From: a virus
Lineage: Duplodnaviria > Heunggongvirae > Uroviricota > Caudoviricetes
Virus record (IMG/VR): IMGVR_UViG_3300019845_000023
Span: 5,058-69,057 of that record
Direction: 5' to 3' (one strand)
Length of the DNA stretch: 64,000 nucleotides
Part shown: in pieces, positions 1 through 64,000 of the stretch
Layout: the number at the start of each line of letters is the position of its first letter
How positions within the stretch are numbered: the first letter of the stretch is position 1
The notes under the pieces: model-generated
Seen by the model: only the letters and a program-made list of their open reading frames with translations
Databases searched by the model: none
What the model was told of the DNA's origin: nothing
Made by a program: the position numbers and the translations under genes

Positions 1-236
1 GTGATTGGTGAGTTCCCGACTTCAGGCGGCATTGCGTCACCCCAGCTAAGTGTCACCAACAGTTCTTTGGACTTACGTCTTCGCTTCATCTTTCAAAGTT
101 CGTCGACAGCCAACCCTCGCACAAGCCCAGATTAAAACCATCAAGGTTATCGGTTACAATTACTTCACATTTATATAGCGGAGAACTCAGAAACCGTACC
201 GAACCGTGTACCGCTTTTTATTTTCTTTTCTCAACC

Positions 237-283
237 TTTTCTATAAATATTATATCATATTTTATAAAAAAAGTCAAATTTTT
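237..283 (-). promoter_or_regulatory. consensus extended sigma-70 promoter block
   Basis: on - strand TTGACT-17nt-TGATATAAT. Confidence 0.6.
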
Positions 284-296
284 CTTTTGTTCTTTC

Positions 297-539
297 TTAG
301 TAGATAAGAGGCTGAATTTCAACCCACATTACATCTTCGACAGAGAAGGCGCCCTCATATTCTCTAAGAGAGTTCTCAAACTCAGCAACTATGAGGTCGA
401 ACTCTTCCTTAGTGAACTCATTGGCGATTTCCTGAAGGTAATTTCTACCTTTCTGTTCTGCCGCCTCAGGAGAAGCACAGACGTCAATCTCCCAAGCGTT
501 ATCATAGTGAACGATGTAAACTTCAGTTATCTTTTCCAT
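297..539 (-). CDS. hypothetical protein (~80 aa)
   Basis: ORF; internal ATG preceded by GGGAGG RBS; TAATG overlap with upstream gene. Confidence 0.5.
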   Translation of the reverse strand: MEKITEVYIVHYDNAWEIDVCASPEAAEQKGRNYLQEIANEFTKEEFDLIVAEFENSLREYEGAFSVEDVMWVEIQPLIY

Positions 540-819
540 TAAAGTGCCTCCCATTCTGCCTGAAGCTCTGCGAGCTCCTTGCTGTAATAGTCTCTGAGTA
601 ATGCCACTATCTTAGCCCCAACTTCTTCGGAGATTCCGCAGAATCTTTCAGGAAGTCTGGTGCCGCCCTCTTCATTAGTATAACCAGAGAGCTTAATGTG
701 GTCAACTTTTACTCCAGAAGGTCCAGCTCCCATTCTCGTATTGAGAGCATCTACTCTTAACTCAATATCAGTTATTCTCTCATCGAGTTCCTTTGCTCTT
801 TCAAAGCTTTCTCTTGTCA
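539..819 (-). CDS. hypothetical protein (93 aa)
   Basis: ORF trimmed to ATG preceded by GGAGGA RBS; TAA stop. Confidence 0.55.
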
Positions 820-831
820 TAGTATCCTCCT

Positions 832-986
832 TACGCCCACTCAGGGTCACAGTCAGGGTTTTCGTACTCTTCCTCTTCACAGGGAGGGAAATCATCAGGG
901 CATCTTGACACCCAATGGCAAGATGGTCTCTCTTCATAATCTTCCTTCCAGAAATATCCACAGTCAGTACACTTGAAATCTCTCAT
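832..986 (-). CDS. small Cys-rich zinc-ribbon-like protein (51 aa)
   Basis: ATG 20 nt below promoter block; C-x2-C...C-x5-C; not in ORF track (<60 aa). Confidence 0.45.
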
Positions 987-1008
987 TCTTTTTCATTTCC
1001 TTTCCTCA

Positions 1009-1054
1009 TTTTCTATATATATTATAACATAAAATATGAAAAAAGTCAAATTTC
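1009..1054 (-). promoter_or_regulatory. consensus promoter block
   Basis: TTGACT-17-TGTTATAAT. Confidence 0.6.
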
Positions 1055-1067
1055 TTTTTGTTTATCT

Positions 1068-1232
1068 CTTAGTAGGCGGCGACTATCTGAAGATACCAGC
1101 TAAAGCCAGTTGCATCAACATAGACGCCCCTATATCTCTCTATAAAGTTTCGAGCATCCTCATAGGAAACGCCGCCGAGGATAACTCTCTCGAATCTGTC
1201 ATATGAGCTGAATCCGATTACGTTACACATTA
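1068..1232 (-). CDS. hypothetical small protein (54 aa)
   Basis: hand translation; TAATG coupling to upstream gene. Confidence 0.4.
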
Positions 1233-1388
1233 GTCATTCACCTGCCAAGTTCTTATTCTGACTACCCACTCGTCCTGCTCCATAGCCTGAGCATACTTTA
1301 CAGCCGAGGGATAATTTTTGAAGACATTGAGTATGGTCCATGCACCAGTATCTCTGCCCTGTCCTTCAACTACATAAACCTTTTCCAT
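1229..1388 (-). CDS. hypothetical small protein (53 aa)
   Basis: hand translation; start overlaps TAA of upstream gene (TAATG). Confidence 0.4.
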
Positions 1389-1645
1389 TACTTAGCCTCC
1401 CCTGCAAATAAGTCGATACGCCAGCACCAAAGGAACTCGTCAATTGAGAAACCCTGTCCCCATACGGAAGCGTCTCTGTTAGCGACAGACATTACAAGCT
1501 CCTTGTACATCTCCATCTTAGTCTCAGAGTCGTTATTAGACTCCTCAATCTGCTCAATCGCATACTTGAGAGCATCTTCAAAATGAACGAAGACACGATA
1601 CTCACAGTCGCAATCTTCTACCAGAAATACCTTCATATCTTCCAT
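1388..1645 (-). CDS. hypothetical protein
   Basis: ORF track; tiling on - strand. Confidence 0.5.
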   Translation of the reverse strand: MEDMKVFLVEDCDCEYRVFVHFEDALKYAIEQIEESNNDSETKMEMYKELVMSVANRDASVWGQGFSIDEFLWCWRIDLFAGEAK

Positions 1646-1960
1646 TTACTTTTCCTCGCTTTCTCTTATAATGTAGTCGCCGAACTCAGCGCTGCCGTGC
1701 CAGTCAAGTTCGTCTTCGATTTCCTCACAGAAAAACTGAATGTAGTTTTCCTTGATACGCTCCCAGTCTGGTTCGCTTATCATCTTTCTCATAATCGAAC
1801 CACTACCGAACTCGCCGCTGTCAAGAGGAAGTTCAATAGTCCCGAAGTCTGCGTTGAGGACCTCCTCAATATAAGCATCATCAACGAGGTCATTAACGAA
1901 CTCTGTGATTGTCTCATACTCGACATCAGTGCCGAGAATAGGTTCAGTTACTATAATCAT
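1646..1960 (-). CDS. hypothetical acidic protein
   Basis: ORF track; TAA stop. Confidence 0.5.
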   Translation of the reverse strand: MIIVTEPILGTDVEYETITEFVNDLVDDAYIEEVLNADFGTIELPLDSGEFGSGSIMRKMISEPDWERIKENYIQFFCEEIEDELDWHGSAEFGDYIIRESEEK

Positions 1961-1975
1961 ATTGTGCCGCCCTCC

Positions 1976-2158
1976 TTAACTTAAAAGATGCCAAATCTCG
2001 TCGAGTAACTCCTGAGCATCTTCCTTTGTTGCAGTAACATTAGTTACTGAGTCGCCATTATTCATTCTTATGGTTACCATTTTTCCCTCAACATTAACCC
2101 AAGCTATCTGCTCCTTTTGGATAATGTAGTCATTTATCTTTATGAACTTATCTCTCAT
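1976..2158 (-). CDS. hypothetical protein
   Basis: ORF track. Confidence 0.45.
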   Translation of the reverse strand: MRDKFIKINDYIIQKEQIAWVNVEGKMVTIRMNNGDSVTNVTATKEDAQELLDEIWHLLS

Positions 2159-2168
2159 ATTAAACTCC

Positions 2169-2519
2169 TTAGTCGTAGAACTCTACTTCACGAACGTAAA
2201 AACCGAATACGTTGTCAAGGATGTTAGTACCGTACCAATCCTTGCTTCTGTCAATGAGGCATTCTTCAAATTCCTTTCTTGCTTCAAGGACCTCTTCGTC
2301 GTCTTCGCCCCACTTCTCAGCGTAGTAATCAATCTCTTGACTAACAGCTTCGATAGCATCTTTCCAAGTGGTATAAACCATTGGGTCAGTACACTTATCT
2401 TCCTGATATATGAAGATGGTTCTATGTCTTGACTTCTCTAATGCCTTCTCAAGTCTTTCCTGCTCAAGTAACATATTGTCAGTCTCGTCTCCAAATGAAC
2501 ATAACGACATACTCAACAC
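2169..2519 (-). CDS. hypothetical protein
   Basis: ORF track. Confidence 0.5.
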   Translation of the reverse strand: MLSMSLCSFGDETDNMLLEQERLEKALEKSRHRTIFIYQEDKCTDPMVYTTWKDAIEAVSQEIDYYAEKWGEDDEEVLEARKEFEECLIDRSKDWYGTNILDNVFGFYVREVEFYD

Positions 2520-2752
2520 TCCTCACTGTCTATAGTCTTTTCGATAGCAACGATATACTCATTCATAAAGTAATCCTTGTTTTCCCTGCAACATTCATTA
2601 TAGCTCTTAAAGATTTCGTGGAATCCCTCGTCATTAATGTTTCCAACACGGTCAAAGTAGTTACATATATAACTCCAAGCCTTTTCCTTAGAAGAACAAA
2701 CAACGGCTGTCTCCAGACCATCTTCGAGCCATTCTATAATCCATACTTTCAT
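2513..2752 (-). CDS. hypothetical protein
   Basis: ORF track; promoter block 2774-2820 upstream. Confidence 0.5.
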   Translation of the reverse strand: MKVWIIEWLEDGLETAVVCSSKEKAWSYICNYFDRVGNINDEGFHEIFKSYNECCRENKDYFMNEYIVAIEKTIDSEEC

Positions 2753-2773
2753 TTTTTCTTTTCCTTTCTCATC

Positions 2774-2820
2774 TTTTCTATATATATTATATCATAAAAT
2801 AGAAAAAATGTCAAATTTTT
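2774..2820 (-). promoter_or_regulatory. consensus promoter block
   Basis: TTGACA-17-TGATATAAT. Confidence 0.6.
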
Positions 2821-2830
2821 ATTTGTTTAT

Positions 2831-2861
2831 AGAAAGAAAAAGGGGCAGCCTAATGCTGCCC
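2831..2861 (-). terminator. rho-independent terminator closing tRNA array 1
   Basis: GGGCAGC-AUUAG-GCUGCCC then CUUUUUCUUUCU. Confidence 0.55.
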
Positions 2862-2881
2862 GAGGTACTATGACTGAAACT

Positions 2882-2957
2882 TTTGGCGCGCCGCCAAGGA
2901 CTCGAACCCTGACCGTTTGGGTTGGAACCAAGTATGCTACCATTACACCAACGACGC
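2882..2957 (-). tRNA. tRNA-Trp (CCA)
   Basis: GGTTCGAGTCC T-arm; 7-bp acceptor with G-U pairs; anticodon loop UUCCAAC. Confidence 0.65.
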
Positions 2958-3301
2958 ATATAAGGAATCAGTTGCCTTCCTGTCGTCAGAGCTTTTCAGG
3001 GCTTCTGATACTTTAGTACTTGGCTACCAACTCCCCATTCAATTGAAATGGAATGATTGTCCATTGCCCGTCGACTGACAACTTCACGCCTATCTCTGGC
3101 AACTCGTAGGTGAGTCAAACCTCAACTGCCATACTCCCAGTTGATTTGGAGGGTAGTTCTAATGCTTTATCCTGAAACACTACCAAAGTCAGTCGTGACG
3201 AGCACTGAATCACCTGCACCCGCACGTTTCTACAATATGGTGTAGAGGGTTGATAAATCCTTGCACCATAAGGGAACTGTTTTTATGAGCCGCCAAGCTC
3301 A

Positions 3302-3377
3302 TGGTGCCCCAGACTGGTGTCGAACCAGTTCCTGCGGATTTTCAGTCCGCCGCTTCTACCGAGTTAGCTTCCGAGGC
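3302..3377 (-). tRNA. tRNA-Phe (GAA)
   Basis: cloverleaf; anticodon stem GCGGA/UCCGC; loop CUGAAAA. Confidence 0.65.
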
Positions 3378-3475
3378 ATTTATCAAGATAGGTTATACTT
3401 TGTGGATTTGAACCACTTCAATTTTTCTCAAAATAAAAAATCTTTAACCATTTGGTTTGCTGTGCCTATCTTTAT

Positions 3476-3551
3476 TGGTGGACTCGAAGGGAGTCGAACC
3501 CTCGACCTCCTGCTTGCAAGGCAGGCGCTCTCCCAATTGAGCTACGAGCCC
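3476..3551 (-). tRNA. tRNA-Ala (TGC)
   Basis: G3-U70; close to E. coli Ala; loop CUUGCAA. Confidence 0.75.
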
Positions 3552-3781
3552 ATTAACAAGGTAGCCGTACGCACTACTTTCATATTCCAGAAGCTGCTTG
3601 TCAGCTCGGTCAATCACCGTCTCGTGGGATTCCGTTCACGCCGCTTAATAAGTAGCAGTACTTAAACGCAACTATTATGGCGTTCCGACAGATAATTTCT
3701 TTAACTTGAAGAAACTACCAAATACGGTGCTCAGTGTCCCTGTGCCGCAGGGGAAGTTTATTCACGACACTTCCAAACGAA

Positions 3782-3859
3782 TGGTGCCTGTGGCGGGCAT
3801 CGAACCCACGACCTTACGCTTATGAGGCGCACACTCTAAACCATCTGAGCTACACAGGC
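3782..3859 (-). tRNA. tRNA-Met (CAT)
   Basis: loop CUCAUAA. Confidence 0.55.
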
Positions 3860-3955
3860 ATTTCTAATCGGTTACTGTTTAATACTGGCGGCACCTAAGC
3901 GGCTGCTTTTACGACAGTTCCGCACTCGAAGGTAAGAACCGATATTAAGAAACCT

Positions 3956-4030
3956 TGGTACTCACAGCCAGACTTGAACTGACAACTTCTTCCACGTCAA
4001 GGAAGCACTCTACCATTGAGTTATGCGAGT
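3956..4030 (-). tRNA. tRNA-Val (GAC)
   Basis: stem CUUCC/GGAAG; loop UUGACGU. Confidence 0.55.
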
Positions 4031-4074
4031 ATTAATGGGGGTTAGTTTAAGGAGGGTTTTCCCCGACCCTCGAA

Positions 4075-4149
4075 TGGCACCCCCAGTAGGAATCGAACCT
4101 ACATCACACGCTTAGAAGGCGCGTGCACTCTCCGTTATGCTATAGGGGC
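4075..4149 (-). tRNA. tRNA-Arg (TCT)
   Basis: stem CGCGC/GCGUG with G-U; loop CUUCUAA. Confidence 0.55.
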
Positions 4150-4152
4150 ATT

Positions 4153-4229
4153 TGGTTGCGGGAGAAGGATTTGAACCAACGACCTCAAGATAATGAATCT
4201 TGCGAGCTACCAGACTGCTCCACCCCGCA
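4153..4229 (-). tRNA. tRNA-Met (CAT), initiator-like D-arm
   Basis: TGGAGCAG.CTGGTAGCTCG resembles fMet; loop UUCAUUA. Confidence 0.55.
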
Positions 4230-4531
4230 ATATGTGCCGTTGAAAGATTTGCAACTCTTTCGGAAGGCTATCCAAGTCAATTTTACGTCTGAGGCTCAGC
4301 GACGACATACTCCGTAATTGCCACGGCGTCTTTTTACCTAAAGACACGGTAGGGAATAGGTTACTCACTCCTAAACAAGTTATCTGGTCCTTCTACCAGC
4401 ACTATCTCTGCATCACGTCCAGAACACCCGAAGTCAGTTCTTAGCACACCGACTCAAAAACTACGACCGCTTAGAGGTGCCGCGCCCCATATGTTTCCCT
4501 TTATTTTACAGTTGAGACTGGTATTCAACTC

Positions 4532-4605
4532 TGGTTTCCCTTGCAGGAGTCGAACCTACATTATCTGTTTCAGAGACAGGCGTCCTACCATTAGACGAAA
4601 GGGAA
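4532..4605 (-). tRNA. tRNA-Gln (CTG)
   Basis: loop CUCUGAA. Confidence 0.6.
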
Positions 4606-4610
4606 ATATC

Positions 4611-4690
4611 TGGTGACGGCACGGGGGCTCGAACCCCGACTCTCCAGCTTGAGAGGCTGGCGTGTTGACCAGTTCCACTATGCCGCCATC
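4611..4690 (-). tRNA. tRNA-Glu (CTC)
   Basis: stem CCAGC/GCUGG; loop CUCUCAA. Confidence 0.55.
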
Positions 4691-4740
4691 CACACGGCGG
4701 AACTATTGCTCCGCCGCGAATGCTTCAGTTTGAAGGGTTA

Positions 4741-5157
4741 TCAGCCCTCTGCCTCAGCCTCAGCCTTAGCAGGAGCCTTAGAAACGAACTCTACACCTGT
4801 GAGAGTGTAAGTCTTAACCTTACCCTTACCTGTTGCAGACTTTGCCTCGCCCTCTGCAACAACACCGTCAGCCTTAAGTGCTCTCATAAGAGCAGATGCC
4901 TTCTGTGTAGAAACACCAAGCATCTCAGCGACAGCAGATGCAGCGTAAGCAGTCTCTGCGTTTGCCTCAGCAACGAACTTAGCCTTAAGAGCCTCGTTCT
5001 CAGCCTGTGCAGGAGTAAGAGAGTTACGTCTCTTCTCGTTCTTCTCGTCGAGCTTTGTAAGCTCAGCCTTAGCGTAAGTTGCGAGGTCCTCTGCAAGACC
5101 CTCAGTAGCAAGAACGCCGTTAAGGAATGTTCTCATAGTCATCTTCTCGTTAGCCAT
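4741..5157 (-). CDS. Ala/Lys/Glu-rich protein, possible winged-helix DNA-binding protein
   Basis: ORF inside tRNA array with its own promoter block 5225-5271; overlapping + ORFs are low-complexity. Confidence 0.45.
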   Translation of the reverse strand: MANEKMTMRTFLNGVLATEGLAEDLATYAKAELTKLDEKNEKRRNSLTPAQAENEALKAKFVAEANAETAYAASAVAEMLGVSTQKASALMRALKADGVVAEGEAKSATGKGKVKTYTLTGVEFVSKAPAKAEAEAEG

Positions 5158-5224
5158 AATAGCCTCACTTTCTGTGCCTTAGCACGTCGTAATTTGATTT
5201 TTTTTTGAATTGGTTTTCTTGACC

Positions 5225-5271
5225 TTTTCTATAAATATTATACCATATTTTTTAGAAAAAGTCAAATTTTT
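5225..5271 (-). promoter_or_regulatory. consensus promoter block
   Basis: TTGACT-17-TGGTATAAT. Confidence 0.6.
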
Positions 5272-5293
5272 CTTTTCTTTTTCCTTTCGGAAA

Positions 5294-5373
5294 TGGTGAC
5301 GGCAACGGGATTCGAACCCGTGACTCCAGCGTGAAAGGCTGGTGACTTAGACCACTTGTCGATGCCGCCATTA
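5294..5373 (-). tRNA. tRNA-Glu (TTC)
   Basis: paralog of 4611-4690; loop CUUUCAC. Confidence 0.55.
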
Positions 5374-5535
5374 GTTCGGTTTTACTTTGCCTTCTTATTT
5401 GGTAACGGAGCGTTTGCCACAAAGCCACATATCTGACGCTCATTGATAAATCGCTGATTGTCTGCCAGTGGTAGTTGAAACCGTAAATCCATGTTAACGC
5501 TTCGTAGGGTTTAAGGTAGCGGACCCTATGCACCT

Positions 5536-5614
5536 TGGTGGACCTTATGGGAATCGAACCCATCTGTTTTCCTGTTTGCAAAACAGGTGACCACCCCTTG
5601 CAGTCCCAAAGCCC
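5536..5614 (-). tRNA. tRNA-Ala (TGC), second copy
   Basis: G3-U70; loop UUUGCAA; 9-nt D-loop. Confidence 0.5.
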
Positions 5615-5730
5615 ATTTATTTGCAGAGAGGTAAAACTCATAAAACCCTTATCCGCTATCAAAGATACTGTCCGTTTTTCAGGAACGCCCAGAGTTGCTT
5701 CATATCTTTGAAGTTTTAATCTCTTTCTCA

Positions 5731-5775
5731 TTTTCTATAAATATTATACCATATTTTATAGAAAAAGTCAAATTC
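5731..5775 (-). promoter_or_regulatory. consensus promoter block
   Basis: TTGACT-17-TGGTATAAT. Confidence 0.55.
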
Positions 5776-5787
5776 TTTTCTGCTATT

Positions 5788-5873
5788 GGTCGGTAGGGAG
5801 GGACTCGAACCCCCAGCGTTTCAATGTCACTGTTTTACAGACAGCTTGCTTCACCCAGTTTGCATACCTACCG
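5788..5873 (-). tRNA. tRNA-Tyr (GTA), class II
   Basis: long variable arm; loop CUGUAAA. Confidence 0.6.
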
Positions 5874-5980
5874 ATTTGGTGGACATTCTACGCTCATCAG
5901 CGACAGTAGCCCTCACTGGGTTGCAATTTGGTTCTTTGTTAAAGGAGTTCCTCTCTTGCAACTGAAATCCCATCTCCTAT

Positions 5981-6057
5981 TGGTGCCGCCGAGAGGACTC
6001 GAACCTCCGACCTCTCGGTTATCAGCCGAGTGCTCTAACCAGCTGAGCTACGACGGC
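5981..6057 (-). tRNA. tRNA-Ile (GAT)
   Basis: loop CUGAUAA. Confidence 0.65.
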
Positions 6058-6146
6058 ATTTGGTGGCAATTAACGTCTTGCCGCACGACATATGGGTTAT
6101 TATTTTTGTACCTCTCGTAACCTCTTTTGTTCTTAATCGAGCCTAT

Positions 6147-6219
6147 GGTGTGGGATAAGGGAATTGAACCCTCGACACCAGTATGGCAAACTGGTATTTT
6201 ACCACTAAACTAATCCCAC
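6147..6219 (-). tRNA. tRNA-Gly (GCC)
   Basis: loop UUGCCAU. Confidence 0.6.
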
Positions 6220-6222
6220 ATT

Positions 6223-6299
6223 TGGCGAGCACGAAGGGACTTGAACCCTCAACCTCTCGGGAGACAACCGAGCGTTCTACTCATTTGAACTACGCACCC
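6223..6299 (-). tRNA. tRNA-Asp-like (GTC), atypical (U37, no GG in D-loop)
   Basis: loop UUGUCUC. Confidence 0.4.
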
Positions 6300-6392
6300 A
6301 TTTAATTTCTTACTTGCCGCAACGCACCTCACCAATCTTTCAATTGCAGGGAGTTGCACCCTATTCATTGCGACTTTCAGAGGGTTACCCCT

Positions 6393-6468
6393 TGGCGATT
6401 CCGACGGGACTCGAACCCGTAACTGTAGCGTGACAGGCTACTGACTTAACCAGTTAATCGACAGAACC
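6393..6468 (-). tRNA. tRNA-Asp (GTC)
   Basis: T-arm GCGGGTTCGAGTCCCGTC identical to E. coli Asp; loop CUGUCAC. Confidence 0.65.
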
Positions 6469-6511
6469 ATTTATCGGAAGCTTTTCCTCCAGAGGACGGT
6501 TTACCAACCGA

Positions 6512-6558
6512 TTTTCTATATATATTATATCATAATTTTTTCAGAAAGTCAAATTTTT
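6512..6558 (-). promoter_or_regulatory. consensus promoter block
   Basis: TTGACT-...-TGATATAAT. Confidence 0.6.
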
Positions 6559-6559
6559 A

Positions 6560-6856
6560 TTAGGTTATATCCTCGAAATCGCTTTCATCTACACCATACT
6601 CATCGAAGATTTCCTCTTCATTCTCGTCAGTGATTTCAACGATGTCGTAACCACAACCCTCAAGGAACTCATCAAACTCTTCGTCTGTGTAAGAGCCTTC
6701 CCAGCCGAACTCAAGGTGAGTCCAACCTTCTGCGTAATCATAGAGACCTTCTTCCATATAAGCCGCAGCCTGCTCTTCATTTTCTGCGATAAGGAAGCGT
6801 CTGTCATCTGTACCACTGTAACCACAGTAGTAAGTAGCCATATATTTATTTGCCAT
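6560..6856 (-). CDS. hypothetical acidic protein
   Basis: ORF track. Confidence 0.5.
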   Translation of the reverse strand: MANKYMATYYCGYSGTDDRRFLIAENEEQAAAYMEEGLYDYAEGWTHLEFGWEGSYTDEEFDEFLEGCGYDIVEITDENEEEIFDEYGVDESDFEDIT

Positions 6857-6858
6857 TT

Positions 6859-7044
6859 TTATTCTCCTTCGTAAATCTTTTTAAGGTCGAGGTAAAGCTG
6901 GTAAGCATCTACATAAGTAGAATTGTAACCGCCTTCGTTAATTGCAACGACCACATCTCTGTCAAGGAAACCATTTCTTATGAAAGTAACTTCATAGCCC
7001 TCGGTCATTTCTGCCGCTTCAAGAACTATTTTTTCATTTTCCAT
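6859..7044 (-). CDS. hypothetical protein
   Basis: ORF track; promoter 7065-7111. Confidence 0.45.
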   Translation of the reverse strand: MENEKIVLEAAEMTEGYEVTFIRNGFLDRDVVVAINEGGYNSTYVDAYQLYLDLKKIYEGE

Positions 7045-7064
7045 TTTTGTTCCTCTCTTTCATC

Positions 7065-7111
7065 TTTTCTATAAATATTATATCATATTTTATAGAAAAA
7101 GTCAAATTTTT
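7065..7111 (-). promoter_or_regulatory. consensus promoter block
   Basis: same motif. Confidence 0.6.
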
Positions 7112-7118
7112 ATTTGTA

Positions 7119-7207
7119 TGGTCGGCAGGGAAGGACTCGAACCTTCAAGACCCCTAAGGGCAACGGGGTTACAGCCCGCGACGCTACCAGTTACGTTCTA
7201 CCTACCG
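7119..7207 (-). tRNA. tRNA-Tyr (GTA), class II, second copy
   Basis: loop CUGUAAC; long variable arm. Confidence 0.55.
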
Positions 7208-7303
7208 ATTTGGTTGACGTTTAAGTCCGCCTCGCTGCTCATACCCGTTTTTGTTTCGACCGTGAGAACTACATTTGCTCCAAAACTCACTATAAACTTG
7301 TCG

Positions 7304-7381
7304 TTGGCGATACCGACGGGACTCGAACCCGCAACCTCTGGAGTGACAGTCCAGTGCTCTACTCTATTGAACTACGGCACC
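7304..7381 (-). tRNA. tRNA-Asp (GTC), second copy
   Basis: loop CUGUCAC. Confidence 0.55.
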
Positions 7382-7499
7382 ATTTAATTGGAGCGATTAA
7401 GCGAACAGAGGTGTCGCTCCAGTGCAGTCGCTGTGACGTTATCCACACCCTCTTGTAGCGTTTACCATATGACTATTAAGCTACCACAATTTTCGTTTT

Positions 7500-7585
7500 T
7501 GGCGGGACGGACAGGATTCGAACCTGCATAGGAAATAAATTCCGACGGTTAACAGCCGCCTGCCTAACCGTTAGGCTACCGACCC
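7500..7585 (-). tRNA. class-II-shaped tRNA with anticodon GTT (Asn-like)
   Basis: 16-nt variable arm; loop CUGUUAA; one U-U in acceptor. Confidence 0.4.
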
Positions 7586-7588
7586 ATT

Positions 7589-7665
7589 TGGCGGGAAGTA
7601 TAGGACTCGAACCTATGACACCGCGGTTAACAGCCGCGTGCTCTAACCAACTGAGCTAACAACCC
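7589..7665 (-). tRNA. tRNA-Asn (GTT)
   Basis: loop CUGUUAA; acceptor has two U-U mismatches. Confidence 0.5.
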
Positions 7666-7692
7666 ATTTAAAATTGTCTTTCTCTCTTGACC

Positions 7693-7739
7693 TTTTCTAT
7701 AAATATTATATCATATTTTCTAAAAAAAGTCAAATTTTT
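7693..7739 (-). promoter_or_regulatory. consensus promoter block
   Basis: same motif. Confidence 0.6.
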
Positions 7740-7757
7740 ATTTGTTATTGAAGATTA

Positions 7758-7835
7758 TTGGTCGGGCATCGGGGACTCGAACCCCGAACTTACTGATTAA
7801 GAGTCAGTTACGCTAAACCAATTGCGTCAATGCCC
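7758..7835 (-). tRNA. tRNA-Lys (CTT)
   Basis: perfect acceptor; loop CUCUUAA. Confidence 0.7.
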
Positions 7836-8093
7836 GATATCTTAGGGAGCAGTACCACTCCCTAACGAAGTAAGATTACTCCGAGTTGGTTCGTTAAGCT
7901 TGCCAACTACTCACCCCGTTACCCTACACCTGCAACGGTAGATGCCAACTCTTACTCTGCTGACGAGGGAGAGTCTATATCCGACCTACTCTCACTACGG
8001 GACAAGGATTTAACCATCTAACCCTCCTCAAGGTGTCCGTTTTATGCTTGGCGAGGACAAATCCAAGGTTACTACTCGGCTAACCACACCGTA

Positions 8094-8169
8094 TGGGGCT
8101 GGCGACAGGAATCGAACCTGCAACCTTCCGCTTACAAGGCGGACGCACTACCTATTGTGCTACGCCAGC
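8094..8169 (-). tRNA. tRNA-Thr (TGT)
   Basis: perfect acceptor GCUGGCG; loop CUUGUAA. Confidence 0.7.
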
Positions 8170-8188
8170 ATTTCTATCTTGTGCCCTT

Positions 8189-8263
8189 TGGAGATACTGG
8201 TGGGAGTCGAACCCACGACTCCAGTTTTGCAGACTGGTGTCTTAGCCTCTTGACGACAGTATC
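8189..8263 (-). tRNA. tRNA-Cys (GCA) with Glu-type D-arm
   Basis: loop CUGCAAA; D-arm UCGUCAAGAGGCUAAGACA. Confidence 0.55.
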
Positions 8264-8286
8264 TCCAAAAGGCACAAGAATTAAGG

Positions 8287-8667
8287 TTAATCGTCTTGTG
8301 ATATTATGTAATATGATATTTGAGTGTTTTCAATAAATTCGTCCACCCATTTGTTATAGTCTACGTCTTTATAAGCAAAGCCGAGTCTATTAAACAGATG
8401 ATTAGCGGTTTCATAGAGGTCTCCGCCATCTTCATAGAGAGATTCAACAACCCAGTCCATTAAGTCCTTTTCGTCACATCTTAAGCCACGAATGACTCCT
8501 GTATGGGTTACGTTATATTGCTCATTTGTCCAAGTGTACTCGACATCGTGGACGAGATTCTTTAGAGCTTCCTTTGCTTTCTCTATGTAATACTCAAGTT
8601 CACCGAGAACGCCTTCTATCTCTTCATAATTACCATCGGCGATTATATCTGATACGAAATCAAACAT
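8287..8667 (-). CDS. hypothetical protein
   Basis: ORF track; promoter 8685-8732. Confidence 0.5.
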   Translation of the reverse strand: MFDFVSDIIADGNYEEIEGVLGELEYYIEKAKEALKNLVHDVEYTWTNEQYNVTHTGVIRGLRCDEKDLMDWVVESLYEDGGDLYETANHLFNRLGFAYKDVDYNKWVDEFIENTQISYYIISQDD

Positions 8668-8684
8668 CTTTAAACCCCTTTCTA

Positions 8685-8732
8685 ATTTTCTATAAATATT
8701 ATATCATATTTTATAGAAAAAGTCAAATTTTT
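8685..8732 (-). promoter_or_regulatory. consensus promoter block
   Basis: same motif. Confidence 0.6.
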
Positions 8733-8763
8733 GATTTTTGTTTTTTGTTTTTCTTGGAGAAAT

Positions 8764-8838
8764 TGGCACCCTCGGTAGGAATTGAACCCACATCTCAACG
8801 TCCGTAGCGTCGCGTCCTATCCTTTGAACGACGAGGGC
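8764..8838 (-). tRNA. tRNA-Arg (ACG)
   Basis: loop CUACGGA. Confidence 0.6.
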
Positions 8839-8841
8839 ATA

Positions 8842-8918
8842 TGGTCGGAAGTGCGGGATTCGAACCCACAGCCTCGTGCGTCCAAGGCACGCCGTCTACC
8901 AAATTGACGTAACTCCCG
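8842..8918 (-). tRNA. tRNA-Pro (TGG)
   Basis: loop CUUGGAC. Confidence 0.6.
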
Positions 8919-8961
8919 ATAAATGGGGCTACCGACAGGAATCGAACCTGCAACCTATTGA

Positions 8962-9438
8962 TTAATCTAACAATGCTCAGTCTTTCACCTCAGTAAGAAG
9001 ATTAATTTGTTTCTCCAATTCATAATCTTTTGCGAAAGAAATTCCAGCAGTTTGACCATTTTTTGGAGGAGCAAACCTTAAAGTTTTTTCTGTTGAACAT
9101 TCTTTTATTGGGACAATATAACATTTACCTTCCCAATATGTTGCAAAGAAATCAACATCTGCATCAGAATACTTTGAGCGTTTTACTCCGCTACAGTTTA
9201 CTACTGTACTTCTACAGCTAAAACATATAGCATTGTCTGTTCCCTTCTTTAAGCAAGAAGTTTTGACTTGAATTTTATAAAGATGTTTATCAATTTCGAC
9301 AATGAAATCGTACTTTGAGCAGTCTCCATAAGGAATACTTACTGTATATCCCAATTCGACAAAAGCCGTTAAACACCTTAATTCTGTTAAATTACCTTTT
9401 TGTTTACTATCCATTGTTATTTGAGTTTGTTAGACTAA
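8962..9438 (-). mobile_element. 477-bp insertion in a tRNA anticodon loop carrying a PD-(D/E)xK ORF, bounded by 12-bp inverted arms
   Basis: arms at 8962-8973 and 9427-9438 are reverse complements (11 of 12). Confidence 0.5.
8977..9414 (-). CDS. PD-(D/E)xK (Hjc / I-Ssp6803I-like) nuclease encoded inside a tRNA anticodon loop
   Basis: motifs G..E..L..GY.V...YGD...DFIVEIDK..IQVKT; fills an insertion in a Thr-like tRNA gene. Confidence 0.5.
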   Translation of the reverse strand: MDSKQKGNLTELRCLTAFVELGYTVSIPYGDCSKYDFIVEIDKHLYKIQVKTSCLKKGTDNAICFSCRSTVVNCSGVKRSKYSDADVDFFATYWEGKCYIVPIKECSTEKTLRFAPPKNGQTAGISFAKDYELEKQINLLTEVKD

Positions 9439-9516
9439 TCAATTGCTCTACCTATTGAGCTACGGCAGCATCAACACGGGAGGTGTAAAGCCCTCCCGAA
9501 AACTTAAGGGAAGATT

Positions 9517-9681
9517 ATCTGATAGGTGGCTTCTCAGTAACCACCTGAAACTTGAAATAGCCGTCGATGTTTGCACCAGTTGCAGGACAACGCTGAACAA
9601 CGGCATCATTCTTTTCTGCGAAAGCCTTAGCGGACTTTCTGTCTGAAAAACGTGAGATGTAAGTCTTCTTATCAGCCATAG
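9517..9681 (-). CDS. hypothetical small protein (54 aa)
   Basis: hand translation; promoter 9710-9747. Confidence 0.4.
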
Positions 9682-9709
9682 TTTTTTCTTCCTTTCTGAT
9701 TTTCTATAA

Positions 9710-9747
9710 ATATTATATCATATTTTAGAAAAAATGTCAAATTTTTT
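9710..9747 (-). promoter_or_regulatory. consensus promoter block
   Basis: TTGACA variant. Confidence 0.6.
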
Positions 9748-9752
9748 ATTGC

Positions 9753-10016
9753 TTAATCGAGGAACAAACCTACAAGTCCCATAAGTCCAAAACCGCCGAT
9801 AAGTAAACCAAGCGGAATTAGAGTCGGTGCAACAACTATACCCCAGCCGATTGCACAGACGCTTGCCAGCTTCAGAATACATAAAACGATTGAGATTACA
9901 AAGCCAGCTTCGATACCGATTGCTCCCAGAAATGCAGTTAACATTCCCAGAAAAGCACTTACTAATGCCAAAAAGTCTTTCATAATATTTCTTTCCTTTC
10001 TGTACTTACGTTTCAT
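9753..10016 (-). CDS. small hydrophobic membrane protein (holin-like?)
   Basis: two or three predicted TM helices; true start probably an internal ATG. Confidence 0.45.
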   Translation of the reverse strand: MKRKYRKERNIMKDFLALVSAFLGMLTAFLGAIGIEAGFVISIVLCILKLASVCAIGWGIVVAPTLIPLGLLIGGFGLMGLVGLFLD

Positions 10017-10036
10017 AGGATTTTCTTCCTTTTTGA

Positions 10037-10083
10037 TTTTCTATAAATATTATACCATAAAATCTAAAAAATGTCAAATTTTT
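10037..10083 (-). promoter_or_regulatory. consensus promoter block
   Basis: same motif. Confidence 0.6.
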
Positions 10084-10447
10084 ATGTGAGTGGGATTTCT
10101 ATACCGTAGAGTTTCGCAGTCATAAACACACGATTTAAACGGATAGAACGGTCCTTATTGGAGAGCTGTTCCCAATCCTTATAAGTAGAATGTTGTAGTG
10201 CCGCGACCTGAGAAACTGGTGCACCCATTAATATCATTCGCTCAAAAAGAAGCGAAGCATTAAACGAGTGTAAAGCACCCACTGCCGCGTCGCAGTCAAA
10301 TTCTACATTAGTAACGTCTGGGAGCTGCGGCACCTCTTTCTTAACGAACTTACCCGTAGCGAAAGCCTCTCTGCCACACTGATTAACACAGCGGACTGCC
10401 AGTGCTTCAGTGTCATACTCCTTGCCACAAAGACAGCAATGATACAT
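10082..10447 (-). CDS. hypothetical protein with N-terminal Cys cluster
   Basis: ORF track. Confidence 0.5.
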   Translation of the reverse strand: MYHCCLCGKEYDTEALAVRCVNQCGREAFATGKFVKKEVPQLPDVTNVEFDCDAAVGALHSFNASLLFERMILMGAPVSQVAALQHSTYKDWEQLSNKDRSIRLNRVFMTAKLYGIEIPLT

Positions 10448-10644
10448 TATCTCTTACCTCCCTTGAAAAAGAGATAAAAACGATACCACCACTTCTTCTT
10501 TCGTCTCTCCTTAGCTTCACGCTGTCGGAGTCTTTCCTTAGCTTTAATAGACCTCGGAAGTCGAGGACCTGTACTTAAGCCTGTCTTGGGGTCTTTGACT
10601 GGACCTGCTGGCAATATGCCATTTGGTGTAAAAGGTGATAACAT
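10447..10644 (-). CDS. hypothetical basic protein
   Basis: ORF track. Confidence 0.4.
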   Translation of the reverse strand: MLSPFTPNGILPAGPVKDPKTGLSTGPRLPRSIKAKERLRQREAKERRKKKWWYRFYLFFKGGKR

Positions 10645-10659
10645 AAGCGTTCTCCTTTC

Positions 10660-10995
10660 TTACAGCTCATCATACATCGGTGCATACTTACGGATATGTC
10701 TGTGTACAACTACACCGAGTACCTTTTCATTACCGCCGACTTCCTTTATATAAATGAAGCCTTTATCAGTAGTTACAGCACCACGTCCCTTGGGGCAGGT
10801 GAACTTCTTAGCCTGAAGCTCTACTGCAGCAAGGTCGATAGTGTTCATTTCCATACGACCGTTGTTTGCAATGATAACAAAGACAGGCATACCATTCTTG
10901 AGGTCTGGCTTGCAATCAAGCAGACGACCTGTCCACTTAACATCATACTCTTCATACTGAGCTTTGACGATTAAATGTGTCTTTACGAGTGGCAT
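10660..10995 (-). CDS. hypothetical protein (start MPLVK)
   Basis: ORF trimmed so it does not overlap the promoter block. Confidence 0.5.
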   Translation of the reverse strand: MPLVKTHLIVKAQYEEYDVKWTGRLLDCKPDLKNGMPVFVIIANNGRMEMNTIDLAAVELQAKKFTCPKGRGAVTTDKGFIYIKEVGGNEKVLGVVVHRHIRKYAPMYDEL

Positions 10996-11017
10996 TTCTA
11001 TCATTCCTTTCCTCATC

Positions 11018-11064
11018 TTTTCTATATATATTATAACATATTTTATGAGAAAAGTCAAATTTTT
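11018..11064 (-). promoter_or_regulatory. consensus promoter block
   Basis: same motif. Confidence 0.6.
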
Positions 11065-11069
11065 ATTTG

Positions 11070-11357
11070 TTATTTTTTGTCTTTAAGAGTGTAATTTCCT
11101 TCCTGAAATGAAACCCTTGTGCCGTCCTTAAGAGTTATTGTGATGATGTCATTAGCGTGATATTCATATTCAGCAGAAACACTTACTATATCTTCAGTTT
11201 TATAGGTTTCTCCATTGACTACGAGATAATTATACTGTCTCATTTCGTCCTCAAAAGAGTTGCTTGTGGCACACTGTGAAAGAAAAACGAGTATAAAGCA
11301 AATTACCAAGCAGATAATTACAGTATAGAAGGTAGCTTCTCCGTCATAATCTCTCAT
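11070..11357 (-). CDS. membrane-anchored hypothetical protein
   Basis: ORF track; N-terminal TM helix. Confidence 0.5.
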   Translation of the reverse strand: MRDYDGEATFYTVIICLVICFILVFLSQCATSNSFEDEMRQYNYLVVNGETYKTEDIVSVSAEYEYHANDIITITLKDGTRVSFQEGNYTLKDKK

Positions 11358-11399
11358 TATAAACTCCTTTCAATCAATAGGGTGATAACTAAAAGTGGA

Positions 11400-11615
11400 T
11401 TACTTTGTGCCGCCCTCAAAGATTTTCATTCTGATGATAGGGATAGTGAGCATTTCTGCTCCCTCCCAGTATTCCTTGAAAGTCTTAAATGGACGATTTG
11501 CAGAAATCTTATACATATGATACTGCTCCATCATCCAAGCGTCTCTCTCTTTTTGGGTAAGAAATCCAATAGAGGAATCCTGTATAATTACCGTATAAAT
11601 CTTATCTATCTTCAT
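11400..11615 (-). CDS. hypothetical protein
   Basis: ORF track; - strand preferred over the overlapping + ORF. Confidence 0.4.
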   Translation of the reverse strand: MKIDKIYTVIIQDSSIGFLTQKERDAWMMEQYHMYKISANRPFKTFKEYWEGAEMLTIPIIRMKIFEGGTK

Positions 11616-11617
11616 TC

Positions 11618-11917
11618 CTACCTCCAGTAACGGTCAATAAGTCTCTGCATATTCTCCCTGCCCACAGGGTTCTGTGTGTGAAGCTCAACAGGGTAGAAAC
11701 GCTCTGTCTCTGCCATCCAGTCAAGCAACTTTATACCGTCGCCGCCGTCCTTAGCCCACTGACCGAGGTCGTGGTCCAGACTGAGCTGGATAGTTGTGTC
11801 CTCGATATTCTCTGCGGCACAAATAACTATCTTAGCCTGATTGACAGACTTAACTGCCCACCAAGTCTTATCAGGTGCAGGACGAACATCGTCCAGCCAT
11901 ATCTTAATAACTCTCAT
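11618..11917 (-). CDS. hypothetical protein
   Basis: ORF track. Confidence 0.5.
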   Translation of the reverse strand: MRVIKIWLDDVRPAPDKTWWAVKSVNQAKIVICAAENIEDTTIQLSLDHDLGQWAKDGGDGIKLLDWMAETERFYPVELHTQNPVGRENMQRLIDRYWR

Positions 11918-11933
11918 ATTCGTCCTCCATTTC

Positions 11934-12464
11934 TTAGAAATTGATATATGCGTTTATATCTCCGATTAGCTTGAACACAGTGTAATTAGGCTCTTCGTCT
12001 ACATCGCTCCACCAGTTGGTGACCTGCGTAATAGTCTCCCAGCCTTTCTCACCTGCGTTTGGAAACTCCATTCGTTCCCACTGTCCCCTTAATATCTCAA
12101 GAGGGATTTGTCTTTTACGAGAGAAGTTACCCTTTACGCAGCGCTCCCAAGGAGCTGTTACCCATATACAATGGCGTGTAAATGTAGGAAACCACTCTAC
12201 AAACTGCTGTCTCTGACTTGCTGTCAAAGAGTTAGTTGTAAGTATAACATCTTTTCCTGCAATCTCAAGGTCATGCAGGTCCTGATATAACGTATGCCAT
12301 ACTGTAAAGGTATTCTTACGAACCCTTTCGTCGCCGTTGATTTTAGCATAGTATTCATCAACGTCAAGAACCTCTGTGATACTTGGGTTTAAGTTATGGA
12401 TATAATGCGACAGAAATGTCTTGCCGCCGCCACTTATTCCGCATACAAGATAAAAATTTCCCAT
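11934..12464 (-). CDS. P-loop NTPase / kinase (GISGGGKT)
   Basis: Walker A motif near N-terminus. Confidence 0.45.
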   Translation of the reverse strand: MGNFYLVCGISGGGKTFLSHYIHNLNPSITEVLDVDEYYAKINGDERVRKNTFTVWHTLYQDLHDLEIAGKDVILTTNSLTASQRQQFVEWFPTFTRHCIWVTAPWERCVKGNFSRKRQIPLEILRGQWERMEFPNAGEKGWETITQVTNWWSDVDEEPNYTVFKLIGDINAYINF

Positions 12465-12481
12465 AATGTACTCCTCTCTGT

Positions 12482-12827
12482 TGGTGGAGGCGAGGAGAAT
12501 CGAACTCCTGTCCGAACCTCGTCATATCTATCGTCTACAAGCTTAGTCCATTTTTTTATACAAGTTTCACGCCTTAAAGGACAAACAGTCTGTTAACTCG
12601 TCTTGTCAAGATAGTCCATCAGGCACAGACAAGAACGTGCAAGTGAACCGTTTTTTATATAGACCATATCACAGTGTAGCTTTCACTGTTGAATGATATG
12701 GCAAAGTGTTAAAAGTGCTGCTCAGGCAGCGATTGCATAATCTGCGTTTATATTTAAAAGTGGCTATATGGGTGCCGCCCGCTTGCAGATAGGGAACTCA
12801 GAAATCCGTCGAAACCTTTACGCCCCC
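12482..12827 (-). ncRNA. ssrA: tmRNA (SsrA-like)
   Basis: 5' GGGGGCG...GGUUUCGACGG; 3' GGACAGGAGUUCGAUUCUCCUCGCCUCCACCA; G3-U70; internal tag frame ...ADYAIAA-UGA. Confidence 0.6.
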
Positions 12828-12833
12828 ATTTCA

Positions 12834-12880
12834 TTTTCTATAAATATTATAACATACTTTATAGAAAATGTCAAATTTTT
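12834..12880 (-). promoter_or_regulatory. consensus promoter block (immediately upstream of tmRNA)
   Basis: TTGACA-...-TGTTATAAT. Confidence 0.6.
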
Positions 12881-12922
12881 CTTTTGTTAAGAAACACAGA
12901 ATGTGCGATATTTACTATCGCA

Positions 12923-13636
12923 CTAAACTGCTCTCTTTTTTGCAAAGTAAATTGTCTCAGAGTTATATCCCTCTGGGTCAAATCCTGCTTCCATTGTAGG
13001 GAGATTCTCTACTTCGTAGTATCCCATCTTGTGTGAGAACTGGTCCTTAAGCTGGTCATACTTTACGAAGTGGAAGTCGTGGTCACTACCACGATATGCG
13101 ATGCCGTACTCGTCTGGATTGAGCTCTTCCCAACCATTAATCTCTCTCATATCAGAGAAAGCCTTGAGCATATTAAGTGCCGCGATACGTACTGCAACTG
13201 GTGTGTTGTAGTTGTGGTCATTATAGAGCTGGAGAGCCTCTTCTGTTGCGTCCTCAATAGAAATACCTTCAGGCAATTCAATCTCGGAAAGCAACTCAAG
13301 AATATTTGTCTCGCCATCGCTTACTTTTGTCTGAACATAGTCATCAAGCTCGTCCTGATTAGGAGTGTCCATTTCTTGGAAAGCCCAATAAGAGTCAAAG
13401 CCGTTAGACATAAGCCACTTCTCTTCTGCATTTTCTGCGATTGAGCTTTCATTCATAATAGGAAGAAACCAGTTGAAAGTTTCAAGAGCATAGCCGCCGC
13501 AGTTGAATGCGAACTGATTTACATTATCAGCGTTTCTTACACGAACAGAGTTGTAAGGGTCTTCCTGCTCAACTTCAGTGACAAGAGTACCATTGTAAGC
13601 ATAAGCATAAACCATCTTGCTGAACTTATCACTCAT
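12923..13636 (-). CDS. hypothetical protein (237 aa)
   Basis: ORF track; ends in TAG, then 11 more sense codons before TAA. Confidence 0.55.
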   Translation of the reverse strand: MSDKFSKMVYAYAYNGTLVTEVEQEDPYNSVRVRNADNVNQFAFNCGGYALETFNWFLPIMNESSIAENAEEKWLMSNGFDSYWAFQEMDTPNQDELDDYVQTKVSDGETNILELLSEIELPEGISIEDATEEALQLYNDHNYNTPVAVRIAALNMLKAFSDMREINGWEELNPDEYGIAYRGSDHDFHFVKYDQLKDQFSHKMGYYEVENLPTMEAGFDPEGYNSETIYFAKKRAV

Positions 13637-13639
13637 TAG

Positions 13640-13725
13640 TTATCCTCCTTCGCTGCGGCACACATTGCCATAGCAAATGCACCTACAATTCCTCCAAATA
13701 TTGCCCCAAGAATAAACTGTGCCAT
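13640..13725 (-). CDS. small hydrophobic peptide (28 aa)
   Basis: hand translation; GGAGG RBS. Confidence 0.3.
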
Positions 13726-13739
13726 TTCAATATCCTCCT

Positions 13740-14099
13740 TTACTGTACTTCTACAATACGATAATCGCCGTAGTCAAAGTATCCTTCGTCAGCAATAAAA
13801 TCGGCAACAAGGTCTTTTCCTGCATCAGCAAGTGACATAAGTAAATGCTGAACGTGATAAGGACGGACCTGCGGAGGAAGATTCGCATCAGCATAACGAG
13901 CCACCGCAAGCTCAACCTCGCCAGTTTCAAAGTAGCCACTTAATGGCAGGTCGATGTCGCCCTCGTCAAGATTTGCAAAGCTATAAAATTCGAGAAGCTC
14001 CTTATCGGGAGCATCTTCGAGTATGGTGAGCAACAGCTCGGCCATATCATCGAATACTCTGGGGTCCATATCAGTTGACTTAGAAGTTATTGCCCACAT
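13740..14099 (-). CDS. hypothetical acidic protein
   Basis: ORF track. Confidence 0.5.
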   Translation of the reverse strand: MWAITSKSTDMDPRVFDDMAELLLTILEDAPDKELLEFYSFANLDEGDIDLPLSGYFETGEVELAVARYADANLPPQVRPYHVQHLLMSLADAGKDLVADFIADEGYFDYGDYRIVEVQ

Positions 14100-14115
14100 A
14101 ATTCATTCTCCTTTC

Positions 14116-14499
14116 TTAGAAGCCCGCTATTCTTATATTGTATTCGCCGTCAGTCTCATCTGTTAAACCAAAAGCAAGACGACTCTCATAAGACCGAAGG
14201 TCTCTGTAACCCCACTCTTTCATCTGAGCTACGATTGCATCGAGAAAATCCTCTGCGCCGCCTGCTTCGCCACCCTCGCTATCCCACAGACCAGCATTTG
14301 AGAAGTCAATCATTATAATCGCTGAACCAGCCTGTGCCGCCATATCAACGAAATCGAGAACATTTTCAAGTATCTCGTCCTCAAAGATTACTGCACCCGC
14401 CATATAATAGTTTGTGTCATCATTGGTTATTCCCTGAAAATCCTGAATGGCGAACATATCTGTTCCCCAGTCCTCAAAACTTTTAAATGTTACCTGCAT
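14116..14499 (-). CDS. hypothetical protein
   Basis: ORF track. Confidence 0.5.
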   Translation of the reverse strand: MQVTFKSFEDWGTDMFAIQDFQGITNDDTNYYMAGAVIFEDEILENVLDFVDMAAQAGSAIIMIDFSNAGLWDSEGGEAGGAEDFLDAIVAQMKEWGYRDLRSYESRLAFGLTDETDGEYNIRIAGF

Positions 14500-14888
14500 T
14501 ATTCTTCCTCCTCATATTCATCTTCGTCTGTGCCGTCGCCGCCCTCTTCTTCAAATGAATCTATCCACATCTGTGTGATAAGAATACCATTGACAGAAAG
14601 AGTGTGGAGAGCGTCTGAATTTTCAACTTCCTTGATAGCATCTTCGCATCGCTTTATTTCACGAGTCATCATACAACTCCAGTGAAACATATCTTCTCTT
14701 GTGTCAGAGCAAGGGTCAAATTCAGCATTATTAAGTTCACGCTTCAATGCTTTCATTCTGTCTTCGAACAGCATTTTAGCCAGTGTCTTTGCCTTATCCA
14801 TTGTGGAGCAGACATCGACCACATCATATACAGAGTTATCAGTAGCCCCGCGTCTTTTATGATAGACTATGAATACTGTACCGTCCAT
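14499..14888 (-). CDS. hypothetical protein
   Basis: ORF track; promoter 14909-14956. Confidence 0.5.
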   Translation of the reverse strand: MDGTVFIVYHKRRGATDNSVYDVVDVCSTMDKAKTLAKMLFEDRMKALKRELNNAEFDPCSDTREDMFHWSCMMTREIKRCEDAIKEVENSDALHTLSVNGILITQMWIDSFEEEGGDGTDEDEYEEEE

Positions 14889-14908
14889 ATAATCATTCCT
14901 TTCTCATC

Positions 14909-14956
14909 TTTTCTATATATATTATATCATAAAATATGAAAAAAGTCAAATTTTTT
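14909..14956 (-). promoter_or_regulatory. consensus promoter block
   Basis: same motif. Confidence 0.6.
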
Positions 14957-14962
14957 ATAGCT

Positions 14963-14987
14963 AAAAGAAAAAGAGCCTCGCGGCTCT
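14963..14987 (-). terminator. rho-independent terminator
   Basis: AGAGCC-GCGA-GGCUCU then UUUUUCUUUU. Confidence 0.5.
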
Positions 14988-14993
14988 TTCTCA

Positions 14994-15386
14994 TCACTTA
15001 ATAAGTTCTTTGATTTGTCTTGTCATTTCCAGCTTAGAGTCCGAAAGATTTGCAAGGTCATAGTCGAGTTCGCCGATACGCATCTCGAAATTTGCCTTCA
15101 TTTCCTTCATCACATTGTAATAGAAACTATACATCTGACGCAATGCCTTCTTACGAGCTATCTTCTTAGCATTTTCAACGTTGTTGACATCGCCGTCCTT
15201 GAGCTTAGCTACGCCGACAAATGCCTGCGGGCGCTGCTTCTGGAACTGAGGGAAACGCTCCTGATTAATATTGTAATATACGGCAAGAGCCTTCATATAT
15301 CGGTCGTCTTCAACGGACGGGGTTATAGTAACCTTGACCGCCCCGTTGAAAACCTTATAGTCGGAAGTGTACTTAGTTTTAAACAT
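14994..15386 (-). CDS. hypothetical protein
   Basis: ORF track. Confidence 0.5.
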   Translation of the reverse strand: MFKTKYTSDYKVFNGAVKVTITPSVEDDRYMKALAVYYNINQERFPQFQKQRPQAFVGVAKLKDGDVNNVENAKKIARKKALRQMYSFYYNVMKEMKANFEMRIGELDYDLANLSDSKLEMTRQIKELIK

Positions 15387-15988
15387 CAGCCGAGTTCCTC
15401 CATAAGCTTCATAAGACCATTAACGATACCGAGACCAGCCTCCATAGCGCAGATAAGCTCCTTCTTCTCGTCGTCTGAAGTAGCCTTATTCCACTCGCTA
15501 CGAAGCTCAGCAATCTTTATCTTGCAGTCAGCCTTCTCCTTAGCAGTAGTAGCCATCTTCATACCTATTTCCTCAAAAGCCTTGAGCTTCTCTTCGAACT
15601 TAGCCTCAAGAGGATTTGTCTTGGCTGTAGGCTCGTCAATCTTAAGAGCTGCCTTAAGTGCAGACTCAAGGTCTGAACCTGTAGCATTACCGCTGAACTC
15701 GTCTACCACACCAAAATCGGCACGCTTACCCTTGTAAGCTGAGATACCCTTGCCGTTCTTGAACTTCTTGCCGATTGTGAAGGTGTACTCGTATTCAGTA
15801 GAAAGAGAGTTGTACTCTTCAACAGCCTGCTCGAAAGCCTCTCTTGCGAGCAACATTGTGCTCTCGGCATCCTTCAATGCCTTTGTCTTATCTTCCTTCT
15901 TAGCGCACTCTGCTACGCACTGAGCCATAGCAGTTGCTGAAGTATAGGTTTTACCACAAATAGGGCATACATATGTATTCATCATCAT
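15386..15988 (-). CDS. zinc-ribbon plus coiled-coil protein
   Basis: CPICG...CVAEC N-terminus; overlapping 240-aa + ORF is low-complexity. Confidence 0.5.
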   Translation of the reverse strand: MMMNTYVCPICGKTYTSATAMAQCVAECAKKEDKTKALKDAESTMLLAREAFEQAVEEYNSLSTEYEYTFTIGKKFKNGKGISAYKGKRADFGVVDEFSGNATGSDLESALKAALKIDEPTAKTNPLEAKFEEKLKAFEEIGMKMATTAKEKADCKIKIAELRSEWNKATSDDEKKELICAMEAGLGIVNGLMKLMEELG

Positions 15989-16000
15989 AGTCCTCCTTTA

Positions 16001-16318
16001 TTAGTCAAAAAGATAGTGCATATAGCTCTGGTACTGAGCATCTACCATATTGATGTTTCCACATCTTTCCTTTACGGTGTACTCGACCTTTGCACCAGTC
16101 TCGCCTATCTTAACCTTCTTCTTCTCTACCTCATTCTCACAGATAAGGATATTTGTGCCCTTGAGGTAGGTCATCTGTCCGCCACAGATGCGGCACTTGC
16201 CAAACTTGGCTTTCTGAGAAGCCTTCTTCTCTTCGTCGGTCTTGGGTTCATACTTGCCCTTAGCCTTTTTGAGATTGAGCTTTTCCCAGTCTCCCCACTG
16301 TACATATGTTCTTGGCAT
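16001..16318 (-). CDS. Lys-rich zinc-binding protein
   Basis: CRICGG...C motif. Confidence 0.5.
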   Translation of the reverse strand: MPRTYVQWGDWEKLNLKKAKGKYEPKTDEEKKASQKAKFGKCRICGGQMTYLKGTNILICENEVEKKKVKIGETGAKVEYTVKERCGNINMVDAQYQSYMHYLFD

Positions 16319-16376
16319 TATATAGCCCTCCTTAAAAATATAGATATATAGTTAATTCACTATGTGAAGTGAAATC

Positions 16377-16574
16377 TTAGTAATAGAAGTCTAAGTCGTC
16401 ATTATACGACTCTTCTCTGTCCTGCTGTCGCTTACGTCGATATTGATTGCCGTGCGGCATATATTCGCTTTGTGAATGTTCCTGTTTCTGACGTCTCTTG
16501 TCCTTTTTCTTGAACTGATTTACTTCTCGTCTGTTCTTACTCTGCTCTTTATAAGCAGCGTCTTTTCCTGCCAT
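16377..16574 (-). CDS. highly basic small protein
   Basis: ORF track. Confidence 0.4.
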   Translation of the reverse strand: MAGKDAAYKEQSKNRREVNQFKKKDKRRQKQEHSQSEYMPHGNQYRRKRQQDREESYNDDLDFYY

Positions 16575-16687
16575 TAGAACTCTGTTCCCTCCTCAACATC
16601 GAACATATCTTCGTCGGACCATCTGTCCTCGAAGACCTCTTCACACTGTACAAAATCGAAACCGTCCATAAGATTTCTCCTTTCTGA

Positions 16688-16734
16688 TTTTCTATATATA
16701 TTATAACATCTTTTATGAAAAAAGTCAAATTTTT
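16688..16734 (-). promoter_or_regulatory. consensus promoter block
   Basis: same motif. Confidence 0.6.
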
Positions 16735-17590
16735 AATTGGTTGTGAACAGACAATCGTAGTCGAAACCGCCGTAATCAAAGATTACAGGAGTTCCGTCCT
16801 TAAGGTATCCATAGTTACCCTCGTGCATATCCTCAAGATGAACAGCATTAATCATATGAGCAAAAGCCTCAAGTGCCGCCGCACCATAAGTTCTGAGGAT
16901 AGCAAGAACAAAGTTGTTATTGAAACGAATTTCAGTCTGGTCTCTGCTTGTGTAGACCTTCTCCTTCTCGTCGTCTTCTGCCTCTATAAAGCTGTGATAG
17001 TCACCTATCTCACTTTCAGAACCAGCTACCTGTCTCTGGATATAAACAGGAATACCATTGTATTCTCCTATCCACTCATTGGGAAGGAAGATTCCAGCTA
17101 TCTCGCCGCAGTCTTCAACAGACGCACAGATTTCGTTCTCTACGTTCATAAGGTCATAGCCAGTAGTCTGAGCATCACACTCAAACTTTCTCTCAACCTC
17201 GTCGTACTCCTCGTATTCATCGTAATGACGCTGATGAGCCCAGCAAGTTTCCTGCTCTACTTCACCCTTTTCATTGAGTCTCTCAAGATAAATACGCTCT
17301 CCATAGATAGCTGTAATAGGCATCTTGATAACATATGGCTTGCCGTAAGGAATAATAACGAAACGAGAAGCTCCGTACTTGATAGTTATATCATTGTTCT
17401 CCTCAATTTCGTCATTGAAGGCGAAAGGAGTGAGAGTCTCATCGTAGAGAAGATTAGAATAAGCTACATCATAGTCGCTATCTACAGGGATATAGATACC
17501 CGTTGCATCTCTACCAAGAGCCTCCTTAAGTATAGAATAAACTTCTTCACGAAGTGCATCAGTAACGCCGATTTCGTTCATTCTATTCAC
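16733..17590 (-). CDS. hypothetical protein (285 aa)
   Basis: - ORF with promoter 17603-17649; overlapping 335-aa + ORF rejected. Confidence 0.55.
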   Translation of the reverse strand: MNRMNEIGVTDALREEVYSILKEALGRDATGIYIPVDSDYDVAYSNLLYDETLTPFAFNDEIEENNDITIKYGASRFVIIPYGKPYVIKMPITAIYGERIYLERLNEKGEVEQETCWAHQRHYDEYEEYDEVERKFECDAQTTGYDLMNVENEICASVEDCGEIAGIFLPNEWIGEYNGIPVYIQRQVAGSESEIGDYHSFIEAEDDEKEKVYTSRDQTEIRFNNNFVLAILRTYGAAALEAFAHMINAVHLEDMHEGNYGYLKDGTPVIFDYGGFDYDCLFTTN

Positions 17591-17602
17591 TCCTTTCTCA
17601 AC

Positions 17603-17649
17603 CTTTTCTATATATATTATAACATATTATATAAAAAAAGTCAAATTTT
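17603..17649 (-). promoter_or_regulatory. consensus promoter block
   Basis: same motif. Confidence 0.6.
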
Positions 17650-17651
17650 TA

Positions 17652-18083
17652 TTAGTCAGGTTCTTCGGGAAGCTTTTCATCCCAGTGAATATAAAGATAG
17701 GCTCGTCCATAATAGTAAGTAAAACTTAACTTTGAGGAGCTATGGTTTCTCGAAGTATATATATTGTCAAACCAATATCCCTGCTTAGTGAGAGTATCCC
17801 ACATTTCTTCAGAAGGTATAACAAGATATTCATCTGCGGTGAGGCAAACATAAGAACAGCCTTTATTAGCCTCTCTTTTAATTCTTTTTGTCAATTCTTT
17901 CCAAAATTTCTTCTTCTTTTGGAGAAATGCTTTTTCTTCTTCCCTCTTTATTCTTGCGGCGTTCTTTTCTGCTTCTCGTCTTATTTTATTAGCGTTAAAC
18001 ATCTTTAAACCCCTCTCCGACAGGCGGCATCTCGCCGCAGCCCGTATAATATCGTTTTCCGCAGGTACAATAAGCACCCACAT
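17652..18083 (-). CDS. hypothetical protein
   Basis: ORF track. Confidence 0.5.
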   Translation of the reverse strand: MWVLIVPAENDIIRAAARCRLSERGLKMFNANKIRREAEKNAARIKREEEKAFLQKKKKFWKELTKRIKREANKGCSYVCLTADEYLVIPSEEMWDTLTKQGYWFDNIYTSRNHSSSKLSFTYYYGRAYLYIHWDEKLPEEPD

Positions 18084-18261
18084 CTATTTCTCCGAACTCT
18101 GAATTGTATTCTACGCAATAATGCATTACGCCGTGCCCCTGCACGATGAGGTCCATCCATTGACAGACCTCTGCGTGCTTCTGTGCCCATTCATTTATTT
18201 CTGCAAGCTCGTCATTGGAAATGCGAGCGTCAGCCTTATCCCAAAGTAATCCCCCTGCCAT
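17995..18261 (-). CDS. hypothetical Cys-rich protein
   Basis: ORF track. Confidence 0.45.
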   Translation of the reverse strand: MAGGLLWDKADARISNDELAEINEWAQKHAEVCQWMDLIVQGHGVMHYCVEYNSEFGEIDVGAYCTCGKRYYTGCGEMPPVGEGFKDV

Positions 18262-19391
18262 TATGCGTCCTCCTTTAACTCAATCTTGAAAAGCGAAATG
18301 AACTTCTTGGTATCCATAGTCTCTACGGCATTTACAAGACGACCGTCGTACTCCGCGAAGTACAATGCACCGTACTTGTTCTTACCGTAGTCCTGTGCGA
18401 ACCACTTACGTGCAGTACGGTCGCCCTCCTCGAATGGATGCTCATTCTTCCAAAGAGCTACGTCCTGACGAATCTTCTCCTCTATACCCTCAGCACGGTC
18501 AATCTGATGCTTAACGTCGTCAAACACAGACTGGTACTCAGGGAAGTAAGATAAGAACTCGTAGTGGTCATTTGCACGAATAAGGTCTACGATACGCTCA
18601 AGAGTTAAAACACCATTGTTCTTTGCCTTGTGCATCTCAAAGTAAAGAAGTGTCTTAATCTTTACACGCTCATTGTACTGGTCACGAACTACGATGCCCT
18701 CATGACCCTCTGGCATATCTGCAACAAGCTGACGGTAGTCATTCTCGTTATTTAAGATATAAGCCTTTGGTATCTCAACTCTAAGCATCTTAGAGTATGC
18801 ATGAAGTGCAGGGTTAGTTAACTCGCGTAAGGTTGTCATATAACGCATAGAGAGAAGGTATACCTTAGTCTCAGGATAGTCGATGACTACCTTATTGTAA
18901 GGAGATACAAGCTCGAAAGTCCAGCAGATATTCTCGTAACGATTGCCTACAAAAGTAGACAAAGGAAGAACAGACTCGAAAAGCTCACCGAAGTTCTTGT
19001 AAGGACCTACACCCGCAAGCTCAGCCTTGAAAGCATCAATAGTACCGTTGGTAGAAAGATGCCACTTGCCACGAGCATACCATACAGACATAATAGAGCC
19101 GTCAATCTTCTCGGTTGCAACGGCAGTATTCCAGTCGAGCTTAGCTGCGTAGAACTCGTCTACATTGAAGAACTTCTTGAACGCGTAGCGAACTACACGG
19201 AAGTTGTCCTGAGAATCAAGTATAAGACCACGAGCCTCCTTGCAAATTTCCTGAGAGAAGTCGGAAGCTATTTGGTTATACTTGAAAAGAACGAAGCCGT
19301 CGTCCTCAGAAATCTTTAAGTTGTAAGGCGCATCAGCCAAAAGCTCACGCCAGTTATCGTGTGCAAGGATAAACTCCTGTATCTTTAACAT
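18261..19391 (-). CDS. RNA ligase 1 (T4 RnlA family)
   Basis: nucleotidyltransferase motif I TEKIDGS, EGIVVR motif IV, KIK motif V; start trimmed to MLKIQ after GGGAGAG RBS. Confidence 0.7.
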   Translation of the reverse strand: MLKIQEFILAHDNWRELLADAPYNLKISEDDGFVLFKYNQIASDFSQEICKEARGLILDSQDNFRVVRYAFKKFFNVDEFYAAKLDWNTAVATEKIDGSIMSVWYARGKWHLSTNGTIDAFKAELAGVGPYKNFGELFESVLPLSTFVGNRYENICWTFELVSPYNKVVIDYPETKVYLLSMRYMTTLRELTNPALHAYSKMLRVEIPKAYILNNENDYRQLVADMPEGHEGIVVRDQYNERVKIKTLLYFEMHKAKNNGVLTLERIVDLIRANDHYEFLSYFPEYQSVFDDVKHQIDRAEGIEEKIRQDVALWKNEHPFEEGDRTARKWFAQDYGKNKYGALYFAEYDGRLVNAVETMDTKKFISLFKIELKEDA

Positions 19392-19393
19392 TT

Positions 19394-19606
19394 TTATCTC
19401 TCCCTTATGTATTGCCAAAGCTGATTACCAGCTTTTAACATCGCTTTTATTTCTTTACTATTTTCAATTTGTTCTCTCTCTTCTGGAGTATAAAGCGACA
19501 TAGACCAGCCGCAGAAAGCGGGACTATCGCCTTCATCGAAATCATAATTAAATCTATCAATTATTATTTCGATTTCTTCTTTCGTGAGGTCAAGAGTTAC
19601 TTTCAT
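19394..19606 (-). CDS. hypothetical protein
   Basis: ORF track. Confidence 0.45.
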   Translation of the reverse strand: MKVTLDLTKEEIEIIIDRFNYDFDEGDSPAFCGWSMSLYTPEEREQIENSKEIKAMLKAGNQLWQYIRER

Positions 19607-19833
19607 TTTACCTCTTCCTTCCAGTCTACATTATAGACTTTTTTTAAAGTCTTAATCATATGTTGTCTATAATCGGGAAACCTATTATCTTTCAGCCGAG
19701 CGATAATTTGTTCTTTTGAAGCTGGCTCGAAATTGTTCTCACCCATTGCTGTCAGACAATTCATATCGCCAAGAGCACAAATATCGCAATCAAAACAAGG
19801 GGGTACATCTTTCTCGTCCCAATGACCGAACAT
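19603..19833 (-). CDS. hypothetical Cys-containing protein
   Basis: ORF track. Confidence 0.45.
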   Translation of the reverse strand: MFGHWDEKDVPPCFDCDICALGDMNCLTAMGENNFEPASKEQIIARLKDNRFPDYRQHMIKTLKKVYNVDWKEEVK

Positions 19834-19835
19834 TC

Positions 19836-20189
19836 TTATTCCTCCTTTGTTAAGGGTTTGCCAATGAGTACAATCGCACTTTCATTTTCAATCCTCATTT
19901 TCTCACTCGGAAGTCCTTCCTCTAATGTCAAAATATCTCGCATCTGCATATCATATTCCTCAGTATCCTGTCTAAGAAATTCAAGATAATGAGGACAGTC
20001 GTCTACGTCCCACTCACTATTAGTAGGGTGCGGCTCCCAAGGCGGAGAACGGAAATAACATAAGCCATCACAGTCTGATGGTGCTTTTGGATACCGTTCT
20101 CTTAAGCCGCCAGTAGTTGTGTATTCAAAAAGCTCGCAGTCTTTACATTTTTCCATTATACTTTCCTCATCTTTATAAGGTCGATACAC
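19836..20189 (-). CDS. hypothetical protein
   Basis: ORF track. Confidence 0.5.
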   Translation of the reverse strand: MYRPYKDEESIMEKCKDCELFEYTTTGGLRERYPKAPSDCDGLCYFRSPPWEPHPTNSEWDVDDCPHYLEFLRQDTEEYDMQMRDILTLEEGLPSEKMRIENESAIVLIGKPLTKEE

Positions 20190-20653
20190 ATTTTACCGTC
20201 TATCTCTCTCTTTGAGCCAAAAGCTGGCATATACTCCTTATACCAAATTGCCATAAGGGTAGGAATGTCAATCTTTTCCAATGGAATTGTAACAGTCTCT
20301 TCCATTCTATATTCGCTCTCAAAGAGCATTGCGTTCTCTTCACTCATTCCCAAGTTGCTTTCGGGATACCATTTGATGAGTTCCGCATCGAAATATATGT
20401 CTTGTCCTGTCATTTGATTACGAGTGACATATCTTCCTTCGCCCACTTTGCGTATGAAGAAAGGGCAGGAGAATTCGAGTTTAACTTCATCATTTGATGG
20501 TCCTCTCATATTAAAGACTCTTGAGAAAAAGTTTATATCCTCTTCATTGTTAATGAGAAGAATATAACCTGACTCGCCGTTCTTGGTACAATTAAATTTT
20601 AACTGACCAGCTATGCGTACGTATGAAAGAAGTTCTAATTTAATTGTTTCCAT
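20156..20653 (-). CDS. hypothetical protein
   Basis: ORF track. Confidence 0.5.
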   Translation of the reverse strand: METIKLELLSYVRIAGQLKFNCTKNGESGYILLINNEEDINFFSRVFNMRGPSNDEVKLEFSCPFFIRKVGEGRYVTRNQMTGQDIYFDAELIKWYPESNLGMSEENAMLFESEYRMEETVTIPLEKIDIPTLMAIWYKEYMPAFGSKREIDGKMCIDLIKMRKV

Positions 20654-20657
20654 TTAA

Positions 20658-20861
20658 TTAAACCTCCCCAGATACTATCGGACCTTCAAATCTAAGTATG
20701 CGTGCCGCGCCCCAGACCTGATACTTACAAGGATGTATACGAATATCCTTTGCAGGACGCTCAAGAGCTGTGCTTATTGATTCATCAGTTACATTACATA
20801 CATAACCGCCCTCGAATATTTCTCCGCAGTTTTCACACTTATATATTATTTTCAGTTTCAT
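20658..20861 (-). CDS. zinc-ribbon small protein
   Basis: CENCG...C motifs. Confidence 0.45.
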   Translation of the reverse strand: MKLKIIYKCENCGEIFEGGYVCNVTDESISTALERPAKDIRIHPCKYQVWGAARILRFEGPIVSGEV

Positions 20862-20882
20862 TATTTTTACTTCCTTTCCTTA

Positions 20883-20931
20883 ACTTTCTATATATATTAT
20901 ATCATAAAATATAAAAAATGTCAAAAATTTT
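20883..20931 (-). promoter_or_regulatory. promoter block variant (TTGACA)
   Basis: same motif. Confidence 0.55.
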
Positions 20932-20958
20932 AAAGGGCGGCACATTACTATGCCGCCC
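20928..20958 (-). terminator. GC hairpin terminator before the next promoter
   Basis: GGGCGGCA-loop-UGCCGCCC then UUUAAAAUUUUU. Confidence 0.45.
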
Positions 20959-20963
20959 TAATT

Positions 20964-21227
20964 TTATCTCCACTCGTCAATATTTGAACCGCATCCGTCT
21001 TCGCATAAGGCAACGAAGGAGTCAACTTTGTTTTCTCCTATATAGAAGTCAAAATTTACAGAATTAAACCAGTCCTTGAAGCCCTTTAGATAAATTCTCG
21101 TATGCATGGAGTGTATCTCAATGTAGTCAATTTCATAAAATTCGTCTACTTCGAGTTCTTCTCTTGGGTGCTTTCCTCCGTCCCATCCTGCGGTAGGATG
21201 GGTAAATCTTGCACGATAAAGTTCCAT
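20964..21227 (-). CDS. hypothetical protein
   Basis: ORF track. Confidence 0.5.
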   Translation of the reverse strand: MELYRARFTHPTAGWDGGKHPREELEVDEFYEIDYIEIHSMHTRIYLKGFKDWFNSVNFDFYIGENKVDSFVALCEDGCGSNIDEWR

Positions 21228-21240
21228 CTTATCTTCCTCC

Positions 21241-21558
21241 TTAAATTAATACATCTGATATAGAACTGCGATACTTTGTCCAGTCTCGGTCAGCTATAAC
21301 TATACGAGCCTGCCGATTCCACTTATCGGCAGGATAAAAGACTGATGGATAGGGAAGTTTATTCAGTAAATCATAAACCGAGTCGGTTTTGATATAGAGG
21401 TGGTCCTTTCCATCTTTTTCTATGAGCTGCCCATACTTATTTAGTATTTTCTCATACTTGTAAAGCTTCTTCTTTTGATATTGTAGCGATGCGTCTGACT
21501 CGATGACAATATCAATTGTCGTCCTCATTCGCTTCAGCCTCCTTGTATGCGTCTGCAA
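21241..21558 (-). CDS. hypothetical protein
   Basis: ORF track. Confidence 0.5.
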   Translation of the reverse strand: MQTHTRRLKRMRTTIDIVIESDASLQYQKKKLYKYEKILNKYGQLIEKDGKDHLYIKTDSVYDLLNKLPYPSVFYPADKWNRQARIVIADRDWTKYRSSISDVLI

Positions 21559-21760
21559 GCTTATCGTAGAGTACCATTATCTGCTTATGAGTCTCGTCGA
21601 ACTCATCTACATTGAGCTGGTCTTCCTTCTTTTCTACCTTACCAGAAAGAGTATCAGCGAGTTTCTGTGCCGCCATCTGATGAAATGCTCCAACACCTGC
21701 CGCAACGACAAGGTATTCTGCCAAATCGAGTTCGAGTTTTATCTTCATATTCTCATTCAT
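21512..21760 (-). CDS. hypothetical acidic protein
   Basis: ORF track. Confidence 0.45.
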   Translation of the reverse strand: MNENMKIKLELDLAEYLVVAAGVGAFHQMAAQKLADTLSGKVEKKEDQLNVDEFDETHKQIMVLYDKLADAYKEAEANEDDN

Positions 21761-21761
21761 T

Positions 21762-22163
21762 TTAATTTATCTCCTTCCAAGAAATCGTTAAGTCGTATGA
21801 GCTAAACCAGTGACCATCGCTATATTTAACTTCTGTCTTATAGCCAAGTTCACCTAAAACGTCCTGTATTATCTTCAAGTAATTGGACATTTCTTGCCAT
21901 ATTTCTGTCAAATAGTCGTCTGATGTTATATACTTTGAACATTCAGCTCTTCCTTTTTCAATGGCACTTGTAATTCTTGTCTTAATCTGTCTGGTTAATT
22001 CGCCGATGTCTTCTTTTGTTTTTTCATAGAGATTACTGGCACCGCTAGGCCGCGCCGTCTCAGCTGTTGGCAGTCCGCTGAGATTAGCTATGACTATGTC
22101 ACGGACTTCCTTTGAAAGGTCCTCAGCTGGCGGAGCTATCTGCTTCTTCTTTTTTCCGAACAT
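21762..22163 (-). CDS. hypothetical protein
   Basis: ORF track. Confidence 0.5.
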   Translation of the reverse strand: MFGKKKKQIAPPAEDLSKEVRDIVIANLSGLPTAETARPSGASNLYEKTKEDIGELTRQIKTRITSAIEKGRAECSKYITSDDYLTEIWQEMSNYLKIIQDVLGELGYKTEVKYSDGHWFSSYDLTISWKEIN

Positions 22164-22381
22164 TATGCTTCTCCTCTCAAAATTCTTGGGTCAATCTTAT
22201 CAGTCTCAACATCTATTTGCTTAAAGATAAGCTCAATATTGAGAACATCTGACAAAGCACTTGCTGACGAATCGCCAATAGAAGCTCCCCATTTTAACAT
22301 AGAGTTGTAATAGCCAAGACCTTTGGTAAGAGTTCTTAGTTGTGGTAAGGTAAGGTCAAGCTGTACTTTTATTTCGTCCAT
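22163..22381 (-). CDS. hypothetical protein
   Basis: ORF track. Confidence 0.45.
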   Translation of the reverse strand: MDEIKVQLDLTLPQLRTLTKGLGYYNSMLKWGASIGDSSASALSDVLNIELIFKQIDVETDKIDPRILRGEA

Positions 22382-22893
22382 TATATATCCTCCTTATAAG
22401 CATCAGGCCAGTTCTCCTTTGGACAAAAGCTAACAGGTTTCTTGTATCTGTAAGCCTTTTTGAGTGTACTCCAAACGCCGCCCTTCTGATGTCCATCGAA
22501 AATAGCAAACATAAAGTCACAGTTCTTCGCCATATACTCGTCACGGTCATTGTCGCAACCCCTTACCCAAGCATCATGGATATTAATAACCTCGTCTGCT
22601 CTCTCCATAATCTGATTATATACAGGGTCTTTTCTGCCATAACCTGTACAAGGACAAATACAACTTACCTTAACAGGAAAGCCTGACTGTTTCATTAGTG
22701 TGGCAACATATCCCATTACGATATCTGCGCCACTTGCCATACCTGTGAATACAGTTATTTCGCCGTACTTGTCAATAAATTCTTTCAGGGTATTATGTAT
22801 CCAGTAACGAATGGGAGCCCATTCGTTACCTCTAACATCAAGGGGCAGACCAAGACGCTCTGGTCTGTGCCCCGTCATAGCTATTGTTTTCAT
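22381..22893 (-). CDS. SLOG-superfamily protein (DUF1273 / YpsA-like)
   Basis: IAMTGHRPERLG N-terminus and GxxSGADIV motif match YpsA. Confidence 0.6.
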   Translation of the reverse strand: MKTIAMTGHRPERLGLPLDVRGNEWAPIRYWIHNTLKEFIDKYGEITVFTGMASGADIVMGYVATLMKQSGFPVKVSCICPCTGYGRKDPVYNQIMERADEVINIHDAWVRGCDNDRDEYMAKNCDFMFAIFDGHQKGGVWSTLKKAYRYKKPVSFCPKENWPDAYKEDI

Positions 22894-23600
22894 TAGATTA
22901 CCTCCTTATAGATGAAAGTAATATCTGCTCCATACTTCTTCTTTCTCTTTACCTGTGAATTGCAGCAGTCCTTTAAGGAGCTCTTAATCTGTGGAGCGTC
23001 CTGTCCGCAGTATGCAGAAATGAACTGCGCCGCCTGACCTAATCTGAGGTTCTCAGCAGTATTACCGCCAGTTGTTACTGTAAAGAGAACGCCATTGTCC
23101 TCTATATCAACTGGAACAGAAGAGCTACCCTTCTTCTTGTTCTTCTTCTTCTTTGTTTTAACAGAACCGTCGGAGTTTAATCCGTGGCTCTTATAGACAT
23201 TCTTACGTCTGTTTGAAGAAAGGTCAGGTGTTCCTCTTAAACCATGAATGTACTCAAAAGCGCCAATCTCCTTAAGTCCCTCAATGAAGGTCTCAAGAGC
23301 CTCATCGTGCTCGTTTTCCTTCTTTGAAAGCCAACGGAGGTTCTTTAAAGAGTTGTCACGCTTGTTGTGGTTAATGTGGTCAACTGTAAGAGTCTCATCT
23401 GCTACTGGCATCCAAGTCTTTAATACCAGACGATGAGCAGGAATCCATATCGAACCGAAGCGGAAGATAAGGTATCCCTGACAAGGAGCAGGAAAGATTT
23501 CCTTCTTGTCCTTGTCTCTGAAGCGACCCTGATTGGATACGTATACATTATATTCTTTATTGAACTTCCAACGCTCTATTGAGAAATGAATATTGAACAT
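22893..23600 (-). CDS. HNH homing endonuclease-like protein
   Basis: AHRLV...DHINHNKRDN...NLRWLSKKEN HNH motif. Confidence 0.65.
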   Translation of the reverse strand: MFNIHFSIERWKFNKEYNVYVSNQGRFRDKDKKEIFPAPCQGYLIFRFGSIWIPAHRLVLKTWMPVADETLTVDHINHNKRDNSLKNLRWLSKKENEHDEALETFIEGLKEIGAFEYIHGLRGTPDLSSNRRKNVYKSHGLNSDGSVKTKKKKNKKKGSSSVPVDIEDNGVLFTVTTGGNTAENLRLGQAAQFISAYCGQDAPQIKSSLKDCCNSQVKRKKKYGADITFIYKEVI

Positions 23601-23620
23601 AATTTTTACTTCCTTTCTGA

Positions 23621-23670
23621 TTTTCTATATATATTATATCATAATATATAAAAAAAGTCAAAGAATTTTT
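23621..23670 (-). promoter_or_regulatory. promoter block; -35 lies inside a terminator hairpin
   Basis: same motif. Confidence 0.55.
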
Positions 23671-23681
23671 AGTTCTTTGAC
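23650..23681 (-). terminator. terminator hairpin overlapping promoter -35
   Basis: GUCAAAGAA-loop-UUCUUUGAC then U7. Confidence 0.5.
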
Positions 23682-23693
23682 TCTCAAAATCAG

Positions 23694-24329
23694 TTATGTG
23701 AACTCAATATCATAGATTTTCTTGGAGAATTTATGTCTCTTAAAGGTAATATGACCGCCGATTTCAAGTCTTTCCCAGTCTCCCTCTGATATTTTATAGG
23801 TCTGATATTCTCCTTCCTCATCTACTCCGATAACTTCGTACCATTTATCTGTGCCGCGGCGCCGCTTATCTCCGAGTTGAGGGTTGTCAACATCATATGG
23901 AAGGTCGCAAGGCTTTTCGCAAGGAGTAGACCCCTCTAATCCGCTATTATCTATTGAGCCATTGTTGCACCATTCATTAGTCTTGTAATGATAGCGGGTA
24001 GTATAGTAATACTCATAATGATACTTCTCAGAATGATAGTGTCCATCTGAGTCTGTGTATGCAGACTTGTCAACTACCTTCTTCTGATGTCGTATTTGTT
24101 CTGTCCAAATATCATATGCATCTGCTGGCGGCCACCATTCAGATGTATGTGAGCAAGCTTTATAGCGTTGTACAGGTATATCCCAGTTCCAACGCAGATG
24201 CTCGATTGTCATTGAACCTGTGACTGGTATGGAGAGAAATATGATAATACTCGCAAGTATAGTTATAGCTATTGCTCCGATACAGCCCTCTTCGTGGTCG
24301 TAATAAAACTCTTTAATACGCTCTATCAT
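23694..24329 (-). CDS. membrane-anchored hypothetical protein
   Basis: ORF track; N-terminal TM helix. Confidence 0.5.
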   Translation of the reverse strand: MIERIKEFYYDHEEGCIGAIAITILASIIIFLSIPVTGSMTIEHLRWNWDIPVQRYKACSHTSEWWPPADAYDIWTEQIRHQKKVVDKSAYTDSDGHYHSEKYHYEYYYTTRYHYKTNEWCNNGSIDNSGLEGSTPCEKPCDLPYDVDNPQLGDKRRRGTDKWYEVIGVDEEGEYQTYKISEGDWERLEIGGHITFKRHKFSKKIYDIEFT

Positions 24330-24637
24330 AGCTTATTGTATCCTTTCTCTTGATGCTCCGCCGCCAAGTCAAGAAGAGACTGCGGAGCGACTCGTCCCTC
24401 TTTCTCATAGTACCTGTTAATTTGTGCTGGTCTTGCGATAAGAGTTGTGACCAGCCTGTTTGTGATTGCATTATAGATGATAATGATGCCAGTATCGGTT
24501 ACGCAATGTATCTCAGGACCGTCTTTATGACCTCTATCCCAGTAGAACTTTTCAATAACATTGCCATAACCGATGACATCGTGGATGAACTTCTCGCGTG
24601 AGCTACGCTCATTTTTATAATGGCTTGTTCTCTCCAT
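24326..24637 (-). CDS. hypothetical protein
   Basis: ORF track. Confidence 0.5.
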   Translation of the reverse strand: MERTSHYKNERSSREKFIHDVIGYGNVIEKFYWDRGHKDGPEIHCVTDTGIIIIYNAITNRLVTTLIARPAQINRYYEKEGRVAPQSLLDLAAEHQEKGYNKL

Positions 24638-24938
24638 TTCTTATAAGCTCCTCTCTGTAAGGACATCCTTCGCAAGTATCTGTGTTACATTCGCCGCACC
24701 AAGCGTTTGCAGGAATAGGATTTTCAATGGGCATATTTTCATAAGGCTTTTTAAGTTCTCTTTCCATAAACTCTTCGTCCTCCTTCTGTACTCTCTTAAA
24801 CTCTGCGATTACTTTTTCGCTAAAACCTTGGAATGGTCTGTACTCATATTTGCACCCCTCACAAGTGCTGGCACCGCATTCGCCGCACCAAACACCAAGA
24901 GCGTTCCAACCTATTCCATCTTTGTGTAAGCCACTCAT
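24615..24938 (-). CDS. duplicated Cys-rich (CGECxxxTCEGC) protein
   Basis: two zinc-ribbon-like repeats. Confidence 0.5.
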   Translation of the reverse strand: MSGLHKDGIGWNALGVWCGECGASTCEGCKYEYRPFQGFSEKVIAEFKRVQKEDEEFMERELKKPYENMPIENPIPANAWCGECNTDTCEGCPYREELIRNGENKPL

Positions 24939-25279
24939 TCCATTTCCTCCATTTCCTTTTCAAGGAGCTTCTTGAACTCCATAACTCTCTGAATGTACCA
25001 AGGCTCCTCCATAGTCTTCTCGATAAGCTCCTTGTTATTCTCAATCCACTCAACGCACTGGCGGCGAGTCTTCTGGATAGTAATGCAAGTACCAGAGTAG
25101 AGGTCTGTTGCCGCCCACTTAGTCCAGCCTGCACGCTTAGTGCAAATCTTGTGGAAACCGATTGTGTAGTCGTCATTTGCCCAACCAGAGACAATCTTAA
25201 TGGGCTTTTCAGCCTTGTCTATAAGTCTGATTGGGAATGTGTGCATATGAAAACCCATTAAGATACCTCCTTTAATCAA
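24935..25279 (-). CDS. hypothetical protein
   Basis: ORF track. Confidence 0.5.
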   Translation of the reverse strand: MIKGGILMGFHMHTFPIRLIDKAEKPIKIVSGWANDDYTIGFHKICTKRAGWTKWAATDLYSGTCITIQKTRRQCVEWIENNKELIEKTMEEPWYIQRVMEFKKLLEKEMEEME

Positions 25280-26123
25280 TCCATTTAAGTAAAATCTGAC
25301 AATGCGTATTGTCTACGAGGTCTATGTCGAAGTCCTCCTTAACCTTTTCCTTTACGAAAGGAAGGATATACTGTCTTGCATAGACGATTTCATAGTTGCC
25401 GTTCTCGATTATTTTATTGAGTAAGTCCTCAAAGTAGATTGGGAAATAGTTTTCTCTTACTTCTCTCTCCCAGTTCTCGATATAACGATACTTCATAAGG
25501 AAGTGAAGAACGTCTTTATTTTCAACTTCACAGCTTCTTTCATCTGCATCATAGCCGTTATGAACAAGGAAATTCTGCCACTGTTTTGTATCAAACTCGT
25601 GTATTTTATCATAATACTTGTTCCAATATTCATTACGGAAATTATGAATACCGCTCTGTGTATGTTCTACTATTGGGTTAACAAGATTTACAGACCTGTC
25701 AACCATCATATCTCTGATAGCGATATACTTATAGTTATCATTAAGAACGTGATTCCAGAAGTCATCAATTTCCTCATCAGTGCAGTAAGAATAAACCTCG
25801 TGGATAACGCTACTAAGATTAAGGAGATAATTCTCTTTTACTTGAACTCCTCCAAGGTTTACTGCCGCCTTCATAAAAGGACAGTTTGTTAATGCCCTGT
25901 CGAGCATCTTCTCGTTATTATCGACTCCGATGAATTTAACGTTCTCATTATGCTGAAGATACAACTGCTGATAAGCTTTGTCGATAAGTGCTCCGTCAGC
26001 ACAACCGAAGTCAACAACTGCGTCTATCTTTTCATTTTCAAGAAGTGGTATCCAGAACAGTTTGTCGTCAAGCGACTTCTGCATACCTTCTATATATGTT
26101 GTATAATTATCAATAGCTGTCAT
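25272..26123 (-). CDS. class I SAM-dependent methyltransferase
   Basis: motif I VVDFGCADG. Confidence 0.55.
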   Translation of the reverse strand: MTAIDNYTTYIEGMQKSLDDKLFWIPLLENEKIDAVVDFGCADGALIDKAYQQLYLQHNENVKFIGVDNNEKMLDRALTNCPFMKAAVNLGGVQVKENYLLNLSSVIHEVYSYCTDEEIDDFWNHVLNDNYKYIAIRDMMVDRSVNLVNPIVEHTQSGIHNFRNEYWNKYYDKIHEFDTKQWQNFLVHNGYDADERSCEVENKDVLHFLMKYRYIENWEREVRENYFPIYFEDLLNKIIENGNYEIVYARQYILPFVKEKVKEDFDIDLVDNTHCQILLKWID

Positions 26124-26143
26124 TTAACATCTTTCCTTTCATC

Positions 26144-26190
26144 TTTTCTATATATATTATAACATAAAATATAAAAAATGTCAAATTTTT
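26144..26190 (-). promoter_or_regulatory. consensus promoter block
   Basis: same motif. Confidence 0.6.
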
Positions 26191-26192
26191 AT

Positions 26193-26220
26193 TAAAAAGA
26201 AAAGGAGCATTACTGCTCCT
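26193..26220 (-). terminator. rho-independent terminator
   Basis: AGGAGC-loop-GCUCCU then UUUUCUUUUU. Confidence 0.5.
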
Positions 26221-26229
26221 TTCTCTCTT

Positions 26230-26676
26230 TTATTCTCCCTTATTTCTTGCGTCTACTGGAATGTCATCGACAGAAGGTATGTCCTCAATAACATCAAAGT
26301 CATTGCAGGCATATTCATTCCACCAGTTTGTCCACTTATTATTAGCCCAATACTGAGCATCAGTTAAATCGCTATTATATTTCTCGACCTCATCCCAAAG
26401 GTTAGGGTCTTCAGCACCATTTTCCCAAAGCGTTATACGAGCTGACAGTCCTCTATAGCGACTATCCCACTCTTTATAAGAAGTTTCATAACCACTTTTT
26501 GACCTTTCTGTTGCCGCAGTACCTGCTAATGCTATCGTGCCGCCGCCTCCTATGAAGAGACAAAGTATTACCATCCAAGCTCCAGCATCTGGTATCCAAT
26601 CGGTTAATGAAGATGGAAGGAGAAGACCTAAAAGTCCGATAGCTAACATTGATATTAATATAATTCCGAGTATCAT
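26230..26676 (-). CDS. membrane protein, paralog A (W-rich C-terminus)
   Basis: TM helices; tandem paralog of 26678-27106. Confidence 0.5.
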   Translation of the reverse strand: MILGIILISMLAIGLLGLLLPSSLTDWIPDAGAWMVILCLFIGGGGTIALAGTAATERSKSGYETSYKEWDSRYRGLSARITLWENGAEDPNLWDEVEKYNSDLTDAQYWANNKWTNWWNEYACNDFDVIEDIPSVDDIPVDARNKGE

Positions 26677-26677
26677 A

Positions 26678-27106
26678 TTATTCCTCGCTTTCTATCATAT
26701 TCTTTGGTATTTCAATCTTATCAAAATGCTGACAAGCGCTGTCATTAAACCAGTTTGTCCAAAGATTAGAGCTCCAGTATTGCTCATCTACAAGCTCTAC
26801 GTTGAAATTTGTTATGTCGCTGAAAAGAGTATTGTCTGCATTGCCCTGTTCCCACAGGTCTATTCTTTCTTCCAGTGCCGCGCGTCTGGTATCCCACTTT
26901 TTATACGAGTTGTCATACTGACACTGTTCTATGGGAATTGCAAAAGCACAAATTGCACTTGCTCCAATGCCGCATATACAAAGCAGCTGAGCAAATAGAG
27001 CCACTCCAAAATGGTTGTCAAAATAGCAACGGTCCTTCTTTAAACCTATCACTCTTATAACATAGGCAATAATGATTGCGCTTATAAAGATTAACATAAG
27101 TATCAT
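26678..27106 (-). CDS. membrane protein, paralog B
   Basis: shares QYW..N.WTNW.N..AC..FD motif with the neighbour. Confidence 0.5.
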   Translation of the reverse strand: MILMLIFISAIIIAYVIRVIGLKKDRCYFDNHFGVALFAQLLCICGIGASAICAFAIPIEQCQYDNSYKKWDTRRAALEERIDLWEQGNADNTLFSDITNFNVELVDEQYWSSNLWTNWFNDSACQHFDKIEIPKNMIESEE

Positions 27107-27108
27107 AA

Positions 27109-27564
27109 TTAGTCCTCCTTAATAGATGTTCCTCTTATATCTGACATAAACATAACATACTGGTCAATAACTTCCTGCAAAAATTCATTTGCAGAAACTT
27201 CTTCCCATTCTTTTTCCCATTCCTTTACAGGGTCTTCTGCTTCACAAGCCTTTGAGAAAATAGTATCTATCTCAACTGTTGGTACAGATGGGCCGCCATT
27301 ATCATTGTCCATAGAAGTCTTGAGCACAGGAATCTGAAACTCATTAAATGAGACACCAAGTGCTCTATATACTTCAAATGGCACAGAATAAACGAATACT
27401 ACTCGATTGTCTTTACGATTACGATAAGCTTTACCAACTAAAGGCTTTAATCTTTCTTTCTGTATCTCGCGTCTCTGTTCTGAAAGATGAAAAAGCTCAC
27501 TGTTAATCCTTATTGACTCTTCATTGAGTTCGTGATATTTTTCTTTTATCTCTTTTAATGTCAT
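27109..27564 (-). CDS. hypothetical protein
   Basis: ORF track. Confidence 0.5.
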   Translation of the reverse strand: MTLKEIKEKYHELNEESIRINSELFHLSEQRREIQKERLKPLVGKAYRNRKDNRVVFVYSVPFEVYRALGVSFNEFQIPVLKTSMDNDNGGPSVPTVEIDTIFSKACEAEDPVKEWEKEWEEVSANEFLQEVIDQYVMFMSDIRGTSIKED

Positions 27565-27576
27565 ATTGTTTCCTCC

Positions 27577-28011
27577 TTACCACCAAACAAGGTTATAAAA
27601 TTCTTCTGGAAATGTGCCGTCAGCGAACTTTTTATCTGCTATCTCAGTTATCTTCTTAGCAAGATAATTTATTCTATCAGCATCTTTTTCGCCTTCTTCT
27701 GCATACTCTTCGCTGTCAAAATAAAAGGTATCACTATCGCATCTTTCAAAAGACTCATTACCATACATCTGAGCATAATTTCTCCATACGATGTCACCGA
27801 TAATCTCAATGTCTCTTGCCTGAGCTTCAGTAAGCTGTACGTGCTCATACCAAATCTGTCTATGATTTGGCAGCCCCATTTCCTCACAGAATATATCTGT
27901 CAAATCGCGGCAATCTATTACTGGTATATTTTTAAATGACTCATGCATTAGCTTCTCTCTCCTTCTCATCAATAATATAATGAATAACATTGTAAGCTTC
28001 GGGCCAGCCAT
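27577..28011 (-). CDS. hypothetical protein
   Basis: ORF track. Confidence 0.5.
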   Translation of the reverse strand: MAGPKLTMLFIILLMRRREKLMHESFKNIPVIDCRDLTDIFCEEMGLPNHRQIWYEHVQLTEAQARDIEIIGDIVWRNYAQMYGNESFERCDSDTFYFDSEEYAEEGEKDADRINYLAKKITEIADKKFADGTFPEEFYNLVWW

Positions 28012-28519
28012 ATACGTGACCTACGCGTTCATCATCTTCATTCCAAGGATAACCCATACAAAGTGGAGTATATGAAATATCTCCCACAAGATTATCCATA
28101 CAATCGTCAAGTAATATGTCAAGTTTGAGAAGTTGCTTCTGACGAATGTTTATAGTGTGACTTTCAACATATCCTTCAGGGAAGAAGCTAAGATTACGAG
28201 ATAAGTGCTTAATCTTTTTGCGTAAATTCTCAGGCAAAGAACTGGTTACAAAGTAAATTTCGTGTCCCTCTTGGTAAAGTTTCTTAATATACTTCTTTGC
28301 ATACTTGATAAGTTTAACCTTTTTCCACATATACTTAGACTCAAAGGCTTCCTTAACAAGACGAGAATAGCCGACTGGCAAATTTTTCTCCAGCCAATAC
28401 TCCTTTACATCATCAATTTTTAAATTGAGATTTGGTATTCTCTCGTTTAAATACTCGATAACTGCTTCAGTAGTATTAACAACTACATTATCGAGGTCTA
28501 TACCGATTTTTAATGTCAT
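27941..28519 (-). CDS. HAD-family 5'(3')-deoxyribonucleotidase-like protein
   Basis: N-terminal IGIDLDNVV (DxDx[TV]) motif. Confidence 0.5.
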   Translation of the reverse strand: MTLKIGIDLDNVVVNTTEAVIEYLNERIPNLNLKIDDVKEYWLEKNLPVGYSRLVKEAFESKYMWKKVKLIKYAKKYIKKLYQEGHEIYFVTSSLPENLRKKIKHLSRNLSFFPEGYVESHTINIRQKQLLKLDILLDDCMDNLVGDISYTPLCMGYPWNEDDERVGHVYGWPEAYNVIHYIIDEKEREANA

Positions 28520-28905
28520 TCATTATCCTCCTCTACAGGGACCCACATTGTCTTAGTTACTTCCTTATATTCGCACTTTTCCGCCACTTGAGCATCATAC
28601 TCAGGAATACCATAGCTATCATGATAAGCAAAGGTCATCATATAGTTTTCATTATCTTCAATTTCAAAGATATAATCTCGCCAGATATATCCGTGGTCGA
28701 AGTATTCACCATCTTGACTCTCATAAGGAAAGACCTCGTAGTTAAAGAGTACAGCAATTTCATCAGAAGTAATCGTTATTCCTGACCTGAACTTCTCCTT
28801 TAATCTTGAAGCTATATACTCCATTTCCTTATTGGCTTCTTCCTCATTATTATTGACCCTATAATTATTGTAATTTTCAATTAACTCCGCATAATCGTAT
28901 CCCAT
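28516..28905 (-). CDS. hypothetical protein
   Basis: ORF track. Confidence 0.5.
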   Translation of the reverse strand: MGYDYAELIENYNNYRVNNNEEEANKEMEYIASRLKEKFRSGITITSDEIAVLFNYEVFPYESQDGEYFDHGYIWRDYIFEIEDNENYMMTFAYHDSYGIPEYDAQVAEKCEYKEVTKTMWVPVEEDNE

Positions 28906-28906
28906 T

Positions 28907-29641
28907 TTAATCCTCCTTATTTAACCTATTCTTTAAACAGAACTTATCATAAAGCAAATCTATCTTCGCAATATCTCGCTGTGTTAATATTGAAAATGTA
29001 TGTGCTTTATAATGAAGATTAGCTATCTTTTGTGCCCCTGTCATCGCCTTTATATCAACAGGACGATGGCGTTTATCATATATAAATATTAAGTCCTCTT
29101 TGATAATTTCAAAGACAATGGTATCACATATCTTACGGTTCTGCGGCGCGCCATTCTTTCTGAGAGTTCCGACCTCGACGCCGCCGTAGCGATTTATAAT
29201 GTTACGATAAAGCTTGACTGCTTCTTCATTATCTGCATAACAACGCCACTCGGCACTTTCGATGCCATACTTCAAGAACATATCCTTGAACATCTGAATA
29301 GCATCTTTCATAAAGGTTCTGTTGTGCTTTCTGAAAGCCATCAGTCCGAAGTTCATTGCACGCTTTGAGGGTTCATATACCCAGTATGAGAAGAAACCGA
29401 CTACTTCTCCCTGTTCATTGACAGAAACAAACTGATACTGATTATCGGGTTTGTCTGCTATATCAGGTATGCCAGGGGTAGTATCATAATAATACATATA
29501 ATCTGGGTCATACCAAGTCTCAGCAATCTTTTCCTTTAGCTGAGCTTCATATAATATTGCAGGTTTAATCATTTTATTCTCCTTCCTTATTTCAAAAAGA
29601 ATTGTACGAAATCGAAGTTTATCTTTAAACACTCCTTGCAT
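28907..29641 (-). CDS. hypothetical protein (possible GNAT-like)
   Basis: ORF track; weak acetyltransferase-like C-terminus. Confidence 0.4.
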   Translation of the reverse strand: MQGVFKDKLRFRTILFEIRKENKMIKPAILYEAQLKEKIAETWYDPDYMYYYDTTPGIPDIADKPDNQYQFVSVNEQGEVVGFFSYWVYEPSKRAMNFGLMAFRKHNRTFMKDAIQMFKDMFLKYGIESAEWRCYADNEEAVKLYRNIINRYGGVEVGTLRKNGAPQNRKICDTIVFEIIKEDLIFIYDKRHRPVDIKAMTGAQKIANLHYKAHTFSILTQRDIAKIDLLYDKFCLKNRLNKED

Positions 29642-29898
29642 AGATGCACTTCTTTATGTTCTACCAAAAACAGACCTCTCTTTGGGTAGAGAACTATTCT
29701 ATTATCAGTATGTTCACTATATGAGATTTTCTTTTTACATCTATCGCAATAATATTCTATAGTTTCCTTTTTCATTAGCCGCCCTCGTTTTTCTTTCTTA
29801 AATAAAACTCGAAGCCGCAGTTGCAAACAAATCCTTTGTATAAGATTCCTGCTCGCGGCGGCGCAAATATAACGAACTTCATCCAGTGCTTTGGACAT
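29587..29898 (-). CDS. zinc-ribbon protein
   Basis: CDRCKKK...CKEC. Confidence 0.45.
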   Translation of the reverse strand: MSKALDEVRYICAAASRNLIQRICLQLRLRVLFKKEKRGRLMKKETIEYYCDRCKKKISYSEHTDNRIVLYPKRGLFLVEHKEVHLCKECLKINFDFVQFFLK

Positions 29899-30008
29899 TT
29901 ATACCGTCCGCTATTGCCATCATCATTGGCATTTGCAACGTGTACTCTAAAGAAAGAACCAAGTTCGTCAAGCTCTTCCTTTGTAAAACTATATGTCTTG
30001 TCAACCAT
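29775..30008 (-). CDS. hypothetical protein
   Basis: ORF track; overlaps its neighbour. Confidence 0.35.
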   Translation of the reverse strand: MVDKTYSFTKEELDELGSFFRVHVANANDDGNSGRYKCPKHWMKFVIFAPPRAGILYKGFVCNCGFEFYLRKKNEGG

Positions 30009-30434
30009 TTACTTCACCTCTGGCTTCTCCTTAAAGAACTTACGAATATTGAACCATTTGTTCTTAGTGATGTGCCCGATGTCAGTAATAATGCCGTCAG
30101 TGATTTTTATTCTGAGATACTTATTAGGTAAATCTTCCCACTTGTTTACACCGATTACCTTTAGAACTTCTCTTATCAGTTCATCGGTATAAGGATAGCT
30201 TATATATTCTGTTGGTCCAAGTGATGGAGTAGTGAAATGACCGAACTGAGTTGTGAAATCAGAGCAATAGTCTGGTGTTGAAAGAGAAGGGTGCGCGTCA
30301 TCATAGAATATAGTTCTTATGTAAAAGAACAATGGCCCTGTGCCGTCGTAGAGACCAAGACAAGTGGACTCTATCTGTGCATTATAAATTCCGTCAACCA
30401 TTACTTGTCCTCCTCGTTGAGGTACTTGATGCAC
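30009..30434 (-). CDS. hypothetical protein
   Basis: ORF track. Confidence 0.5.
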   Translation of the reverse strand: MHQVPQRGGQVMVDGIYNAQIESTCLGLYDGTGPLFFYIRTIFYDDAHPSLSTPDYCSDFTTQFGHFTTPSLGPTEYISYPYTDELIREVLKVIGVNKWEDLPNKYLRIKITDGIITDIGHITKNKWFNIRKFFKEKPEVK

Positions 30435-30970
30435 TCATCAACCTTTGCATTGAAATCCTCAATAACCTGCTCAATAGAAACAGGTGTGCAGTTATGTGCA
30501 TCTGCCGCCACGTTGTACATATAAGGTCTGTCCTCGAAGAACTTATCCTTGCTATGAGTGTGACCGAAGATGTTGATTACTGCTCTATGAGGGTCCTGCT
30601 CAAGACCTGCTGTGAGTGTAGGATAATGGCAGAGGAAGAATGTTCTCTTCTTGTACTTAAGACGGAGTGCGTCAGCAATCTCGACAATATTATCCCAGTT
30701 GTCATACTCATCAATCTTAGCAGGCGTATCGTGATTTCCTACAATAAGATGAATCCTGCCCTTCAGAGTGTAGAGAACGTCCTTAATGAACTCCCAATCT
30801 GTGCCGAGGAAGAAGTCTCCAACAACATAGATGTCGTCCTCATCTGTAACAGTCTTATTCCAATTTTCAATGAGAGCCTTATGCATCTCATTAATGTTGC
30901 TGAACCCTCTCGGTCCAAATACGAACTCTCGGTCATGACCAAAATGGCAATCGCTAATAAAATAAATCAT
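30401..30970 (-). CDS. metallophosphoesterase (calcineurin-like)
   Basis: DCHFGHD...GDFF...GNHD motifs; start trimmed to MIYFISD after AAGGAGG. Confidence 0.65.
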   Translation of the reverse strand: MIYFISDCHFGHDREFVFGPRGFSNINEMHKALIENWNKTVTDEDDIYVVGDFFLGTDWEFIKDVLYTLKGRIHLIVGNHDTPAKIDEYDNWDNIVEIADALRLKYKKRTFFLCHYPTLTAGLEQDPHRAVINIFGHTHSKDKFFEDRPYMYNVAADAHNCTPVSIEQVIEDFNAKVDECIKYLNEEDK

Positions 30971-31130
30971 TTTAATCCTCCTTTTCAACAGATGCCGCCT
31001 CAGCCTTGAACAGAAAAACCTGCTCACGCATTTCCTTATTAGCATCTTCTAACTTTTCAAAAGCCTTTATTCTTATCCACTTGTGATTAAATTTTGCATA
31101 TACTACAAACATTATCTCACTTCTTTCTCA

Positions 31131-31179
31131 TTTTCTATATATATTATATCATAATATAAAAAAAAAGTCAAAGGTTTTT
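31131..31179 (-). promoter_or_regulatory. promoter block; -35 lies inside a terminator hairpin
   Basis: same motif. Confidence 0.55.
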
Positions 31180-31190
31180 ACGCCTTTGAC
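31158..31190 (-). terminator. terminator hairpin overlapping promoter -35
   Basis: GUCAAAGG-CGUAAAAA-CCUUUGAC then U9. Confidence 0.55.
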
Positions 31191-31199
31191 TTTCATAAA

Positions 31200-32777
31200 T
31201 TAGTCTTCCTTCTTCTCGATTAACTTACTGCCGAGAACGCCACCGAGGATTGACTGAATGTCAATACCTGTTGAGCCCTTCAAGCCATCATTAACCTGAT
31301 TGAGGGTTGTCATTATATCGCCTGTGAGCTTAGCTGTGTTACCTTCACCGTACATAGTGATTTTGTCAATCTGTGCCATAGGTGATGCGATTGCTCCAGC
31401 GATTGCAGGAAGCTGCTCGAAGTAAACCTTGAGTGCTTCAATCTGCATATCCATCTTAGCAGCGTCGCCGTACTGCTTCATAGCTTCAGCCTTCTTGAGG
31501 ATACCCTCGGCTTCAGCCTCTGCCTTAGCAAGGAGAGCTGCCGCTTCAGCTTCACCCTTTGCCTTAATACCTGCTGCTTCAGCTTCCATAGCTGCCTGCT
31601 GTGCGAGAGCGGCTGCCTTACGTGCCTCTGCCTTCTGCTGCTCTTCGTAAAGAGCTGCTTCTGCAGCGACCTTCTTAGCTTCTGCTTCACGCTCTGCCTG
31701 AACCTTCTGAGCCTCTGCCTGACGCTCAATTTCGTTCTTCTTAGCTTCTGCTGACTTCTGACGCTCGAACAAGTCTGCTTCTGCCGCCTTCTGTGTTTCG
31801 ATGAGACGAGCTTCAGCTTCCTGCTGTCTTGCGTACTTGTCTGCTTCTGCCTTCTTCTTGATTTCTGCTTCAAGAGCCTTCTCGGTGATGGCTACATTAC
31901 GCTCCTTCAACTCGATTTCCTTTTCGAGCTTAGCAAGGTTTGCATCAGCGGTTGTAGTCTCAACAGTCTTACGCTGTTCCTGCTCCTGAATCTGGTATGC
32001 AGCGTCGGCTTCTGCCTTCTTGATGTCTGCCTGCTTCTTGAGTTCTGCCTTCTGAATAGCAAGCTCATTCTTCTTCTTAGCGATTTCTGTGTCTGCCGCA
32101 ACCTGTGCATCGTTGGCATCCTTCTGTGCCTTAGCCTGAGCGATTGCGATTTCCTTTTCAGCATCTGCCTTAGCGATTGCCGCCTTCTTCTGAATCTTTA
32201 CGGTATTGTCGATACCGAGGTTCTCGATAAGTCCCTGCTCATCAGAGAAATTCTGAACATTGAATGAAACAATTTCGAGACCCATAGCCCTGAAGTCAGG
32301 ACCTGCATTTTCCGCAACCATTTCTGCGAACTTCTTTCGGTCATTTACCATCTCTTCCAAGGTCATCTGACCGATGATTTCACGCATATTACCTTCAAGC
32401 ACTTCTCGTGCTACCTTCGCGATGTCTGTGACGTCCTTATTAAGGAAGTTCTCTGCCGCGATTGATAAAAGTTCTGGATTGCTGGATACCTTTACGTTTA
32501 CATTACCATCAGCAATTACATTGATGTAGTCTGCCGTTGGAACTGAGTTGGAAGTCTTTACGTCTATCTGAATTAACTGGAGAGTTAACTTATCCAATCT
32601 TTCGAGGAATGGAATCTTGATAGATGACTTACCGATGACGGTCTTTTTACGAAGACCTGAGATGATGAATGCGGTGTCTGGCGGAGCCTTTACATAACCC
32701 GTCGCTATAATTACGATGAGTAAGATGATGGCGAGACCGCCGAGAATGAGTCCAAGATTAGCTAAAATTACTGACAT
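31200..32777 (-). CDS. flotillin-like SPFH/band-7 protein
   Basis: N-terminal TM helix, SPFH core, long Ala/Glu/Lys coiled coil; overlapping ORFs are antisense low-complexity. Confidence 0.6.
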   Translation of the reverse strand: MSVILANLGLILGGLAIILLIVIIATGYVKAPPDTAFIISGLRKKTVIGKSSIKIPFLERLDKLTLQLIQIDVKTSNSVPTADYINVIADGNVNVKVSSNPELLSIAAENFLNKDVTDIAKVAREVLEGNMREIIGQMTLEEMVNDRKKFAEMVAENAGPDFRAMGLEIVSFNVQNFSDEQGLIENLGIDNTVKIQKKAAIAKADAEKEIAIAQAKAQKDANDAQVAADTEIAKKKNELAIQKAELKKQADIKKAEADAAYQIQEQEQRKTVETTTADANLAKLEKEIELKERNVAITEKALEAEIKKKAEADKYARQQEAEARLIETQKAAEADLFERQKSAEAKKNEIERQAEAQKVQAEREAEAKKVAAEAALYEEQQKAEARKAAALAQQAAMEAEAAGIKAKGEAEAAALLAKAEAEAEGILKKAEAMKQYGDAAKMDMQIEALKVYFEQLPAIAGAIASPMAQIDKITMYGEGNTAKLTGDIMTTLNQVNDGLKGSTGIDIQSILGGVLGSKLIEKKED

Positions 32778-32806
32778 ATTTTTGTCCTCCTTAATATTTT
32801 AACATC

Positions 32807-32983
32807 AGCCATCGCAGTGGTCTGGTGTTATTGTCAAGTTGCCTACGGCGAAGTTTCTCGCCACTCTGAGTGCCCGCTCTGTCTCTTCGAGCCGCTTTTC
32901 AAGTTCCCTTATATACGCGACTGTTTGAGGCGGGCTGGTTTCAATCATTGTCTTGAGTTCCCAATCTGTTAACTTCTTATACA
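32807..32983 (-). CDS. hypothetical small protein (59 aa)
   Basis: hand translation. Confidence 0.35.
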
Positions 32984-33162
32984 TAGATTACATACACTCC
33001 ATTCCTATGTTTTATTAGGTTTACTCTGCGTTGAGCATATTCAACCCATTGAGATTTATTTCCAACGGCGATGCCCTCAAAAAGAACATCGTCGTGAAAA
33101 GTCAAGCGGATACTTACTTCAGCGAAAGCTTCAAGAGCCGCTATTAGATTCTCCAGTGTCAT
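32977..33162 (-). CDS. hypothetical protein
   Basis: ORF track. Confidence 0.4.
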   Translation of the reverse strand: MTLENLIAALEAFAEVSIRLTFHDDVLFEGIAVGNKSQWVEYAQRRVNLIKHRNGVYVIYV

Positions 33163-33361
33163 TGTCGTACTCCTTTACGATTGTGACCATATCCTTATTA
33201 ACGCCAGTCTTCATCACAAAGTCAGTAAGGATACCTTCGATAGTATTATCGAGTTCCTTTTCTGATTTAGCTGTAAGATATGTCCATGACTTATGCTCTG
33301 TATTGCCGCTGAGTCCTTCAGCGGAAGGAGCTGTGAATGTTACCTTTACATTAATATCCAT
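33131..33361 (-). CDS. hypothetical protein
   Basis: ORF track. Confidence 0.45.
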   Translation of the reverse strand: MDINVKVTFTAPSAEGLSGNTEHKSWTYLTAKSEKELDNTIEGILTDFVMKTGVNKDMVTIVKEYDNDTGESNSGS

Positions 33362-33372
33362 ATGAGTCCTCC

Positions 33373-34305
33373 TTATCTGCTCTTAAGCATATCTCTTACG
33401 TATGTCATTGTAAGGCTACCGCAAATCTTACCAAAGTTCTCGCAAGCTGCGACTACCTCTGGCTCCTCCTTACGGCAATCCTCATACATCATCTTAGGAA
33501 GTACCTTTGCGATTGCTCCCATATCGTGCTCGTCCCAATCAGGTCTAAGCTGACCCTCATCGACAAGCTTCTGAAGACACTTCTCAGTTCTACGAGCAGT
33601 TGCAACACTTGCTATGTACTGTCTCTCAGCCTCTCTCTTCTTGAGCTCCTCTGGGTCTACAGGCTTGTGATGGTCCTGATGAACCTCGGAAAACTTCTCT
33701 GCGACAATCTTAAGGTATGAAGGAGTTCTGCTGTTCTTGTTGTCAAGTCTGTCCTGAGACTTAATAACGACGCCCTCACCACAAGGCTCTGCGCCGAGCA
33801 TAGACTGACCTACAAGCTGGTAAACAGTATCCCAACCTCTGAACTCACCTGTGTAGAAGATAGGAACAAAGTAGATTACCTGCTGAGTAAGCTGTACTGC
33901 GTTCTCAAGTCCCTTGAAGATTGCGTATGTGTCCTCGTGAGGGAGGTACTCCTCTGTCTGAGTATCCCATACGTCGAACATATAGAAGTTCTTGTATCTG
34001 TTCTCAGGGTACTTGATTGTATGCTTTGTAAGCCACTCGCCGAAGATTACATATCTGCCGTGCTGTGTAAGCATATCAATCTGAGAAACGTTGAGCTGCT
34101 GTGCCCAGTTCCAGAAACCGTTGAGTGTGTTAGCCTCATTAAGCTGGTTCTTACGAGAAAACGCAAGAACAGTATTTGTTGTGGGGTCATATGTGAATGA
34201 TGCATTTGAGCCGTCAACCTTCTCGGTAATCGTTACCTGCTCACCGAGTGAAAAGACGGTATCATACTTCTCCTTGAAACGCTCGATATCTACATACTTT
34301 TTCAT
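33373..34305 (-). CDS. RNA ligase 2-family (Rnl2-like) nick-sealing ligase
   Basis: motif I TEKVDGSN, FGEW (III), EGVVIK (IV), K.K (V). Confidence 0.7.
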   Translation of the reverse strand: MKKYVDIERFKEKYDTVFSLGEQVTITEKVDGSNASFTYDPTTNTVLAFSRKNQLNEANTLNGFWNWAQQLNVSQIDMLTQHGRYVIFGEWLTKHTIKYPENRYKNFYMFDVWDTQTEEYLPHEDTYAIFKGLENAVQLTQQVIYFVPIFYTGEFRGWDTVYQLVGQSMLGAEPCGEGVVIKSQDRLDNKNSRTPSYLKIVAEKFSEVHQDHHKPVDPEELKKREAERQYIASVATARRTEKCLQKLVDEGQLRPDWDEHDMGAIAKVLPKMMYEDCRKEEPEVVAACENFGKICGSLTMTYVRDMLKSR

Positions 34306-34325
34306 TTCTTTTTACCTCTTTCTCA

Positions 34326-34372
34326 TTTTCTATATATATTATATCATAAAATATAAAAAATGTCAAATTTTT
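34326..34372 (-). promoter_or_regulatory. consensus promoter block
   Basis: same motif. Confidence 0.6.
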
Positions 34373-34739
34373 ATATGAATTTTCCGCCGTTAATTATTCT
34401 TAGGTCCTTGTATTCAGGGAGTTCGAGAAGTTCATCATCATTTATTGCTCGATAATAACCATTATTTGTAGGGAAACAAACAGCAGTTTTGTCACATACA
34501 AGTTTACCACAGATACGGCATATTCTACCAACGCAGAGTCCGTACCAGTCGTCATAGTTAATGAGAACTTTCTCATAGTCATGCTTATGGTTAGCTTTCT
34601 TAACCTTTTCTTTTACCTTCTTCTTACCTGTTGAAGGTTTATTTTGCGCCGCCTCACCATAAAAATTATTAAGAGAAGAGCGACTGCCGCCCTCTCCATC
34701 CCAACATTCATTTACCTTTCTGTAATCTCCCTTGCCCAT
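34371..34739 (-). CDS. Cys-rich hypothetical protein
   Basis: ORF track. Confidence 0.5.
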   Translation of the reverse strand: MGKGDYRKVNECWDGEGGSRSSLNNFYGEAAQNKPSTGKKKVKEKVKKANHKHDYEKVLINYDDWYGLCVGRICRICGKLVCDKTAVCFPTNNGYYRAINDDELLELPEYKDLRIINGGKFI

Positions 34740-34962
34740 TAGCTACCTCCATATCTTTTCTTGTTTTCCGTGCCCACTTATTCCATTTTTCGATAGCTTC
34801 TTTGCTTGATTTTACATTGATAACTTCATACATTTTAACTGACATTGGACAGTTATGTGTCCTGCATTTTATAATCCAGTAAAAGTATGAAGCCATTCCG
34901 ATTATCTCTTCCTGCTTTTTAGAGATTGTCATTTCATTATCACAATAAGGACATCTTTCCAT
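34708..34962 (-). CDS. zinc-finger small protein
   Basis: CPYCDN...CRTHNC. Confidence 0.45.
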   Translation of the reverse strand: MERCPYCDNEMTISKKQEEIIGMASYFYWIIKCRTHNCPMSVKMYEVINVKSSKEAIEKWNKWARKTRKDMEVANGQGRLQKGK

Positions 34963-35252
34963 TACTTCGTCTCCTCAAAATCTTTTACACCGATGCCGAT
35001 TAAATCTCCTATACCATAAAAGAGGTCATCGCCGTTAGAATGTAACGGAACGCCAAGGCATCTCTTATGCTTACCAACATTCGGCGGTCCCATATCTCTG
35101 ACCTGTGACTCGAAACTTACTTTGTCAATAGTAAATTTTTCAGTAAAGACAAGTCCACAGCTTCGACATTTATAATAACGTGTACCGTCATAATACTTTT
35201 CTCTTCCCATTATGTCCTCCTTAATATACCAGACCAGAGTGACACATTCCAA
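34962..35252 (-). CDS. hypothetical protein
   Basis: ORF track. Confidence 0.45.
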   Translation of the reverse strand: MECVTLVWYIKEDIMGREKYYDGTRYYKCRSCGLVFTEKFTIDKVSFESQVRDMGPPNVGKHKRCLGVPLHSNGDDLFYGIGDLIGIGVKDFEETK

Positions 35253-35625
35253 AGACCAATGTCTCTGGCGTATGGATTATCTCTCTGAACATATTAACTT
35301 CTGTAAGATAATCTCTGAAAGTTTTTGCAATGCGCCGCCCTTCCTTACAGAGAATGATATTCTTCGGCGGCTCATAGTAACCATACACACTCCAGTCCTC
35401 AGCTTCTTTGATAAAAAGATGGTCTACATCAAGAATAACAAGAGCTATTCTGGTCATACCAATGAGCTTAGTCATATCGTGTATCTGTGTATTTGTATCT
35501 GCCGCTGTAGGCTTAATGTAAATTGCGGAGTTTACTTCTGTATCAATAGGAAGTATAAACTCCTTCTTATACTTTTCAAGAATAGTAAAAGGAATATCCT
35601 TTAATTTCATTATTGTAAACTCCAT
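35221..35625 (-). CDS. hypothetical protein
   Basis: ORF track; promoter 35647-35694. Confidence 0.5.
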   Translation of the reverse strand: MEFTIMKLKDIPFTILEKYKKEFILPIDTEVNSAIYIKPTAADTNTQIHDMTKLIGMTRIALVILDVDHLFIKEAEDWSVYGYYEPPKNIILCKEGRRIAKTFRDYLTEVNMFREIIHTPETLVFGMCHSGLVY

Positions 35626-35646
35626 TTATTTTTCTCCTTTAACTGA

Positions 35647-35694
35647 TTTTCTATATATATTATAACATAAAATAAGCGGAAAGTCAAATTTTTT
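35647..35694 (-). promoter_or_regulatory. consensus promoter block
   Basis: same motif. Confidence 0.6.
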
Positions 35695-35741
35695 ATTGAC
35701 TCTCCGCTTTTATAGTTAAATATTACGTTTCAGTTGTCGCG

Positions 35742-37148
35742 TCAATTTTCGCTGGGCTTTGCGCTTGAGTCCTTCTGGACGCCGAAGCCTTTCGCCATAA
35801 GCATTGCCATCAAAAAATCCTTATTGTCGCCGCCAGACTTATCGCTGAGCATAAGGAAAGGAAGCATTGCATTCATGTCCATTGTGCCGCCGTTAGCATT
35901 GTTCATCATAGAGAACATAAGCATAGAGCTCATATCTGTATTACCGTCGCTGAACATAAGGAAAGGAAGTATGTTGCCGAATGGATTCTCAGCATTTGCA
36001 TTTGTGCCGCCGAACATATCCATAGGTGTCATAATCTTAGTGTAGAAATCGAAACCGAAGATAGACTTCTTAGGTGCGAAAGTCTTGATTTCATTGCTCT
36101 TAGGCTCAACAGCAACGATAGCTGTCTTTGCGTTCTCCTTTACGACAAGAGGAGTTCTGTCAGCAGGGTGAAGGATTACATCACCAACTGCAAGCTGTGA
36201 CTTAGACACAGGCATTGCAAAGATAGGAATGTCCATTACCATATCAGATACATTGGTAAGTGAACCGTCCTCATTATATACGTTATATGTTACGCCGTCT
36301 TCTGCCTTAAAAGCGATACCGTTGAAAGAATACTTGATGGTATTTGTATCTACCTTACCGAACATAAAGTCGCCCATTAACTTTTTCATATTCATTGATT
36401 TTTCCTCCTTAATAACTTCTATACTTTTGCCATTTTTAAACACTATTTTAGGCTCTGAATTTACATCACTCAAAGAGAATGAATGTATTGCATCGCCTAT
36501 TGTTACTACGTCATCTTTCTTCACATAGAGTGAAGAAGGTTCGTATTTAACATATACTGGCTCACACTTTTTAATGTCGTAATCTATAATTTTAGACCAT
36601 GCGCCAAGTGCGCTAAGAGCCTCGAGTTTAGCAGGCATACACTTGTAATTAACGTCTCGAAATACTTCTAAGACCTGCATCCAGCTATCGCCATAAGGGT
36701 CTTTCTTAATTGTTCCCATAGACACGGAATCAACATCTGACAAATGCTGAGTTACACGAGCATTGGTCAATACCTTGATTTTGTCACCAACGGCTAAGCC
36801 ATTAAGTGTAGCAACTTCGTAGTAATAGACCTTTGCGTCAGGACTATAATTACCGTCTCTATTAGGGAAGATAGCTGCAATAAAATCGCCTTTAGCCATT
36901 TCTTCCTCCTTCTTTCCTGTTAATACTTCAAGATTAAAAGCTGGTGTGCTAAATGATACTGATATACTTTTATTGGTCTACCACGGCATTTCAAGCATAC
37001 CGCTGCAGGAACAAACTGAATCGTAAGAAGTCTCAACTTTTAGGTCTGAAACTTCCCCGAAGTCAATCTGAATTTTCTCGCCTTTTGAATTTGTGCCCCA
37101 ACCTATAAGTTTATAGGTCTATGGCATAGTAGGGTACTCACTGTACAT
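35742..37148 (-). CDS. hypothetical protein with Met-rich C-terminal repeats; N-terminal extension read through two in-frame TAG codons
   Basis: frame open from ATG 37148 (GGAGGA RBS) through TAG 37119-37121 and TAG 36978-36980 into the annotated MAKGD ORF. Confidence 0.45.
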
Positions 37149-37980
37149 TCTCATTCCTCCAGATTTCGTCGCTTAACGCACGCTTAATGATGAGGAATTT
37201 CTGCTCGTCCATACTGTCAAGAACAGACTGGTCAAAGTTTAGACCCTCTTCTCTGTACTTAGCGAGCCAAGCATCTGCCTCTTCAACGATACGCTTACCA
37301 AGGTCCTTAGCCTGAGCCGCAGAGTAGTTGATTTGTCTATCCTTAACACCAAGGATTTCACCCCAGTATCTCTGCATATTCAAGTCTGAACCCTTAAATG
37401 GGTTAAGAATGTACGCGTAGTCTTCCTGCTTAAATTTTGAAAGCATAGCAAGCAATCTCATTTCGTGAGAGAGCTGCTTTGAAGCATAACCGTACTTCTC
37501 GACTTCCTCGACCTGAACTGGATAAGGGTGGTCAAGAGCATTAAACTTTTCCTTAATCTGACCGACAATAGCCTTTAATGCAGACTCTTCATTTGCGTGT
37601 GCAATAGCGTCCCTATTAAGAATAAACCAGAACATAGGGCTGTAATCTGGATTTACCCAGAACCAGTCTGAGTAAAGAAGCTCAACAAAGTTTGAAGAAC
37701 CCTTCTTCCACTGGTCAACGATAAGACGAATGTCCTTAACATCGACCTGACCGTTGAAAGGCATTTCTTCAACATGGCTTACAGGCTTTGAGTTGAATAC
37801 AATATCCCTCAGTGAAGGAACGACAACTGCCTTGTAATCGTAGTCACTCTTAGGTCGTCTCAGATTGTAGTTCTGAGCACCGTATAGAGCGATAAAGATT
37901 ACATTAAAACCTCTTTTCTGAAGCTCCCTGACTGCAACGTGCATAAGCTCCTCTTCTGGCATTATCACTTTCTCGTCCAT
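37138..37980 (-). CDS. Pol-beta superfamily nucleotidyltransferase
   Basis: YGAQNYNLRRPKSDYDY = hG[GSA]x10SDhDh signature. Confidence 0.5.
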   Translation of the reverse strand: MDEKVIMPEEELMHVAVRELQKRGFNVIFIALYGAQNYNLRRPKSDYDYKAVVVPSLRDIVFNSKPVSHVEEMPFNGQVDVKDIRLIVDQWKKGSSNFVELLYSDWFWVNPDYSPMFWFILNRDAIAHANEESALKAIVGQIKEKFNALDHPYPVQVEEVEKYGYASKQLSHEMRLLAMLSKFKQEDYAYILNPFKGSDLNMQRYWGEILGVKDRQINYSAAQAKDLGKRIVEEADAWLAKYREEGLNFDQSVLDSMDEQKFLIIKRALSDEIWRNENVQ

Positions 37981-38000
37981 TTTCTTCTCTCCTTTCCTTT

Positions 38001-38045
38001 ATTATAATAATATTATATCATAGATTATTTATAAAGTCAAATTTT
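38001..38045 (-). promoter_or_regulatory. promoter block variant
   Basis: TTGACT...TATAAT, upstream half diverged. Confidence 0.45.
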
Positions 38046-38527
38046 TAACTGTATCTGTAAGCTACAAAGATAACGTTATTCTCCTTCTCGACTTCTTCCA
38101 GTGTTTTCTTCATCACTGACCAGTCGCCGCCACCAAGACCGCAACCAAAAAGATAAGGAATAGCTATCGGCATCTGAGCGTAATCAGCAGGAATACATTC
38201 AAGTTCTCTGTAGCCGAGTATCATATCAGTAAAACCGTCCTTTACTGCCTGATAATCTGTATAGCATTTATCTCTGCCATAGTCATCTTGACCAAAGATA
38301 TTCCATATTTCGTGTCCATCTGCGGTCCAAGCACAACCTGTACCTAATGGAGACTTGTGATTGATAGCCCAGTATTCATCAATGAACTCCTTATAGACAT
38401 CAAAGACTTCGGGATAGCGGTCTTTAATTGTCCTTGCTAAGCCGCCGCCCATAACTCCTCGACAGTTTACCTGATGAGCTATAATGTGTACGTCTGTATT
38501 TAAAACATCACCGTGGGTAATTATCAT
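38045..38527 (-). CDS. macro-domain protein (ADP-ribose binding/hydrolase)
   Basis: IIAHQVNCRGVMGGGLA motif. Confidence 0.65.
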   Translation of the reverse strand: MIITHGDVLNTDVHIIAHQVNCRGVMGGGLARTIKDRYPEVFDVYKEFIDEYWAINHKSPLGTGCAWTADGHEIWNIFGQDDYGRDKCYTDYQAVKDGFTDMILGYRELECIPADYAQMPIAIPYLFGCGLGGGDWSVMKKTLEEVEKENNVIFVAYRYS

Positions 38528-38823
38528 TCGTCTTCCTCCTTTATTCCATAATCGTCCCATTCCGCATCATCGGGAATCCAGGTCCAGCTATCTTCAAGGG
38601 CAGTTCGATAAGATGTAACAACTACTCTGTGCTGCTTATATGCAACCGCATTTATATCAAAAGGATGGTCTAATATCCACTTGTCGATATAATCACCGAA
38701 GTCTTCTTCCTCAGATAGCTCATAAAGATTTATAGGGCTTATAGGAGTATCCCTATCTTCAGGCTTTGCAAAGAACCATACCATTAATGTTCTCAATCGG
38801 TCAACCTCCAATTTATGTATCAT
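38524..38823 (-). CDS. hypothetical acidic protein
   Basis: ORF track. Confidence 0.5.
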   Translation of the reverse strand: MIHKLEVDRLRTLMVWFFAKPEDRDTPISPINLYELSEEEDFGDYIDKWILDHPFDINAVAYKQHRVVVTSYRTALEDSWTWIPDDAEWDDYGIKEEDE

Positions 38824-39014
38824 TAGTCCTCCTTAAGTGTCTGCTTGACATCATCAACTGTAAACTTTATACCCATGCCAGTGCTTTTGAGGAAATCTGT
38901 TGCCTTCTTTGTATCCTCTTCAGACTCAATATCTTCATCAAAATAAATGATAAGATACCAGAGCATAAAGATTACAAGTGCCGCCGTAAATAAAATTGCT
39001 ATCATAATCTTCAC
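38823..39014 (-). CDS. small membrane protein
   Basis: TM helix. Confidence 0.45.
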   Translation of the reverse strand: MKIMIAILFTAALVIFMLWYLIIYFDEDIESEEDTKKATDFLKSTGMGIKFTVDDVKQTLKED

Positions 39015-39023
39015 TCCTTTTCA

Positions 39024-39071
39024 CTTTCTATAAATATTATATCATATATAATAAAAAAAGTCAAAGCTTTT
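39024..39071 (-). promoter_or_regulatory. promoter block; -35 lies inside a terminator hairpin
   Basis: same motif. Confidence 0.55.
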
Positions 39072-39082
39072 ATAGCTTTGAC
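39053..39082 (-). terminator. terminator hairpin overlapping promoter -35
   Basis: GUCAAAGC-loop-GCUUUGAC then U-run. Confidence 0.5.
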
Positions 39083-39084
39083 TC

Positions 39085-39351
39085 TTAGAAAATTTTGTAC
39101 GGCGGCACTATAAGGTCGCATCTACCCTCTCCGGACCAGTAAAATCTAATCCACGGTTTGGGTTTACGCCATTCGCCGCCCCAGCCTTCGCTGATTTTTA
39201 TTTGCCTTAGTTTAAGTTCGTCCTTAATTTCAGAAGATAATGGTGGGATATATGCGTTAAAATATATTGTTACGCCACTATACCCATTACAACTTGCCTT
39301 ATCAATCCAATATGCAAGATACTGGTATTGAATATGGTTAATGAGCCCCAT
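39085..39351 (-). CDS. hypothetical protein
   Basis: ORF track. Confidence 0.45.
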   Translation of the reverse strand: MGLINHIQYQYLAYWIDKASCNGYSGVTIYFNAYIPPLSSEIKDELKLRQIKISEGWGGEWRKPKPWIRFYWSGEGRCDLIVPPYKIF

Positions 39352-39937
39352 TACAATTCCTCCATATAAAAAAAATAGAGCAGACTAACGTCTACTCTTT
39401 TAAAACGGTAGTTTTTAAGAACACGATTGCCAGTCAATAGCCTTGACTGTTGGCTTAAACTGTAAAGTATAGCGCAATGCTTCCTTAACTGTTTTACTAT
39501 CATTTGATTGTTCAAAAATAGTTGCTGATGCAATCGTAATATAAGAACTCGACTTCCTGCTGGGTCCACCAGACTTTTCCTTCCATTACCCTGAAGGGGG
39601 ATAGGTTCTTATACCTATAAGCAAGTCGTCATGGTGACTAACCAGTGCCATACCATTTCAGATATGGGAATTTTACTATGACGTTTCCGACGCATCGGAT
39701 TCGCCGTCACCCTGTCCGAAGACCATAGGTGACTTCCTGTTATCTAAATTCATATCAAATCTATTATAGAAGATTGCTGATAGAAGTCGAAACCATTTTT
39801 TATTTTAACGAGGGCGCGGCACCACGTCCTCATCTTGCTCAGTGAGCTTTCTTTATTTATAGGACGTTGCTCTACGTCCATTCTCTCGTAAGTCAATACG
39901 AAGACTATTGCCCTCGTACTGTTGTATTTATAAGTGG

Positions 39938-39962
39938 GATTTTACTCCCACCCATACAACAT
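39938..39962 (-). terminator. hairpin after the vWA gene
   Basis: GUGGGA-GUAAAAU-CCCAC then UUAUAAAU. Confidence 0.3.
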
Positions 39963-39967
39963 TTTCA

Positions 39968-41431
39968 TTACTTCCAAGAATATACATCCTTAGAAAGTAT
40001 CTTGACCATAGCCTCATAAGCATTGCACTCGATGAGTTCTCTAAGGTCATTGAATGGACCTACACCAGAACCGCTGCAGTAACTGATGTTATCGTAGATA
40101 GTACCGATGTAGTTGTCCTGACGTGCCTCAACATTCCAGCTTACGACCTTAGTCTCAGGGAGACCAGCCTCGCGAAGCTTCTTGTTCCACTTACCGACAA
40201 TGGAGTCAGCAGTGTCTGGACGTACGTCGTAGTCGAACTGACCGTCTGATATAACTACAAGAGCCTTTGGAACCTCGCGGGTTCTTACAGCAGTCTTATA
40301 GATAAGCTCGAAAGCCTTATCAAGGTTAGTGTTGTAACCCATGTCAGTTGACATTACCTTTCTAAGACACTCCTCAAGTCCCCAGCTATCCTCGAGGGAT
40401 ATGAAGTGAGGATTGTTAGTGAATGTCATATAAAGGTTGTGGTATGCACCCTTATTACGCTGAGCGAAGTAAGTTGCAAGACCAACAGAAGTTGCCATAG
40501 GCTGACCTAACATGGAGCCAGATACATCTGCCATTACGACAACATCGTACTCTCCGCTAACGTAGTTAGGAAGAGCCTTCCACTGAGCTTCGTCTACAGG
40601 GTCAAGATGGTAACGAGAGCTACCATACATATACTTGTACACGATGTCGTATGGGTAAAGAGTAGAAGCATTTACCTTAGCCTCGCCCTTTTCAAGGGAA
40701 GCCTTGTAAGCTGCAAATCTCTCCTGACAACGCTTGTTGTAAGTCTTGATATATCTGCTCATTGCAACAGATGGAACAGACTGGAAGTCTATCTCATCCC
40801 ACTTACCAGCAGACATCTTTGTCTCGACGACGCCGATGTGTGCACGAAGCTTTGCAAGAGTCTTACGATATGTACGCTCGGTAAGACCGAGGTAACGACA
40901 AGCTCTACGACCAAGCTTACGAGTCTCCTGAGAAGAAGTATTGATAGATGGCATCCACTTAGCAAGGATGGAGATAGGCTGGTTCTTAGCCATACCCTCT
41001 GCATCAGCACGAAGCTGCTTGGAGATAAACTCCCATACCTTTGCCTCAATTACTGGATACTTTCCGTTAAGGAAGATGAAAAGGTCATCCCATCTACCTG
41101 TATCAACAATGGTCTGAAGATTGCGGACAATCTTCTGAGGGTCGATACGACCGAGTTCTGCAAGCAGAATACGACCGATACGTCTCTCACCAAGACCACA
41201 GTCTCTGATGTTACGAGCGTAAAGGATAAGGTTATCTGCAAGAGTAGGGTTCTCCTGTCTTGCTGCCTTCCAATCGCTGATTATAGCGGAAGCATCTCTC
41301 TTTCTCATACCACCTATCTTTGCATAGATGTCAAGAAGAGCGCCGCCGTTTGTTGAACTATATGCGAGTCCACCGTTTTCGGTAAGTGTCTGATTAGCCA
41401 TTGCCTTAGCTGCGTTTACGAAATTACTCAT
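39968..41431 (-). CDS. vWA-domain protein with large N-terminal domain (possible TROVE/Ro60-like)
   Basis: MIDAS motif DVSGSM; vWA fold at C-terminus; N-terminal helical domain; start at MSNF after GGAGAG RBS. Confidence 0.6.
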   Translation of the reverse strand: MSNFVNAAKAMANQTLTENGGLAYSSTNGGALLDIYAKIGGMRKRDASAIISDWKAARQENPTLADNLILYARNIRDCGLGERRIGRILLAELGRIDPQKIVRNLQTIVDTGRWDDLFIFLNGKYPVIEAKVWEFISKQLRADAEGMAKNQPISILAKWMPSINTSSQETRKLGRRACRYLGLTERTYRKTLAKLRAHIGVVETKMSAGKWDEIDFQSVPSVAMSRYIKTYNKRCQERFAAYKASLEKGEAKVNASTLYPYDIVYKYMYGSSRYHLDPVDEAQWKALPNYVSGEYDVVVMADVSGSMLGQPMATSVGLATYFAQRNKGAYHNLYMTFTNNPHFISLEDSWGLEECLRKVMSTDMGYNTNLDKAFELIYKTAVRTREVPKALVVISDGQFDYDVRPDTADSIVGKWNKKLREAGLPETKVVSWNVEARQDNYIGTIYDNISYCSGSGVGPFNDLRELIECNAYEAMVKILSKDVYSWK

Positions 41432-41470
41432 TACACATCTCTCCTTCAAGATAATTATTTTTGTTTGCTG

Positions 41471-41523
41471 TTTTTATCTTACTTATATATTATACTATAA
41501 AATATAATTTTTGTCAAATATTT
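41471..41523 (-). promoter_or_regulatory. promoter block variant (TTGACA...TATAAT)
   Basis: diverged block. Confidence 0.45.
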
Positions 41524-42076
41524 AATTGCACCTGTCTTCGTAAAAGGTTGCTACCCTACGAAAAATAGAGTCTGGCGCCGCCACAAATTCCTTCTGCCAC
41601 TCTCTTTTGAAAGTTTTGAAGTATTCATCGACTTCCATATCGCCGAAAACATAAACTCTTATATTATTTCGTCTTGAGAAAACTTGTCTATGATAGACTA
41701 TCTCCTTAAAGACTTCTAAGTCTCGCTTATCCTTAATCGAAATCGTAAGTCCATCAATGCCCCAGAGGTTCTTTTCTCTTTTATAAAGATACTCATATAA
41801 CTCATAAGCATTGGTATAAACATACACCTTTTTGATATTAGGATAAGTTCCTTTTAAAAAGGAAGCTGTCATACAAGGGTCTGCATATGCAAATGGTTCG
41901 CCGCCCGTCAAGAAAATGTTTTCAGCTTCTTCAAGCTCTTCATTCGTAACGACGGGAATTTCATTTACATTATACTGCTTATTGCAACAAAGCGGGCAAT
42001 TTCTATCACAACGATTTGTAATCATTATGTGAATATTACGCTTCGTTATATCTGTCTTTTCATTTAATTGAGCCAT
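41522..42076 (-). CDS. small radical-SAM enzyme (NrdG/QueE-like)
   Basis: CDRNCPLC = CxxxCxxC cluster; GGEP motif. Confidence 0.6.
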   Translation of the reverse strand: MAQLNEKTDITKRNIHIMITNRCDRNCPLCCNKQYNVNEIPVVTNEELEEAENIFLTGGEPFAYADPCMTASFLKGTYPNIKKVYVYTNAYELYEYLYKREKNLWGIDGLTISIKDKRDLEVFKEIVYHRQVFSRRNNIRVYVFGDMEVDEYFKTFKREWQKEFVAAPDSIFRRVATFYEDRCN

Positions 42077-42099
42077 TTAAACTCGTCCTTTCCATTTGA

Positions 42100-42146
42100 T
42101 TTTCTATAAATATTATACTATATTTTATAAAAAAAGTCAAATTTTT
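42100..42146 (-). promoter_or_regulatory. consensus promoter block
   Basis: same motif. Confidence 0.6.
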
Positions 42147-42150
42147 GAGG

Positions 42151-42181
42151 GAAAAATAAGGGCAACGTCGCAACGCTACCC
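42151..42181 (-). terminator. terminator after tRNA-Ser and the tRNA-like RNA
   Basis: GGGUAGCGUUGC..GUUGCCC then UUAUUUUU. Confidence 0.4.
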
Positions 42182-42224
42182 TTACTCAGCTTTCGCTGAT
42201 GGTATCAATTTAAACACGATAGGT

Positions 42225-42316
42225 TTGTGGCGGACCGCCGCCTGTATAAACGGGGGAGTCGAACCCCACGTAACCAATTTCTGAGGGTTTACATTTGGTT
42301 TGCTGAACTATCGTTA
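42225..42316 (-). ncRNA. tRNA-like RNA (T-arm plus acceptor minihelix) between tRNA-Ser and a terminator
   Basis: GGGGUUCGACUCCCC T-arm; acceptor UGUAAAC/GUUUAUA; no D or anticodon arms. Confidence 0.3.
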
Positions 42317-42408
42317 TGGCGACGAAGTGAGGTGTCGAGCCCCATACCGCTCATCACGGTACCAACTGCTTTCAAGGCAGTGCTCAAGGCCGCTTGAGAT
42401 ACTCCGCC
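42317..42408 (-). tRNA. tRNA-Ser (TGA), class II
   Basis: stem ACUGC/GCAGU; loop CUUGAAA; long variable arm; CCA encoded. Confidence 0.55.
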
Positions 42409-42431
42409 ATTATCAAGATACGTTTTTTTCT

Positions 42432-42462
42432 CGTGCCTCTGCCAATTGGGCTACTCCCCGAT
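42432..42462 (-). other. orphan tRNA 5' half (acceptor plus D-arm) fused to leader module AAAAAAACGUAUCUUGAUAAU
   Basis: CGGGGAGUAGCCCAAUUGGCAGAGGC, same D-arm as tRNA 43542-43618. Confidence 0.4.
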
Positions 42463-42620
42463 ATGCTGCCCGAGACAGGAATCGAACCGTTACCCTCCGC
42501 CTTCTTCAGGCGGCGTGCACACCTATGCACTACAAGGGCAGTCTGGTCGGGGAGGATGGGATTCGAACCCACACTCATCGTGCTCCTAACGCATTAATTG
42601 AGTAGCTGACGTATCTTTAT
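42463..42620 (-). other. two degenerate tRNA-like segments (G33 loop, broken T-stem; 3' half without partner)
   Basis: partial cloverleaf elements only. Confidence 0.3.
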
Positions 42621-42696
42621 TGGTGCCGAGGGGGAGAGTCGAACTCCCTACGCCAAGCTCTTCAGGCTTGCGCTCTACCAGTTGAGCTACCTCGGC
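42621..42696 (-). tRNA. tRNA-Phe (GAA), second copy
   Basis: perfect acceptor; loop CUGAAGA. Confidence 0.6.
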
Positions 42697-42720
42697 ATTA
42701 TCAAGACAGTTATACTTATA

Positions 42721-42828
42721 AACTCTACCCGTTGAGCTACGCGACGCGAACGCCACGGTGGGATTCGAACCCACATCCCCCTTTGTGCAAAAAAGAAAAA
42801 GTTTTAAGTGTTTTGCTGAACTGCCTTA
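42721..42828 (-). other. orphan tRNA 5' half next to orphan T-arm/acceptor fragment
   Basis: GCGUCGCGUAGCUCAACGGGUAGAGU then UUAUAAG...UGUCUUGAUAAU. Confidence 0.3.
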
Positions 42829-42829
42829 T

Positions 42830-42906
42830 TGGTCGGGGCGGTGGGATTCGAACCCACAGAATCGTGATTTTGAGTCACGCACGTTTACCAGTTACGTCAC
42901 GCCCCG
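42830..42906 (-). tRNA. class-I-shaped tRNA with Leu anticodon CAA
   Basis: 5-nt variable loop; loop CUCAAAA; A73. Confidence 0.5.
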
Positions 42907-43033
42907 ATATAAAATGCAAAATATGAAGAGGATACCACACCCTGCAGAGGCCCATATTTATTTATATCCCGCACCATAAGCTTCTTCGCGCTTCAATCCG
43001 TCGACTGTCCTCATGGCCATCCGTGCGGTTTTC

Positions 43034-43109
43034 TGGGTGGAAAGATGAGATTCGAACTCACACCTTCATGGGCCACAACCATGCGCTCTACCATTAAGCT
43101 ACTCACCAC
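43034..43109 (-). tRNA. tRNA-His (GTG) with encoded G-1
   Basis: loop UUGUGGC; C73; extra 5' G. Confidence 0.6.
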
Positions 43110-43143
43110 ATCAATTCCGACTTTAACCCAAGTCGGCAGGGTT

Positions 43144-43176
43144 AAATAAAACCAAATCTGCCTCCACACAGTGGAG
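43144..43176 (-). terminator. rho-independent terminator inside tRNA array 2
   Basis: CUCCAC-UGU-GUGGAG then GCAGAUUUGGUUUUAUUU. Confidence 0.45.
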
Positions 43177-43216
43177 TTAGCTGTAGACAATAGCACTGAA
43201 CATAACTATTCCTACT

Positions 43217-43292
43217 TGGTCTCGGTTATAGGACTCGAACCTATGACTTTCTCCTTGTAAGGGAGACACTCTCGCCGCTGAGTTAAACCGAG
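43217..43292 (-). tRNA. tRNA-Val (TAC)
   Basis: loop CUUACAA. Confidence 0.65.
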
Positions 43293-43321
43293 ATTATCAA
43301 GACTCTCTATACCTTGCGGTT

Positions 43322-43394
43322 CCGGAAGGGGGATTCGAACCCCCATATGTACGATTTTAGGTCGTATGACTTAGCCACTTTGTCTATTCTGGAA
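43322..43394 (-). tRNA. class-I-shaped tRNA with anticodon TAA and C33
   Basis: loop CCUAAAA; no encoded CCA. Confidence 0.4.
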
Positions 43395-43541
43395 AGGAAT
43401 ATTGCTGAAGAGTCTTTATTTGGTTCGGGTATGCTTATCGGAGTCAAGTACTCGCAGTTCCTCTTTCGAGGTATTTTCTTCGGAGTAAAGACCTTAAGGT
43501 TCGCGTAACCTCTCGTGCCCTAACCCATATCCGAAACCCGA

Positions 43542-43618
43542 TGGTGCCGTTAGAGGGACTCGAACCCACACTAACCAGTTCCTAAGACTGGCGCCTCTGC
43601 CAATTGGGCTATAACGGC
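43542..43618 (-). tRNA. class-I-shaped tRNA with Leu anticodon TAG
   Basis: perfect acceptor; loop CUUAGGA. Confidence 0.5.
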
Positions 43619-43682
43619 ATTGTTAAACAGTTCGAGTTACGGTCAAACTGAAGGTAAGCACCGATTAAGCAGCCAGATACTC

Positions 43683-43913
43683 CTATTCAGAATAATCAAG
43701 CTTTTCAATTCTTTTCATATCGGAATATGTAACCTGCTTCCAACCACTCTTAGGGTGGTTAAAGGCACACATCCAGCAGGAACAATGAATTTTACCTTTG
43801 GCTAACTTTCCGTCGCAATCACAAAACCAATGATGAGTTTCATCAATGATATGTCTTTTGCGAGCTATGTGTTGTCTTCTCTGATAACGATAGTATGCTC
43901 TATCTCTTTCCAT
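43683..43913 (-). CDS. Cys/His-rich small protein
   Basis: ORF track; embedded in tRNA array. Confidence 0.4.
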   Translation of the reverse strand: MERDRAYYRYQRRQHIARKRHIIDETHHWFCDCDGKLAKGKIHCSCWMCAFNHPKSGWKQVTYSDMKRIEKLDYSE

Positions 43914-44053
43914 TGTGCCGCCCTCCGAAAAATTATAATAACGAATATAGGCAACCCACTACTTACTTTCCTTACCAGCGTAAATTAAGCACCTTCGCTA
44001 CGTATTGCTACTACCTCAGTATTTAATTTACTATGCCCTTCCCTCGATATTCG

Positions 44054-44575
44054 TTACTTAGTAATTCTGTTTGCGATACCAGAAGCAGCGTAGCTGTCTG
44101 GCTTGATAGCAACCTCGAAGCCGCAAGTCTTAATCCAAGAGGTAATCTCAGTAATAAGCTGATTTGTCTTACCTGCGTGACCAATGTCAGCGTGGACAGC
44201 GAAAGTAAATCTTCCGTCATTAGACATTTGCTCAAGGTCAATATCATAGTCGATAAGAGCATAAGCAAGAGCATCTACGAAACCTGTTGCGTTCTCAATA
44301 GAACGAGAAGTCTCTTCCTGTATCTTAGTCTTAAGAACTCTTATCTTTGGTATATCTTGCTTGCGATAGAAGAAAATGCCGCCATCACCGATACGGTGAA
44401 CAGCAATTACTTCCACCATTCTTGTGCACTTGTGGTTCTGGCTATCTGTACCCACAGTTATTTCGTATGAGGCGTTAGGTGCCTTTGCGATGTAGTCGGC
44501 TACAATAGAGCCTATCTGTGAATAACGAACCTTCTCACCATTACCACGAGTAAATATCTTCTCGGTAATCACGGT
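44054..44575 (-). CDS. hypothetical protein (possible RNase H-like fold)
   Basis: ORF; probable GTG start after AAGGAG. Confidence 0.4.
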   Translation of the reverse strand, partial: TVITEKIFTRGNGEKVRYSQIGSIVADYIAKAPNASYEITVGTDSQNHKCTRMVEVIAVHRIGDGGIFFYRKQDIPKIRVLKTKIQEETSRSIENATGFVDALAYALIDYDIDLEQMSNDGRFTFAVHADIGHAGKTNQLITEITSWIKTCGFEVAIKPDSYAASGIANRITK

Positions 44576-44728
44576 TAATCTCTCCTTTATATTCAAATAT
44601 TCAAGACAGTTATGTTAGCTACCTTTTGATTAAAATTCAAATGCTTTTAAAGAATTGCTGGACTGTCTTAGTGGTGATAATACGTGCCGCGGCACCACAG
44701 ACCGCTATATGTGGTCGCACGTATTCTC

Positions 44729-44815
44729 TGGTCGGCTCGGTGGGACTCGAACCCACACGCCCTTGCGGGCACCAGCTCCTTAGGCTGGCGCGTCTGCCAA
44801 TTCCGCCACGAGCCG
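44729..44815 (-). tRNA. tRNA-Leu (AAG), class II
   Basis: long variable arm GCCC-UUGC-GGGC; loop CUAAGGA. Confidence 0.55.
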
Positions 44816-44883
44816 ATTTATCAAGACTCATCTTGTGTTTTTATATGCCCAAAAAACTTTCAGAGTTGCTGCTGAGTCTTATC

Positions 44884-44960
44884 TGGTCGGAGATGCGGGA
44901 CTCGAACCCACGGCCTCTCGCTCCCAAGGCGAGCGCTCTACCAAACTGAGCTAATCCCCG
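44884..44960 (-). tRNA. tRNA-Pro (TGG), second copy
   Basis: loop CUUGGGA. Confidence 0.6.
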
Positions 44961-45030
44961 ATTAATTGGCGGCTTCAGGGACGCTACAAGATAACCAACC
45001 GCCAGAGTTATCACGCACTTAATGTCCCAA

Positions 45031-45107
45031 TGGTCGGCGAGATGGGATTCGAACCCACACTGAATGGATTTTAAGTCCATTGCCTCTGCCTGTTGCGCTA
45101 CTCGCCG
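45031..45107 (-). tRNA. class-I-shaped tRNA with Leu anticodon TAA
   Basis: perfect acceptor; loop CUUAAAA. Confidence 0.5.
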
Positions 45108-45174
45108 ATAAGCCTATTAAATAGGCTACAAGATATAACCCCTTTTACCGCGGGGCAGTCTCCCCAATATAATT

Positions 45175-45227
45175 GGTTGGGGAGATAGGAATTGAACCTA
45201 CAAAAGTGAGTTGCTGATATATCTTAG
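45175..45227 (-). other. orphan tRNA 3' fragment (T-arm plus acceptor CUCCCCA-A-CCA)
   Basis: GUAGGUUCAAUUCCUAU T-arm without a 5' partner. Confidence 0.3.
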
Positions 45228-45303
45228 TGGTCACGCCAGCGAGGCTCGAACTCGCATTTTAGCCTTGAAAGAGCTACTTCCTACACCTGTTAGAAGATGG
45301 CGC
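45228..45303 (-). tRNA. tRNA-Glu (TTC)
   Basis: loop CUUUCAA; Glu-like D region. Confidence 0.5.
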
Positions 45304-45324
45304 GATTCATCAAGATGTGCTTTT

Positions 45325-45400
45325 ACCTCTCATGAGGATTTGAACCTTACCGTCCCCTTTTTGGGGCTGTGCTACCAGATTACACCATAACGCCGAGAGG
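45325..45400 (-). tRNA. tRNA-like gene with atypical anticodon arm (CCCC-AAAAA-GGGG)
   Basis: good acceptor and T-arm; anticodon not assignable. Confidence 0.35.
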
Positions 45401-45456
45401 ATTTAAAATGGCGGCGTTAAAAACTTTAAAGAAAAAGTTGCTGACACATCTTTATT

Positions 45457-45530
45457 TGGTTGCGCAGACAGGACTCGAACCTATATCAACGGATAATGAC
45501 TCCGTTATGCTACCTTTGCACTACCGCGCG
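45457..45530 (-). tRNA. tRNA-Met-like (CAT) with C1-A72 mismatch (initiator-like?)
   Basis: stem ACGGA/UCCGU; loop GUCAUUA. Confidence 0.45.
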
Positions 45531-45539
45531 TTCTCTTTA

Positions 45540-45587
45540 TTTTCTATAATTATTATAGCATAAATTATAAAAAATGTCAAATTTTTG
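45540..45587 (-). promoter_or_regulatory. promoter block TTGACA-17-TATAAT within tRNA array
   Basis: AAATTTGACATTTTTTATAATTTATGCTATAAT. Confidence 0.6.
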
Positions 45588-46381
45588 ATTTCTAAGTCAT
45601 TTCGTAAGCACTCTCACCGCGTGAAGGTAGACTTAATTGAGAGTATTTCTTCAACAATCTTGGGTGCCGCCACATCTCCTGCACACAGGAGACAGGGTAC
45701 TCGAACCCCTCCATCGCCAGTTGCTGAAAGGAATTTCAACCTAATCTCATTAGTTATAAAGCCACTGAGCTGTAGCTATGCGAATAATTTGCCGCAATCA
45801 ACGGGCGACTATTCTAATCGCCGTCATAACCAACACAAGTTATGAACCATTGTAATGTCGTCAGGTTCCCACACTTACGCAGTAAACGCGCCGCTTAACC
45901 ACTTGGTTTAGGTATGTTCATAACCAAGAAATTTTCCCTTTTACATCGTCAGCAGTAGATGTCGTAATTTTATCGGTACTTCCCCGAATGGACATTGCGT
46001 GCCTATCGTACTCACGGTAATGTACGTAACCGCTGCCGTGCCAGCCAATACACGGATTTATACTGCCATCACACAGTCGGGCAGGTCTGTGATGGGTCTC
46101 TGCCCAATTTGGTTTTTGTGGTTTTAAACAGTCCAATGAGTAAACCTCAACTCAACTGTAGAGAATATTTGGTGGTTCGCTCTCTCTCAGCGAAGGTGTA
46201 AAGGGAGTTTAAACCACTTCCTCGTGGGGTTTTAACGTCTTTTCCTTGACAAGTCTCGCCGCAACCAGTACCATTTAAGGTACGCCAATCACTACGGGTT
46301 GCACATCCTTACTTTACCTGCCCAACAGGTCGGCGGTTGGACCCGCCAGTGTCCCTTTTATTCTCTTTAAGTAATTGGCAA

Positions 46382-46456
46382 TGGTGTGGGATAGGAGAAT
46401 CGAACTCCCACCGCCTGTTTGGAAGACAGGAATACTGACCGTTATACGAATCCCAC
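46382..46456 (-). tRNA. tRNA-Gly (TCC)
   Basis: perfect acceptor; loop CUUCCAA. Confidence 0.7.
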
Positions 46457-46469
46457 ATTAGTTCTTATT

Positions 46470-46518
46470 TTTAAGTATAATTTATTATAACATATTCTAA
46501 GAAAAAAGTCAAATTTTT
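46470..46518 (-). promoter_or_regulatory. promoter block variant within tRNA array
   Basis: TTGACT-17-TATAAT. Confidence 0.55.
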
Positions 46519-46528
46519 AATAGTGATT

Positions 46529-46654
46529 GTCTTTGTAGGGGTCTGTCTTCTTCTTATCATGGGTTGCGGCGATGATGTCTGGCATAACCTCTATGAGCTT
46601 CCAAAGAAGTACGGTTACGCAAACAACTATTAGGTACTGCATCAGACAGACCTC
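46529..46654 (-). CDS. small membrane peptide (41 aa)
   Basis: hand translation; AAGGAGG RBS. Confidence 0.35.
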
Positions 46655-46666
46655 CTTTCAAGACAT

Positions 46667-46743
46667 TGGTTTCTCCGCTTGGATTCGAACCAAGGAATGG
46701 CAGTTTTAGAGACTGCTGTCTTAAGCCTCTTGACGACGGAGAA
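46667..46743 (-). tRNA. amber suppressor tRNA (anticodon CTA), Glu/Gln-type body
   Basis: perfect acceptor UUCUCCG/CGGAGAA; stem GCAGU/ACUGC; loop CUCUAAA; D-arm UCGUCAAGAGGCUUAAGACA. Confidence 0.65.
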
Positions 46744-46747
46744 TTAT

Positions 46748-46822
46748 GGTTGCCGCTCTGGGAATCGAACCCAGTAAGACGGAGTTAGAGTCCGTTGTCC
46801 TCGCCAACTAAACGAAGCGGCA
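46748..46822 (-). tRNA. amber suppressor tRNA (anticodon CTA), Glu-type body
   Basis: perfect acceptor UGCCGCU/AGCGGCA; stem ACGGA/UCCGU; loop CUCUAAC. Confidence 0.65.
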
Positions 46823-46907
46823 AAATTCTCCAAGACGCCTTTACATTTACCTTTTAAACATTTTAAGTGTTCTATTGTAAGAAATGATTGCAGGATGCGT
46901 CTTTCAT

Positions 46908-46955
46908 TCTTATAAAATAATTATAACATATTTTATAAAAATTGTCAAATTTTTG
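46908..46955 (-). promoter_or_regulatory. promoter block variant
   Basis: TTGACA...TATAAT. Confidence 0.5.
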
Positions 46956-46963
46956 AGTGCTTA

Positions 46964-47227
46964 TTAGTCTACAGCAGTTGTAGTAGTTGTCTCTGTTGTA
47001 GTCTCTTCTGCCTCAGTTTCTGTGGTAGTAGTTGTTTCTTCGGTAGCCTCAGTTGTCTCCTCTGCTACTGTTGTAGCTTCAGTTGTTTCAGCTTCTGTTG
47101 TTTCAACTTCTGTTGTAACTACTGTTGTGGTTTCACTGTTGCTTCCGCTATCCTTTGATGTATCGCAAGAAACAAAAGTTACAGCCATAGCGCCTGCCAT
47201 AAGACAAGCTAAAATAGCCTTCTTCAT
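46964..47227 (-). CDS. Thr/Glu-rich lipoprotein
   Basis: signal peptide with lipobox-like Cys. Confidence 0.5.
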   Translation of the reverse strand: MKKAILACLMAGAMAVTFVSCDTSKDSGSNSETTTVVTTEVETTEAETTEATTVAEETTEATEETTTTTETEAEETTTETTTTTAVD

Positions 47228-47580
47228 TGTGTTTCACCTCTTTGCTTTTTAAATAAGAACCCTTGCTTGTATATCGAAACCTCGTATTATATCCACAGTC
47301 ACATCGTGATTTACTCCCACACAAGAGGGCTACCATGGAGAAGGGGCACGCCCCGAGATGGGCGGCAATAATCATAGAACGCTATACGAAAAGCATAACG
47401 TACTAAGGAACTCTTTCCACACGTGGTGGATGAGCTATCGTATTTCTACGACCCCGCACAGCGGGTAGAAGTCATAATGACCTCTTAACAGTAATTTTGA
47501 TTGAGCCGCGTTTCCTCTTTTAAGTCTGACTAACTGCGGTAAAAAATCCAGACTTCAAAATTACTTTTAAGAAATCATTA

Positions 47581-47675
47581 TGGCGCGGTCGGGGAGACTC
47601 GAACTCCCACACCGATTGCTCGATTACTCATAGTTTAGCAAACTACTGCCTTACCAAATTAGGCTTACGACCGCA
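47581..47675 (-). tRNA. tRNA-Ser (GCT), class II
   Basis: perfect acceptor; loop UUGCUAA; long variable arm. Confidence 0.55.
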
Positions 47676-47807
47676 TTATCAAGATACGTTTTTTCGATAT
47701 ACGTTGTTCTACCAGTTGAACTACTCCGCCATATTGGCGACGGAGGCAGGACTTGAACCTACACCTACGGCGTGATAGGCAATCTATTGCTTGCTGACGT
47801 ATCTTAG
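47676..47807 (-). other. orphan tRNA 5' half with leader module plus orphan 3' fragment
   Basis: GGCGGAGUAGUUCAACUGGUAGAAC...AAAAAACGUAUCUUGAUAAU; T-arm GUAGGUUCAAGUCCUGC. Confidence 0.35.
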
Positions 47808-47809
47808 TT

Positions 47810-47887
47810 TGGTGTGCCTGATGGGACTCGAACCCATGACCCCCTGATTAAAAGTCAGGTGTTCTATGCCAACTGAACTACAGGCAC
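47810..47887 (-). tRNA. tRNA-Lys (TTT)
   Basis: perfect acceptor; loop CUUUUAA. Confidence 0.7.
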
Positions 47888-47986
47888 ATTAACATCCGCT
47901 GAGCATCTTATTGGAACGCTTTCACCATGCGAGACCTCTATTGTTTATTTGCTGGCAGAATTTGAACCATTAACCATAGCGAATAT

Positions 47987-48062
47987 TTGGTGGGACGCCT
48001 GAGATTCGAACTCAGATAAGCTCGGTTATGAGCCGAGTGCACTAACCATTGTACTAACGTCC
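47987..48062 (-). tRNA. tRNA-Ile2/Met (CAT), Ile-derived body
   Basis: anticodon arm CUCGG-CUCAUAA-CCGAG parallels tRNA-Ile(GAT) at 5981. Confidence 0.55.
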
Positions 48063-48119
48063 CATTAAAGAAAGGAAAGGGGCATACTTTCAAGATGGCT
48101 ATGCCAGACCACTAAGTTA

Positions 48120-48193
48120 TTGGCTTCGGCAAAGGGAGTCGAACCCCTATCAACAGAGCCAAAATCTGTTGTCCTACCATTAGACGATACCGA
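48120..48193 (-). tRNA. tRNA-Gln (TTG)
   Basis: loop UUUUGGC; D region shared with Gln(CTG) at 4532. Confidence 0.6.
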
Positions 48194-48222
48194 AATCTAT
48201 GGAGTCATAAAGACTCCAAATA

Positions 48223-48582
48223 TTACTTTTTGTTAGTTTTGTCTTTGCCTTTATCTTTATCTTTATCTTTATCCTTGTCTTTTCCTTCGGTATCTTCTTT
48301 GGTTTCTTCTTTTGCCATTGTAGAAGTCCAGCCAACCATCTGTTCAGCTAACCAGCCTGGGAGTCCAAAATATACTTCTCCCAAAACTTCATTTATTTCT
48401 GTGAGGTAAACCCAGCCTTCGCCAGGGATGTTGGCTCTACATTTTGCTTTACCCTTACCTTTGTCAACATATTCTGACTTCAGATATTCGATAAGCTCAT
48501 CTACTGTCATACCATAAGTAGCTTCTTTTCTTACGTCTTTTTCAGACTTTTTAGTTACTTTGGTTATCTTTTCGACTTTCAT
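48223..48582 (-). CDS. hypothetical protein with C-terminal (KD)n repeat
   Basis: ORF; tandem hexamer repeat 48250-48285. Confidence 0.5.
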   Translation of the reverse strand: MKVEKITKVTKKSEKDVRKEATYGMTVDELIEYLKSEYVDKGKGKAKCRANIPGEGWVYLTEINEVLGEVYFGLPGWLAEQMVGWTSTMAKEETKEDTEGKDKDKDKDKDKGKDKTNKK

Positions 48583-48637
48583 TTTCTCACCTCACTATAA
48601 ATATTATATCATATTTTATTTAAAAAGTCAAATTTTT
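48583..48637 (-). promoter_or_regulatory. promoter block variant
   Basis: TTGACT...TGATATAAT. Confidence 0.55.
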
Positions 48638-49092
48638 GAAAACTCTTGAATATCATAATCGTGGTTTCTAAACCACTTATGTATCATAAGTCTCTCAGAA
48701 CAAAGCTGTTCAGGTTTCTCATAAACTATGAGAGCGGCAACAGGTTCTTCTTCAAAATGTAAGAAGTCTTGAACCCGATGTCCAATGCTTTCAAACCTCT
48801 CCATTATATTATCATAATTGAGGTATTTGAGCTGTAAATAATAATCGTGCAGAAAGTTACAAGTGTTTGGATTCTGCTTACATGACTTGCCGCCACACTC
48901 AGCGATGTTCTGAAAATCTGGTACAAATGGCTCTGCTCGGCACCCAATAAGGACACCATTCTTATCAACATAAGTTGACTTCATATCGCCGTTAATATGA
49001 TACCAAGCAGGGTCAGATATTGCTGTACTTAATGGAATGATATTAGGAGTAAAGAATCTTATTTGGTAAAAATAAGATGTTACTATTTTCAT
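48628..49092 (-). CDS. hypothetical protein
   Basis: ORF track. Confidence 0.5.
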   Translation of the reverse strand: MKIVTSYFYQIRFFTPNIIPLSTAISDPAWYHINGDMKSTYVDKNGVLIGCRAEPFVPDFQNIAECGGKSCKQNPNTCNFLHDYYLQLKYLNYDNIMERFESIGHRVQDFLHFEEEPVAALIVYEKPEQLCSERLMIHKWFRNHDYDIQEFSKI

Positions 49093-49223
49093 TCCTCGCC
49101 GCGACCTTCACCTTCAAGGGATACTATCTTCTCCCAACACTCAGGGCAAAGTGTAGCCTCTTCATCAACTGATTCAAAAGGCTTGCCGCACTCTTCACAG
49201 ATTACTTCATATGTATCAGCCAT
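49089..49223 (-). CDS. zinc-ribbon peptide (44 aa)
   Basis: hand translation; CEECG...CPEC. Confidence 0.4.
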   Translation of the reverse strand: MADTYEVICEECGKPFESVDEEATLCPECWEKIVSLEGEGRGEE

Positions 49224-49239
49224 TTAAAATCGCTCCTTT

Positions 49240-49290
49240 TTAATAATGTAATAATATTATATTATATTTTATTTAAAAAGTCAAATTTTT
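49240..49290 (-). promoter_or_regulatory. promoter block variant
   Basis: TTGACT...TATAAT. Confidence 0.5.
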
Positions 49291-49591
49291 AATTGGTCTT
49301 TTCAGCGAAAGTCCAAGCCTTTCTTCCGTCAGCAAGAATATAAATTCCATTTATCTGGAACTTCTCAGGCTTCTCATAAACAATCTCAACCTTGTGCTTA
49401 ACGCCGTCAAGTCTGTCCTGCTCAAGGCTTGTTCTGAACTCCTTACCGCTCATCTTAAAAATTTGATTGTCGGTAACTTTAAGTGATGTTACCCCATTCT
49501 CATCTTCAACTTTTTCGAGCATTGTTACATTCATAAGAACCTTAGACTTTACTATATCCCAAGGCTGGAATCCTCTCTGTTTTAAATCCAT
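49289..49591 (-). CDS. hypothetical protein
   Basis: ORF track. Confidence 0.5.
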   Translation of the reverse strand: MDLKQRGFQPWDIVKSKVLMNVTMLEKVEDENGVTSLKVTDNQIFKMSGKEFRTSLEQDRLDGVKHKVEIVYEKPEKFQINGIYILADGRKAWTFAEKTN

Positions 49592-50028
49592 TACTTTTCC
49601 TCCTTAAAATCGTTCCTTAGTTTCATCAAGGTGTAACCAAGCTGATTACGACCTACGCCGCGGCAACTGGGACAAGTGCATATACCCCAGTATCTATCGT
49701 GCCAAGTTGTAGCTTCAACAAGAGTCTCATCACCAGTTTCAAGGAGAGCTTCCTTTAACTCTGGGTTTTGAGTAAACTTCTCATAAAGAACATCGTACAT
49801 AACTTGGTCTTTAACCTGTTCCCAGTCAGGACGAAGGTTTGCACTTCTACCCATAGACTTAGCAAAAGAAGGTGGTCTGTCCGCATACTTCTCTGCATTT
49901 TCAGGCTCTTTCTGTGATTGAAATGCCGCCTCGGAGTTAGTAAAATGAATACCCTTATAAGTAAAAGAGGACGCATAAAAGTTACTTAAGAAACCATATT
50001 TGCCTATATTACCTGTAAAATGTATCAT
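49591..50028 (-). CDS. NADAR (YbiA-like) domain protein
   Basis: collinear match to E. coli YbiA: YGFLSNF, SEAAFQSQK, WEQVKDQVM, NQLGYTLMKLR. Confidence 0.8.
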   Translation of the reverse strand: MIHFTGNIGKYGFLSNFYASSFTYKGIHFTNSEAAFQSQKEPENAEKYADRPPSFAKSMGRSANLRPDWEQVKDQVMYDVLYEKFTQNPELKEALLETGDETLVEATTWHDRYWGICTCPSCRGVGRNQLGYTLMKLRNDFKEEK

Positions 50029-50046
50029 ATATTTCCTCCCGTTTGA

Positions 50047-50093
50047 TTTTCTATAAATATTATATAATAATATTTTTAAAAAGTCAAATTTTT
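50047..50093 (-). promoter_or_regulatory. consensus promoter block
   Basis: same motif. Confidence 0.55.
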
Positions 50094-50121
50094 AATCATA
50101 ATATTCCGTTGCAAATTTATC

Positions 50122-50685
50122 CTATTCATTTTCCAGCCACTCTTTTGTCTGTGCTTTATGGATATAATCCAGCACTTCATTACAAATACGAGTGTATCCT
50201 TCTTCAGTACCGTCCATTATCCAGTAGTAAATATCGTGGCTTTCAAGGAATTTCTTTATTCTGACATCAATCTCTTTCGCTTCTTCCTCTGTCTGATTCC
50301 TGCCAACAGGATTGTAAGGCTTTTTTCGATTGATAAAAAAGTTAATGTTATCATAAGTATTAAACACATCCATTACTAAATGTTCGTAGTGCGGGCCCAA
50401 GACTGGGTTCTGATTATAAAATACGCCGAGCGGCAATGGGCTATCTGTGATGATAACATCCACCTGGTCGCGGCACCTGTCCATTTTATAGGACTGTTTA
50501 CCGAAAACATATTCCTGACATCTTAATGCTGAATAGTTCTTCTCCCAAGTTTTATCCTTAGCAAACTCAGTTATCAACTCGCAATTAACACCTTTCATCT
50601 TTAATTGACTAAAAATAAAAGCTGCCGCCGTAGACTTTCCTGCACCGGGGCCTGCAAATAAGTTTATGACTATTGGCTTCTTCAT
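50122..50685 (-). CDS. P-loop kinase (dNMP/nucleoside kinase-like)
   Basis: GPGAGKST Walker A. Confidence 0.5.
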   Translation of the reverse strand: MKKPIVINLFAGPGAGKSTAAAFIFSQLKMKGVNCELITEFAKDKTWEKNYSALRCQEYVFGKQSYKMDRCRDQVDVIITDSPLPLGVFYNQNPVLGPHYEHLVMDVFNTYDNINFFINRKKPYNPVGRNQTEEEAKEIDVRIKKFLESHDIYYWIMDGTEEGYTRICNEVLDYIHKAQTKEWLENE

Positions 50686-50702
50686 TGGCTTTCCCTCCTT
50701 TC

Positions 50703-50745
50703 TGATTATATAAATATTATATCACAGAAAAAATAAAAAGTCAAG
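50703..50745 (-). promoter_or_regulatory. weak promoter variant
   Basis: CTTGACT...TGATATAAT with altered spacer. Confidence 0.35.
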
Positions 50746-50783
50746 AAAAAGAAAGAGGGATTCTTCCGAACCCCTCAAAGCTA

Positions 50784-51278
50784 TTAACCAGTAATAGCTT
50801 CCTCTATACCACCTGGTGTAGTCTCAACTTCGTCATCAAGCTCATCAGCAAGCTCTTTAATCTGAGCCTGAATGAGTCCACGCTGATGTTCAAGTATTGT
50901 CTTGACTGTTGCAGCATAGCTGCCGTCTGCCCAGTCCTTAATCTCCGCGTCAATATTACCAAAGTTAAAGCTTGTATCGCCAACCTTAATAATGACATCC
51001 TTCTTCTTTGTTTCAAGGTTCTCAAGCATACGATTAATCATCGCAGCCTTCTTAGAGAGCTTGCAAATCTGTGCTTCCTTACTGTTCTTTCCTGGCTCTG
51101 GCTCAGGTTCTGGCTGAGGAGGGAAAGGAGGGAAAGGAGGAGGAGGACATGGAGGAACTGGAGGGAATGGATAATCTGGTGGCATTGGAGGGAATGGAGG
51201 GCAAGCTGGTCCTAAGTACATACCAACGTCGCCGCACTTACAGCCGTTCTTTTTAGAATAATCTGGATACTGATACAT
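50784..51278 (-). CDS. Pro-rich hypothetical protein
   Basis: ORF; PPxP repeats. Confidence 0.5.
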   Translation of the reverse strand: MYQYPDYSKKNGCKCGDVGMYLGPACPPFPPMPPDYPFPPVPPCPPPPFPPFPPQPEPEPEPGKNSKEAQICKLSKKAAMINRMLENLETKKKDVIIKVGDTSFNFGNIDAEIKDWADGSYAATVKTILEHQRGLIQAQIKELADELDDEVETTPGGIEEAITG

Positions 51279-51396
51279 ATCAGAGTTCTAAGGCTTATCA
51301 ATATTTGGCATTAAAATTCCCCCTATAAATAAATTAGGGTATCCGAAGATACCCTTCTTATATAAGGTAAAAATTGCCTTTGGGAATTATAATCTT

Positions 51397-52320
51397 TTAG
51401 TGCGCCGCCTTATCAGCTTCGTGAAGACGCTCAAGGTCACGCATAAAGTCTGCACTATAACGAGCTGCCATCTTCTCCATATACTTCTCGCCCTTGTAGT
51501 GGTCCATATGGTGGTTGATTAAAAGAACGATATAGTGATTACGGTCAGAGCAACCAGTATGAGATAAGTAGAAGTATGCTCCTACATTCTCATGGTTATA
51601 GAAGTGTGCCTCTTCTGTAGGGTTGTTGCGAGCGTCGTGATAAACCTTGCAGTAAGGCTTACCAATATCGTGGAAGAGTGCCGCAGTTCTTACTAAGTCA
51701 GAACGAGTTGAGTCTCTTACTGTCTTATTCATCTCGTCAACGATATACTTCTCTGCCGCTCTCATATGTGCGCCGATAGTTAAAGAGTGGTGATGATTAT
51801 CGTGAGGGATATTATCAGCTTCGAAAAGCATTTCTCCTATTACATCGAAGTTATTATCATTACCGAAAGTCATTATCTTATCCCAACCCTCAGAGTAGTC
51901 AGGTACCTCGAAGCTTCTAAGCATACGGTCGAGAACGAACTCAGGAACGACACGCTCACGGGAAGCATTACGCTCCTTTACAACCTCGAAAGGAGGTACG
52001 CAAAGAACGCATATCTTTACAAGGTCAGGTATCTTAGATAACTCCTTTAAGAAGCCTATACGACGCTTAGCATTGACGTTTGTTGCGTCATAGTAAACAT
52101 CGACATTAGCCTTTAAAAGGTCGCGAGTACGAGTTAACATTAAGTTGAATACTTCTGCGTTATGAGTCTGGTCATTAACGTCTCCAAATACGTCCTGCCG
52201 TATCTGGTCAGAAGATACATAAGCTGCTTCAGAGAAGTAAGCCTTATATAAAGTAGACTTACCAGAGCCAGGGAGTCCTACAGTGAAAAATAATCTTGGC
52301 ATATTTAGTCTCCTTTCCAT
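51397..52320 (-). CDS. polynucleotide kinase fused to an HD phosphohydrolase
   Basis: N-terminus LFFTVGLPGSGKST...SSDQIRQDVFG matches T4 Pnk kinase; C-terminal H..HD motifs. Confidence 0.65.
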   Translation of the reverse strand: MERRLNMPRLFFTVGLPGSGKSTLYKAYFSEAAYVSSDQIRQDVFGDVNDQTHNAEVFNLMLTRTRDLLKANVDVYYDATNVNAKRRIGFLKELSKIPDLVKICVLCVPPFEVVKERNASRERVVPEFVLDRMLRSFEVPDYSEGWDKIMTFGNDNNFDVIGEMLFEADNIPHDNHHHSLTIGAHMRAAEKYIVDEMNKTVRDSTRSDLVRTAALFHDIGKPYCKVYHDARNNPTEEAHFYNHENVGAYFYLSHTGCSDRNHYIVLLINHHMDHYKGEKYMEKMAARYSADFMRDLERLHEADKAAH

Positions 52321-52529
52321 TTTACAAATCCGCCAATGTTAATAATGAAATATGCTATATACATTAAAACCATTGGCAAATTAAATACTCCTACAATATT
52401 GACCGCTATCCATAGGAAGTTTCCTATTATCCAAGCTATCCAACCAATACGCTTTTTTAACATAATGAGGATATTTCCGCCGAGACTAAAGATAGCTCCA
52501 AGAATAGAAAGTATCAATATCAAATTCAT
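52305..52529 (-). CDS. small membrane protein
   Basis: TM helices. Confidence 0.45.
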   Translation of the reverse strand: MNLILILSILGAIFSLGGNILIMLKKRIGWIAWIIGNFLWIAVNIVGVFNLPMVLMYIAYFIINIGGFVKWKGD

Positions 52530-52539
52530 TTTATCACCT

Positions 52540-52587
52540 TTGATATAAATATTATACTATAAATCAGAAAAAAAGTCAAAGGTTTTT
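52540..52587 (-). promoter_or_regulatory. promoter block; -35 lies inside a terminator hairpin
   Basis: same motif. Confidence 0.5.
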
Positions 52588-52598
52588 AAGCCTTTGAC
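52567..52598 (-). terminator. terminator hairpin overlapping promoter -35
   Basis: GUCAAAGG-loop-CCUUUGAC then U7. Confidence 0.5.
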
Positions 52599-52617
52599 TT
52601 ATAAAAGTTAGATTAGT

Positions 52618-52761
52618 CCTTATTAGGTTCCTCATCTTTATCTTCTTCTTCTTCCTTGTTTGCTGCGGCAAGAGCTGCTGCTTCGATTTCTTTCAAAGTA
52701 CCAGCATCAATGAACTCTCTTCTTGTGCCGCCACCGATAATCATATCCATGTTCATTATTC
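52618..52761 (-). CDS. acidic small protein (47 aa)
   Basis: hand translation. Confidence 0.35.
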
Positions 52762-53400
52762 TGCCTCCTTTACCTTATAGTATGTTCCAGTACCCCAATC
52801 ATTAGGCTGTGAACTAAGAAGTACGTATTTTGTTCCTTCTAATTCGTAGTATGTATTCTCTGCGAACGCTGGTGAGTATGTAGTAGTTGAAGTAAATTCT
52901 ACTGGAGTAAATACATAAGAGCCTTCTGCTCCACTTCTTGTATAGAATGTTCCAGTTCCCCAACCTGCTGGCTGTTCAGTTAATGCTACTGCACTCTGTT
53001 CATTTGAATCATAGTAGATGCCAGATTCAAAAGCTGGTGAGTATGTAGTAGTTGAACTAAATGTCACAGCCTCATACTCTGGAGTTGGCTCTGGAGCATT
53101 AGTATCCTCTGCCCAAGTCTCAAAAGCCTGTGCGTAAGCAACTACACCTGCACCCATAAGTTCCTGCTTTGTTCCTGGCTGAGGGTAAATAGTTTTCTCG
53201 AAGCCTTCAATAGTAGGCTTAGTCTTACTATCACCAACTGCCAATGACTGAGCAGGCTGTGGCTTTGTACTCTGCTGATATTCAGCTTCACGATATGCCG
53301 CAGGACCATAGAAGGACTCCTTAATTCCATGCATTGGTCTTGAATTATAAGTCATTGTTTTCCCTCCTTTATTAAGAATAAGCAGAAACCTCTGCTTCAA
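52756..53400 (-). CDS. repeat-containing protein (TSTTTYSPAF...GWGTGTYY units)
   Basis: two near-identical repeats of about 45 aa. Confidence 0.5.
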   Translation of the reverse strand: MKQRFLLILNKGGKTMTYNSRPMHGIKESFYGPAAYREAEYQQSTKPQPAQSLAVGDSKTKPTIEGFEKTIYPQPGTKQELMGAGVVAYAQAFETWAEDTNAPEPTPEYEAVTFSSTTTYSPAFESGIYYDSNEQSAVALTEQPAGWGTGTFYTRSGAEGSYVFTPVEFTSTTTYSPAFAENTYYELEGTKYVLLSSQPNDWGTGTYYKVKEAE

Positions 53401-53412
53401 AATAAAGTAGAT

Positions 53413-53601
53413 TTATATAACATTTCCTCTAACTATTATCTCTCTCTGTACATAATAATAGTCACATCCGCCGCCTTGCTTTAATCTTTCGCCCATTTCT
53501 TCTGCTTGATACTGCTCTTCAAAAACTTGATAAAGTTTTGCACTTATAGAGTTATAACTTCCGATGTATAAAAGATAACAAAACATAATCAGCACCTCCA
53601 T
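53413..53601 (-). CDS. hypothetical protein
   Basis: ORF track. Confidence 0.35.
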   Translation of the reverse strand: MEVLIMFCYLLYIGSYNSISAKLYQVFEEQYQAEEMGERLKQGGGCDYYYVQREIIVRGNVI

Positions 53602-53648
53602 ATACAGGTTGCGCCGCGACCCTCAAAATTAAAGACCGCGGCTTAGTT

Positions 53649-53960
53649 TTAACGATACTGGTGATAGAAGGATTGAACGAATCTATCCCATTCCTTATTG
53701 ATAAGATTGCATATTTTCTCTGCATCCTTCTTATTCTTGAACACACAGTGAGGGAAACCTGTGCGACCCTTTATCGTGCCGCCATTGACAGCACAGTAGC
53801 GAAGATACTCAGGGTAAGTAAAACCGAGGAGTCTTGCGGCGAGGACGCCATATGAACCACGGAGAATTAAGTTTGGATTTTTGTCGTGAAAGTCTTCTGT
53901 AAGACCAATCGTATAATTGACAAGTTCACAGTCTTCACGAACTGTAAAAGCCTTTTCCAT
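53649..53960 (-). CDS. hypothetical protein
   Basis: ORF track. Confidence 0.45.
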   Translation of the reverse strand: MEKAFTVREDCELVNYTIGLTEDFHDKNPNLILRGSYGVLAARLLGFTYPEYLRYCAVNGGTIKGRTGFPHCVFKNKKDAEKICNLINKEWDRFVQSFYHQYR

Positions 53961-54499
53961 TAAAATACTCCTTCCGCATAATATTTTGTATTACAATATT
54001 CACAACTCATTGTACTTAAACTAATTGTGCCGCCGCAGCGTTCACAAGTAGGTACAGGTTTAAGTCCTTGTAACATAGGTATTTTCTTCTCCTCATCTTC
54101 TGGCTTTTTAATTCTCTTAACCCAGTCTTTACATAAGTCAACAAGAAGAGTTTCTCCCCCAAAACAACTGTCATTACACATCTCAAGGAAAGGAGCTCGT
54201 CCAACAGAGAAAGTATTTCTCCAAGGTATCTTATAGGAATAGAATTTCTTTTCCCAGTAGATGAGAATGAAAAGCTTCTCGTCGAAAAGATTAAGCTGTT
54301 GAAAAAGTTTTATTTTTCTGTCATATTCTCTTAATACAAATTCCTCTACCCTATCCATTTGCTGATGATGGCTAAGACCACAGACCATAGTTGCAGGATA
54401 ATCTTCTCTATATGGCCATTGTCCCATTTGAACTACTGGATAGCCATTAAATGTAACTATCTCATGAATAGCCTCATCATTAGTTTTAACACATCTCAT
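53960..54499 (-). CDS. hypothetical protein with C-terminal zinc ribbon
   Basis: CERCGG...CEYCN. Confidence 0.5.
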   Translation of the reverse strand: MRCVKTNDEAIHEIVTFNGYPVVQMGQWPYREDYPATMVCGLSHHQQMDRVEEFVLREYDRKIKLFQQLNLFDEKLFILIYWEKKFYSYKIPWRNTFSVGRAPFLEMCNDSCFGGETLLVDLCKDWVKRIKKPEDEEKKIPMLQGLKPVPTCERCGGTISLSTMSCEYCNTKYYAEGVF

Positions 54500-54819
54500 C
54501 AGAATATCTCCCTTCTCAGAGCTTCAAGTTCAGCCCTTTCAGTTGCATCTATAGAGCAAGTCTTAAGAAGTGCTTCAGGAACGCCGCAACTTTGTGCAAT
54601 TAAATCATTAATCTTCATAATGAAGCCGCCACAATCATTCGCTTCCTTATCAAAAGTTATCTGAATACGCTGTGACTTAGGAACGTAGTCAGGAATTATA
54701 TACTTGCTTACTGTGCTAACTGAACGTCCTACAGCTTCAGCAACCCTTGCCTTTACTTTAAATTCACAATAAAGCTCGTTAATAAGCTCTATCTCTTCCT
54801 GTGTAACTTTATTAGCCAC
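54499..54819 (-). CDS. HTH DNA-binding protein (sigma region-4 / LuxR-like helix)
   Basis: ARVAEAVGRSVSTVSKYI. Confidence 0.45.
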   Translation of the reverse strand: MANKVTQEEIELINELYCEFKVKARVAEAVGRSVSTVSKYIIPDYVPKSQRIQITFDKEANDCGGFIMKINDLIAQSCGVPEALLKTCSIDATERAELEALRREIF

Positions 54820-55033
54820 AATACCTCTCTCCTTTCGACTTCACAAATTCACGAAATTCCTGTTTATTTTTTAAGTTCATTTCTTCTCTTGGATTCTTAT
54901 TATCAGACATAATGAATATAGGTTCTTCATCAAGATTCAAGCCTGTCACTCTATTCGCAAGGATTTCAATGTTTTTAGCTAAGAGTGAGGCGATATGTCC
55001 GCTATCGTTAGCAGAAACAATAGCTACTCTCAT
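54812..55033 (-). CDS. hypothetical protein
   Basis: ORF track. Confidence 0.45.
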   Translation of the reverse strand: MRVAIVSANDSGHIASLLAKNIEILANRVTGLNLDEEPIFIMSDNKNPREEMNLKNKQEFREFVKSKGERYCG

Positions 55034-55034
55034 A

Positions 55035-55292
55035 TTATTCCTCCCTTTCCTTTAACCAAGCTGACTTACCAGTCTTGGAAATGTAAAGCCAGTTCTCCAT
55101 CATTTCTCCTTCAGGATAGCCCTCGACTAACTTTACCTTTAAATCGAGATTAGCTGTCTGAGAGAGAAACTCTTTTTTCTTCATTTTAATTGAATGTTCT
55201 TTTTCTTCGCCGTAGGAATTGACTGTTGTAATCATAAGATTAAAACGTGAAGCCAAAGCCTGCTCAGCGAGGACTCTATTTGTTCCCGTCAT
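55035..55292 (-). CDS. hypothetical protein
   Basis: ORF track; promoter 55308-55360. Confidence 0.5.
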   Translation of the reverse strand: MTGTNRVLAEQALASRFNLMITTVNSYGEEKEHSIKMKKKEFLSQTANLDLKVKLVEGYPEGEMMENWLYISKTGKSAWLKEREE

Positions 55293-55307
55293 TCTAATCT
55301 CTCCTTT

Positions 55308-55360
55308 ACTTTTATAATAATATTATACTATAAAATATAAAAAAAGTCAAAGCTTTTTTA
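55308..55360 (-). promoter_or_regulatory. promoter block; -35 lies inside a terminator hairpin
   Basis: same motif. Confidence 0.5.
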
Positions 55361-55369
55361 GCTTTGACT
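55340..55369 (-). terminator. terminator hairpin overlapping promoter -35
   Basis: GUCAAAGC-UAAAAAA-GCUUUGAC then U7. Confidence 0.5.
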
Positions 55370-55395
55370 TTCTTAAATCAGTTTTCATTTGCTTC

Positions 55396-55710
55396 CTAAT
55401 TAGAAGTATCTTCGGCAGGCGTTGCTTCTGAGAAATTAAGGAAGAGACTGTCGTCAATACAATTGACTATTTTTGTAACTCTACCTCCCTCATCTACATC
55501 AAACTGAACAACCTGTCCATTGAGGTTTTCCCAGTTTGGTGTGTCTGCCGCCTGAAGGATACCTGCGATTCCATTTAAGTCTTGTATTATAATTGGACCT
55601 ACGGGATAATGCTGCTCTTTAGTTGCAACTACAAGCTATACTCCCATTACCCATTCGTCACCGTTCTTTGCAAGTCCAAGATATGTACCAGTAATCTTAC
55701 CATTCATCAT
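55396..55710 (-). CDS. hypothetical protein read through an in-frame TAG at codon 25
   Basis: ATG 55710 with AAGGAGG RBS; TAG 55636-55638; 80 further sense codons with no internal start; terminal TAG 55396. Confidence 0.45.
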
Positions 55711-55725
55711 TAGAAAATCTCCTCC

Positions 55726-56436
55726 TTAGAAAATTGTTTCTTTACTATCATCTGCAATCATACGCACATCATCGTAAAGGATTATTCCGTCTGGAGTTAC
55801 CTTATCAACGTGGTAATGACCACAATAATGTTGTTTATAAATAGTTTCATTTAAAACCTTATCAAGCATAAGGTCAGATACAGTAGATTTGAAACCAAGA
55901 AAGTTACAAATCTTTGAGCCGCCAGTGTGAGAAAAGACATAATCTACTGTGCCGCGATAGCAAGAAAGATTAGCCTTTGCTATCTCAACTTCTTCCTCTG
56001 TTATTTGCTCCTGCTCCCACCAAGAGGTATGTGGATGACGATAACGCTTACCGTCAATAAATATATCGTGTGAGTCTGCCCCATTCATAACAAGACAATC
56101 CTGACCACACAGATGATATATTTTACCAGTCATAGCGTAGTAGATAGAATCAGAAACTTGATAGCACTCTTCGCCGCCGAATGTAGTGGTAGGAAGCTGT
56201 TCAATTCTGTCGTAGTTCTCGTGATTACCAAGGACACAGAAAGTTGTCCAAGGCTTATCGTTCAAAAACTTTTGCCAAAATCTCTCCTGAGAACTATCAG
56301 CCCAAATGAAACCTGCGTCTCCCATTATGACAAGAATATCTTCTTTAGTCAAATCATTACATTTAAAATGGCGGCTATTTAATTTTGACATATCGAGACC
56401 ACCGTGGGTGTCTCCTGTGACAAATAATCTTGCCAT
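55726..56436 (-). CDS. metallophosphoesterase
   Basis: GDTHG...MGDAGF...GNHE motifs. Confidence 0.6.
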   Translation of the reverse strand: MARLFVTGDTHGGLDMSKLNSRHFKCNDLTKEDILVIMGDAGFIWADSSQERFWQKFLNDKPWTTFCVLGNHENYDRIEQLPTTTFGGEECYQVSDSIYYAMTGKIYHLCGQDCLVMNGADSHDIFIDGKRYRHPHTSWWEQEQITEEEVEIAKANLSCYRGTVDYVFSHTGGSKICNFLGFKSTVSDLMLDKVLNETIYKQHYCGHYHVDKVTPDGIILYDDVRMIADDSKETIF

Positions 56437-56448
56437 AAAAATCTCTCC

Positions 56449-56712
56449 TTATTCGTGAATATAGTTGCCGTCGCCGCCCTCGATATTTATCCAAGGTTCA
56501 ACAACAGAATAAAGGTCATTATCACTCTCGAACCAGATGTCATCGCCCCACTCAGCGTGAGCCATTAAAACACCAAGAAAACTTCTTGCGTCGACTCTGT
56601 AACGACCATTGCTATGGACAAGCTCCATACGACTTTCATCATTTAAAAAGTTTAACTTTCTACTGAAAGCTTCAACGTCCTTATAACCATCGAGATAAAT
56701 TCTTACTCTCAT
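56449..56712 (-). CDS. hypothetical protein
   Basis: ORF track. Confidence 0.5.
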   Translation of the reverse strand: MRVRIYLDGYKDVEAFSRKLNFLNDESRMELVHSNGRYRVDARSFLGVLMAHAEWGDDIWFESDNDLYSVVEPWINIEGGDGNYIHE

Positions 56713-56825
56713 TCTCTTTCCTCCTTACTTAGAGTTGCCGAAGAAACCATCAAGGACAGCTTTAGTAAGGACATATACAATTATGCCAAATAATATCAAT
56801 CCCATTTGAATTTCTCCTTTCATCT

Positions 56826-56872
56826 TTTGATATAAAAATTATATCATAAAAGAAAGGGAAAGTCAAATAATT
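56826..56872 (-). promoter_or_regulatory. weak promoter variant
   Basis: TTGACT...TATAAT-like. Confidence 0.35.
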
Positions 56873-56874
56873 GA

Positions 56875-57906
56875 TTATCCCTTTCTGATGTTATATCCAT
56901 ACTGGTCGGAGTGATAAAATTCTATCCAGTATTTTTCTTTTTCGGTCTGTTCTTCTTTTGGGCAAACCTCTACGATTTCCCAAGTGAAGTTCTCCAAACC
57001 TTCTTTGAACATAGCGTCATAGATTTGACCAGCTATTCGTTCAATATTACAGCCGCGCTTAGCATGGGTACGCCAACGGTCTATAAACTTTGTTGTTTTA
57101 CCAATATAAACTTTTTCATCATTTATATTAGTAATCTTATAAATGCCGCCCTTATCTTTCTTGTCACCAAGAACTCGTTTAAAGAGCTCCTCTATTTGAG
57201 TTTTATAGTAAGTCTCATATAGGAGTTTATAAAAGATTTCTGGACGGGAGAAGCCAGGTGCCATAGACTTTAACTTAGCTATATCTGAAAGAGTTAAAGT
57301 ATCGAGAGTAATGTGATAGAAGTCGCGTTGCTTACGAACTTCCTCATCTTTCTTAAACTAAGCTACGATTGCCGCCTGTCTTTGTTCAAAGGCTTTAATT
57401 TCTTCAGTCAACGCCGCCTTTTTCAAATTTATTTCGTCGCTGAACGTCTAAAAATTTACAGCCAACTGCTCCTTATCTTTCTCATATTGAGCCTGAACAC
57501 CAGCTATCTTCTTTTCTCGTTCTGCTGTCGCCGCGGCAACGATTTCAGCATTTTCTTTTTGACGCTCAAGTTCAGCTTCCCTATCCATTTTAGCATACTC
57601 TTCACGAGTTGCTATATATTGTGCGTCAAGTCTTTGTACATCGGTATTATATTGAGCTTTCTTCTCTTCGAGCATACAGGTGTATTCTCTTAATGATGCC
57701 TGTTTTCCTGCAATCTCCTTTTGGATTTCATCCGTCATTTCCTTGACGGCGGCATCTTTCTTCTCAATAAGTCCTTTCTTAACTTTCTCCTATTCGGAAG
57801 AAAACTTTAGCTTACCTTTAAGAGACTTAACCGATAGAATATCGCAGACGGCATATGTAATGCCGCCACACACGATACCAAGTAATATGACCAATATCCA
57901 TATCAT
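56875..57906 (-). CDS. TM helix, coiled coil and GIY-YIG nuclease fusion read through three in-frame TAG codons
   Basis: ATGA overlap at 57906; TAGs at 57790-57792, 57448-57450, 57358-57360; no TAA/TGA over 344 codons; GIYKITN..YIGKT motif in C-terminal part. Confidence 0.5.
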
Positions 57907-58232
57907 TCAGTATTCACCCCTGAAGCTAAATCAATTCCCACTATAAATGGATATTGAGCAGATAGATTATAACCATGTCCATCTTTACATTGGGAGTTAA
58001 ATTTCTTGATATAAAAACTACGCCACTCATTTAATTTTTCGTTTGGAAATTCTCCTATTATATAAAATAGAAAATTCTCTTTCCCATACTTTTCCATTTC
58101 GTTGAGAAGTAAAGGATTTTCTTTTATTTCTTCTTTAATATAATGGCGATATATGATTTTAGGACTTTCAATTGTTTTACCCACATATATCTTTCCATTA
58201 ATTAAATTTTTAAGATAGTATAAGTATCCCAT
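57903..58232 (-). CDS. GIY-YIG homing-endonuclease-like protein
   Basis: YLYYLKNLINGKIYVGKT. Confidence 0.6.
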   Translation of the reverse strand: MGYLYYLKNLINGKIYVGKTIESPKIIYRHYIKEEIKENPLLLNEMEKYGKENFLFYIIGEFPNEKLNEWRSFYIKKFNSQCKDGHGYNLSAQYPFIVGIDLASGVNTE

Positions 58233-59053
58233 TACTCCATTTCAGCTCCACAGTCTGGGCAGTACTTAGTTTTCTCCTGAAATGCTCCTTCACATTCTGA
58301 ACACCAGTAATATGTACACATACCACTTGGAGTACTATCGTGCATTTTAGCCCATTCATATACATCTATCCAGCGACCCTTTGGACGCCAAGTAAATTCC
58401 TTAATAGGCTTATGTCTACCGCAGCAATCCTTTGCGCTTTCTGGACAAGCCTTAATCTGTCCTGCTTCACACTTAGGCACAAGAACAGTAGAAAGTATTG
58501 CCTTTTCTTCATCAGAAATCTGTCGTGCCGCCAAGACCTCTCTTGTCATACCATTGGCAACCTCATGGATTTCCTTTGAAGCTCTGCTACACATACGCTC
58601 ATTACAGAAGTGCATAAACGCTCTTAAATTAAAAGTAATATAGATTACTGTTGGAGTAGCATTAGGAAGAACGTCACGAGCATCTTCGGTTCTTACTCCT
58701 TTACCAATCATTAGTTTATACTCAGCAAGAGCATTGTCGCAGTAATAACTGAGTTCTTCTTTAAGTTCTGCTGGTACTCCATCTAATGCCCAGTCTAAAT
58801 CATCGTAAGTTACATAGCGCTGAGACTGTTGTGAATATGAAGCGATTCTATGTCTTACAATCTGATGAGAACAAACTCTTGAAATTCCTTCTACCCTAAA
58901 AGTAAATGAGCAATGTTCAAGAACAGAATGATGCCCCGAACGAATACAACCCTTTATAACATTAAGGTCAGGTTCACTATCATAACAAGCTGCTGCCGCC
59001 TCAGCACAAACATATAACGGATTAGGTGTATATCCTACAAGTGTTACTTTCAT
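58232..59053 (-). CDS. thyX: FAD-dependent thymidylate synthase ThyX with Cys-rich C-terminal extension
   Basis: RHRIASYSQQSQRY = ThyX RHRx7S motif. Confidence 0.7.
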   Translation of the reverse strand: MKVTLVGYTPNPLYVCAEAAAACYDSEPDLNVIKGCIRSGHHSVLEHCSFTFRVEGISRVCSHQIVRHRIASYSQQSQRYVTYDDLDWALDGVPAELKEELSYYCDNALAEYKLMIGKGVRTEDARDVLPNATPTVIYITFNLRAFMHFCNERMCSRASKEIHEVANGMTREVLAARQISDEEKAILSTVLVPKCEAGQIKACPESAKDCCGRHKPIKEFTWRPKGRWIDVYEWAKMHDSTPSGMCTYYWCSECEGAFQEKTKYCPDCGAEME

Positions 59054-59069
59054 TCTTTATCTTCCTCCA

Positions 59070-59627
59070 TTACTTCTCGCTTAGGTTTATTTCTTCATTG
59101 TTCATAGACTCAAATAAGATTGCATCATCAATCATACGCGAAACATCAGTATAAAGTATTGGAGTGTAATTCCAATGTTCCATACTGAGGTTCAAGATAT
59201 TGTTTTTGAATCTTTCCTTTTTCTTACTTAAAGACTGCGCCGCCGCATAGTATTTTACTTCATGACTTCCGAAGTTTCGTGGTTCTACGGCGATAATAGC
59301 TGGCTGTTCCTCGCCACATATCTCGCCAATTGTGTATCCACCGACACAGATGGTTCGTGAAATTCCAAAATTTAGCCATTTTTCTTTTGAAAAAAATCCT
59401 GATGGAAGGTCTTCCCCATAGTCGATTATCTCCAATGTGCCCGTGAGCTGCGATATGACTTCTTTTATTTTATCTTCACCAGCTTCTTTATTAACAAAGT
59501 TTCCGATAATAAGAGCAATATCATCTGGTTTTATAACCGAACGCCAGTTCTTAATTACTCTCTGTGTGATTTTCTCATCTGTCAATAGATTTGCGTCAGC
59601 ACAGATATAAACTTTTCCCATAGCCAT
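59070..59627 (-). CDS. hypothetical protein
   Basis: ORF track. Confidence 0.5.
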   Translation of the reverse strand: MAMGKVYICADANLLTDEKITQRVIKNWRSVIKPDDIALIIGNFVNKEAGEDKIKEVISQLTGTLEIIDYGEDLPSGFFSKEKWLNFGISRTICVGGYTIGEICGEEQPAIIAVEPRNFGSHEVKYYAAAQSLSKKKERFKNNILNLSMEHWNYTPILYTDVSRMIDDAILFESMNNEEINLSEK

Positions 59628-59644
59628 TTCCTCCTTTTCATTCT

Positions 59645-59687
59645 TTTATTAAATTATAACACAAATATTTTAAAAAGTCAAATAATT
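59645..59687 (-). promoter_or_regulatory. weak promoter variant
   Basis: TTGACT...TAATTT. Confidence 0.3.
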
Positions 59688-59821
59688 AAAAAAAAGAGTA
59701 GTCAATGACTACTCCTTTCGTTTGCGTGTTCCCATTTCGATATTTTCTGTTTTTGCCTTTTTACTTTTCTCGCTTACGCAATTGAGTTGCCAAGTCAATC
59801 ACATATCTTTTCTAATGGGTA

Positions 59822-60322
59822 TTAGATAGTGCGGAAGTGGTTATATTTTCCATCTCCCCACCATTGGTTGCAAGTCCAGCCTGCAAATGTGTCGGGGTTG
59901 TTAAAGTAATAATCTACAGCGTCTGCCATCGCTGAGTAATGGATTGAGCCGCCGCAGAAATAATCTGAATATTTATTAAATCCCCAAGGAGCACAAGTCT
60001 GGTCGAGTACTGCTTCAACCGAACCAGGCCAACGAGAATCATTTACCATATTCATTACTGAAGCTACGATTTTTGCTCTTTCGTAGACATCAGGCATTCC
60101 ACCGTATTCACTTGCGACAATCTTGCAAAGCAATGTGTAATCATAATCGCTAACTACAGGAGCGGTTGCATTGCTTACATACGGATTTACTATTTCTAAA
60201 TTTGGATTACATTCGCTACATTTTCTACACTCAATATCGTTTGTATCTGTGATTTCATAACAAGTTGAATCAACCCAGTGACAAGTTGACTTATGTATAT
60301 AGTGTGTACTTGGTTTGTACAC
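59822..60322 (-). CDS. SleB-like cell-wall hydrolase (candidate lysin)
   Basis: Cys-rich N-terminus; RWPGSVEAVL..QF..W motif. Confidence 0.4.
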   Translation of the reverse strand: MYKPSTHYIHKSTCHWVDSTCYEITDTNDIECRKCSECNPNLEIVNPYVSNATAPVVSDYDYTLLCKIVASEYGGMPDVYERAKIVASVMNMVNDSRWPGSVEAVLDQTCAPWGFNKYSDYFCGGSIHYSAMADAVDYYFNNPDTFAGWTCNQWWGDGKYNHFRTI

Positions 60323-60346
60323 TGTGTACTCTCTTGGTGTCTCTGC

Positions 60347-60757
60347 CTATGTTGGTGCCGCTTCAGTAACTTCGGCAGTTGTTACTGGTGCCGCCGGCTC
60401 AGTTTCTTCAACTGAGGAAGTGGATGTGCTTGTGAGTGTTGTAGTTGTGGATGTGCTTGTGAGCGAAGTTGTGGATGTGCTTGTGGTTGTAGTTGAGGTA
60501 ACAGTGGTAGCTGTTGTGACTGGAGTTGTTGTAACTACTGTTGTAGTTGTTGACTCAGTTATTTCAGTAACCATTGCCGCCTTTACTGGCAGGTTTGTGC
60601 CGTGAGCTTTGTCAGTTCTTACCACGGTAGGTGTCGCTAAACAAAGCACGACAGCAGCTGCAAGAACTGCTGTCGCAACCTGAATTGTTCTTTTTACAGT
60701 TATTTTCATTATAAATTCCTCCTTTTCGTCCTTGCGGACTATGAGGGGAACACGCAT
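60347..60757 (-). CDS. Thr-rich secreted (mucin-like) protein
   Basis: signal peptide; (T/S/V) repeats. Confidence 0.45.
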   Translation of the reverse strand: MRVPLIVRKDEKEEFIMKITVKRTIQVATAVLAAAVVLCLATPTVVRTDKAHGTNLPVKAAMVTEITESTTTTVVTTTPVTTATTVTSTTTTSTSTTSLTSTSTTTTLTSTSTSSVEETEPAAPVTTAEVTEAAPT

Positions 60758-60824
60758 TTATACCGCCCGTTTAGCGGACGGCGATATATTTAAGTAGAAA
60801 ATTATATAACCCCTTATATAAAAT

Positions 60825-61325
60825 TCATACTGAAATATCATTTTCAATTAAATCATCGAAGCCCCAAAAGACAATTCTTAATTTTTCTTCGGTAATATGA
60901 GCACAGTATCCTCGAACCCCTCTTACTGGAGTATGAAAAATAGCTGTGTAAACTACACCTTTTATTATTTCTTGTTCAGAATAAAGTTCTTTTAGTTCTT
61001 CAAGAATTTCAAGGTAATCATCTGGATTACTTAAATCATCATATGTGGATAAGTAATTTAATGCTACTGCAAACACGTCAAATGGCTCAGCCAAACCAAT
61101 AAAGGTACGTGGCTCTATTATAGGAACTTGTGCAAAGTATTCAGTAGGAATATCTACCTTAAACCCCGCTTCTCTTAGTTGCTTTTTAACTAAAGCAAGT
61201 AGAATAACTTTTTCTCCTTCTGATAAATTAAACATCGGAGTTTTACATTCTACCAAAGCCATATGTGCCGCGAGAGCAATTTCTATTACATAGTCCTCAT
61301 TATCACATAATACTTTCGTTTTCAA
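60825..61325 (-). CDS. hypothetical protein
   Basis: ORF track. Confidence 0.5.
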   Translation of the reverse strand: MKTKVLCDNEDYVIEIALAAHMALVECKTPMFNLSEGEKVILLALVKKQLREAGFKVDIPTEYFAQVPIIEPRTFIGLAEPFDVFAVALNYLSTYDDLSNPDDYLEILEELKELYSEQEIIKGVVYTAIFHTPVRGVRGYCAHITEEKLRIVFWGFDDLIENDISV

Positions 61326-62440
61326 AACTCAATCATCTCCGTGGTGGACTTATCAAAGATTCTGCCCGCCTCGGCTGATTTCGGAAGTGCTCTGTGACCT
61401 TTCTTAGTTCTTGGAGCAATAGCATTACACCAATATAATGCGTTCTCTGCTCTTGTTGCTGCGACGTATGAGATTTTACGTTCCTCTTCATTATAGAGAC
61501 GTGCGCCTGTAACAATTACATTTTTATTTTCAAGACCTTTAGCTGAATGAATAGTGAGAACCTTAACACGATTACTTGTTAAAAGTGCTGCGAGTTCATC
61601 CAAATCAAGGTCTCCCTTTTTAAAGGTGACGTTTGGAATTTTTCTACTGTTTAAAATATCCTGTGCCGCCGCAAGCTCATTATTGGTTCTGGTTAATATA
61701 AACCAAGAACCCCAGTTCTGTGAAAGCTCCAGTTCTTCAAGAGCTTCAATAAACGGCATACGCTCTTCTTTTCCTTCAAGAATACCTACCCTCGTTTTAA
61801 CTGGCATTGAACTTGGACTTAGCTTTGTGTAAGAGTCCAAGAAACTTTCTGCAAAGCGAACAATGTTTGGTGCATTGCGGTAGTTTTCAGTTAAGTAATA
61901 TTTTTTGAAATCGGTATCTTTCCACATAGAAATTAGGTATTCATCTGTACAACCTCGGAAGCCGTAGATAGCTTGTCTGTTATCTCCTACGAAAAAGATA
62001 TTTTCGGTTGGAATTTTCATTAAAAATTGATATTCCAGAGGGCTTAAATCCTGACACTCATCAATAAGTAAATGCTTGATTTTAGGAAACTTTGAAGAAG
62101 GTATCTTTACTGCCCTTAGAAGAATAGCATCAAAGTCATAATCGTCAAGATACTTTTGAGTATCAATGCCGTTAATAGTACAAATCTTATTACCATAAGA
62201 ATGGATAGTACCGATAAAAGCTCCTGATGCCGCCCCGCCTATACGACGTTTCATTTCATCAGCCGCCATATTAGTAAATGATATTGCAACTATATCTTGT
62301 GGAAAAACATTTTTTTCTTCTATTAGAACTCGAACCCTTTCAGTTAAAACTCTTGTCTTTCCGCAGGCTGCGGTTGCGAGGCATAGTATTTTAGGCTCTT
62401 CAGCATAAATAACTTTCTTTTGTCTTTCATTAAAATTCAT
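61322..62440 (-). CDS. UvrD/PcrA-like SF1 helicase (short form)
   Basis: Walker A AACGKT, LLIDECQD, IYGFRG, TIHSAKGLE. Confidence 0.65.
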   Translation of the reverse strand: MNFNERQKKVIYAEEPKILCLATAACGKTRVLTERVRVLIEEKNVFPQDIVAISFTNMAADEMKRRIGGAASGAFIGTIHSYGNKICTINGIDTQKYLDDYDFDAILLRAVKIPSSKFPKIKHLLIDECQDLSPLEYQFLMKIPTENIFFVGDNRQAIYGFRGCTDEYLISMWKDTDFKKYYLTENYRNAPNIVRFAESFLDSYTKLSPSSMPVKTRVGILEGKEERMPFIEALEELELSQNWGSWFILTRTNNELAAAQDILNSRKIPNVTFKKGDLDLDELAALLTSNRVKVLTIHSAKGLENKNVIVTGARLYNEEERKISYVAATRAENALYWCNAIAPRTKKGHRALPKSAEAGRIFDKSTTEMIEF

Positions 62441-62469
62441 TCATACCTCTCCTCCAATTTGATTACTGT

Positions 62470-62508
62470 AAACATTATACCACAAGAAAAAGAAAAAGTC
62501 AATCATTT
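62470..62508 (-). promoter_or_regulatory. weak promoter variant; -35 lies inside a terminator hairpin
   Basis: TTGACT...TATAAT-like. Confidence 0.3.
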
Positions 62509-62517
62509 AAGATTGAC
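62487..62517 (-). terminator. terminator hairpin overlapping weak promoter
   Basis: GUCAAUC-UUAAAUGAUUGAC then UUUUUCUUUUU. Confidence 0.45.
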
Positions 62518-63079
62518 TTTCTTCTTCATCAAGTATTGCATCTTCCAAATTGGCAGCTCGTCTTTCCAAAACACCAATCTTATATATTAATTCATTCATA
62601 TTAGGTTCTGCTGGACGCTCTTGCCATTCAGGAAGTGCAGGATAACGTCTTTTAAGAACATTATAAGTAATTCTATCGTAGTTAATGCCAGACTCATCGT
62701 GATAACCTTGATAAATAAAGTAAATGAAGTCGGGTCCTATAAGCCCCTCTGCAACTAACTCTTGATATTCTTCCCAAGTTTCATTGTAGTGATAAGGAAG
62801 GTATTCCCATTTATAGGTTACATCATTTGAATCTGTATCCTTGATATTGCCGCGAGCAAATTCTCGTGCAACTAATTCATCAATCTTAGCTTCTGTTAAT
62901 GAAGCAATAAAACGATAGACAGTTTGTTTATCTTCATCACCATTAACATTAGAAAAGTCAAAATTCATTTCTGCTTTTCTTTCTCCGTCATTAGGCTCAA
63001 AAGTATATGTTTTCGGGGTGGCCTTTTCACCAGGCTCAGCCCCGATATCATATTTAAACTTCTTTGTAAAATCAGACAT
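62507..63079 (-). CDS. hypothetical protein
   Basis: ORF track. Confidence 0.5.
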   Translation of the reverse strand: MSDFTKKFKYDIGAEPGEKATPKTYTFEPNDGERKAEMNFDFSNVNGDEDKQTVYRFIASLTEAKIDELVAREFARGNIKDTDSNDVTYKWEYLPYHYNETWEEYQELVAEGLIGPDFIYFIYQGYHDESGINYDRITYNVLKRRYPALPEWQERPAEPNMNELIYKIGVLERRAANLEDAILDEEESQS

Positions 63080-63962
63080 TATTCATCGCTCCATAGAATT
63101 GCTGGAGATAATCTTCTGCTTTCTTATCAATTATGTAGAAATCAGCGCCATGCTTCTTTGGCAAGAATGTTGGCCAATCCCACCAAAAAACTCCAGCGAA
63201 GTATGGGTCGTCTTTGAATACTTCCATACAAGACATATAGAAATTCAACTGTTCATCTTCATCATATGAGAGGCTTTCTGTAAAGTCCCAAGGATGAGCA
63301 GAAGCATTCATTACTGAGCGGCATCCTACTTCCATAAAAATAAATTGTTTGCCGCGGTCCTTCGCAATAGCATCAAGACGATAACGAATTTCCCACCATC
63401 TTTTTACAAGAGAGTCGTAGCTATTATCTACTGGTCCATCGAGGTACTCTGCACCGACTGGATAATAAGCAGAAGTGCCAAGATAATCACAAAGCTCAAA
63501 CCATTGCTGGTCATCTTCATGGTCATGATTAGTGTTGTAAACAATTTTACCTTTATAAACACGACGGACTTCTTTAATTATATATTCCCAGTCATACTTA
63601 CGGTGTTCAGTGCCAAGCATTTCACAGCCGATACATAGCATTTCTGCTCCACACTCTTGTGCTATTTCTGCGTAGTTGAGGATAAAGTTTTTATAGCTTT
63701 CAAACCAAGGGCCCCAATAAGCATTTAGGTCGTCCATATTGAGGTCTGGGAAGCCGATATGGGCTCTCCAAACATTATCTCTTGAATGTACCATAGGTTT
63801 TAAACAAACTTTAACCCCACGTTTATGCGCCGCCCTGACAAATTCTTTAATATCGCCTTCCGTTGGCGTTGCCAAGTGGTCTGCATAAATTCGAGTTGAA
63901 TGATATGTGTCTTGATAGTTTACTATTGTTAAGCAAACCCAATTATTATTAAGCTTATACAT
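63072..63962 (-). CDS. TIM-barrel glycoside hydrolase-like protein
   Basis: NTNHD and FMEVGC catalytic-type motifs. Confidence 0.4.
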   Translation of the reverse strand: MYKLNNNWVCLTIVNYQDTYHSTRIYADHLATPTEGDIKEFVRAAHKRGVKVCLKPMVHSRDNVWRAHIGFPDLNMDDLNAYWGPWFESYKNFILNYAEIAQECGAEMLCIGCEMLGTEHRKYDWEYIIKEVRRVYKGKIVYNTNHDHEDDQQWFELCDYLGTSAYYPVGAEYLDGPVDNSYDSLVKRWWEIRYRLDAIAKDRGKQFIFMEVGCRSVMNASAHPWDFTESLSYDEDEQLNFYMSCMEVFKDDPYFAGVFWWDWPTFLPKKHGADFYIIDKKAEDYLQQFYGAMNNV

Positions 63963-64000
63963 ACGCTCCTGAGATTCTATTCCCTCAGCAGATTTAATTT

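Follow-up and report, generated by a model that had tools for sequence, protein, structure and literature searches.

Short-armed tRNA-Leu genes in a phage tRNA array are likely ordinary leucine decoders

In a window of 64,000 nucleotides from a tailed-phage record (IMG/VR IMGVR_UViG_3300019845_000023), three tRNA genes combine leucine anticodons (CAA, UAG, and UAA) with the short variable loop of type I tRNAs. These three genes likely encode functional leucine tRNAs of type I and decode with the standard codon meaning; a fourth, aberrant gene with a UAA call and C33 likely stands outside this decoder set, being in decay or else serving some purpose other than decoding. The three genes have sound tRNA structures and leucine-type features, belong to a covarying family and are replaced by class II tRNA-Leu genes at the same array slots of related phages. 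The leucine-anticodon calls discussed here are the following:

42465-42540, minus strand: degenerate tRNA-like sequence, called Leu(AAG) by ARAGORN; 33.7 bits, G33, no CCA
42830-42906, minus strand: type I tRNA-Leu(CAA); 77 nt, variable loop AUUCU, A73, CCA, C1:G72
43318-43393, minus strand: aberrant tRNA-like gene, called Leu(UAA); loop CCUAAAA (C32, C33), U1:A72
43542-43618, minus strand: type I tRNA-Leu(UAG); 77 nt, variable loop UUAGU, G37, A73, CCA
44729-44815, minus strand: canonical class II tRNA-Leu(AAG); 87 nt, G9, A73, 15-nt variable region with a 4-bp arm stem
45031-45107, minus strand: type I tRNA-Leu(UAA); 77 nt, variable loop UCAGU, A37, A73, CCA, C1:G72

A sequence-only reading of this DNA had flagged four genes (CAA, UAA with C33, UAG, and UAA, in this order) as pairing leucine anticodons with A73 and a variable loop of just 5 nt; the same reading noted a class II tRNA-Leu(AAG) with a long variable arm nearby. 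ARAGORN called all four on the minus strand, with lengths of 77, 76, 77, and 77 nt, and the Rfam tRNA covariance model (threshold 29 bits) scored them at 67.2, 51.1, 60.2, and 54.8 bits; the 5-nt loop and A73 were present in each, and the C33 of one UAA copy was found as described. The coordinates agreed for three genes, and the second spans 43318 (or 43320) to 43393 rather than 43322-43394. When we looked for a long arm or another anticodon register with the Rfam model, neither appeared: the alignments kept the ARAGORN register and contained no variable-region insertion, unlike that of the class II AAG gene (54.2 bits), which carries a 12-nt insertion there and was recovered by ARAGORN with its long arm. 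Since all four flagged genes are strong tRNA matches in an array of 19 tRNA calls, an explanation by chance does not apply.

Three of the four have a leucine anticodon (NAG or YAA) in a 7-nt loop with U33, namely CUCAAAA (CAA), CUUAGGA (UAG), and CUUAAAA (UAA at 45031), and the gene at 43318-43393 does not, owing to its C33. The same three share a leucine-type D arm, U8:A14, A15:U48, G18G19, A73, and a normal T loop, encode CCA and have intact stems, with a single D-stem mismatch (G12:G23) in the UAA gene at 45031. Position 37 is as expected of the canonical isoacceptors: UAA and CAA, which end in A36, have A37, and UAG, which ends in G36, has G37. A15:U48 was dropped as a leucine marker, because it is common in non-leucine tRNAs of the same phage and is thus necessary, not discriminating. 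The UAG gene, with the D arm GCCCAAUUGGCAGAGGC, and the UAA gene at 45031 have a remodelled type I core with A9 and C13; the CAA gene has a core like that of class II (G9, D arm ACGUAACUGGUAAACGU), suggesting that its arm was lost recently.

To judge the tRNA bodies we used a naive-Bayes isotype classifier trained on 1275 viral tRNAs, which learned leucine from long-arm genes only and was blind to both the anticodon and the length of the variable loop. Its cross-validated accuracy was 75%, and it miscalled 5 of 1207 non-leucine tRNAs as leucine. Leucine ranked first for the UAG gene (9.2, next class -6.5) and for the UAA gene at 45031 (6.1, next class 0.2), and second for the CAA gene, which scored slightly higher for proline (9.1 against 7.5) because it combines C1:G72 with A73; the class II AAG gene scored 20.0 for leucine. 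Across viral short tRNAs with leucine anticodons, 93 of 161 were called leucine. As a guide to ancestry, identity between pairs of tRNAs from the window was set aside in favour of the classifier and the comparison of array slots, since all of these tRNAs are about 70% alike and the measure is too noisy.

Related phages were found through the Ro-like protein that adjoins the tRNA array; the RNaseH-like protein encoded inside the array had no relatives in viral contigs, an exact look-up matching one 1.6-kb contig only. Where relatives share the window's tRNA order, a given array slot may be filled by a type I tRNA-Leu gene or by a class II one, and the partners are 76-87% identical except for one 8-12-nt indel at the arm. 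The CAA slot is occupied by an 87-nt class II tRNA-Leu(CAA) in contigs L261 and L243 (78% identity to the L261 partner outside the indel) and by a type I copy with an unmistakably leucine D arm in L407. At the slot of the UAA gene (45031) the same two contigs, L261 and L243, carry class II tRNA-Leu(UAA) of 87 and 85 nt, respectively, with the same acceptor stem, CGGCGAG, and 82% identity outside the indel. The UAG gene is 87% identical to the window's own class II AAG gene outside the arm indel, and its same-slot copies in L256, L261, L243, and L407 show base-pair compensation in the acceptor stem, the anticodon stem, and the T stem. The exchange also runs the other way, as L243 has a type I tRNA-Leu(AAG) where the window has the class II gene, whose arm stem is maintained through compensatory changes in L256. 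Against cultured phages, a megablast search with the array gave trivial matches only, to the class II leucine gene. A weak hint to the host is that homologues of one glycoside hydrolase are named Oscillospiraceae (46-50% identity).

The short form is widespread. A strict pattern, comprising a leucine-type D loop, a leucine anticodon and the spacing of a 5-nt variable loop, matched at least 120 IMG/VR contigs, against about two estimated for random sequence of the approximate size of this collection. Among the pattern-matched loci listed, short leucine tRNAs had A73 in 152 of 153 cases and a 5-nt loop in 151 of 153, and the other long-armed isotypes kept their arms (serine, 56 long and 1 short; tyrosine, 20 and 0). 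When the window's three genes were aligned with seven from related phages and 40 from the viral loci (50 sequences in all), 20 of the 21 base pairs proved to vary in a compensatory way. In a generic viral sample, leucine tRNAs were long in 47 cases, intermediate in 4 and short in 15 (about 23%), and all 44 serine and all 16 tyrosine tRNAs were long; this leucine-specific loss of the arm agrees with leucyl-tRNA synthetase (LeuRS) being the one enzyme that ignores it (PMC9976931). Short genes annotated as tRNA-Leu are also present in genomes of T5-like, Pseudomonas, and Enterococcus phages and of a cyanophage, and Actinomycetota chromosomes carry type I tRNA-Leu(UAA/CAA) of the same architecture. 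With type I tRNA-Leu being common among phages and the norm in Actinobacteria, the three genes look like ordinary leucine decoders and not like a recoding device. We found nothing specific on phage type I tRNA-Leu in the literature searched, and tRNA-Leu variable arms go unmentioned in four papers on phage tRNAs and defence nucleases (PMC10264068, PMC12482277, PMC12445682, bioRxiv 10.64898/2026.07.10.737580).

The closest known counterparts are Streptomyces coelicolor tRNA-Leu(CAA) and the Actinomycetota tRNA-Leu(UAA/CAA), which like the window's genes have a 5-nt loop, A73, and a leucine anticodon; with them the UAG and UAA genes also have in common the D arm (UA-GCCCAAYYGGCAGAGGC-A) and a variable loop of the form NCAGU. 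The window's genes differ in being phage-encoded within a tRNA array, in forming a full type I isoacceptor set (CAA, UAA, and UAG) and, for the CAA gene, in keeping the class-II-like core with G9; the S. coelicolor LeuRS, moreover, has special features that the enzyme of this phage's host may lack. The same class I shape (74-77 nt, A73, leucine-type D arm) recurs in Salmonella phage Kenya-K16 (T5-like, Leu-TAA), Pseudomonas phage ZC03, whose annotated tRNA-Leu is 89.8% identical to the UAA gene at 45031 over 59 nt, Enterococcus phage EFDG1 (Leu-TAG), and cyanophage P-RSM6. In these cultured phages a class II leucine gene is often adjacent, and their hosts and phage families differ from the window's; neither their treatment as a distinct structural class nor their charging was found in the literature searched. 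Engineered armless E. coli tRNA-Leu variants, which unlike the window's natural genes are laboratory constructs, are charged by LeuRS through A73 and the D/T elbow, with neither arm nor anticodon, as proposed here (PMC9976931). Animal mitochondrial tRNA-Leu is likewise type I, its variable loop being short, and uses A73 and A14 as identity elements (PMC9976931), but has a separate origin, a dedicated mitochondrial LeuRS, an often relaxed structure, and no sequence kinship to the phage and actinobacterial form.

From these features we infer that the three type I tRNAs are charged by the host LeuRS and used in translation. The genes would be transcribed within the phage tRNA array, yielding 3' ends with the encoded CCA, and the host enzyme would charge them with leucine by recognising, as bacterial LeuRS does, A73 and the elbow of D loop and T loop (U8:A14, A15:U48, and G18G19) rather than the anticodon or the arm. 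The charged tRNAs would then read UUG, CUA/CUG, and UUA as leucine, with the class II AAG tRNA taking CUU/CUC, and the outcome would be a self-sufficient phage set of leucine decoders with standard codon meaning. In the window, leucine codons are divided into UUA (19%), UUG (8%), CUA/CUG (10%), and the dominant CUU/CUC (63%), and the three type I genes are the sole decoders of UUR and CUA/CUG in its arrays. In S. coelicolor, LeuRS leucylates the type I tRNA-Leu(CAA), and the E. coli enzyme did not charge its transcript (PMC6614811), so that not every bacterial LeuRS need accept such tRNAs; the host of this phage is probably not an actinobacterium. Armless E. coli variants, for their part, stay active provided that A73 and the D/T interactions remain in place (review, PMC9976931). 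The proposal that the four genes are minimalist leucine isoacceptors therefore finds good support for CAA, UAG, and UAA (45031), on the grounds of a leucine-type body, class II genes in the same slots of relatives and a covarying family with one leucylated member, and is not credible for the C33 copy.

A rather improbable elaboration accepts the three genes as leucine decoders and adds that loss of the arm was selected, removing the handle of host toxins that prefer class II tRNAs. By shedding the arm, the phage tRNAs would escape nucleotidyltransferases like AbiEii or MenT, or still unknown nucleases, survive the inactivation of host tRNA-Leu, and keep translation going. Short genes occur in phages of E. 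coli and Salmonella, hosts whose own tRNA-Leu genes are, to our knowledge, all class II. The share of about 23% in viral contigs lies far above reports for bacteria in general (PMC6614811, PMC9976931), and the window encodes an RNA-repair set of two RNA ligases, a kinase/phosphatase, and Ro-like and RlaP-like proteins. Host tRNAs struck by defence nucleases are known to be replaced by phage tRNAs (PMC10264068, PMC11555353), and the toxins AbiEii and MenT3 appear to favour long-arm class II tRNAs (bioRxiv 10.64898/2026.01.19.700257; PMC7450476), although the main target of MenT3 is tRNA-Ser and the arm is not its sole determinant (PMC7450476), and no toxin is known that needs the arm of tRNA-Leu specifically. 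That close relatives flip between the type I and the class II form fits selection, but a neutral arm predicts it equally; the most used codons are left to the class II AAG gene, and Actinomycetota have the same form on their chromosomes with no link to phage defence. If true, this scenario would account for the enrichment of type I genes in phages of hosts that lack them, for the flipping and for the nearby RNA-repair genes, and the conserved C33 element might in that case act as a decoy instead of decoding.

That the short leucine-anticodon genes are pseudogenes, in decay and without a part in translation, is very unlikely. Decay does occur in this array: the sequence at 42465-42540, which the sequence-only reading had not listed, is short, reaches only 33.7 bits with two acceptor-stem and two T-stem mismatches, ranks leucine seventh in the classifier and has a positional counterpart in L407 (7611-7685) with a different anticodon loop, and is probably not a decoder. 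The C33 element also varies in relatives, with a 6-nt loop (CCAAAA) in L261 and A73 deleted in L256 and L407, and the UAA gene at 45031 has its one D-stem mismatch. The three genes, in contrast, score 55-67 bits with intact stems and encoded CCA, their same-slot copies in relatives preserve base pairs through compensatory changes, A73 is invariant and 20 of 21 pairs covary in the wider family, and no other tRNA in the arrays reads UUR or CUA/CUG.

The C33 element itself has an A:C mismatch at 4:69, a 3' trailer ACCG in place of an encoded CCA, and a D arm of the Glu/Gln/suppressor type; its body is not leucine-like (leucine score -9.6, rank 7). It is conserved in L242 and L257 with compensatory stem changes, and a pattern scan found none outside its own phage lineage, the two matching contigs both being relatives. 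We left as speculation that CCUAAAA represents a shifted CUA anticodon, that is, a disabled or frame-shifted amber suppressor, as its sole support is that the D arm and the acceptor end resemble those of the suppressor genes, and L261 does not conserve the loop. As a leucine isoacceptor the C33 copy lacks credibility, and nothing marks it as a recoding tRNA either.

Least probable of all, to the point that we give it hardly any weight, is the suggestion that a synthetase other than LeuRS charges the short tRNAs, so that phage genes would use UUA, UUG or CUA for a different amino acid: C1:G72 together with A73 gives the CAA gene a Pro-like acceptor end, the A35-A36 of UAA and CAA are common to tRNA-Phe, and the window's suppressor tRNAs indicate that the phage manipulates decoding, but C1:G72 is habitual in the tRNAs of this phage (Tyr, Lys, Glu, and class II Leu), the anticodon bases read by ProRS, PheRS, and other synthetases are missing here (established identity rules, PMC9976931), the tRNA bodies are leucine-like, and plain class II leucine tRNAs with the same anticodons occupy the same slots in relatives. 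None of the four flagged genes has G3:U70 (Ala; their 3:70 pairs are G:C, C:G, C:G, and G:C), a long arm with G73 (Ser), or the extra 5' G at -1 that goes with C73 (His), and none has an anticodon complementary to a stop codon, CAA, UAA, UAG, and UAA reading UUG, UUA, CUA, and UUA. The recoding half of the original proposal is thus left without support.

The window does contain two tRNA(CUA) genes with Gln-like bodies, at 46667-46822, and two of its open reading frames have in-frame TAG codons. These match the recoding of TAG to Gln by phage suppressor tRNAs (e.g., PMC10879173), here through the CUA tRNAs and not through those with leucine anticodons, and the Gln-like amber suppressor pair is likely the window's recoding device. 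In a Pfam search of the two open reading frames no domain spanned a TAG, so that the inserted amino acid cannot be read from homology.

According to reviews, tRNA-Leu is long-armed everywhere except in animal mitochondria. The type I form is no oddity of Streptomyces or mitochondria: it makes up about a quarter of the leucine tRNAs in the viral-contig sample, and in many Actinomycetota the UAA or CAA isoacceptor encoded on the chromosome is type I as well. For annotation, isotype models based on class II genes may mark such tRNAs as mismatches. The findings raise the questions of whether the E. coli LeuRS charges the type I tRNA-Leu of its own phages, T5 for instance, and whether a phage gains from losing the arm. 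For this phage, a suspected device for recoding sense codons is removed, and the amber suppressor tRNAs are where recoding likely lies.

In the window 44 tRNAs and one tmRNA were called, all on the minus strand, and the short genes with leucine anticodons lie in the second of two tRNA arrays:

2884-8918, minus strand: tRNA array 1
42465-48194, minus strand: tRNA array 2
42830-42906, minus strand: tRNA(CAA), short variable loop (ARAGORN; Rfam tRNA model, 67.2 bits)
43318-43393, minus strand: tRNA(UAA), short variable loop, C33 (ARAGORN; Rfam tRNA model, 51.1 bits)
43542-43618, minus strand: tRNA(UAG), short variable loop (ARAGORN; Rfam tRNA model, 60.2 bits)
45031-45107, minus strand: tRNA(UAA), short variable loop (ARAGORN; Rfam tRNA model, 54.8 bits)
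44729-44815, minus strand: class II tRNA-Leu(AAG) (ARAGORN; 12-nt insertion in the variable region versus the Rfam tRNA model)

Consistently with the sequence-only reading, a 5-nt variable loop and A73 were found in all four short genes (ARAGORN and segmentation), and the canonical class II tRNA-Leu(AAG) was recovered, its arm appearing as an insertion in the Rfam alignment. Neither a hidden long arm nor another anticodon register was seen in the Rfam covariance-model alignments of the four genes. For the C33 gene the anticodon and short loop stood, but ARAGORN corrected its end to 43393. ARAGORN also called a fifth short Leu(AAG), beyond the four first reported, at 42465-42540 (minus strand); this sequence is tRNA-like but degenerate (33.7 bits, G33, mismatched stems, no CCA), and Leu ranked 7 for it in the isotype classifier described below. 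Its positional counterpart in the related-phage contig L407 (7611-7685) has a different anticodon loop (CGAAAGU), and in the relatives L256, L261, L242 and L243 a tRNA-Ser(UGA) takes its place at the array end.

The UAG (43542) and UAA (45031) genes share U8-A9, a D arm fitting GCC-C-AAYNGGCAGA-GGC, an NNAGU variable loop and an encoded CCA. The CAA gene (42830) has U8-G9, the D arm ACGUAACUGGUAAACGU and the variable loop AUUCU, with a D-arm layout matching that of the window's class II gene (GCGGAAUUGGCAGACGC). U8:A14, A15:U48, G18G19 and an ordinary T loop are present in all three. As is usual, the genes for UUR codons have A37 and the gene for CUN codons has G37.

Related phages with this array, retrieved through the adjoining Ro-like gene (L407 through a tRNA pattern), gave direct evidence that these are leucine tRNAs gaining and losing the arm over short evolutionary times. 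Identity of the Ro-like protein to that of the window was 98% in L255 and L256, 87% in L261, 81% in L242, L257 and L268 (whose arrays are identical, L242 and L268 being one contig) and 74% in L243, and tRNA order was identical across all retrieved relatives.

Arm state of tRNA-Leu slots (same array position) in the window and related phages
UAA slot: type I (short loop) in the window, L255 and L256; class II in L261 (87 nt), L243 (85 nt) and L242 (93 nt)
CAA slot: type I in the window, L255, L256, L242 and L407; class II in L261 and L243 (87 nt)
UAG slot: type I in all but L242, which has an 11-nt variable region
AAG slot: type I in L243; class II in the window, L255, L256 and L407

Slot partners often share their acceptor stem (CGGCGAG in the UAA slot of the window, L261 and L243), and type I and class II partners are 76-87% identical outside one indel of 8-12 nt that corresponds to the arm hairpin. 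The type I CAA gene of L407 carries a D arm, GUGCAAUUGGCAGACAC, that is unmistakably of Leu type.

Identity was also scored with a naive-Bayes classifier trained on 1275 non-redundant tRNAs from viral contigs, using all structural positions except the anticodon and variable-region length, and learning Leu from long-arm genes only. Accuracy was 75% (five-fold cross-validation, split by locus); class II Leu was recovered in 61/68 cases and non-Leu tRNAs were called Leu in 5/1207. The UAG gene scored as Leu (9.2 bits; next class -6.5), as did UAA 45031 (6.1; next 0.2) and the class II AAG gene (20.0). The CAA gene scored 9.1 for Pro and 7.5 for Leu, the Pro score arising because of C1:G72 with A73, an acceptor end also found in this phage's Tyr, Lys, Glu and class II Leu tRNAs.

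Type I tRNA-Leu proved widespread in viruses. A scan for class I spacing combined with a Leu-type D loop and a YAR Leu anticodon matched at least 120 IMG/VR contigs; for random sequence roughly as large as the collection, about 2 matches were estimated. In the matched loci ARAGORN called 153 short and 17 long Leu genes, versus 56 long and 1 short for Ser and 20 long and no short for Tyr; A73 was present in 152/153 short Leu genes and a 5-nt loop in 151/153. A general search pattern, T arm plus CCA, gave a second sample (116 new loci, 103 of them with 607 ARAGORN tRNAs) in which Leu genes were long in 47 cases, intermediate in 4 and short in 15, with Ser (44/44) and Tyr (16/16) always long; type I genes thus make up about 23% of its Leu tRNAs, and the arm is lost specifically in Leu. 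RNAalifold, applied to an alignment of 50 type I Leu sequences (three of the window, seven of its relatives and 40 of the viral loci), recovered the cloverleaf with compensatory changes at 20/21 pairs and with A14 and A73 invariant.

Class II Leu genes of the viral sample have G9 (60/63) and a purine at 13 (56/63); type I genes have A9 (111/142) and C13 (118/142), most commonly combined with a loop ending in AGU (78/142), and a minority retain G9 and a purine at 13, with loops like NUUCU or NUUUU. These sequence patterns suggest that the tertiary core was re-optimised after arm loss, in which case the window's UAG and UAA genes would represent the settled form and CAA a recent loss.

Among cultured phages, 369 INPHARED records matched the window UAA gene, ungapped across the variable region; most were T5-like Salmonella and Escherichia phages, with others infecting Erwinia, Enterococcus, Pseudomonas, Lactobacillus, Synechococcus and Mycobacterium. 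In the examples fetched (Kenya-K16 Leu-TAA, ZC03, EFDG1 Leu-TAG, P-RSM6) the gene is annotated as tRNA-Leu of 74-77 nt, often beside an 84-nt class II Leu. With one genome per species, the pattern used on IMG/VR matched at least 120 bacterial loci, and the large majority of the 80 matches listed were Actinomycetota chromosomes. In the 120 bacterial loci analysed (L287-L406) ARAGORN found mostly a single type I tRNA-Leu (101 UAA, 16 CAA), with the D arm and NCAGU loop of the window UAG and UAA genes. The single experimental study found (PMC6614811) describes as type I S. coelicolor tRNA-Leu(CAA) alone, the UAA isoacceptor of that species (bldA) being type II.

In the best-supported account, the arm-less tRNAs would be charged by host LeuRS and then serve ordinary leucine decoding. 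Bacterial LeuRS relies on A73, A14, A15-U48 and G18G19 and on neither arm nor anticodon, and arm-deleted E. coli tRNA-Leu variants remain active (PMC9976931); the natural type I tRNA-Leu(CAA) of S. coelicolor is charged by its own LeuRS (PMC6614811). E. coli LeuRS failed to charge that Streptomyces tRNA (PMC6614811), a caveat for the inferred charging of phage type I tRNA-Leu in non-actinobacterial hosts. Across 87 minus-strand ORFs, Leu codon use was CUU 43%, CUC 20%, UUA 19%, UUG 8%, CUG 6% and CUA 4%; the class II AAG gene would serve the dominant CUU and CUC and the type I genes UUA, UUG, CUG and CUA, so that together they would cover all six Leu codons.

Preference for the short form may be neutral, as LeuRS ignores the arm. 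Selection for it by toxins favouring long-arm tRNAs seems unlikely, although AbiEii and MenT3 do appear to prefer such tRNAs (bioRxiv 10.64898/2026.01.19.700257; PMC7450476). The other suggestion of the sequence-only reading, recoding through a different synthetase, found no positive evidence: G3:U70, G73 and an extra 5' G are absent from the CAA, UAG and UAA 45031 genes, which excludes the Ala, Ser and His synthetases (those that, besides LeuRS, ignore the anticodon), and other synthetases need anticodon bases that these tRNAs lack (PMC9976931). Pseudogene status is contradicted by conservation.

The proposal of minimalist leucine isoacceptors was well supported for CAA, UAG and UAA 45031, by their Leu features and slot partners, and failed for the C33 gene (Leu -9.6, rank 7), which was also rejected as evidence for recoding. 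This gene has U1:A72, A:C at 4:69, the loop CCUAAAA, no encoded CCA and a D arm nearest to those of Glu(UUC) and the suppressor genes. Its copy in L242/L257 keeps the loop, with D, anticodon and T stems that differ yet stay complementary; it is conserved among relatives, yet the loop is 6 nt (CCAAAA) in L261, A73 is lost in L256 and L407, and L243 has no copy. A pattern scan gave no match outside this phage lineage. We regard it as a tRNA-like element without assigned role or a decaying gene. A further aberrant array member, a 72-nt tRNA called Cys(ACA) in L243 (7437-7508; A34 anticodon, U1:A72, no CCA), has a D arm like that of the C33 element and of the suppressor genes.

The likely recoding device of the window is instead a tandem Gln-like tRNA(CUA) pair (46667-46822), conserved in L255, L256 and L261 and classed as Gln by the anticodon-blind classifier (5.4 and 10.3 bits). 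Among stop codons TAG is the least used (5/87 ORFs), and two ORFs run through it in frame without TAA or TGA:

46667-46743 and 46747-46822, minus strand: adjacent amber-suppressor tRNAs (CUA), U1:A72, A73
56875-57906, minus strand: ORF with three in-frame TAGs; membrane anchor, coiled coil, GIY-YIG domain; 183 open codons upstream of the last TAG
59822-60757, minus strand: ORF with one in-frame TAG; signal peptide, Ser/Thr-rich linker, C-terminal domain; 136 open codons upstream of the TAG

These open frames suggest that TAG is read as sense in some phage genes, the inserted residue probably being Gln; no Pfam domain spanning a TAG was found in either ORF. The relative of 81% identity (L242/L257/L268) has, in place of the short Gln-like pair, a 94-nt tRNA(CUA) of class II shape in the suppressor slot (3618-3711); it carries A73 and a variable arm of 22 nt, and Leu, Tyr or another identity is a candidate for it.

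The phage-encoded tmRNA (12482-12827, minus strand; 123.6 bits) encodes the tag peptide ADYAIAA. A tRNA-Asn(GUU) of class II shape (7500-7585, minus strand; 16-nt variable region) directly adjoins an ordinary 77-nt tRNA-Asn(GUU), and the viral samples contain, at low frequency, further Asn, Ile and Gln calls with a long variable region. C1:G72 followed by A73 is common to many isotypes in both arrays (both Tyr, Lys(CUU), both Pro, three Leu, Glu(UUC) at 45228, Val(UAC) at 43217), and several discriminators are unusual versus E. coli-type identity rules (for example Glu and Gly with A73, Thr with C73).

The window has 40.8% G+C and is coded almost throughout on the minus strand. No close relative was found among cultured phages, the close relatives being JGI metagenome contigs; one glycoside hydrolase has cellular homologues that bear the name Oscillospiraceae, a weak hint of the host. 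Besides a UvrD-type helicase, the surroundings of the tRNA arrays encode an RNA-repair set:

18261-19418, 33373-34305, 37138-37980, 39968-41449 and 51397-52320, minus strand: RNA-repair set (T4 Rnl1-like ligase, Rnl2-like ligase, RlaP-like nucleotidyltransferase, Ro/TROVE-like protein with vWA domain, kinase (AAA_33) fused to an HD phosphatase)

These genes are consistent with conflict over tRNA integrity, and this is a large phage carrying its own translation and RNA-repair toolkit.

tRNA-Leu is said to carry a long arm everywhere but in animal mitochondria (PMC9976931), and almost all bacterial tRNA-Leu to be type II (PMC6614811). Type I tRNA-Leu is a known kind: it has been described in S. 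coelicolor and assayed there, and short tRNA-Leu genes are annotated in hundreds of phage genomes. The window adds new members. In the searchable literature we found no description of its scale in phages, of arm loss restricted to Leu, of type I/class II flipping among close relatives or of how common type I tRNA-Leu(UAA) is in Actinomycetota. The type I tRNA-Leu result matters moderately to tRNA specialists, and little as a genome oddity.

What the first reader, a model, noticed from the sequence alone, without database searches (positions are those of the whole stretch)
46667..46822. Two adjacent amber-suppressor tRNAs (anticodon CUA)
On the minus strand there are two well-formed 75-77-nt tRNAs at 46667-46743 and 46748-46822. 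Both have perfect 7-bp acceptor stems and 5-bp anticodon stems. Their 7-nt anticodon loops are CUCUAAA and CUCUAAC, which puts CUA at positions 34-36 with U33 and A37. Their D-arms (UCGUC..AG(G/A)AC) resemble the Glu/Gln-type tRNAs elsewhere in the array. They look like anticodon-switched members of that family rather than degraded genes.

This pairs with the in-frame TAG codons found in three genes in this window, and suggests programmed TAG readthrough or recoding.
Basis: seen in the sequence. Interest (0 to 1): 0.92.

Follow-up and report, generated by a model that had tools for sequence, protein, structure and literature searches.

The report
Two amber-suppressor tRNAs, recoded phage
The two tRNA genes are real amber suppressors in a large gut-type phage that reads the stop codon TAG as glutamine; this kind of phage code change is already well documented, so this is a clean new example and not a new phenomenon.

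Summary
Confirmed. ARAGORN and the Rfam tRNA model both call two canonical tRNAs on the minus strand, 3 nt apart: SupB (46747-46822) and SupA (46667-46743). Both have CUA at positions 34-36, U1-A72, A73 and an encoded CCA.

Orthologues in related IMG/VR phage contigs keep the anticodon loops while the stems change by compensatory substitutions. The genes are therefore under selection.

The window is 100% identical to two JGI contigs of one phage genome of about 169 kb or more. That genome has at least 49 tRNAs and a tmRNA. TAG is used as a sense codon:
- Seven in-frame TAGs lie in four window genes, each spanned by orthologues.
- Thirty lie in four large genes just beyond the window, including 13 in one 1183-codon ORF.

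TAG stands for Gln:
- In relatives it aligns with Gln at 16 of 31 conserved sites (background 2.6%).
- It exchanges mainly with CAA and CAG in 85-87% identical orthologues.
- Counting it as Gln restores the normal Gln frequency in the recoded genes.

Both anticodon loops are one G36A step from tRNA-Gln(CUG) loops in the same arrays, as in supE. A perfect extended -10 sigma-70 promoter lies 98 nt upstream.

This matches published code-15 phages, some of which carry 2-3 Sup-CTA genes. Verdict: interpretation supported; new member of a known kind.

The parts
46747..46822 (-). SupB: amber-suppressor tRNA(CUA), 76 nt. Loop CUCUAAC, U1-A72, G2-C71, A73, encoded CCA. It is the 5' member of the tandem pair.
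   Evidence: ARAGORN. Rfam tRNA 53.4 bits with CUA at 34-36. Orthologues L001_8409, L002_5394 and L016_5755 have compensatory acceptor-stem and anticodon-stem changes and an invariant loop.
46667..46743 (-). SupA: amber-suppressor tRNA(CUA), 77 nt. Loop CUCUAAA, U1-A72, U2-A71, C3-G70, A73, encoded CCA. It starts 3 nt (UAA) downstream of SupB.
   Evidence: ARAGORN. Rfam tRNA 55.4 bits. Orthologues L001_7888 and L002_4814 have compensatory T-stem changes. L038 has the identical anticodon arm on a UGGGG... acceptor stem, which I recognise from memory as typical of tRNA-Gln. The only deposited-phage match is an annotated tRNA-Gln.
46920..46948 (-). Consensus extended -10 sigma-70/sigma-A type promoter (TTGACA-17-TATAAT with TG), 98 nt upstream of SupB. 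It presumably drives the SupB-SupA unit.
   Evidence: 12 of 12 consensus match. It is one of 32 exact copies of TTGAC-N15-TGNTATAAT on the coding strand, with 0 expected by chance. Function is inferred, not shown.
56875..57906 (-). TM + coiled-coil + GIY-YIG protein gene (343 codons) with three in-frame TAGs at 57790, 57448 and 57358.
   Evidence: Translation. Pfam GIY-YIG. The full-length L003 orthologue (48% identity) has 13 in-frame TAGs and ends on TAA. The L004 homologue is uninterrupted.
59822..60757 (-). Membrane-anchor + Ser/Thr-rich linker + cell-wall-hydrolase-like domain gene (311 codons) with one in-frame TAG at 60347, between the linker and the catalytic domain.
   Evidence: Translation. 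The uninterrupted L003 orthologue aligns across the TAG (43% over 250 aa). That orthologue hits Pfam Hydrolase_2 (PF07486) at 36.2 bits against a cut-off of 27. The window copy itself has no Pfam hit.
35742..37154 (-). Gene of unknown function (470 codons) with two in-frame TAGs at 37119 and 36978, in its N-terminal part.
   Evidence: Both TAGs are conserved as TAG in L015 (90% aa identity over 474 aa). L016 has sense codons there (AAT, TAT; 41% identity over 500 aa).
50784..51311 (-). Pro-rich protein gene of unknown function (175 codons) with one in-frame TAG at 51288, codon 8.
   Evidence: Orthologues start at the same MPN(I/V/L)D motif and carry CAT (L015), CAC (L016) or TAC (L003) at the TAG position.
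4532..4605 (-). Phage tRNA-Gln(CUG). Loop CUCUGAA, U1-A72, U2-A71, C3-G70, A73. This is the closest canonical counterpart of SupA (one G36A step in the loop; same first three acceptor pairs and discriminator).
48121..48194 (-). Phage tRNA-Gln(UUG), U1-A72, G73. It is the second canonical Gln isoacceptor, in the same array as the suppressors.

Best explanation
SupB and SupA are two functional, non-identical amber-suppressor tRNAs. They derive from tRNA-Gln, like supE (anticodon CUG changed to CUA). They belong to a large phage of about 169 kb or more whose relatives come from gut metagenomes, and this phage uses TAG as a glutamine codon (genetic code 15).

Proposed mechanism:
1. The pair is transcribed as one precursor from its own consensus host-type sigma-70 promoter, in a region packed with such promoters.
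2. The precursor is processed to two CCA-ended tRNAs.
3. Host enzymes charge them with Gln, either GlnRS or non-discriminating GluRS plus GatCAB. Both routes read the weak U1-A72 pair.
4. The charged tRNAs outcompete release factor 1 at UAG.
5. Genes with in-frame TAGs can then be translated in full. These are four genes in the window, including a membrane-anchored SleB-type peptidoglycan hydrolase homologue, plus large genes just outside the window that carry about 11 TAGs per 1000 codons.

Shown here: the tRNAs, their conservation, sense-TAG use, and TAG = Gln. Inferred: promoter use, the charging route, competition with RF1, and any timing role.
For: The tRNAs are genuine and canonical.

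Selection on them:
- The loops are invariant and the stems covary in relatives.
- 18 of 19 pairs show compensatory changes.

Same genome: the window is 100% identical to JGI Ga0315743_100004 and Ga0315743_100088.

Sense TAG:
- The window GIY-YIG gene has 3 TAGs and its L003 orthologue has 13, all TAG, ending on TAA.
- L057 ORFs have 13, 9, 5 and 3 TAGs in 1183, 711, 499 and 380 codons.

TAG = Gln:
- 16 of 31 conserved-context sites are opposite Gln, against a 2.6% background (p about 1e-17).
- In 85-87% identical orthologues, 20 TAGs are conserved.
- This genome's TAG is CAA in L059 at 3 sites.
- L059's TAG is CAG or CAA here at 8 sites in the orthologous alignments, from the per-site list. 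That call's pooled codon-pair tally (CAG 8, CAA 3) also counts paralogue and off-frame alignments.
- Gln codons plus TAG come to 29 per 1000 codons in the recoded genes, against 28 per 1000 in standard window genes. CAG is specifically depleted.

Gln-type bodies:
- U1-A72 is restricted in the array to the Gln tRNAs, the suppressors, one CAU tRNA and His.
- The loops are one G36A step from Gln(CUG) loops.
- SupA matches an annotated phage tRNA-Gln.
- U1-A72 is a Gln determinant for GlnRS, GluRS2 and the amidotransferase (PMC9976931).

Promoter.

Precedent: TAG-to-Gln recoded phages with Sup-tRNA(CUA) (bioRxiv 10.1101/2021.08.26.457843; PMC9523058, abstract seen). Phages with 2-3 tRNA-Sup-CTA genes (PMC10607447).
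Against: - The window's own seven sense TAGs lie in variable positions. They align with Q, H/H/Y, N, Y, T, F and R/A in orthologues, so Gln at those particular sites is not shown directly.
- The E. coli Gln identity set is only partly met. Both have A73, not G73. Pairs 2-71/3-70 are U-A/C-G in SupA and G-C/C-G in SupB. Position 38 is A or C, not U.
- A73 with U35 can favour Lys insertion in E. coli, and K is the second commonest residue opposite TAG.
- Whole-body similarity to tRNA-Gln is modest, at most 73%. SupA's closest neighbour is the phage's own tRNA-Cys.
- No release factor or aaRS gene was found in the roughly 78 kb I could read.
- A few window genes appear to end on TAG, so TAG may still terminate early in infection.
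- There are no expression, charging or proteomic data.
Confidence: 0.88

Rival explanations
1. The two suppressors are not redundant. One, most plausibly SupA, is charged with an amino acid other than Gln (for example Lys through A73 plus U35). In that case TAG is decoded ambiguously, or differently at different times.
For: - SupA and SupB are only 66% identical.
- SupA's D arm and anticodon stem are nearly identical to the phage's tRNA-Cys.
- Both have A73, and the tRNA identity review reports that amber suppressors with U35 and A73 insert Lys in E. coli.
- K, E and Y also appear opposite TAG.
- L015's SupA-type tRNA has a long variable arm.
- The tandem order SupB-type then SupA-type recurs in the distant or unrelated phages L038 and L047.
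Against: - Gln dominates opposite TAG in every comparison, and in close orthologues the exchanges are mainly with CAA or CAG.
- K and E are the usual evolutionary neighbours of Q.
- The phage's own tRNA-Gln(CUG) also has A73 and the same first three acceptor pairs as SupA.
- At the syntenic site L015 keeps only a SupA-type gene and L016 only a SupB-type gene. Both still have TAG opposite Gln. This suggests either tRNA suffices.
- SupA lacks the Cys determinants: U73 and the GCA anticodon are both absent.
Confidence: 0.07
2. TAG is still a stop codon in this phage. The suppressors give only low-level programmed readthrough that makes minor C-terminally extended isoforms, or they rescue accumulated nonsense mutations.
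For: - In the window TAG is rare inside genes (7 sites).
- Several ORFs end on TAG with a backup stop 1-11 codons later.
- The standard code fits most of the window.
Against: - Genes with 9-13 in-frame TAGs cannot be made by inefficient readthrough.
- 20 TAGs are conserved as TAG between 85-87% identical orthologues whose surrounding protein sequence is conserved on both sides.
- Counting TAG as Gln restores the Gln frequency in these genes.
Confidence: 0.03
3. They are tRNA-Pyl genes, as ARAGORN's label says, or non-functional tRNA-like relics.
For: ARAGORN prints 'tRNA-Pyl' for any CUA anticodon.
Against: - The cloverleaf is canonical, with G18G19, a TTCGA T-loop, a 5-bp anticodon stem and a 4-5 nt variable loop. 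From general knowledge, tRNA-Pyl lacks these features.
- No pyl genes appear among the annotated window proteins.
- Strong conservation with covariation argues against relics.
Confidence: 0.01

Closest known systems
TAG-to-Gln (genetic code 15) recoded gut phages with phage-encoded Sup-tRNA(CUA): crAss-like, Lak, Agate and similar clades (Borges et al., bioRxiv 10.1101/2021.08.26.457843; Peters et al. 2022, PMC9523058)
   Same: - In-frame TAGs in phage genes, with TAG aligning to Gln.
- A phage-encoded CUA tRNA in a tRNA array.
- The code-change tRNAs sit in a region compatible with the standard code.
- A lysis-type gene (SleB-like hydrolase homologue) and large genes that look fibre-like by eye carry recoded codons.
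- The relatives come from human faecal metagenomes.
   Different: - There is no close sequence relative among deposited phages. Clade placement is unknown because no terminase or capsid gene was reachable.
- The heavily recoded operon sits behind the same early-type sigma-70 consensus promoter as the standard-code genes.
- No RF2 or aaRS was seen in the part I could read.
Phassvirus group (phAss-1, BK046881, BK025033; PMC10607447)
   Same: Genomes larger than 130 kb from the human gut, with roughly 30 tRNAs (28 and 32 reported for two of them), TAG-to-Gln recoding in about 40 ORFs, and two or three tRNA-Sup-CTA genes per genome. No dedicated aaRS.
   Different: No detectable nucleotide similarity to the window in the deposited-phage collection. 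This genome has more tRNAs (at least 49) plus a tmRNA. Whether their suppressors also form a SupB-type then SupA-type tandem was not checked.
E. coli supE (glnV amber suppressor, tRNA-Gln CUG changed to CUA)
   Same: The same single G36A anticodon change on a tRNA-Gln(CUG)-type loop. A weak U1-A72 first pair, G10, U35 and A37. Expected to be charged with Gln.
   Different: These are natural, conserved phage genes present as two diverged paralogues, not a laboratory or host mutation. They have A73 where E. coli has G73. Pairs 2-71 and 3-70 differ (SupB keeps G2-C71). Position 38 is A or C.

Membership tests
Canonical elongator tRNA (Rfam RF00005) | Full-length cloverleaf match above the gathering score, with a 7-nt anticodon loop | tested here: met
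   55.4 and 53.4 bits against 29. Model positions 1-71 of 71 are matched, no non-canonical pairs are flagged, and CUA is at 34-36.
Canonical elongator tRNA (Rfam RF00005) | Structure maintained by compensatory substitutions in homologues | tested here: met
   18 of 19 pairs show changes on both sides across 11 suppressor sequences.
Genetic code 15 (TAG = Gln) phage | In-frame TAG codons inside conserved protein-coding genes that end on TAA or TGA | tested here: met
   Four window genes. L057 ORFs with 13, 9, 5 and 3 TAGs. 20 TAGs are conserved between orthologues.
Genetic code 15 (TAG = Gln) phage | TAG positions correspond to Gln in homologues | tested here: met
   16 of 31 conserved-context sites. 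Exchanges with CAA or CAG dominate in close orthologues. The Gln frequency is restored when TAG is counted as Gln.
Genetic code 15 (TAG = Gln) phage | Phage-encoded suppressor tRNA with anticodon CUA | tested here: met
   Two such genes.
Genetic code 15 (TAG = Gln) phage | Recoded codons concentrated in late, structural or lysis genes, with the code-change genes in standard code | tested here: inconclusive
   TAG density is about 11 per 1000 codons in four large genes outside the window. In the window only 7 sense TAGs occur, all in four genes, and the 89 standard-code ORFs (14,828 codons) contain none. One recoded gene is a Hydrolase_2 homologue. The large genes have no family match, and they lie behind the same promoter type as the early-type genes.
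Genetic code 15 (TAG = Gln) phage | Host uses the standard code | not testable with these tools
   The host was not identified.
tRNA-Gln identity set (E. coli: G73, U1-A72, G2-C71, G3-C70, G10, U34/C34, U35, G36, A37, U38; PMC9976931) | U1-A72 first pair. It is also the determinant for GluRS2 and the amidotransferase in the indirect pathway. | tested here: met
   Both suppressors have U1-A72.
tRNA-Gln identity set (E. coli: G73, U1-A72, G2-C71, G3-C70, G10, U34/C34, U35, G36, A37, U38; PMC9976931) | G73 discriminator with G2-C71 and G3-C70 | tested here: not met
   Both have A73. SupA has U2-A71 and C3-G70. SupB has G2-C71 and C3-G70. The phage's own tRNA-Gln(CUG) also has A73, U2-A71 and C3-G70, so the E. 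coli rule may not apply in this system.
tRNA-Gln identity set (E. coli: G73, U1-A72, G2-C71, G3-C70, G10, U34/C34, U35, G36, A37, U38; PMC9976931) | G10, U35 and A37 present (G36 is necessarily A36 in an amber suppressor) | tested here: met
   Read from the sequences. Position 38 is A (SupA) or C (SupB), not U.
tRNA-Pyl | Atypical tRNA body (short D loop without G18G19, 6-bp anticodon stem, 3-nt variable loop; from general knowledge) together with pylS and pylBCD genes | tested here: not met
   The body is canonical. No pyl genes appear among the annotated window proteins.

The most novel reading that the evidence does not exclude
The SupB-type then SupA-type tandem (loops CUCUAAC then CUCUAAA, 3-4 nt apart in the window and L038) may be a conserved, portable two-tRNA code-switch cassette. 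It recurs in distantly related or unrelated phages (the window, L038, GC-rich L047). Its two members may not be redundant: they could use different charging routes or amino acids, work best in different codon contexts, or resist host anticodon nucleases differently. In this reading, sense TAGs act as a translational timer for a peptidoglycan hydrolase and large fibre-like genes that are transcribed from early-type host promoters.
Probability: 0.12. Interest if true: 0.6.

Novelty: new member of a known kind. Interest (0 to 1): 0.3.

Why it matters
Practical consequence: this genome and its relatives must be annotated with translation table 15. The public standard-code gene calls break the 1183-codon gene and its neighbours into 35-226 aa fragments.

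Biologically, it adds a large, tRNA-rich lineage with no deposited relative to the set of TAG-to-Gln recoded phages; its relatives come from gut metagenomes.

It also offers a natural comparison series for how recoding spreads once suppressors are present:
- This genome is lightly recoded in the genes it shares with its relatives; L003, L008 and L016 are recoded more heavily in those same genes.
- At the same syntenic site there are two suppressor types in the window, one type in L015 and the other type in L016.

None of this changes current understanding of phage stop-codon recoding.

Tried and rejected
- Megablast of 5 kb around the tRNAs against deposited phages gave only stray tRNA hits. 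Protein-mode search with the DUF2828 protein reached at most 38% identity, to human-faecal and Bacillus phages, so no clade could be assigned.
- An exact SupB pattern was absent from IMG/VR. Exact-product look-ups failed for two window ORFs, probably because of start-codon choice or a cut gene.
- PHROGs and Pfam gave nothing for three of the four TAG-bearing window genes or for the four large recoded genes. A PDB sequence search with the hydrolase-like domain gave only noise.
- Nearest-neighbour isotype assignment over 257 unique tRNAs gave only modest Gln enrichment (5 of the top 20). I used it as weak support only.
- The base after sense TAGs (A14, G11, T6, C6) is close to that after CAA/CAG in the same genes, so no special context was found.
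- I tested whether recoded genes lack early-type promoters. They do not: one sits at L057 1525.
- tRNA-Pyl, pseudogene and low-level-readthrough readings were considered and rejected (see rivals).
- About 90 kb of the genome remains unread, so I could not look there for RF2, GlnRS, terminase or capsid genes. The host was not identified.

Full report
**Observation**

ARAGORN finds 44 tRNAs and one tmRNA in the window, all on the minus strand, in two arrays (2884-8918 and 42465-48194). Two of the tRNAs have anticodon CTA: 46667-46743 (77 nt, called SupA here) and 46747-46822 (76 nt, SupB). ARAGORN prints 'Pyl' for any CUA anticodon.

The Rfam tRNA covariance model matches both over its full length, at 55.4 and 53.4 bits against a gathering score of 29. 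No pair is flagged non-canonical. The 7-nt loops CUCUAAA and CUCUAAC place CUA at positions 34-36.

Read from the sequence:
- Both have perfect 7-bp acceptor stems and 5-bp anticodon stems.
- Both have U33, A37, G18G19 and a TTCGA T-loop.
- Both have U1-A72, discriminator A73 and an encoded CCA.
- The two genes are separated by 3 nt (UAA).

**Are they under selection?**

Scanning IMG/VR with the SupA anticodon arm found two related contigs of 186 kb and 94 kb (L001, L002). Each carries two CUA tRNAs and a tmRNA.

The SupA orthologues keep the loop and have a doubly compensated T-stem (CUUGG/CCAAG in the window, CUGCG/CGCAG in L001). The SupB orthologues (L001, L002, L016) have compensated acceptor and anticodon stems and an invariant CUCUAAC loop. 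Across 11 suppressor sequences, RNAalifold recovers the cloverleaf, with changes on both sides at 18 of 19 pairs. These are functional tRNA genes, not relics.

**What genome is this?**

All long ORFs are on the minus strand. The annotated products are typical auxiliary genes of a large phage:
- ThyX and a 5'-nucleotidase.
- Rnl1-like and Rnl2-like RNA ligases and a kinase+HD protein.
- UvrD, HNH and GIY-YIG nucleases.
- A DUF2828/VWA protein and an SPFH protein.

There is no close relative among deposited phages.

The window is 100% identical to two contigs of JGI metagenome 3300029969: Ga0315743_100004 (140.5 kb) and Ga0315743_100088 (28.8 kb). Together they imply a genome of about 169 kb or more. 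Five further tRNAs lie just beyond the left end of the window. Many relatives come from IMG sample 3300045988, which one paper describes as a human-faecal co-assembly.

**Is TAG a sense codon here?**

Most window ORFs fit the standard code. Four genes nevertheless contain in-frame TAGs, and each is spanned by orthologues.

1. Gene 56875-57906 (TM + coiled coil + GIY-YIG) has TAGs at 57790, 57448 and 57358. Its L003 orthologue (48% identity, full length) has 13 internal stops, all TAG, and ends on TAA. A more distant homologue in L004 is uninterrupted.
2. Gene 59822-60757 has a TAG at 60347. The L003 orthologue is one uninterrupted ORF aligning on both sides of that position (43% over 250 aa). 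It has a lipoprotein-type signal, a Ser/Thr-rich linker and a Pfam Hydrolase_2 (SleB-type cell-wall hydrolase) domain at 36.2 bits against a cut-off of 27. The window copy itself has no Pfam hit.
3. Gene 35742-37154 has TAGs at 37119 and 36978. Both are conserved as TAG in L015 (90% identity over 474 aa) and replaced by sense codons in L016.
4. Gene 50784-51311 has a TAG at 51288. Orthologues have CAT, CAC or TAC there.

The decisive evidence lies just beyond the right end of the window, in the same genome (L057 1-9079). Four TAA/TGA-bounded ORFs of 1183, 711, 499 or more (cut by the locus end) and 380 codons contain 13, 9, 5 and 3 in-frame TAGs. The public standard-code gene calls split them into fragments of 35-226 aa. 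A gene with 13 TAGs cannot be made by occasional readthrough. This is codon reassignment.

**Which amino acid?**

Three independent lines point to Gln.

- *Conserved-site tally.* I ran an all-against-all BLASTP of TAA/TGA-bounded ORFs (TAG written as X) from the window and every fetched locus. I kept only sites with at least 6 of 10 identical flanking residues. TAG lies opposite Gln at 16 of 31 such sites, against a background of 2.6% (binomial p about 1e-17). K and E follow. One example is TSYFYQIRFFTPNI in the window against TSYFYXIRFFTPNI in both L015 and L016.
- *Close orthologues.* Between this genome (L057) and L059, orthologues are 85-87% identical. L059 comes from the 186-kb contig that also carries SupA and SupB.
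  - 20 TAGs are conserved as TAG.
  - This genome's TAG is CAA in L059 at three sites with perfectly conserved context.
  - L059's TAG is CAG or CAA here at eight sites in the orthologous alignments, from the per-site list.
  - All other partners occur once or twice.
  - The pooled codon-pair tally also counts paralogue and off-frame alignments.
- *Codon budget.* The four recoded flank genes have TAG 30, CAA 40 and CAG 10 in 2750 codons.
  - With TAG counted as Gln the frequency is 29 per 1000 codons.
  - Without it the frequency is 18 per 1000.
  - The 89 standard-code window ORFs have 28 per 1000.
  - In those ORFs CAG is the preferred Gln codon (314 against 105 CAA).
  - CAG is one C-to-T step from TAG and is the codon that is depleted.

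The seven TAGs inside the window itself sit in variable positions and do not show Gln on their own.

**What are the tRNAs derived from?**

- Within the array, U1-A72 occurs only in tRNA-Gln(CUG), tRNA-Gln(UUG), the two suppressors, one CAU tRNA and His.
- SupA shares its first three acceptor pairs (UUC/GAA), A73 and the UCGUC D-stem start with the phage's tRNA-Gln(CUG).
- Across the fetched phage arrays, tRNA-Gln(CUG) loops are CUCUGAA or CUCUGAC. SupA (CUCUAAA) and SupB (CUCUAAC) are each one G36A step away, the supE change.
- The only similarity in deposited phages is SupA to an annotated tRNA-Gln.
- Other IMG/VR suppressors with the SupB loop sit on UGGGG... acceptor stems, which I recognise from memory as typical of tRNA-Gln.
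- U1-A72 is a Gln determinant for GlnRS, and for GluRS2 and the amidotransferase in the indirect pathway. Amber suppressors with a weak 1-72 pair tend to insert Gln (PMC9976931).

Caveats:
- A73 and pairs 2-71/3-70 do not match the E. coli Gln set.
- A73 with U35 can favour Lys in E. coli.
- Whole-body similarity to Gln tRNAs is modest.
- SupA's 5' half is nearly identical to the phage's tRNA-Cys.

**Are both needed?**

At the syntenic site (Gln-UUG, Met, Ser-GCU, then suppressor), L015 has only a SupA-type gene, which carries a 17-nt variable-arm insertion. L016 has only a SupB-type gene. The window has both. L015 and L016 both have TAG opposite Gln, which suggests redundancy. Only 21 kb of each of those contigs was read, so this is not firm.

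The same 5'-to-3' tandem order, SupB-type then SupA-type, also occurs in L038 (4-nt spacing), which is only remotely related to this phage. It occurs again in the unrelated GC-rich L047, where the two ARAGORN calls overlap by 3 nt. L055 has a comparable Gln(UUG)-then-Gln(CUG) tandem.

**Expression**

A 12-of-12 sigma-70 consensus promoter with a TG extension lies at 46948-46920, 98 nt upstream of SupB. It is one of 32 exact copies of TTGAC-N15-TGNTATAAT on the coding strand, with none expected by chance. The window is therefore a dense region of units that are presumably read by the host polymerase, and the suppressor pair has its own unit.

The heavily recoded operon outside the window also starts with such a promoter (L057 1525). 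Transcription type therefore does not separate standard-code genes from recoded ones. In-frame TAGs could themselves delay translation until the suppressors accumulate. That is inference in line with the published model, not something shown here.

**Comparison with what is known**

- TAG-to-Gln recoding with phage-encoded Sup-tRNA(CUA) is well documented in gut phages (bioRxiv 10.1101/2021.08.26.457843).
- It has been confirmed by metaproteomics in crAss-like phages (PMC9523058, abstract seen).
- Genomes with two or three tRNA-Sup-CTA genes have been described (phAss-1 and relatives, PMC10607447).
- Suppressor tRNAs were found in about 60% of the jumbo phage genomes that use alternative genetic codes (PMC13037316).

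The present case is a new, well-supported member of that kind, in a lineage without deposited relatives. It is not a new mechanism.

**Verdict**

Novelty: new member of a known kind. Interest: about 0.3.

Noticed in passing
window, minus strand; for example 249-277, 7077-7105, 12846-12874, 34338-34366, 45552-45580, 46484-46512, 46920-46948, 62474-62502: There are 32 exact copies of an extended -10 sigma-70/sigma-A consensus promoter (TTGAC-N15-TGNTATAAT), all on the coding strand, with 0 expected by chance. They correspond to the repeated intergenic element of about 50 bp that is also seen in relatives.
   Followed up: partly
window 42465-42540, 42830-42906, 43318-43393, 43542-43618, 45031-45107 (compare 44729-44815): Five tRNAs with Leu anticodons (AAG, CAA, UAA, UAG, UAA) are class I, 76-77 nt with a short variable arm. 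Only one tRNA-Leu is the normal long-arm type. Two of the five lack an encoded CCA, one scores only 33.7 bits, and one has the loop CCUAAAA. Relatives have long-arm versions of some of them.
   Followed up: partly
window 7500-7585; L015 3618-3711; L001 5775-5865; L002 2701-2791: Long variable arms appear on isotypes that normally lack them: tRNA-Asn(GUU) of 86 nt in the window, tRNA-Cys of 91 nt in L001 and L002, and a 94-nt SupA-type suppressor in L015. The L015 suppressor's T-arm is identical to that of its neighbouring tRNA-Ser.
   Followed up: partly
window 46667-46743 compared with 8189-8263: SupA's D arm and anticodon stem are almost identical to the phage's own tRNA-Cys(GCA), while the acceptor stem and T arm differ. 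This hints at a chimeric or shared origin.
   Followed up: no
window 12482-12827; L001 7441-7791; L002 4350-4717; L032 8349-8721: The phage encodes a tmRNA (tag ADYAIAA, Rfam 123.6 bits). Relatives carry tmRNAs too, and in L001 and L002 the tmRNA lies directly next to a suppressor tRNA.
   Followed up: no
window 18261-19418, 33373-34305, 51397-52320, 11934-12464, 39968-41449: The window has an RNA-repair style gene set: Rnl1-like and Rnl2-like RNA ligases, a kinase+HD protein, an AAA_33 kinase and a DUF2828/VWA protein. These sit alongside the tRNA arrays.
   Followed up: no
window 56875, 59822, 35742 and 50784 (gene ends), next to promoters at 56838-56866, 59653-59681, 35659-35687 and 50716-50744: All four TAG-bearing window genes are the last gene before the next consensus promoter. 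By a rough estimate this has a chance of about 0.01, assuming about 30% of genes occupy that position. It may limit polar effects of termination at TAG. The recoded operon outside the window does not follow this pattern.
   Followed up: partly
window TAGs at 11618, 12923 and 50122: Three apparently genuine genes (99, 237 and 187 aa) end on TAG, with a backup TGA or TAA 1, 11 and 9 codons downstream. TAG may therefore still terminate before the suppressors accumulate. No orthologues were available to test this.
   Followed up: partly
L057 1-8755 (same genome, beyond window position 64000) compared with the window ORFs: Gln codon preference shifts sharply. Window genes use CAG over CAA at 3:1. 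The recoded large genes have CAA 40, CAG 10 and TAG 30.
   Followed up: yes
window 5787-5873 and 7119-7207: Both tRNA-Tyr genes have C1-G72, the pair listed as a Tyr determinant for archaea and eukaryotes in PMC9976931. Several other tRNAs in the array also start with C1-G72.
   Followed up: no
window 46517-46642 (minus strand): A 41-aa hydrophobic ORF with a GGAGG ribosome-binding site starts 24 nt after SupA and lies before the next promoter. It appears to be co-transcribed with the suppressor pair.
   Followed up: no

Follow-up and report, generated by a model that had tools for sequence, protein, structure and literature searches.

The short gene on the minus strand at 55378–55710 of the 64,000-nucleotide stretch of viral DNA analysed here (the window) most probably encodes one protein of 110 amino acids, in which two in-frame TAG codons, at positions 25 and 105, would be read as sense. 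We put the probability of this reading, which is based on sequence comparison, at about 0.88. The window appears to come from an uncultured, tRNA-rich (jumbo-like) phage in which, with slightly less confidence, TAG would be reassigned to glutamine (genetic code 15). The case for this gene rests on comparative evidence because open stretches of 80 codons, such as the one that follows the first TAG, occur by chance: at 41% GC this stretch is unremarkable, and the plus strand of the window, on which no gene was modelled, has 59 ORFs of at least 100 codons.

Layout of the gene and its signals

The gene and the elements that surround it are the following, where L numbers denote related loci:

55721..55727, minus strand: Shine-Dalgarno sequence AAGGAGG, read directly, with a 10-nt spacer to the ATG
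55378..55710, minus strand: CDS of 110 sense codons plus TGA, for a predicted OB-fold protein with a disordered acidic C-terminal tail
55636..55638, minus strand: in-frame TAG at codon 25, putative sense codon (Gln), in the middle of predicted beta-strand 2
55396..55398, minus strand: in-frame TAG at codon 105, putative sense codon and possibly also a partial stop, opening the last 6 residues of the acidic tail
55378..55380, minus strand: TGA at codon 111, the predicted true stop (TAA in L001, L007, L008 and L009)
55340..55374, minus strand: intrinsic terminator, a 15-bp hairpin and T-run, 4 nt past the TGA
55322..55350, minus strand: sigma-70-like promoter TTGACT-17-TATAAT (11/12), serving the next gene (ATG at 55292)

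The landmarks named in an earlier sequence-only reading of this DNA are all present on the minus strand: a strong ribosome-binding site followed by ATG ATG (55710–55705), a TAG after 24 codons, about 80 further sense codons that have no start of their own, a second TAG at 55396, and a TGA beyond it, with 5 sense codons between the two. Direct reading showed codons 26–104 to be all sense and to contain no ATG, GTG or TTG, and the ORF listing of the window has no ORF of 30 or more amino acids in this frame downstream of TAG25. Re-initiation past TAG25 is ruled out by the lack of any of these in-frame start codons.

We place the start at the first ATG (55710–55708), which is supported by the N-terminus of the homologues, M-[MIKLV]-N. 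The Shine-Dalgarno sequence shares bases with the TAA stop (55726–55728) of the upstream Metallophos gene (TAAGGAGG); among relatives it reads AAGGAGG in L004, L008, L009 and L010 and AGAGGGGG in L001 and L007. The local gene order, which up to the target gene is a string of DNA-metabolism genes, is Thy1, GIY-YIG, an 87-aa gene, Metallophos, the target gene and an 85-aa gene, with the target gene the last of the string ahead of the terminator. This terminator, the sequence of which is kept in all related loci, closes the transcription unit of the target gene, and the promoter of the next gene, also conserved in the related loci, has its -35 element within the terminator stem.

Conservation across both TAG codons and the predicted fold

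A search of the readthrough product against 5.8 billion proteins returned ten homologues of 110 aa, having 73–92% identity over 100% of the query and a glutamine at both column 25 and column 105. In the DNA of all seven distinct close sequences (7/7) these two codons are TAG, so the glutamines of the database entries stem from gene calling under code 15; under table 11 the homologue contigs fail to yield the 110-aa proteins. Codon 111 is TAA or TGA in 100% of the close homologues. All thirteen syntenic orthologues (110–117 aa, 40–92% identity) keep the downstream frame.

The substitutions between the window and L001 are distributed over codon positions 1, 2 and 3 as 1, 0 and 6 upstream of TAG25 and as 9, 12 and 32 downstream of it. 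Because most fall at the third position on both sides of TAG25, both parts are under purifying selection in the same frame; judged by these comparisons, the 24 N-terminal codons and the approximately 80 downstream codons evolve as one protein.

When 1.84 billion representatives were searched with a profile, the family grew by about 20 remote relatives. Most of these are stand-alone proteins of 103–118 aa, and their match starts at residue 1, crosses TAG25 and reaches about residue 100. PHROG 30930 (function unknown) gave a modest match (E 3e-5), aligning residues 9–94 with positions 25–109 of a 118-position profile. Three remote relatives were traced to DNA. Two of these, L012/L013 (51% identity) and L014/L015 (40% identity), are syntenic orthologues that have the Thy1-to-85-aa gene order, and the third, L016, is a short contig on which the standard code suffices to translate the homologue of the target gene. 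Column 25 is CAG in L014, L015 and L016 and TCA in L012 and L013. Since the residue at this column is S, L, A or Q among relatives, its identity is not critical. At codon 33 the window itself has CAG and L008 has TAG.

At column 105, TAG is found in all syntenic orthologues (13/13), down to 40% identity. L016 has GTT at this column, and its acidic tail runs on past it (…EVEELKDVEVVEE). The tails that follow TAG105 in the recoded genes (EANEN, EEKEN, GENINE, EVLQGELVEE…) are similar to the L016 tail and resemble the acidic C-termini of remote relatives that have no TAG there. Conservation of TAG105 combined with an acidic tail like that of TAG-free relatives indicates that the product is 110 aa long and ends at the TGA, and not, as had been proposed, 105 aa long with the frame ending at the second TAG. 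If TAG is glutamine, the tryptic peptide spanning TAG25 (residues 16–31) would be NGDEWVMGV-Q-LVVATK, and the C-terminal peptide, with TAG105 likewise read as glutamine, would be IVNCIDDSLFLNFSEATPAEDTSN-Q-EANEN.

An initial structural model, for which the alignment was shallow, reached a mediocre pLDDT of 67 and had no significant Foldseek hit in BFVD or the PDB. It was superseded by an AlphaFold model from a deeper alignment, which is confident (pLDDT 85.4). In this model the chain forms a five-stranded OB barrel, and the product is, as modelled, a single-domain OB-fold protein with a disordered acidic tail. Residue 25 lies within the beta-strand formed by residues 19–29 (strand 2) in both models, and the 24-aa N-terminal piece would form only part of a beta-hairpin within the single domain. 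The earlier proposal that the only plausible product of this gene requires TAG25 to be decoded is thus upheld by the orthologues, by the CAG and TCA codons found at column 25, and by the predicted OB-fold strand that contains this residue.

No family in Pfam or NCBIfam was found for the product, and the best hit in a sequence search of the PDB was not significant (E 0.22). Relatives occur both as single-domain phage proteins and as 5–9 tandem copies in giant proteins; for two of these multi-copy proteins, P0017 and P0029, Pfam gave summed weak hits and no significant stretch. The target gene, together with the relatives in PHROG 30930, defines a small uncharacterised OB-fold family. Among the closest known systems are PrgE of plasmid pCF10 and other small OB-fold ssDNA-binding proteins with acidic C-terminal tails. 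The predicted product shares the five-stranded OB barrel with SSB and PrgE-like proteins but lacks SSB-family sequence membership, and going by the model we rate the chance that it binds nucleic acid (ssDNA) as roughly even.

Suppressor tRNAs and the probable decoding of TAG

Two tRNA genes with a CUA anticodon lie in tandem 8.5 kb downstream of the target gene:

46747..46822, minus strand: amber suppressor tRNA 1, anticodon CUA (ARAGORN; Rfam tRNA 53.4 bits, full length)
46667..46743, minus strand: amber suppressor tRNA 2, anticodon CUA (ARAGORN; Rfam tRNA 55.4 bits, full length)

Both fit the general tRNA covariance model over their full length and therefore have a canonical cloverleaf. Like the two tRNA-Gln genes of the window, both have U1-A72, G10, A73 and an encoded CCA. 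U35 and U1-A72 are known glutamine identity features. Suppressor 2 also has the UUC…GAA acceptor stem, A73 and the CU-NNN-AA loop of the window's tRNA-Gln(CUG), its anticodon loop, CU-CUA-AA, differing only by G36 to A. The two suppressors are 66% identical to each other, and similarity over the whole tRNA does not mark out tRNA-Gln as their nearest relative, so that only the acceptor stem, the discriminator and the anticodon loop point to glutamine. Every related contig that reaches far enough (L001, L004 and L005) has the pair, with at most 1 nt different, suppressor 1 being identical in all three; the proteins of these contigs differ by 10–25%, whereas the tRNAs are almost invariant.

A survey of orthologous genes from the window and from five to seven related loci identified 33 alignment columns that contain TAG, six of which are TAG in every sequence. 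In about 24 alignable variable columns the partner of TAG is exclusively CAG or CAA in 12 and partly so in 5 more, although glutamine codons make up only approximately 3% of all codons. The other partners (TAT, GAG, TCG and TGG) each lie one mutational step from TAG, which is what tolerance of newly arising TAGs would produce. Pfam columns could not be used for a Codetta-style inference, as the in-frame TAGs of the window lie outside the matched stretches. For TAG-recoded phages the literature describes no reassignment other than TAG-to-Gln, which mass spectrometry has confirmed in crAss-like phages and which is attributed to glutamine charging of amber suppressors (10.1101/2021.08.26.457843; PMC9523058). 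On the comparative evidence, TAG very probably stands for glutamine in the phage from which the window derives.

We propose that the target gene would be co-transcribed with the Thy1, GIY-YIG, 87-aa and Metallophos genes, that ribosomes would initiate at AAGGAGG/ATG at 55710, and that UAG25 and UAG105 would be decoded by the phage tRNA(CUA) pair, the presence and conservation of which are observed and the use of which is presumed. Codon comparisons, tRNA features and the literature suggest that the host Gln-tRNA machinery would charge these tRNAs with glutamine, and suppression in vivo is taken to be efficient. Termination is placed at the UGA (55380–55378) by the conserved position of this stop, and transcription would end at the hairpin directly behind it. 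The sequence-only reading was probably right that TAG25 is decoded, and the mechanism would be codon reassignment by the phage tRNA(CUA) pair and not leaky, context-dependent readthrough.

Other readings of the two codons fit the data less well. A TAG25 that is a genuine stop, leaving either a pseudogene or a 24-aa peptide with a downstream frame that owes its openness to chance or its conservation to something other than coding, would agree with the 24-codon ORF of the standard code, with a code-11 database call (P0011, JGI) that gives a 64-aa fragment, and with the occurrence of 80-codon open stretches by chance. We regard it as very improbable given the coding pattern of the downstream substitutions (9, 12 and 32), the 73–92% protein identity in independent assemblies, the full length of the TAG-free relatives and the presence of suppressor tRNAs; 24 residues would moreover be only a fragment of a hairpin, and fixation of TAG25 in 7 distinct sequences is unexpected for a decaying pseudogene. 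A pseudogene or a sequencing error is in fact ruled out by the same TAGs in independent assemblies together with the coding substitution pattern. Equally improbable is leaky, context-dependent readthrough by near-cognate tRNAs of the host, of the type known from Q-beta A1 and MuLV gag-pol, in which the phage tRNAs would have no part. The bases that follow the TAGs are indeed conserved (TAG-CT at codon 25 and TAG-GA at codon 105), but the genome itself carries dedicated and conserved tRNA(CUA) genes, in-frame TAGs are spread over many genes and varied contexts, and with inefficient readthrough at codon 25 of 110 most translation of a structural domain would be wasted.

Decoding of TAG as a residue other than glutamine (pyrrolysine, Ser, Leu, Tyr, Trp, Lys or Glu) is unlikely, if a little less so than these two. 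ARAGORN prints 'Pyl' for both tRNAs, some TAG columns align with TAT, TCG, TGG or GAG, L012 has TCA at column 25, and the bodies of the tRNAs are not clearly closest to tRNA-Gln. 'Pyl' is, however, the name that ARAGORN gives to any CUA anticodon, and CAG and CAA are by far the commonest partners of TAG; U1-A72, G10, U35 and an acceptor stem and anticodon loop of the tRNA-Gln(CUG) type fit glutamine identity, as do the published reports on recoded phages, mass spectrometry included. The pyrrolysine system likewise has UAG read by a dedicated tRNA(CUA). The architecture of tRNA-Pyl is atypical. The tRNAs of the window are canonical cloverleafs, in contrast to that system, and TAG aligns with glutamine codons; neither pylS nor pylBCD was seen among the approximately 18 window proteins scanned against Pfam.

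Extent of recoding, related systems and conserved TAG sites

With a GC content of 40.8%, the window has two arrays that hold 44 tRNA genes in total, and also a tmRNA, every one of these on the minus strand. The 95 genes predicted by a simple model of codon usage lie on that strand too, and each of them can end in TAA (75) or TGA (20). In-frame TAG occurs 14 times in 14,992 codons, compared with 91 CAA and 329 CAG, and thus makes up 3.2% of Gln-class codons; TAG trinucleotides number 251 and 113 in the two other frames. TAGs in the middle of a gene occur in five genes: the target gene, the GIY-YIG gene (56875–57906), g35742-37154, g50784-51311 and g59822-60757. Five genes have a TAG 1–11 codons before a TAA or TGA, and in two of these, the target gene and g50092, the tail is shown to be coding by orthologues, those of g50092 having TAT at the TAG position and a conserved tail beyond. 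Reading TAG as sense raises the coding density from 68.0% to 70.7%, a ratio of 1.04 for this window, which is apparently an early/DNA-metabolism region. A jumbo-phage survey took a gain in coding density of 10% or more as its criterion for recoding (PMC13037316), and the gain in the 64-kb window falls below it.

A Pfam scan covered about 18 proteins of the window, many of the largest included. Recognisable products belong to DNA and RNA metabolism or are homing-type nucleases, and include Thy1, a UvrD-like helicase, Metallophos, GIY-YIG and HNH proteins, two RNA ligases, an AAA_33/HD protein, an SPFH/flotillin protein and a VWA/DUF2828 protein. No capsid, terminase, portal, structural or lysis gene was recognised in the window, and no structural or lysis gene in the related loci, which span up to 20 kb. 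Phage-like traits are the 44 tRNAs and tmRNA, the location of the genes on one strand, the PHROG match, the HNH and GIY-YIG nucleases, the RNA ligases and Thy1. The UvrD-like helicase is nearest to that of Clostridium phage Amboise (35.6% identity), and from this, the promoters and the ribosome-binding sites our guess is a Firmicutes-like host. The related contigs, from ENA and Logan metagenome assemblies, carry the sample names STEW18, TONG22 and PRJEB10338; going by these labels, they probably come from cattle-rumen studies.

The TAG recoding seen here belongs to an established class of genetic-code change and is notable mainly for unusually well conserved TAG sites. Like the window, code-15 phages of the gut and rumen have in-frame TAG in conserved genes and a phage tRNA(CUA) (10.1101/2021.08.26.457843; PMC9523058; PMC13037316). 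As in the window, TAG is aligned with glutamine in them, the host presumably uses the standard code, and most genes of the DNA-metabolism and tRNA regions are free of recoded codons; they use TAA and TGA as terminators, as the window may do. The window differs from them in its very sparse recoding (14 TAGs in about 15,000 codons, with a density gain of about 4%), in recoded genes that are non-structural (OB-fold, GIY-YIG) and not capsid or lysis genes, in a suppressor that is a tandem pair, and in the conservation of some TAG sites across deep lineages. It also differs in the lack of matches to the target gene in GenBank phages and IMG/VR: neither megablast with 10 kb around the gene nor tblastn with its product gave a match in 50,697 GenBank phage records, and a degenerate-pattern scan of IMG/VR contigs for the protein gave no confirmed relative. 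The supE suppressor of E. coli (tRNA-Gln, CUA) has the same anticodon, and suppressor 2 retains the acceptor stem and discriminator of tRNA-Gln(CUG). Unlike supE, the window tRNAs are phage-encoded, exist as two diverged copies and would decode conserved TAGs systematically instead of rescuing mutations.

Many of the TAGs are young: one or two close relatives carry them at a column that is CAG or CAA in the rest. A few others are old. Among six close taxa, the Gln-class columns that are TAG in the window are invariant in 6 of 6 cases, against 26 of 48 for CAG and 16 of 30 for CAA (approximately 54%). The deeper comparison involves the lineages of the window, L012 and L014, in which all three codons agree at 46% of conserved two-fold amino acids and synonymous sites are near saturation. 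Each of these lineages has a Gln-class codon at twelve shared columns. The TAG columns among them, three in number (codon 105 of the target gene and codons 39 and 153 of the GIY-YIG gene), are all invariant, compared with four of the nine CAA/CAG columns. In the five genes compared, TAG makes up 11–14% of Gln-class codons. As TAG to CAG is a single transition, just like CAA to CAG, drift would rarely leave three TAG columns, with an expectation, roughly estimated, of 0.03. These comparisons suggest selection for TAG itself at some sites, a signal that is a lead and not a result because the numbers and the lineages are few and the tail is of low complexity. The Metallophos, 87-aa and 85-aa genes of the compared loci have no conserved in-frame TAG; the stop of the Metallophos gene has changed from TAA to TAG in L001/L007, and a single sporadic TAG, in L004, is all that Thy1 shows. 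TAG25 of the target gene is younger than TAG105, being fixed in the close clade and replaced by CAG or TCA outside it.

One refinement, compatible with the reassignment of TAG to glutamine, is that these codons are selected conditional stops, TAG25 tying synthesis of the protein to accumulation of the suppressor (temporal gating) and TAG105 yielding isoforms of 104 and 110 aa through competition with RF1. As long as suppressor tRNA is limiting, host RF1 would, speculatively, stop translation after 24 aa and so possibly delay production, and RF1 competition at codon 105 might give forms with and without the tail. The invariance of the TAG columns in both comparisons agrees with this idea. Frequent young changes from CAG to TAG also favour it, since they indicate that mutation is not limiting, as do the S, L, A and Q at column 25, where glutamine is evidently not required, and the restriction of conserved TAGs to particular genes within one gene string. 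Recoding has in addition been proposed as an expression timer (10.1101/2021.08.26.457843; PMC9523058), but that model concerns late structural and lysis genes and not genes of DNA metabolism. The deep comparison, moreover, draws on only three lineages and a very small number of sites, the taxa lack independence, conservation of TAG25 is confined to the close clade, and the C-terminal tail is of low complexity and uncertain alignment. We therefore consider conditional stops possible but doubtful. More tentative still is the idea that the tandem suppressors and the selected TAGs together make up a gene-specific translational switch acting on non-structural genes within a polycistronic unit; in such a switch, the reading of TAG25 would gate synthesis of the OB-fold protein and TAG105 would determine how much of it is made with, and how much without, the acidic C-terminal tip.

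For annotation, the target gene and its neighbours need TAG to be treated as a sense codon, as code 11 reduces the gene to a 24-aa stub and fragments the GIY-YIG gene. Because the gain in coding density is only about 4%, screens based on density could miss genomes or regions of this kind, and low-level TAG recoding may be commoner than current estimates suggest. This lineage would offer a compact test, on a small pair of genes, of recoded stops as expression timers.

Flanks and domain relatives of the OB-fold gene

The ribosome binding site (TAAGGAGG) of the OB-fold gene with in-frame TAG codons (55378-55710, minus strand) is overlapped by the TAA stop codon of the upstream Metallophos gene at 55726-55728. 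In two related metagenome contigs, L001 (about 9984-10004) and L007, this Metallophos stop is TAG, and a gene call under genetic code 15 (TAG read as Gln) makes the protein 6 codons longer and creates an ATGA overlap with the start of the OB-fold gene. This TAA-to-TAG change is an example of a tolerated stop change. Downstream of the gene, a terminator and a promoter overlap at 55322-55374 on the minus strand: the near-consensus promoter of the next gene has its -35 hexamer, TTGACT, within the descending arm of the hairpin, an arrangement kept in all related loci.

The OB-like domain of the gene, approximately 100 aa, also occurs in tandem in two giant proteins from other metagenomes, with 9 copies in P0017 (2624 aa) and 5 copies in P0029 (1003 aa).

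Further genes with in-frame TAG codons

Two longer genes in the window also have more than one in-frame TAG:
56875-57906, minus strand, GIY-YIG protein of 343 aa, three TAGs (codons 39, 153 and 183)
35742-37154, minus strand, ORF of 470 aa, TAGs at codons 12 and 59

The nuclease domain of the GIY-YIG protein occupies residues 252-333, and all three TAGs are upstream of it in the coiled-coil-like N-terminal part; those at codons 39 and 153 are kept in every orthologue, the most diverged being 71% identical. The 470-aa ORF has a Met-rich C-terminus and gave no match in a Pfam search. Sparse TAGs are present in two other modelled genes: at codon 8 of the gene at 50784-51311, conserved across 6 taxa, and at codon 137 of the gene at 59822-60757, where relatives carry CAG or CCA.

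Variation within the clade

The UvrD-like helicase is 372 aa long in the window (61322-62440), L001, L009 and L010, and 724 aa long with a LAGLIDADG_3 domain in L004-L006 (2226-4400 or 2636-4810). The long form appears to carry an inserted intein or homing endonuclease, one that only some members of the clade have. Thy1 (ThyX) is found at the same syntenic position in the window and in related loci, of which L012 and L014 are more distant:
58232-59053, Thy1 of the window
7060-7809, Thy1 of L001
4867-5649, Thy1 of L012
1407-2156, Thy1 of L014

The Thy1 of the window is 94% identical to that of L004, whereas L001, L012 and L014 have a version with only 26-29% identity to these two. These sequence comparisons suggest that Thy1 was replaced by a distant homologue, despite flanking genes that are 71-98% identical.

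tRNA arrays, tmRNA and RNA ligases

The phage-like region contains the following additional features:
2884-8918 and 42465-48194, minus strand, two large tRNA arrays
12482-12827, minus strand, tmRNA gene, tag peptide ADYAIAA
31200-32777, minus strand, SPFH/Band 7-flotillin protein, 525 aa
39968-41449, DUF2828/VWA protein, 493 aa
18261-19418, 33373-34305, 51397-52320 and 11934-12464, two RNA ligases (T4 Rnl1-like and PF09414), an AAA_33/HD protein and an AAA_33 protein

The two arrays hold 44 tRNAs, every one on the gene strand. Almost every amino acid is represented, several of them more than once (Asp x3, Met x4, Leu x6), and tRNA-Gln(UUG) is 1.3 kb from the tandem tRNA(CUA) suppressor pair. 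The tmRNA gene is located between these arrays, in a genome that appears to be that of a phage. In one related contig, L010, ARAGORN called a tRNA at 16981-17054 with a four-base anticodon, aaag ('tRNA-???'); it may be degenerate, or it may resemble a frameshift suppressor. Together with the AAA_33/HD protein and the AAA_33 protein, the two RNA ligases resemble a set for the repair of RNA or tRNA in a tRNA-rich phage.
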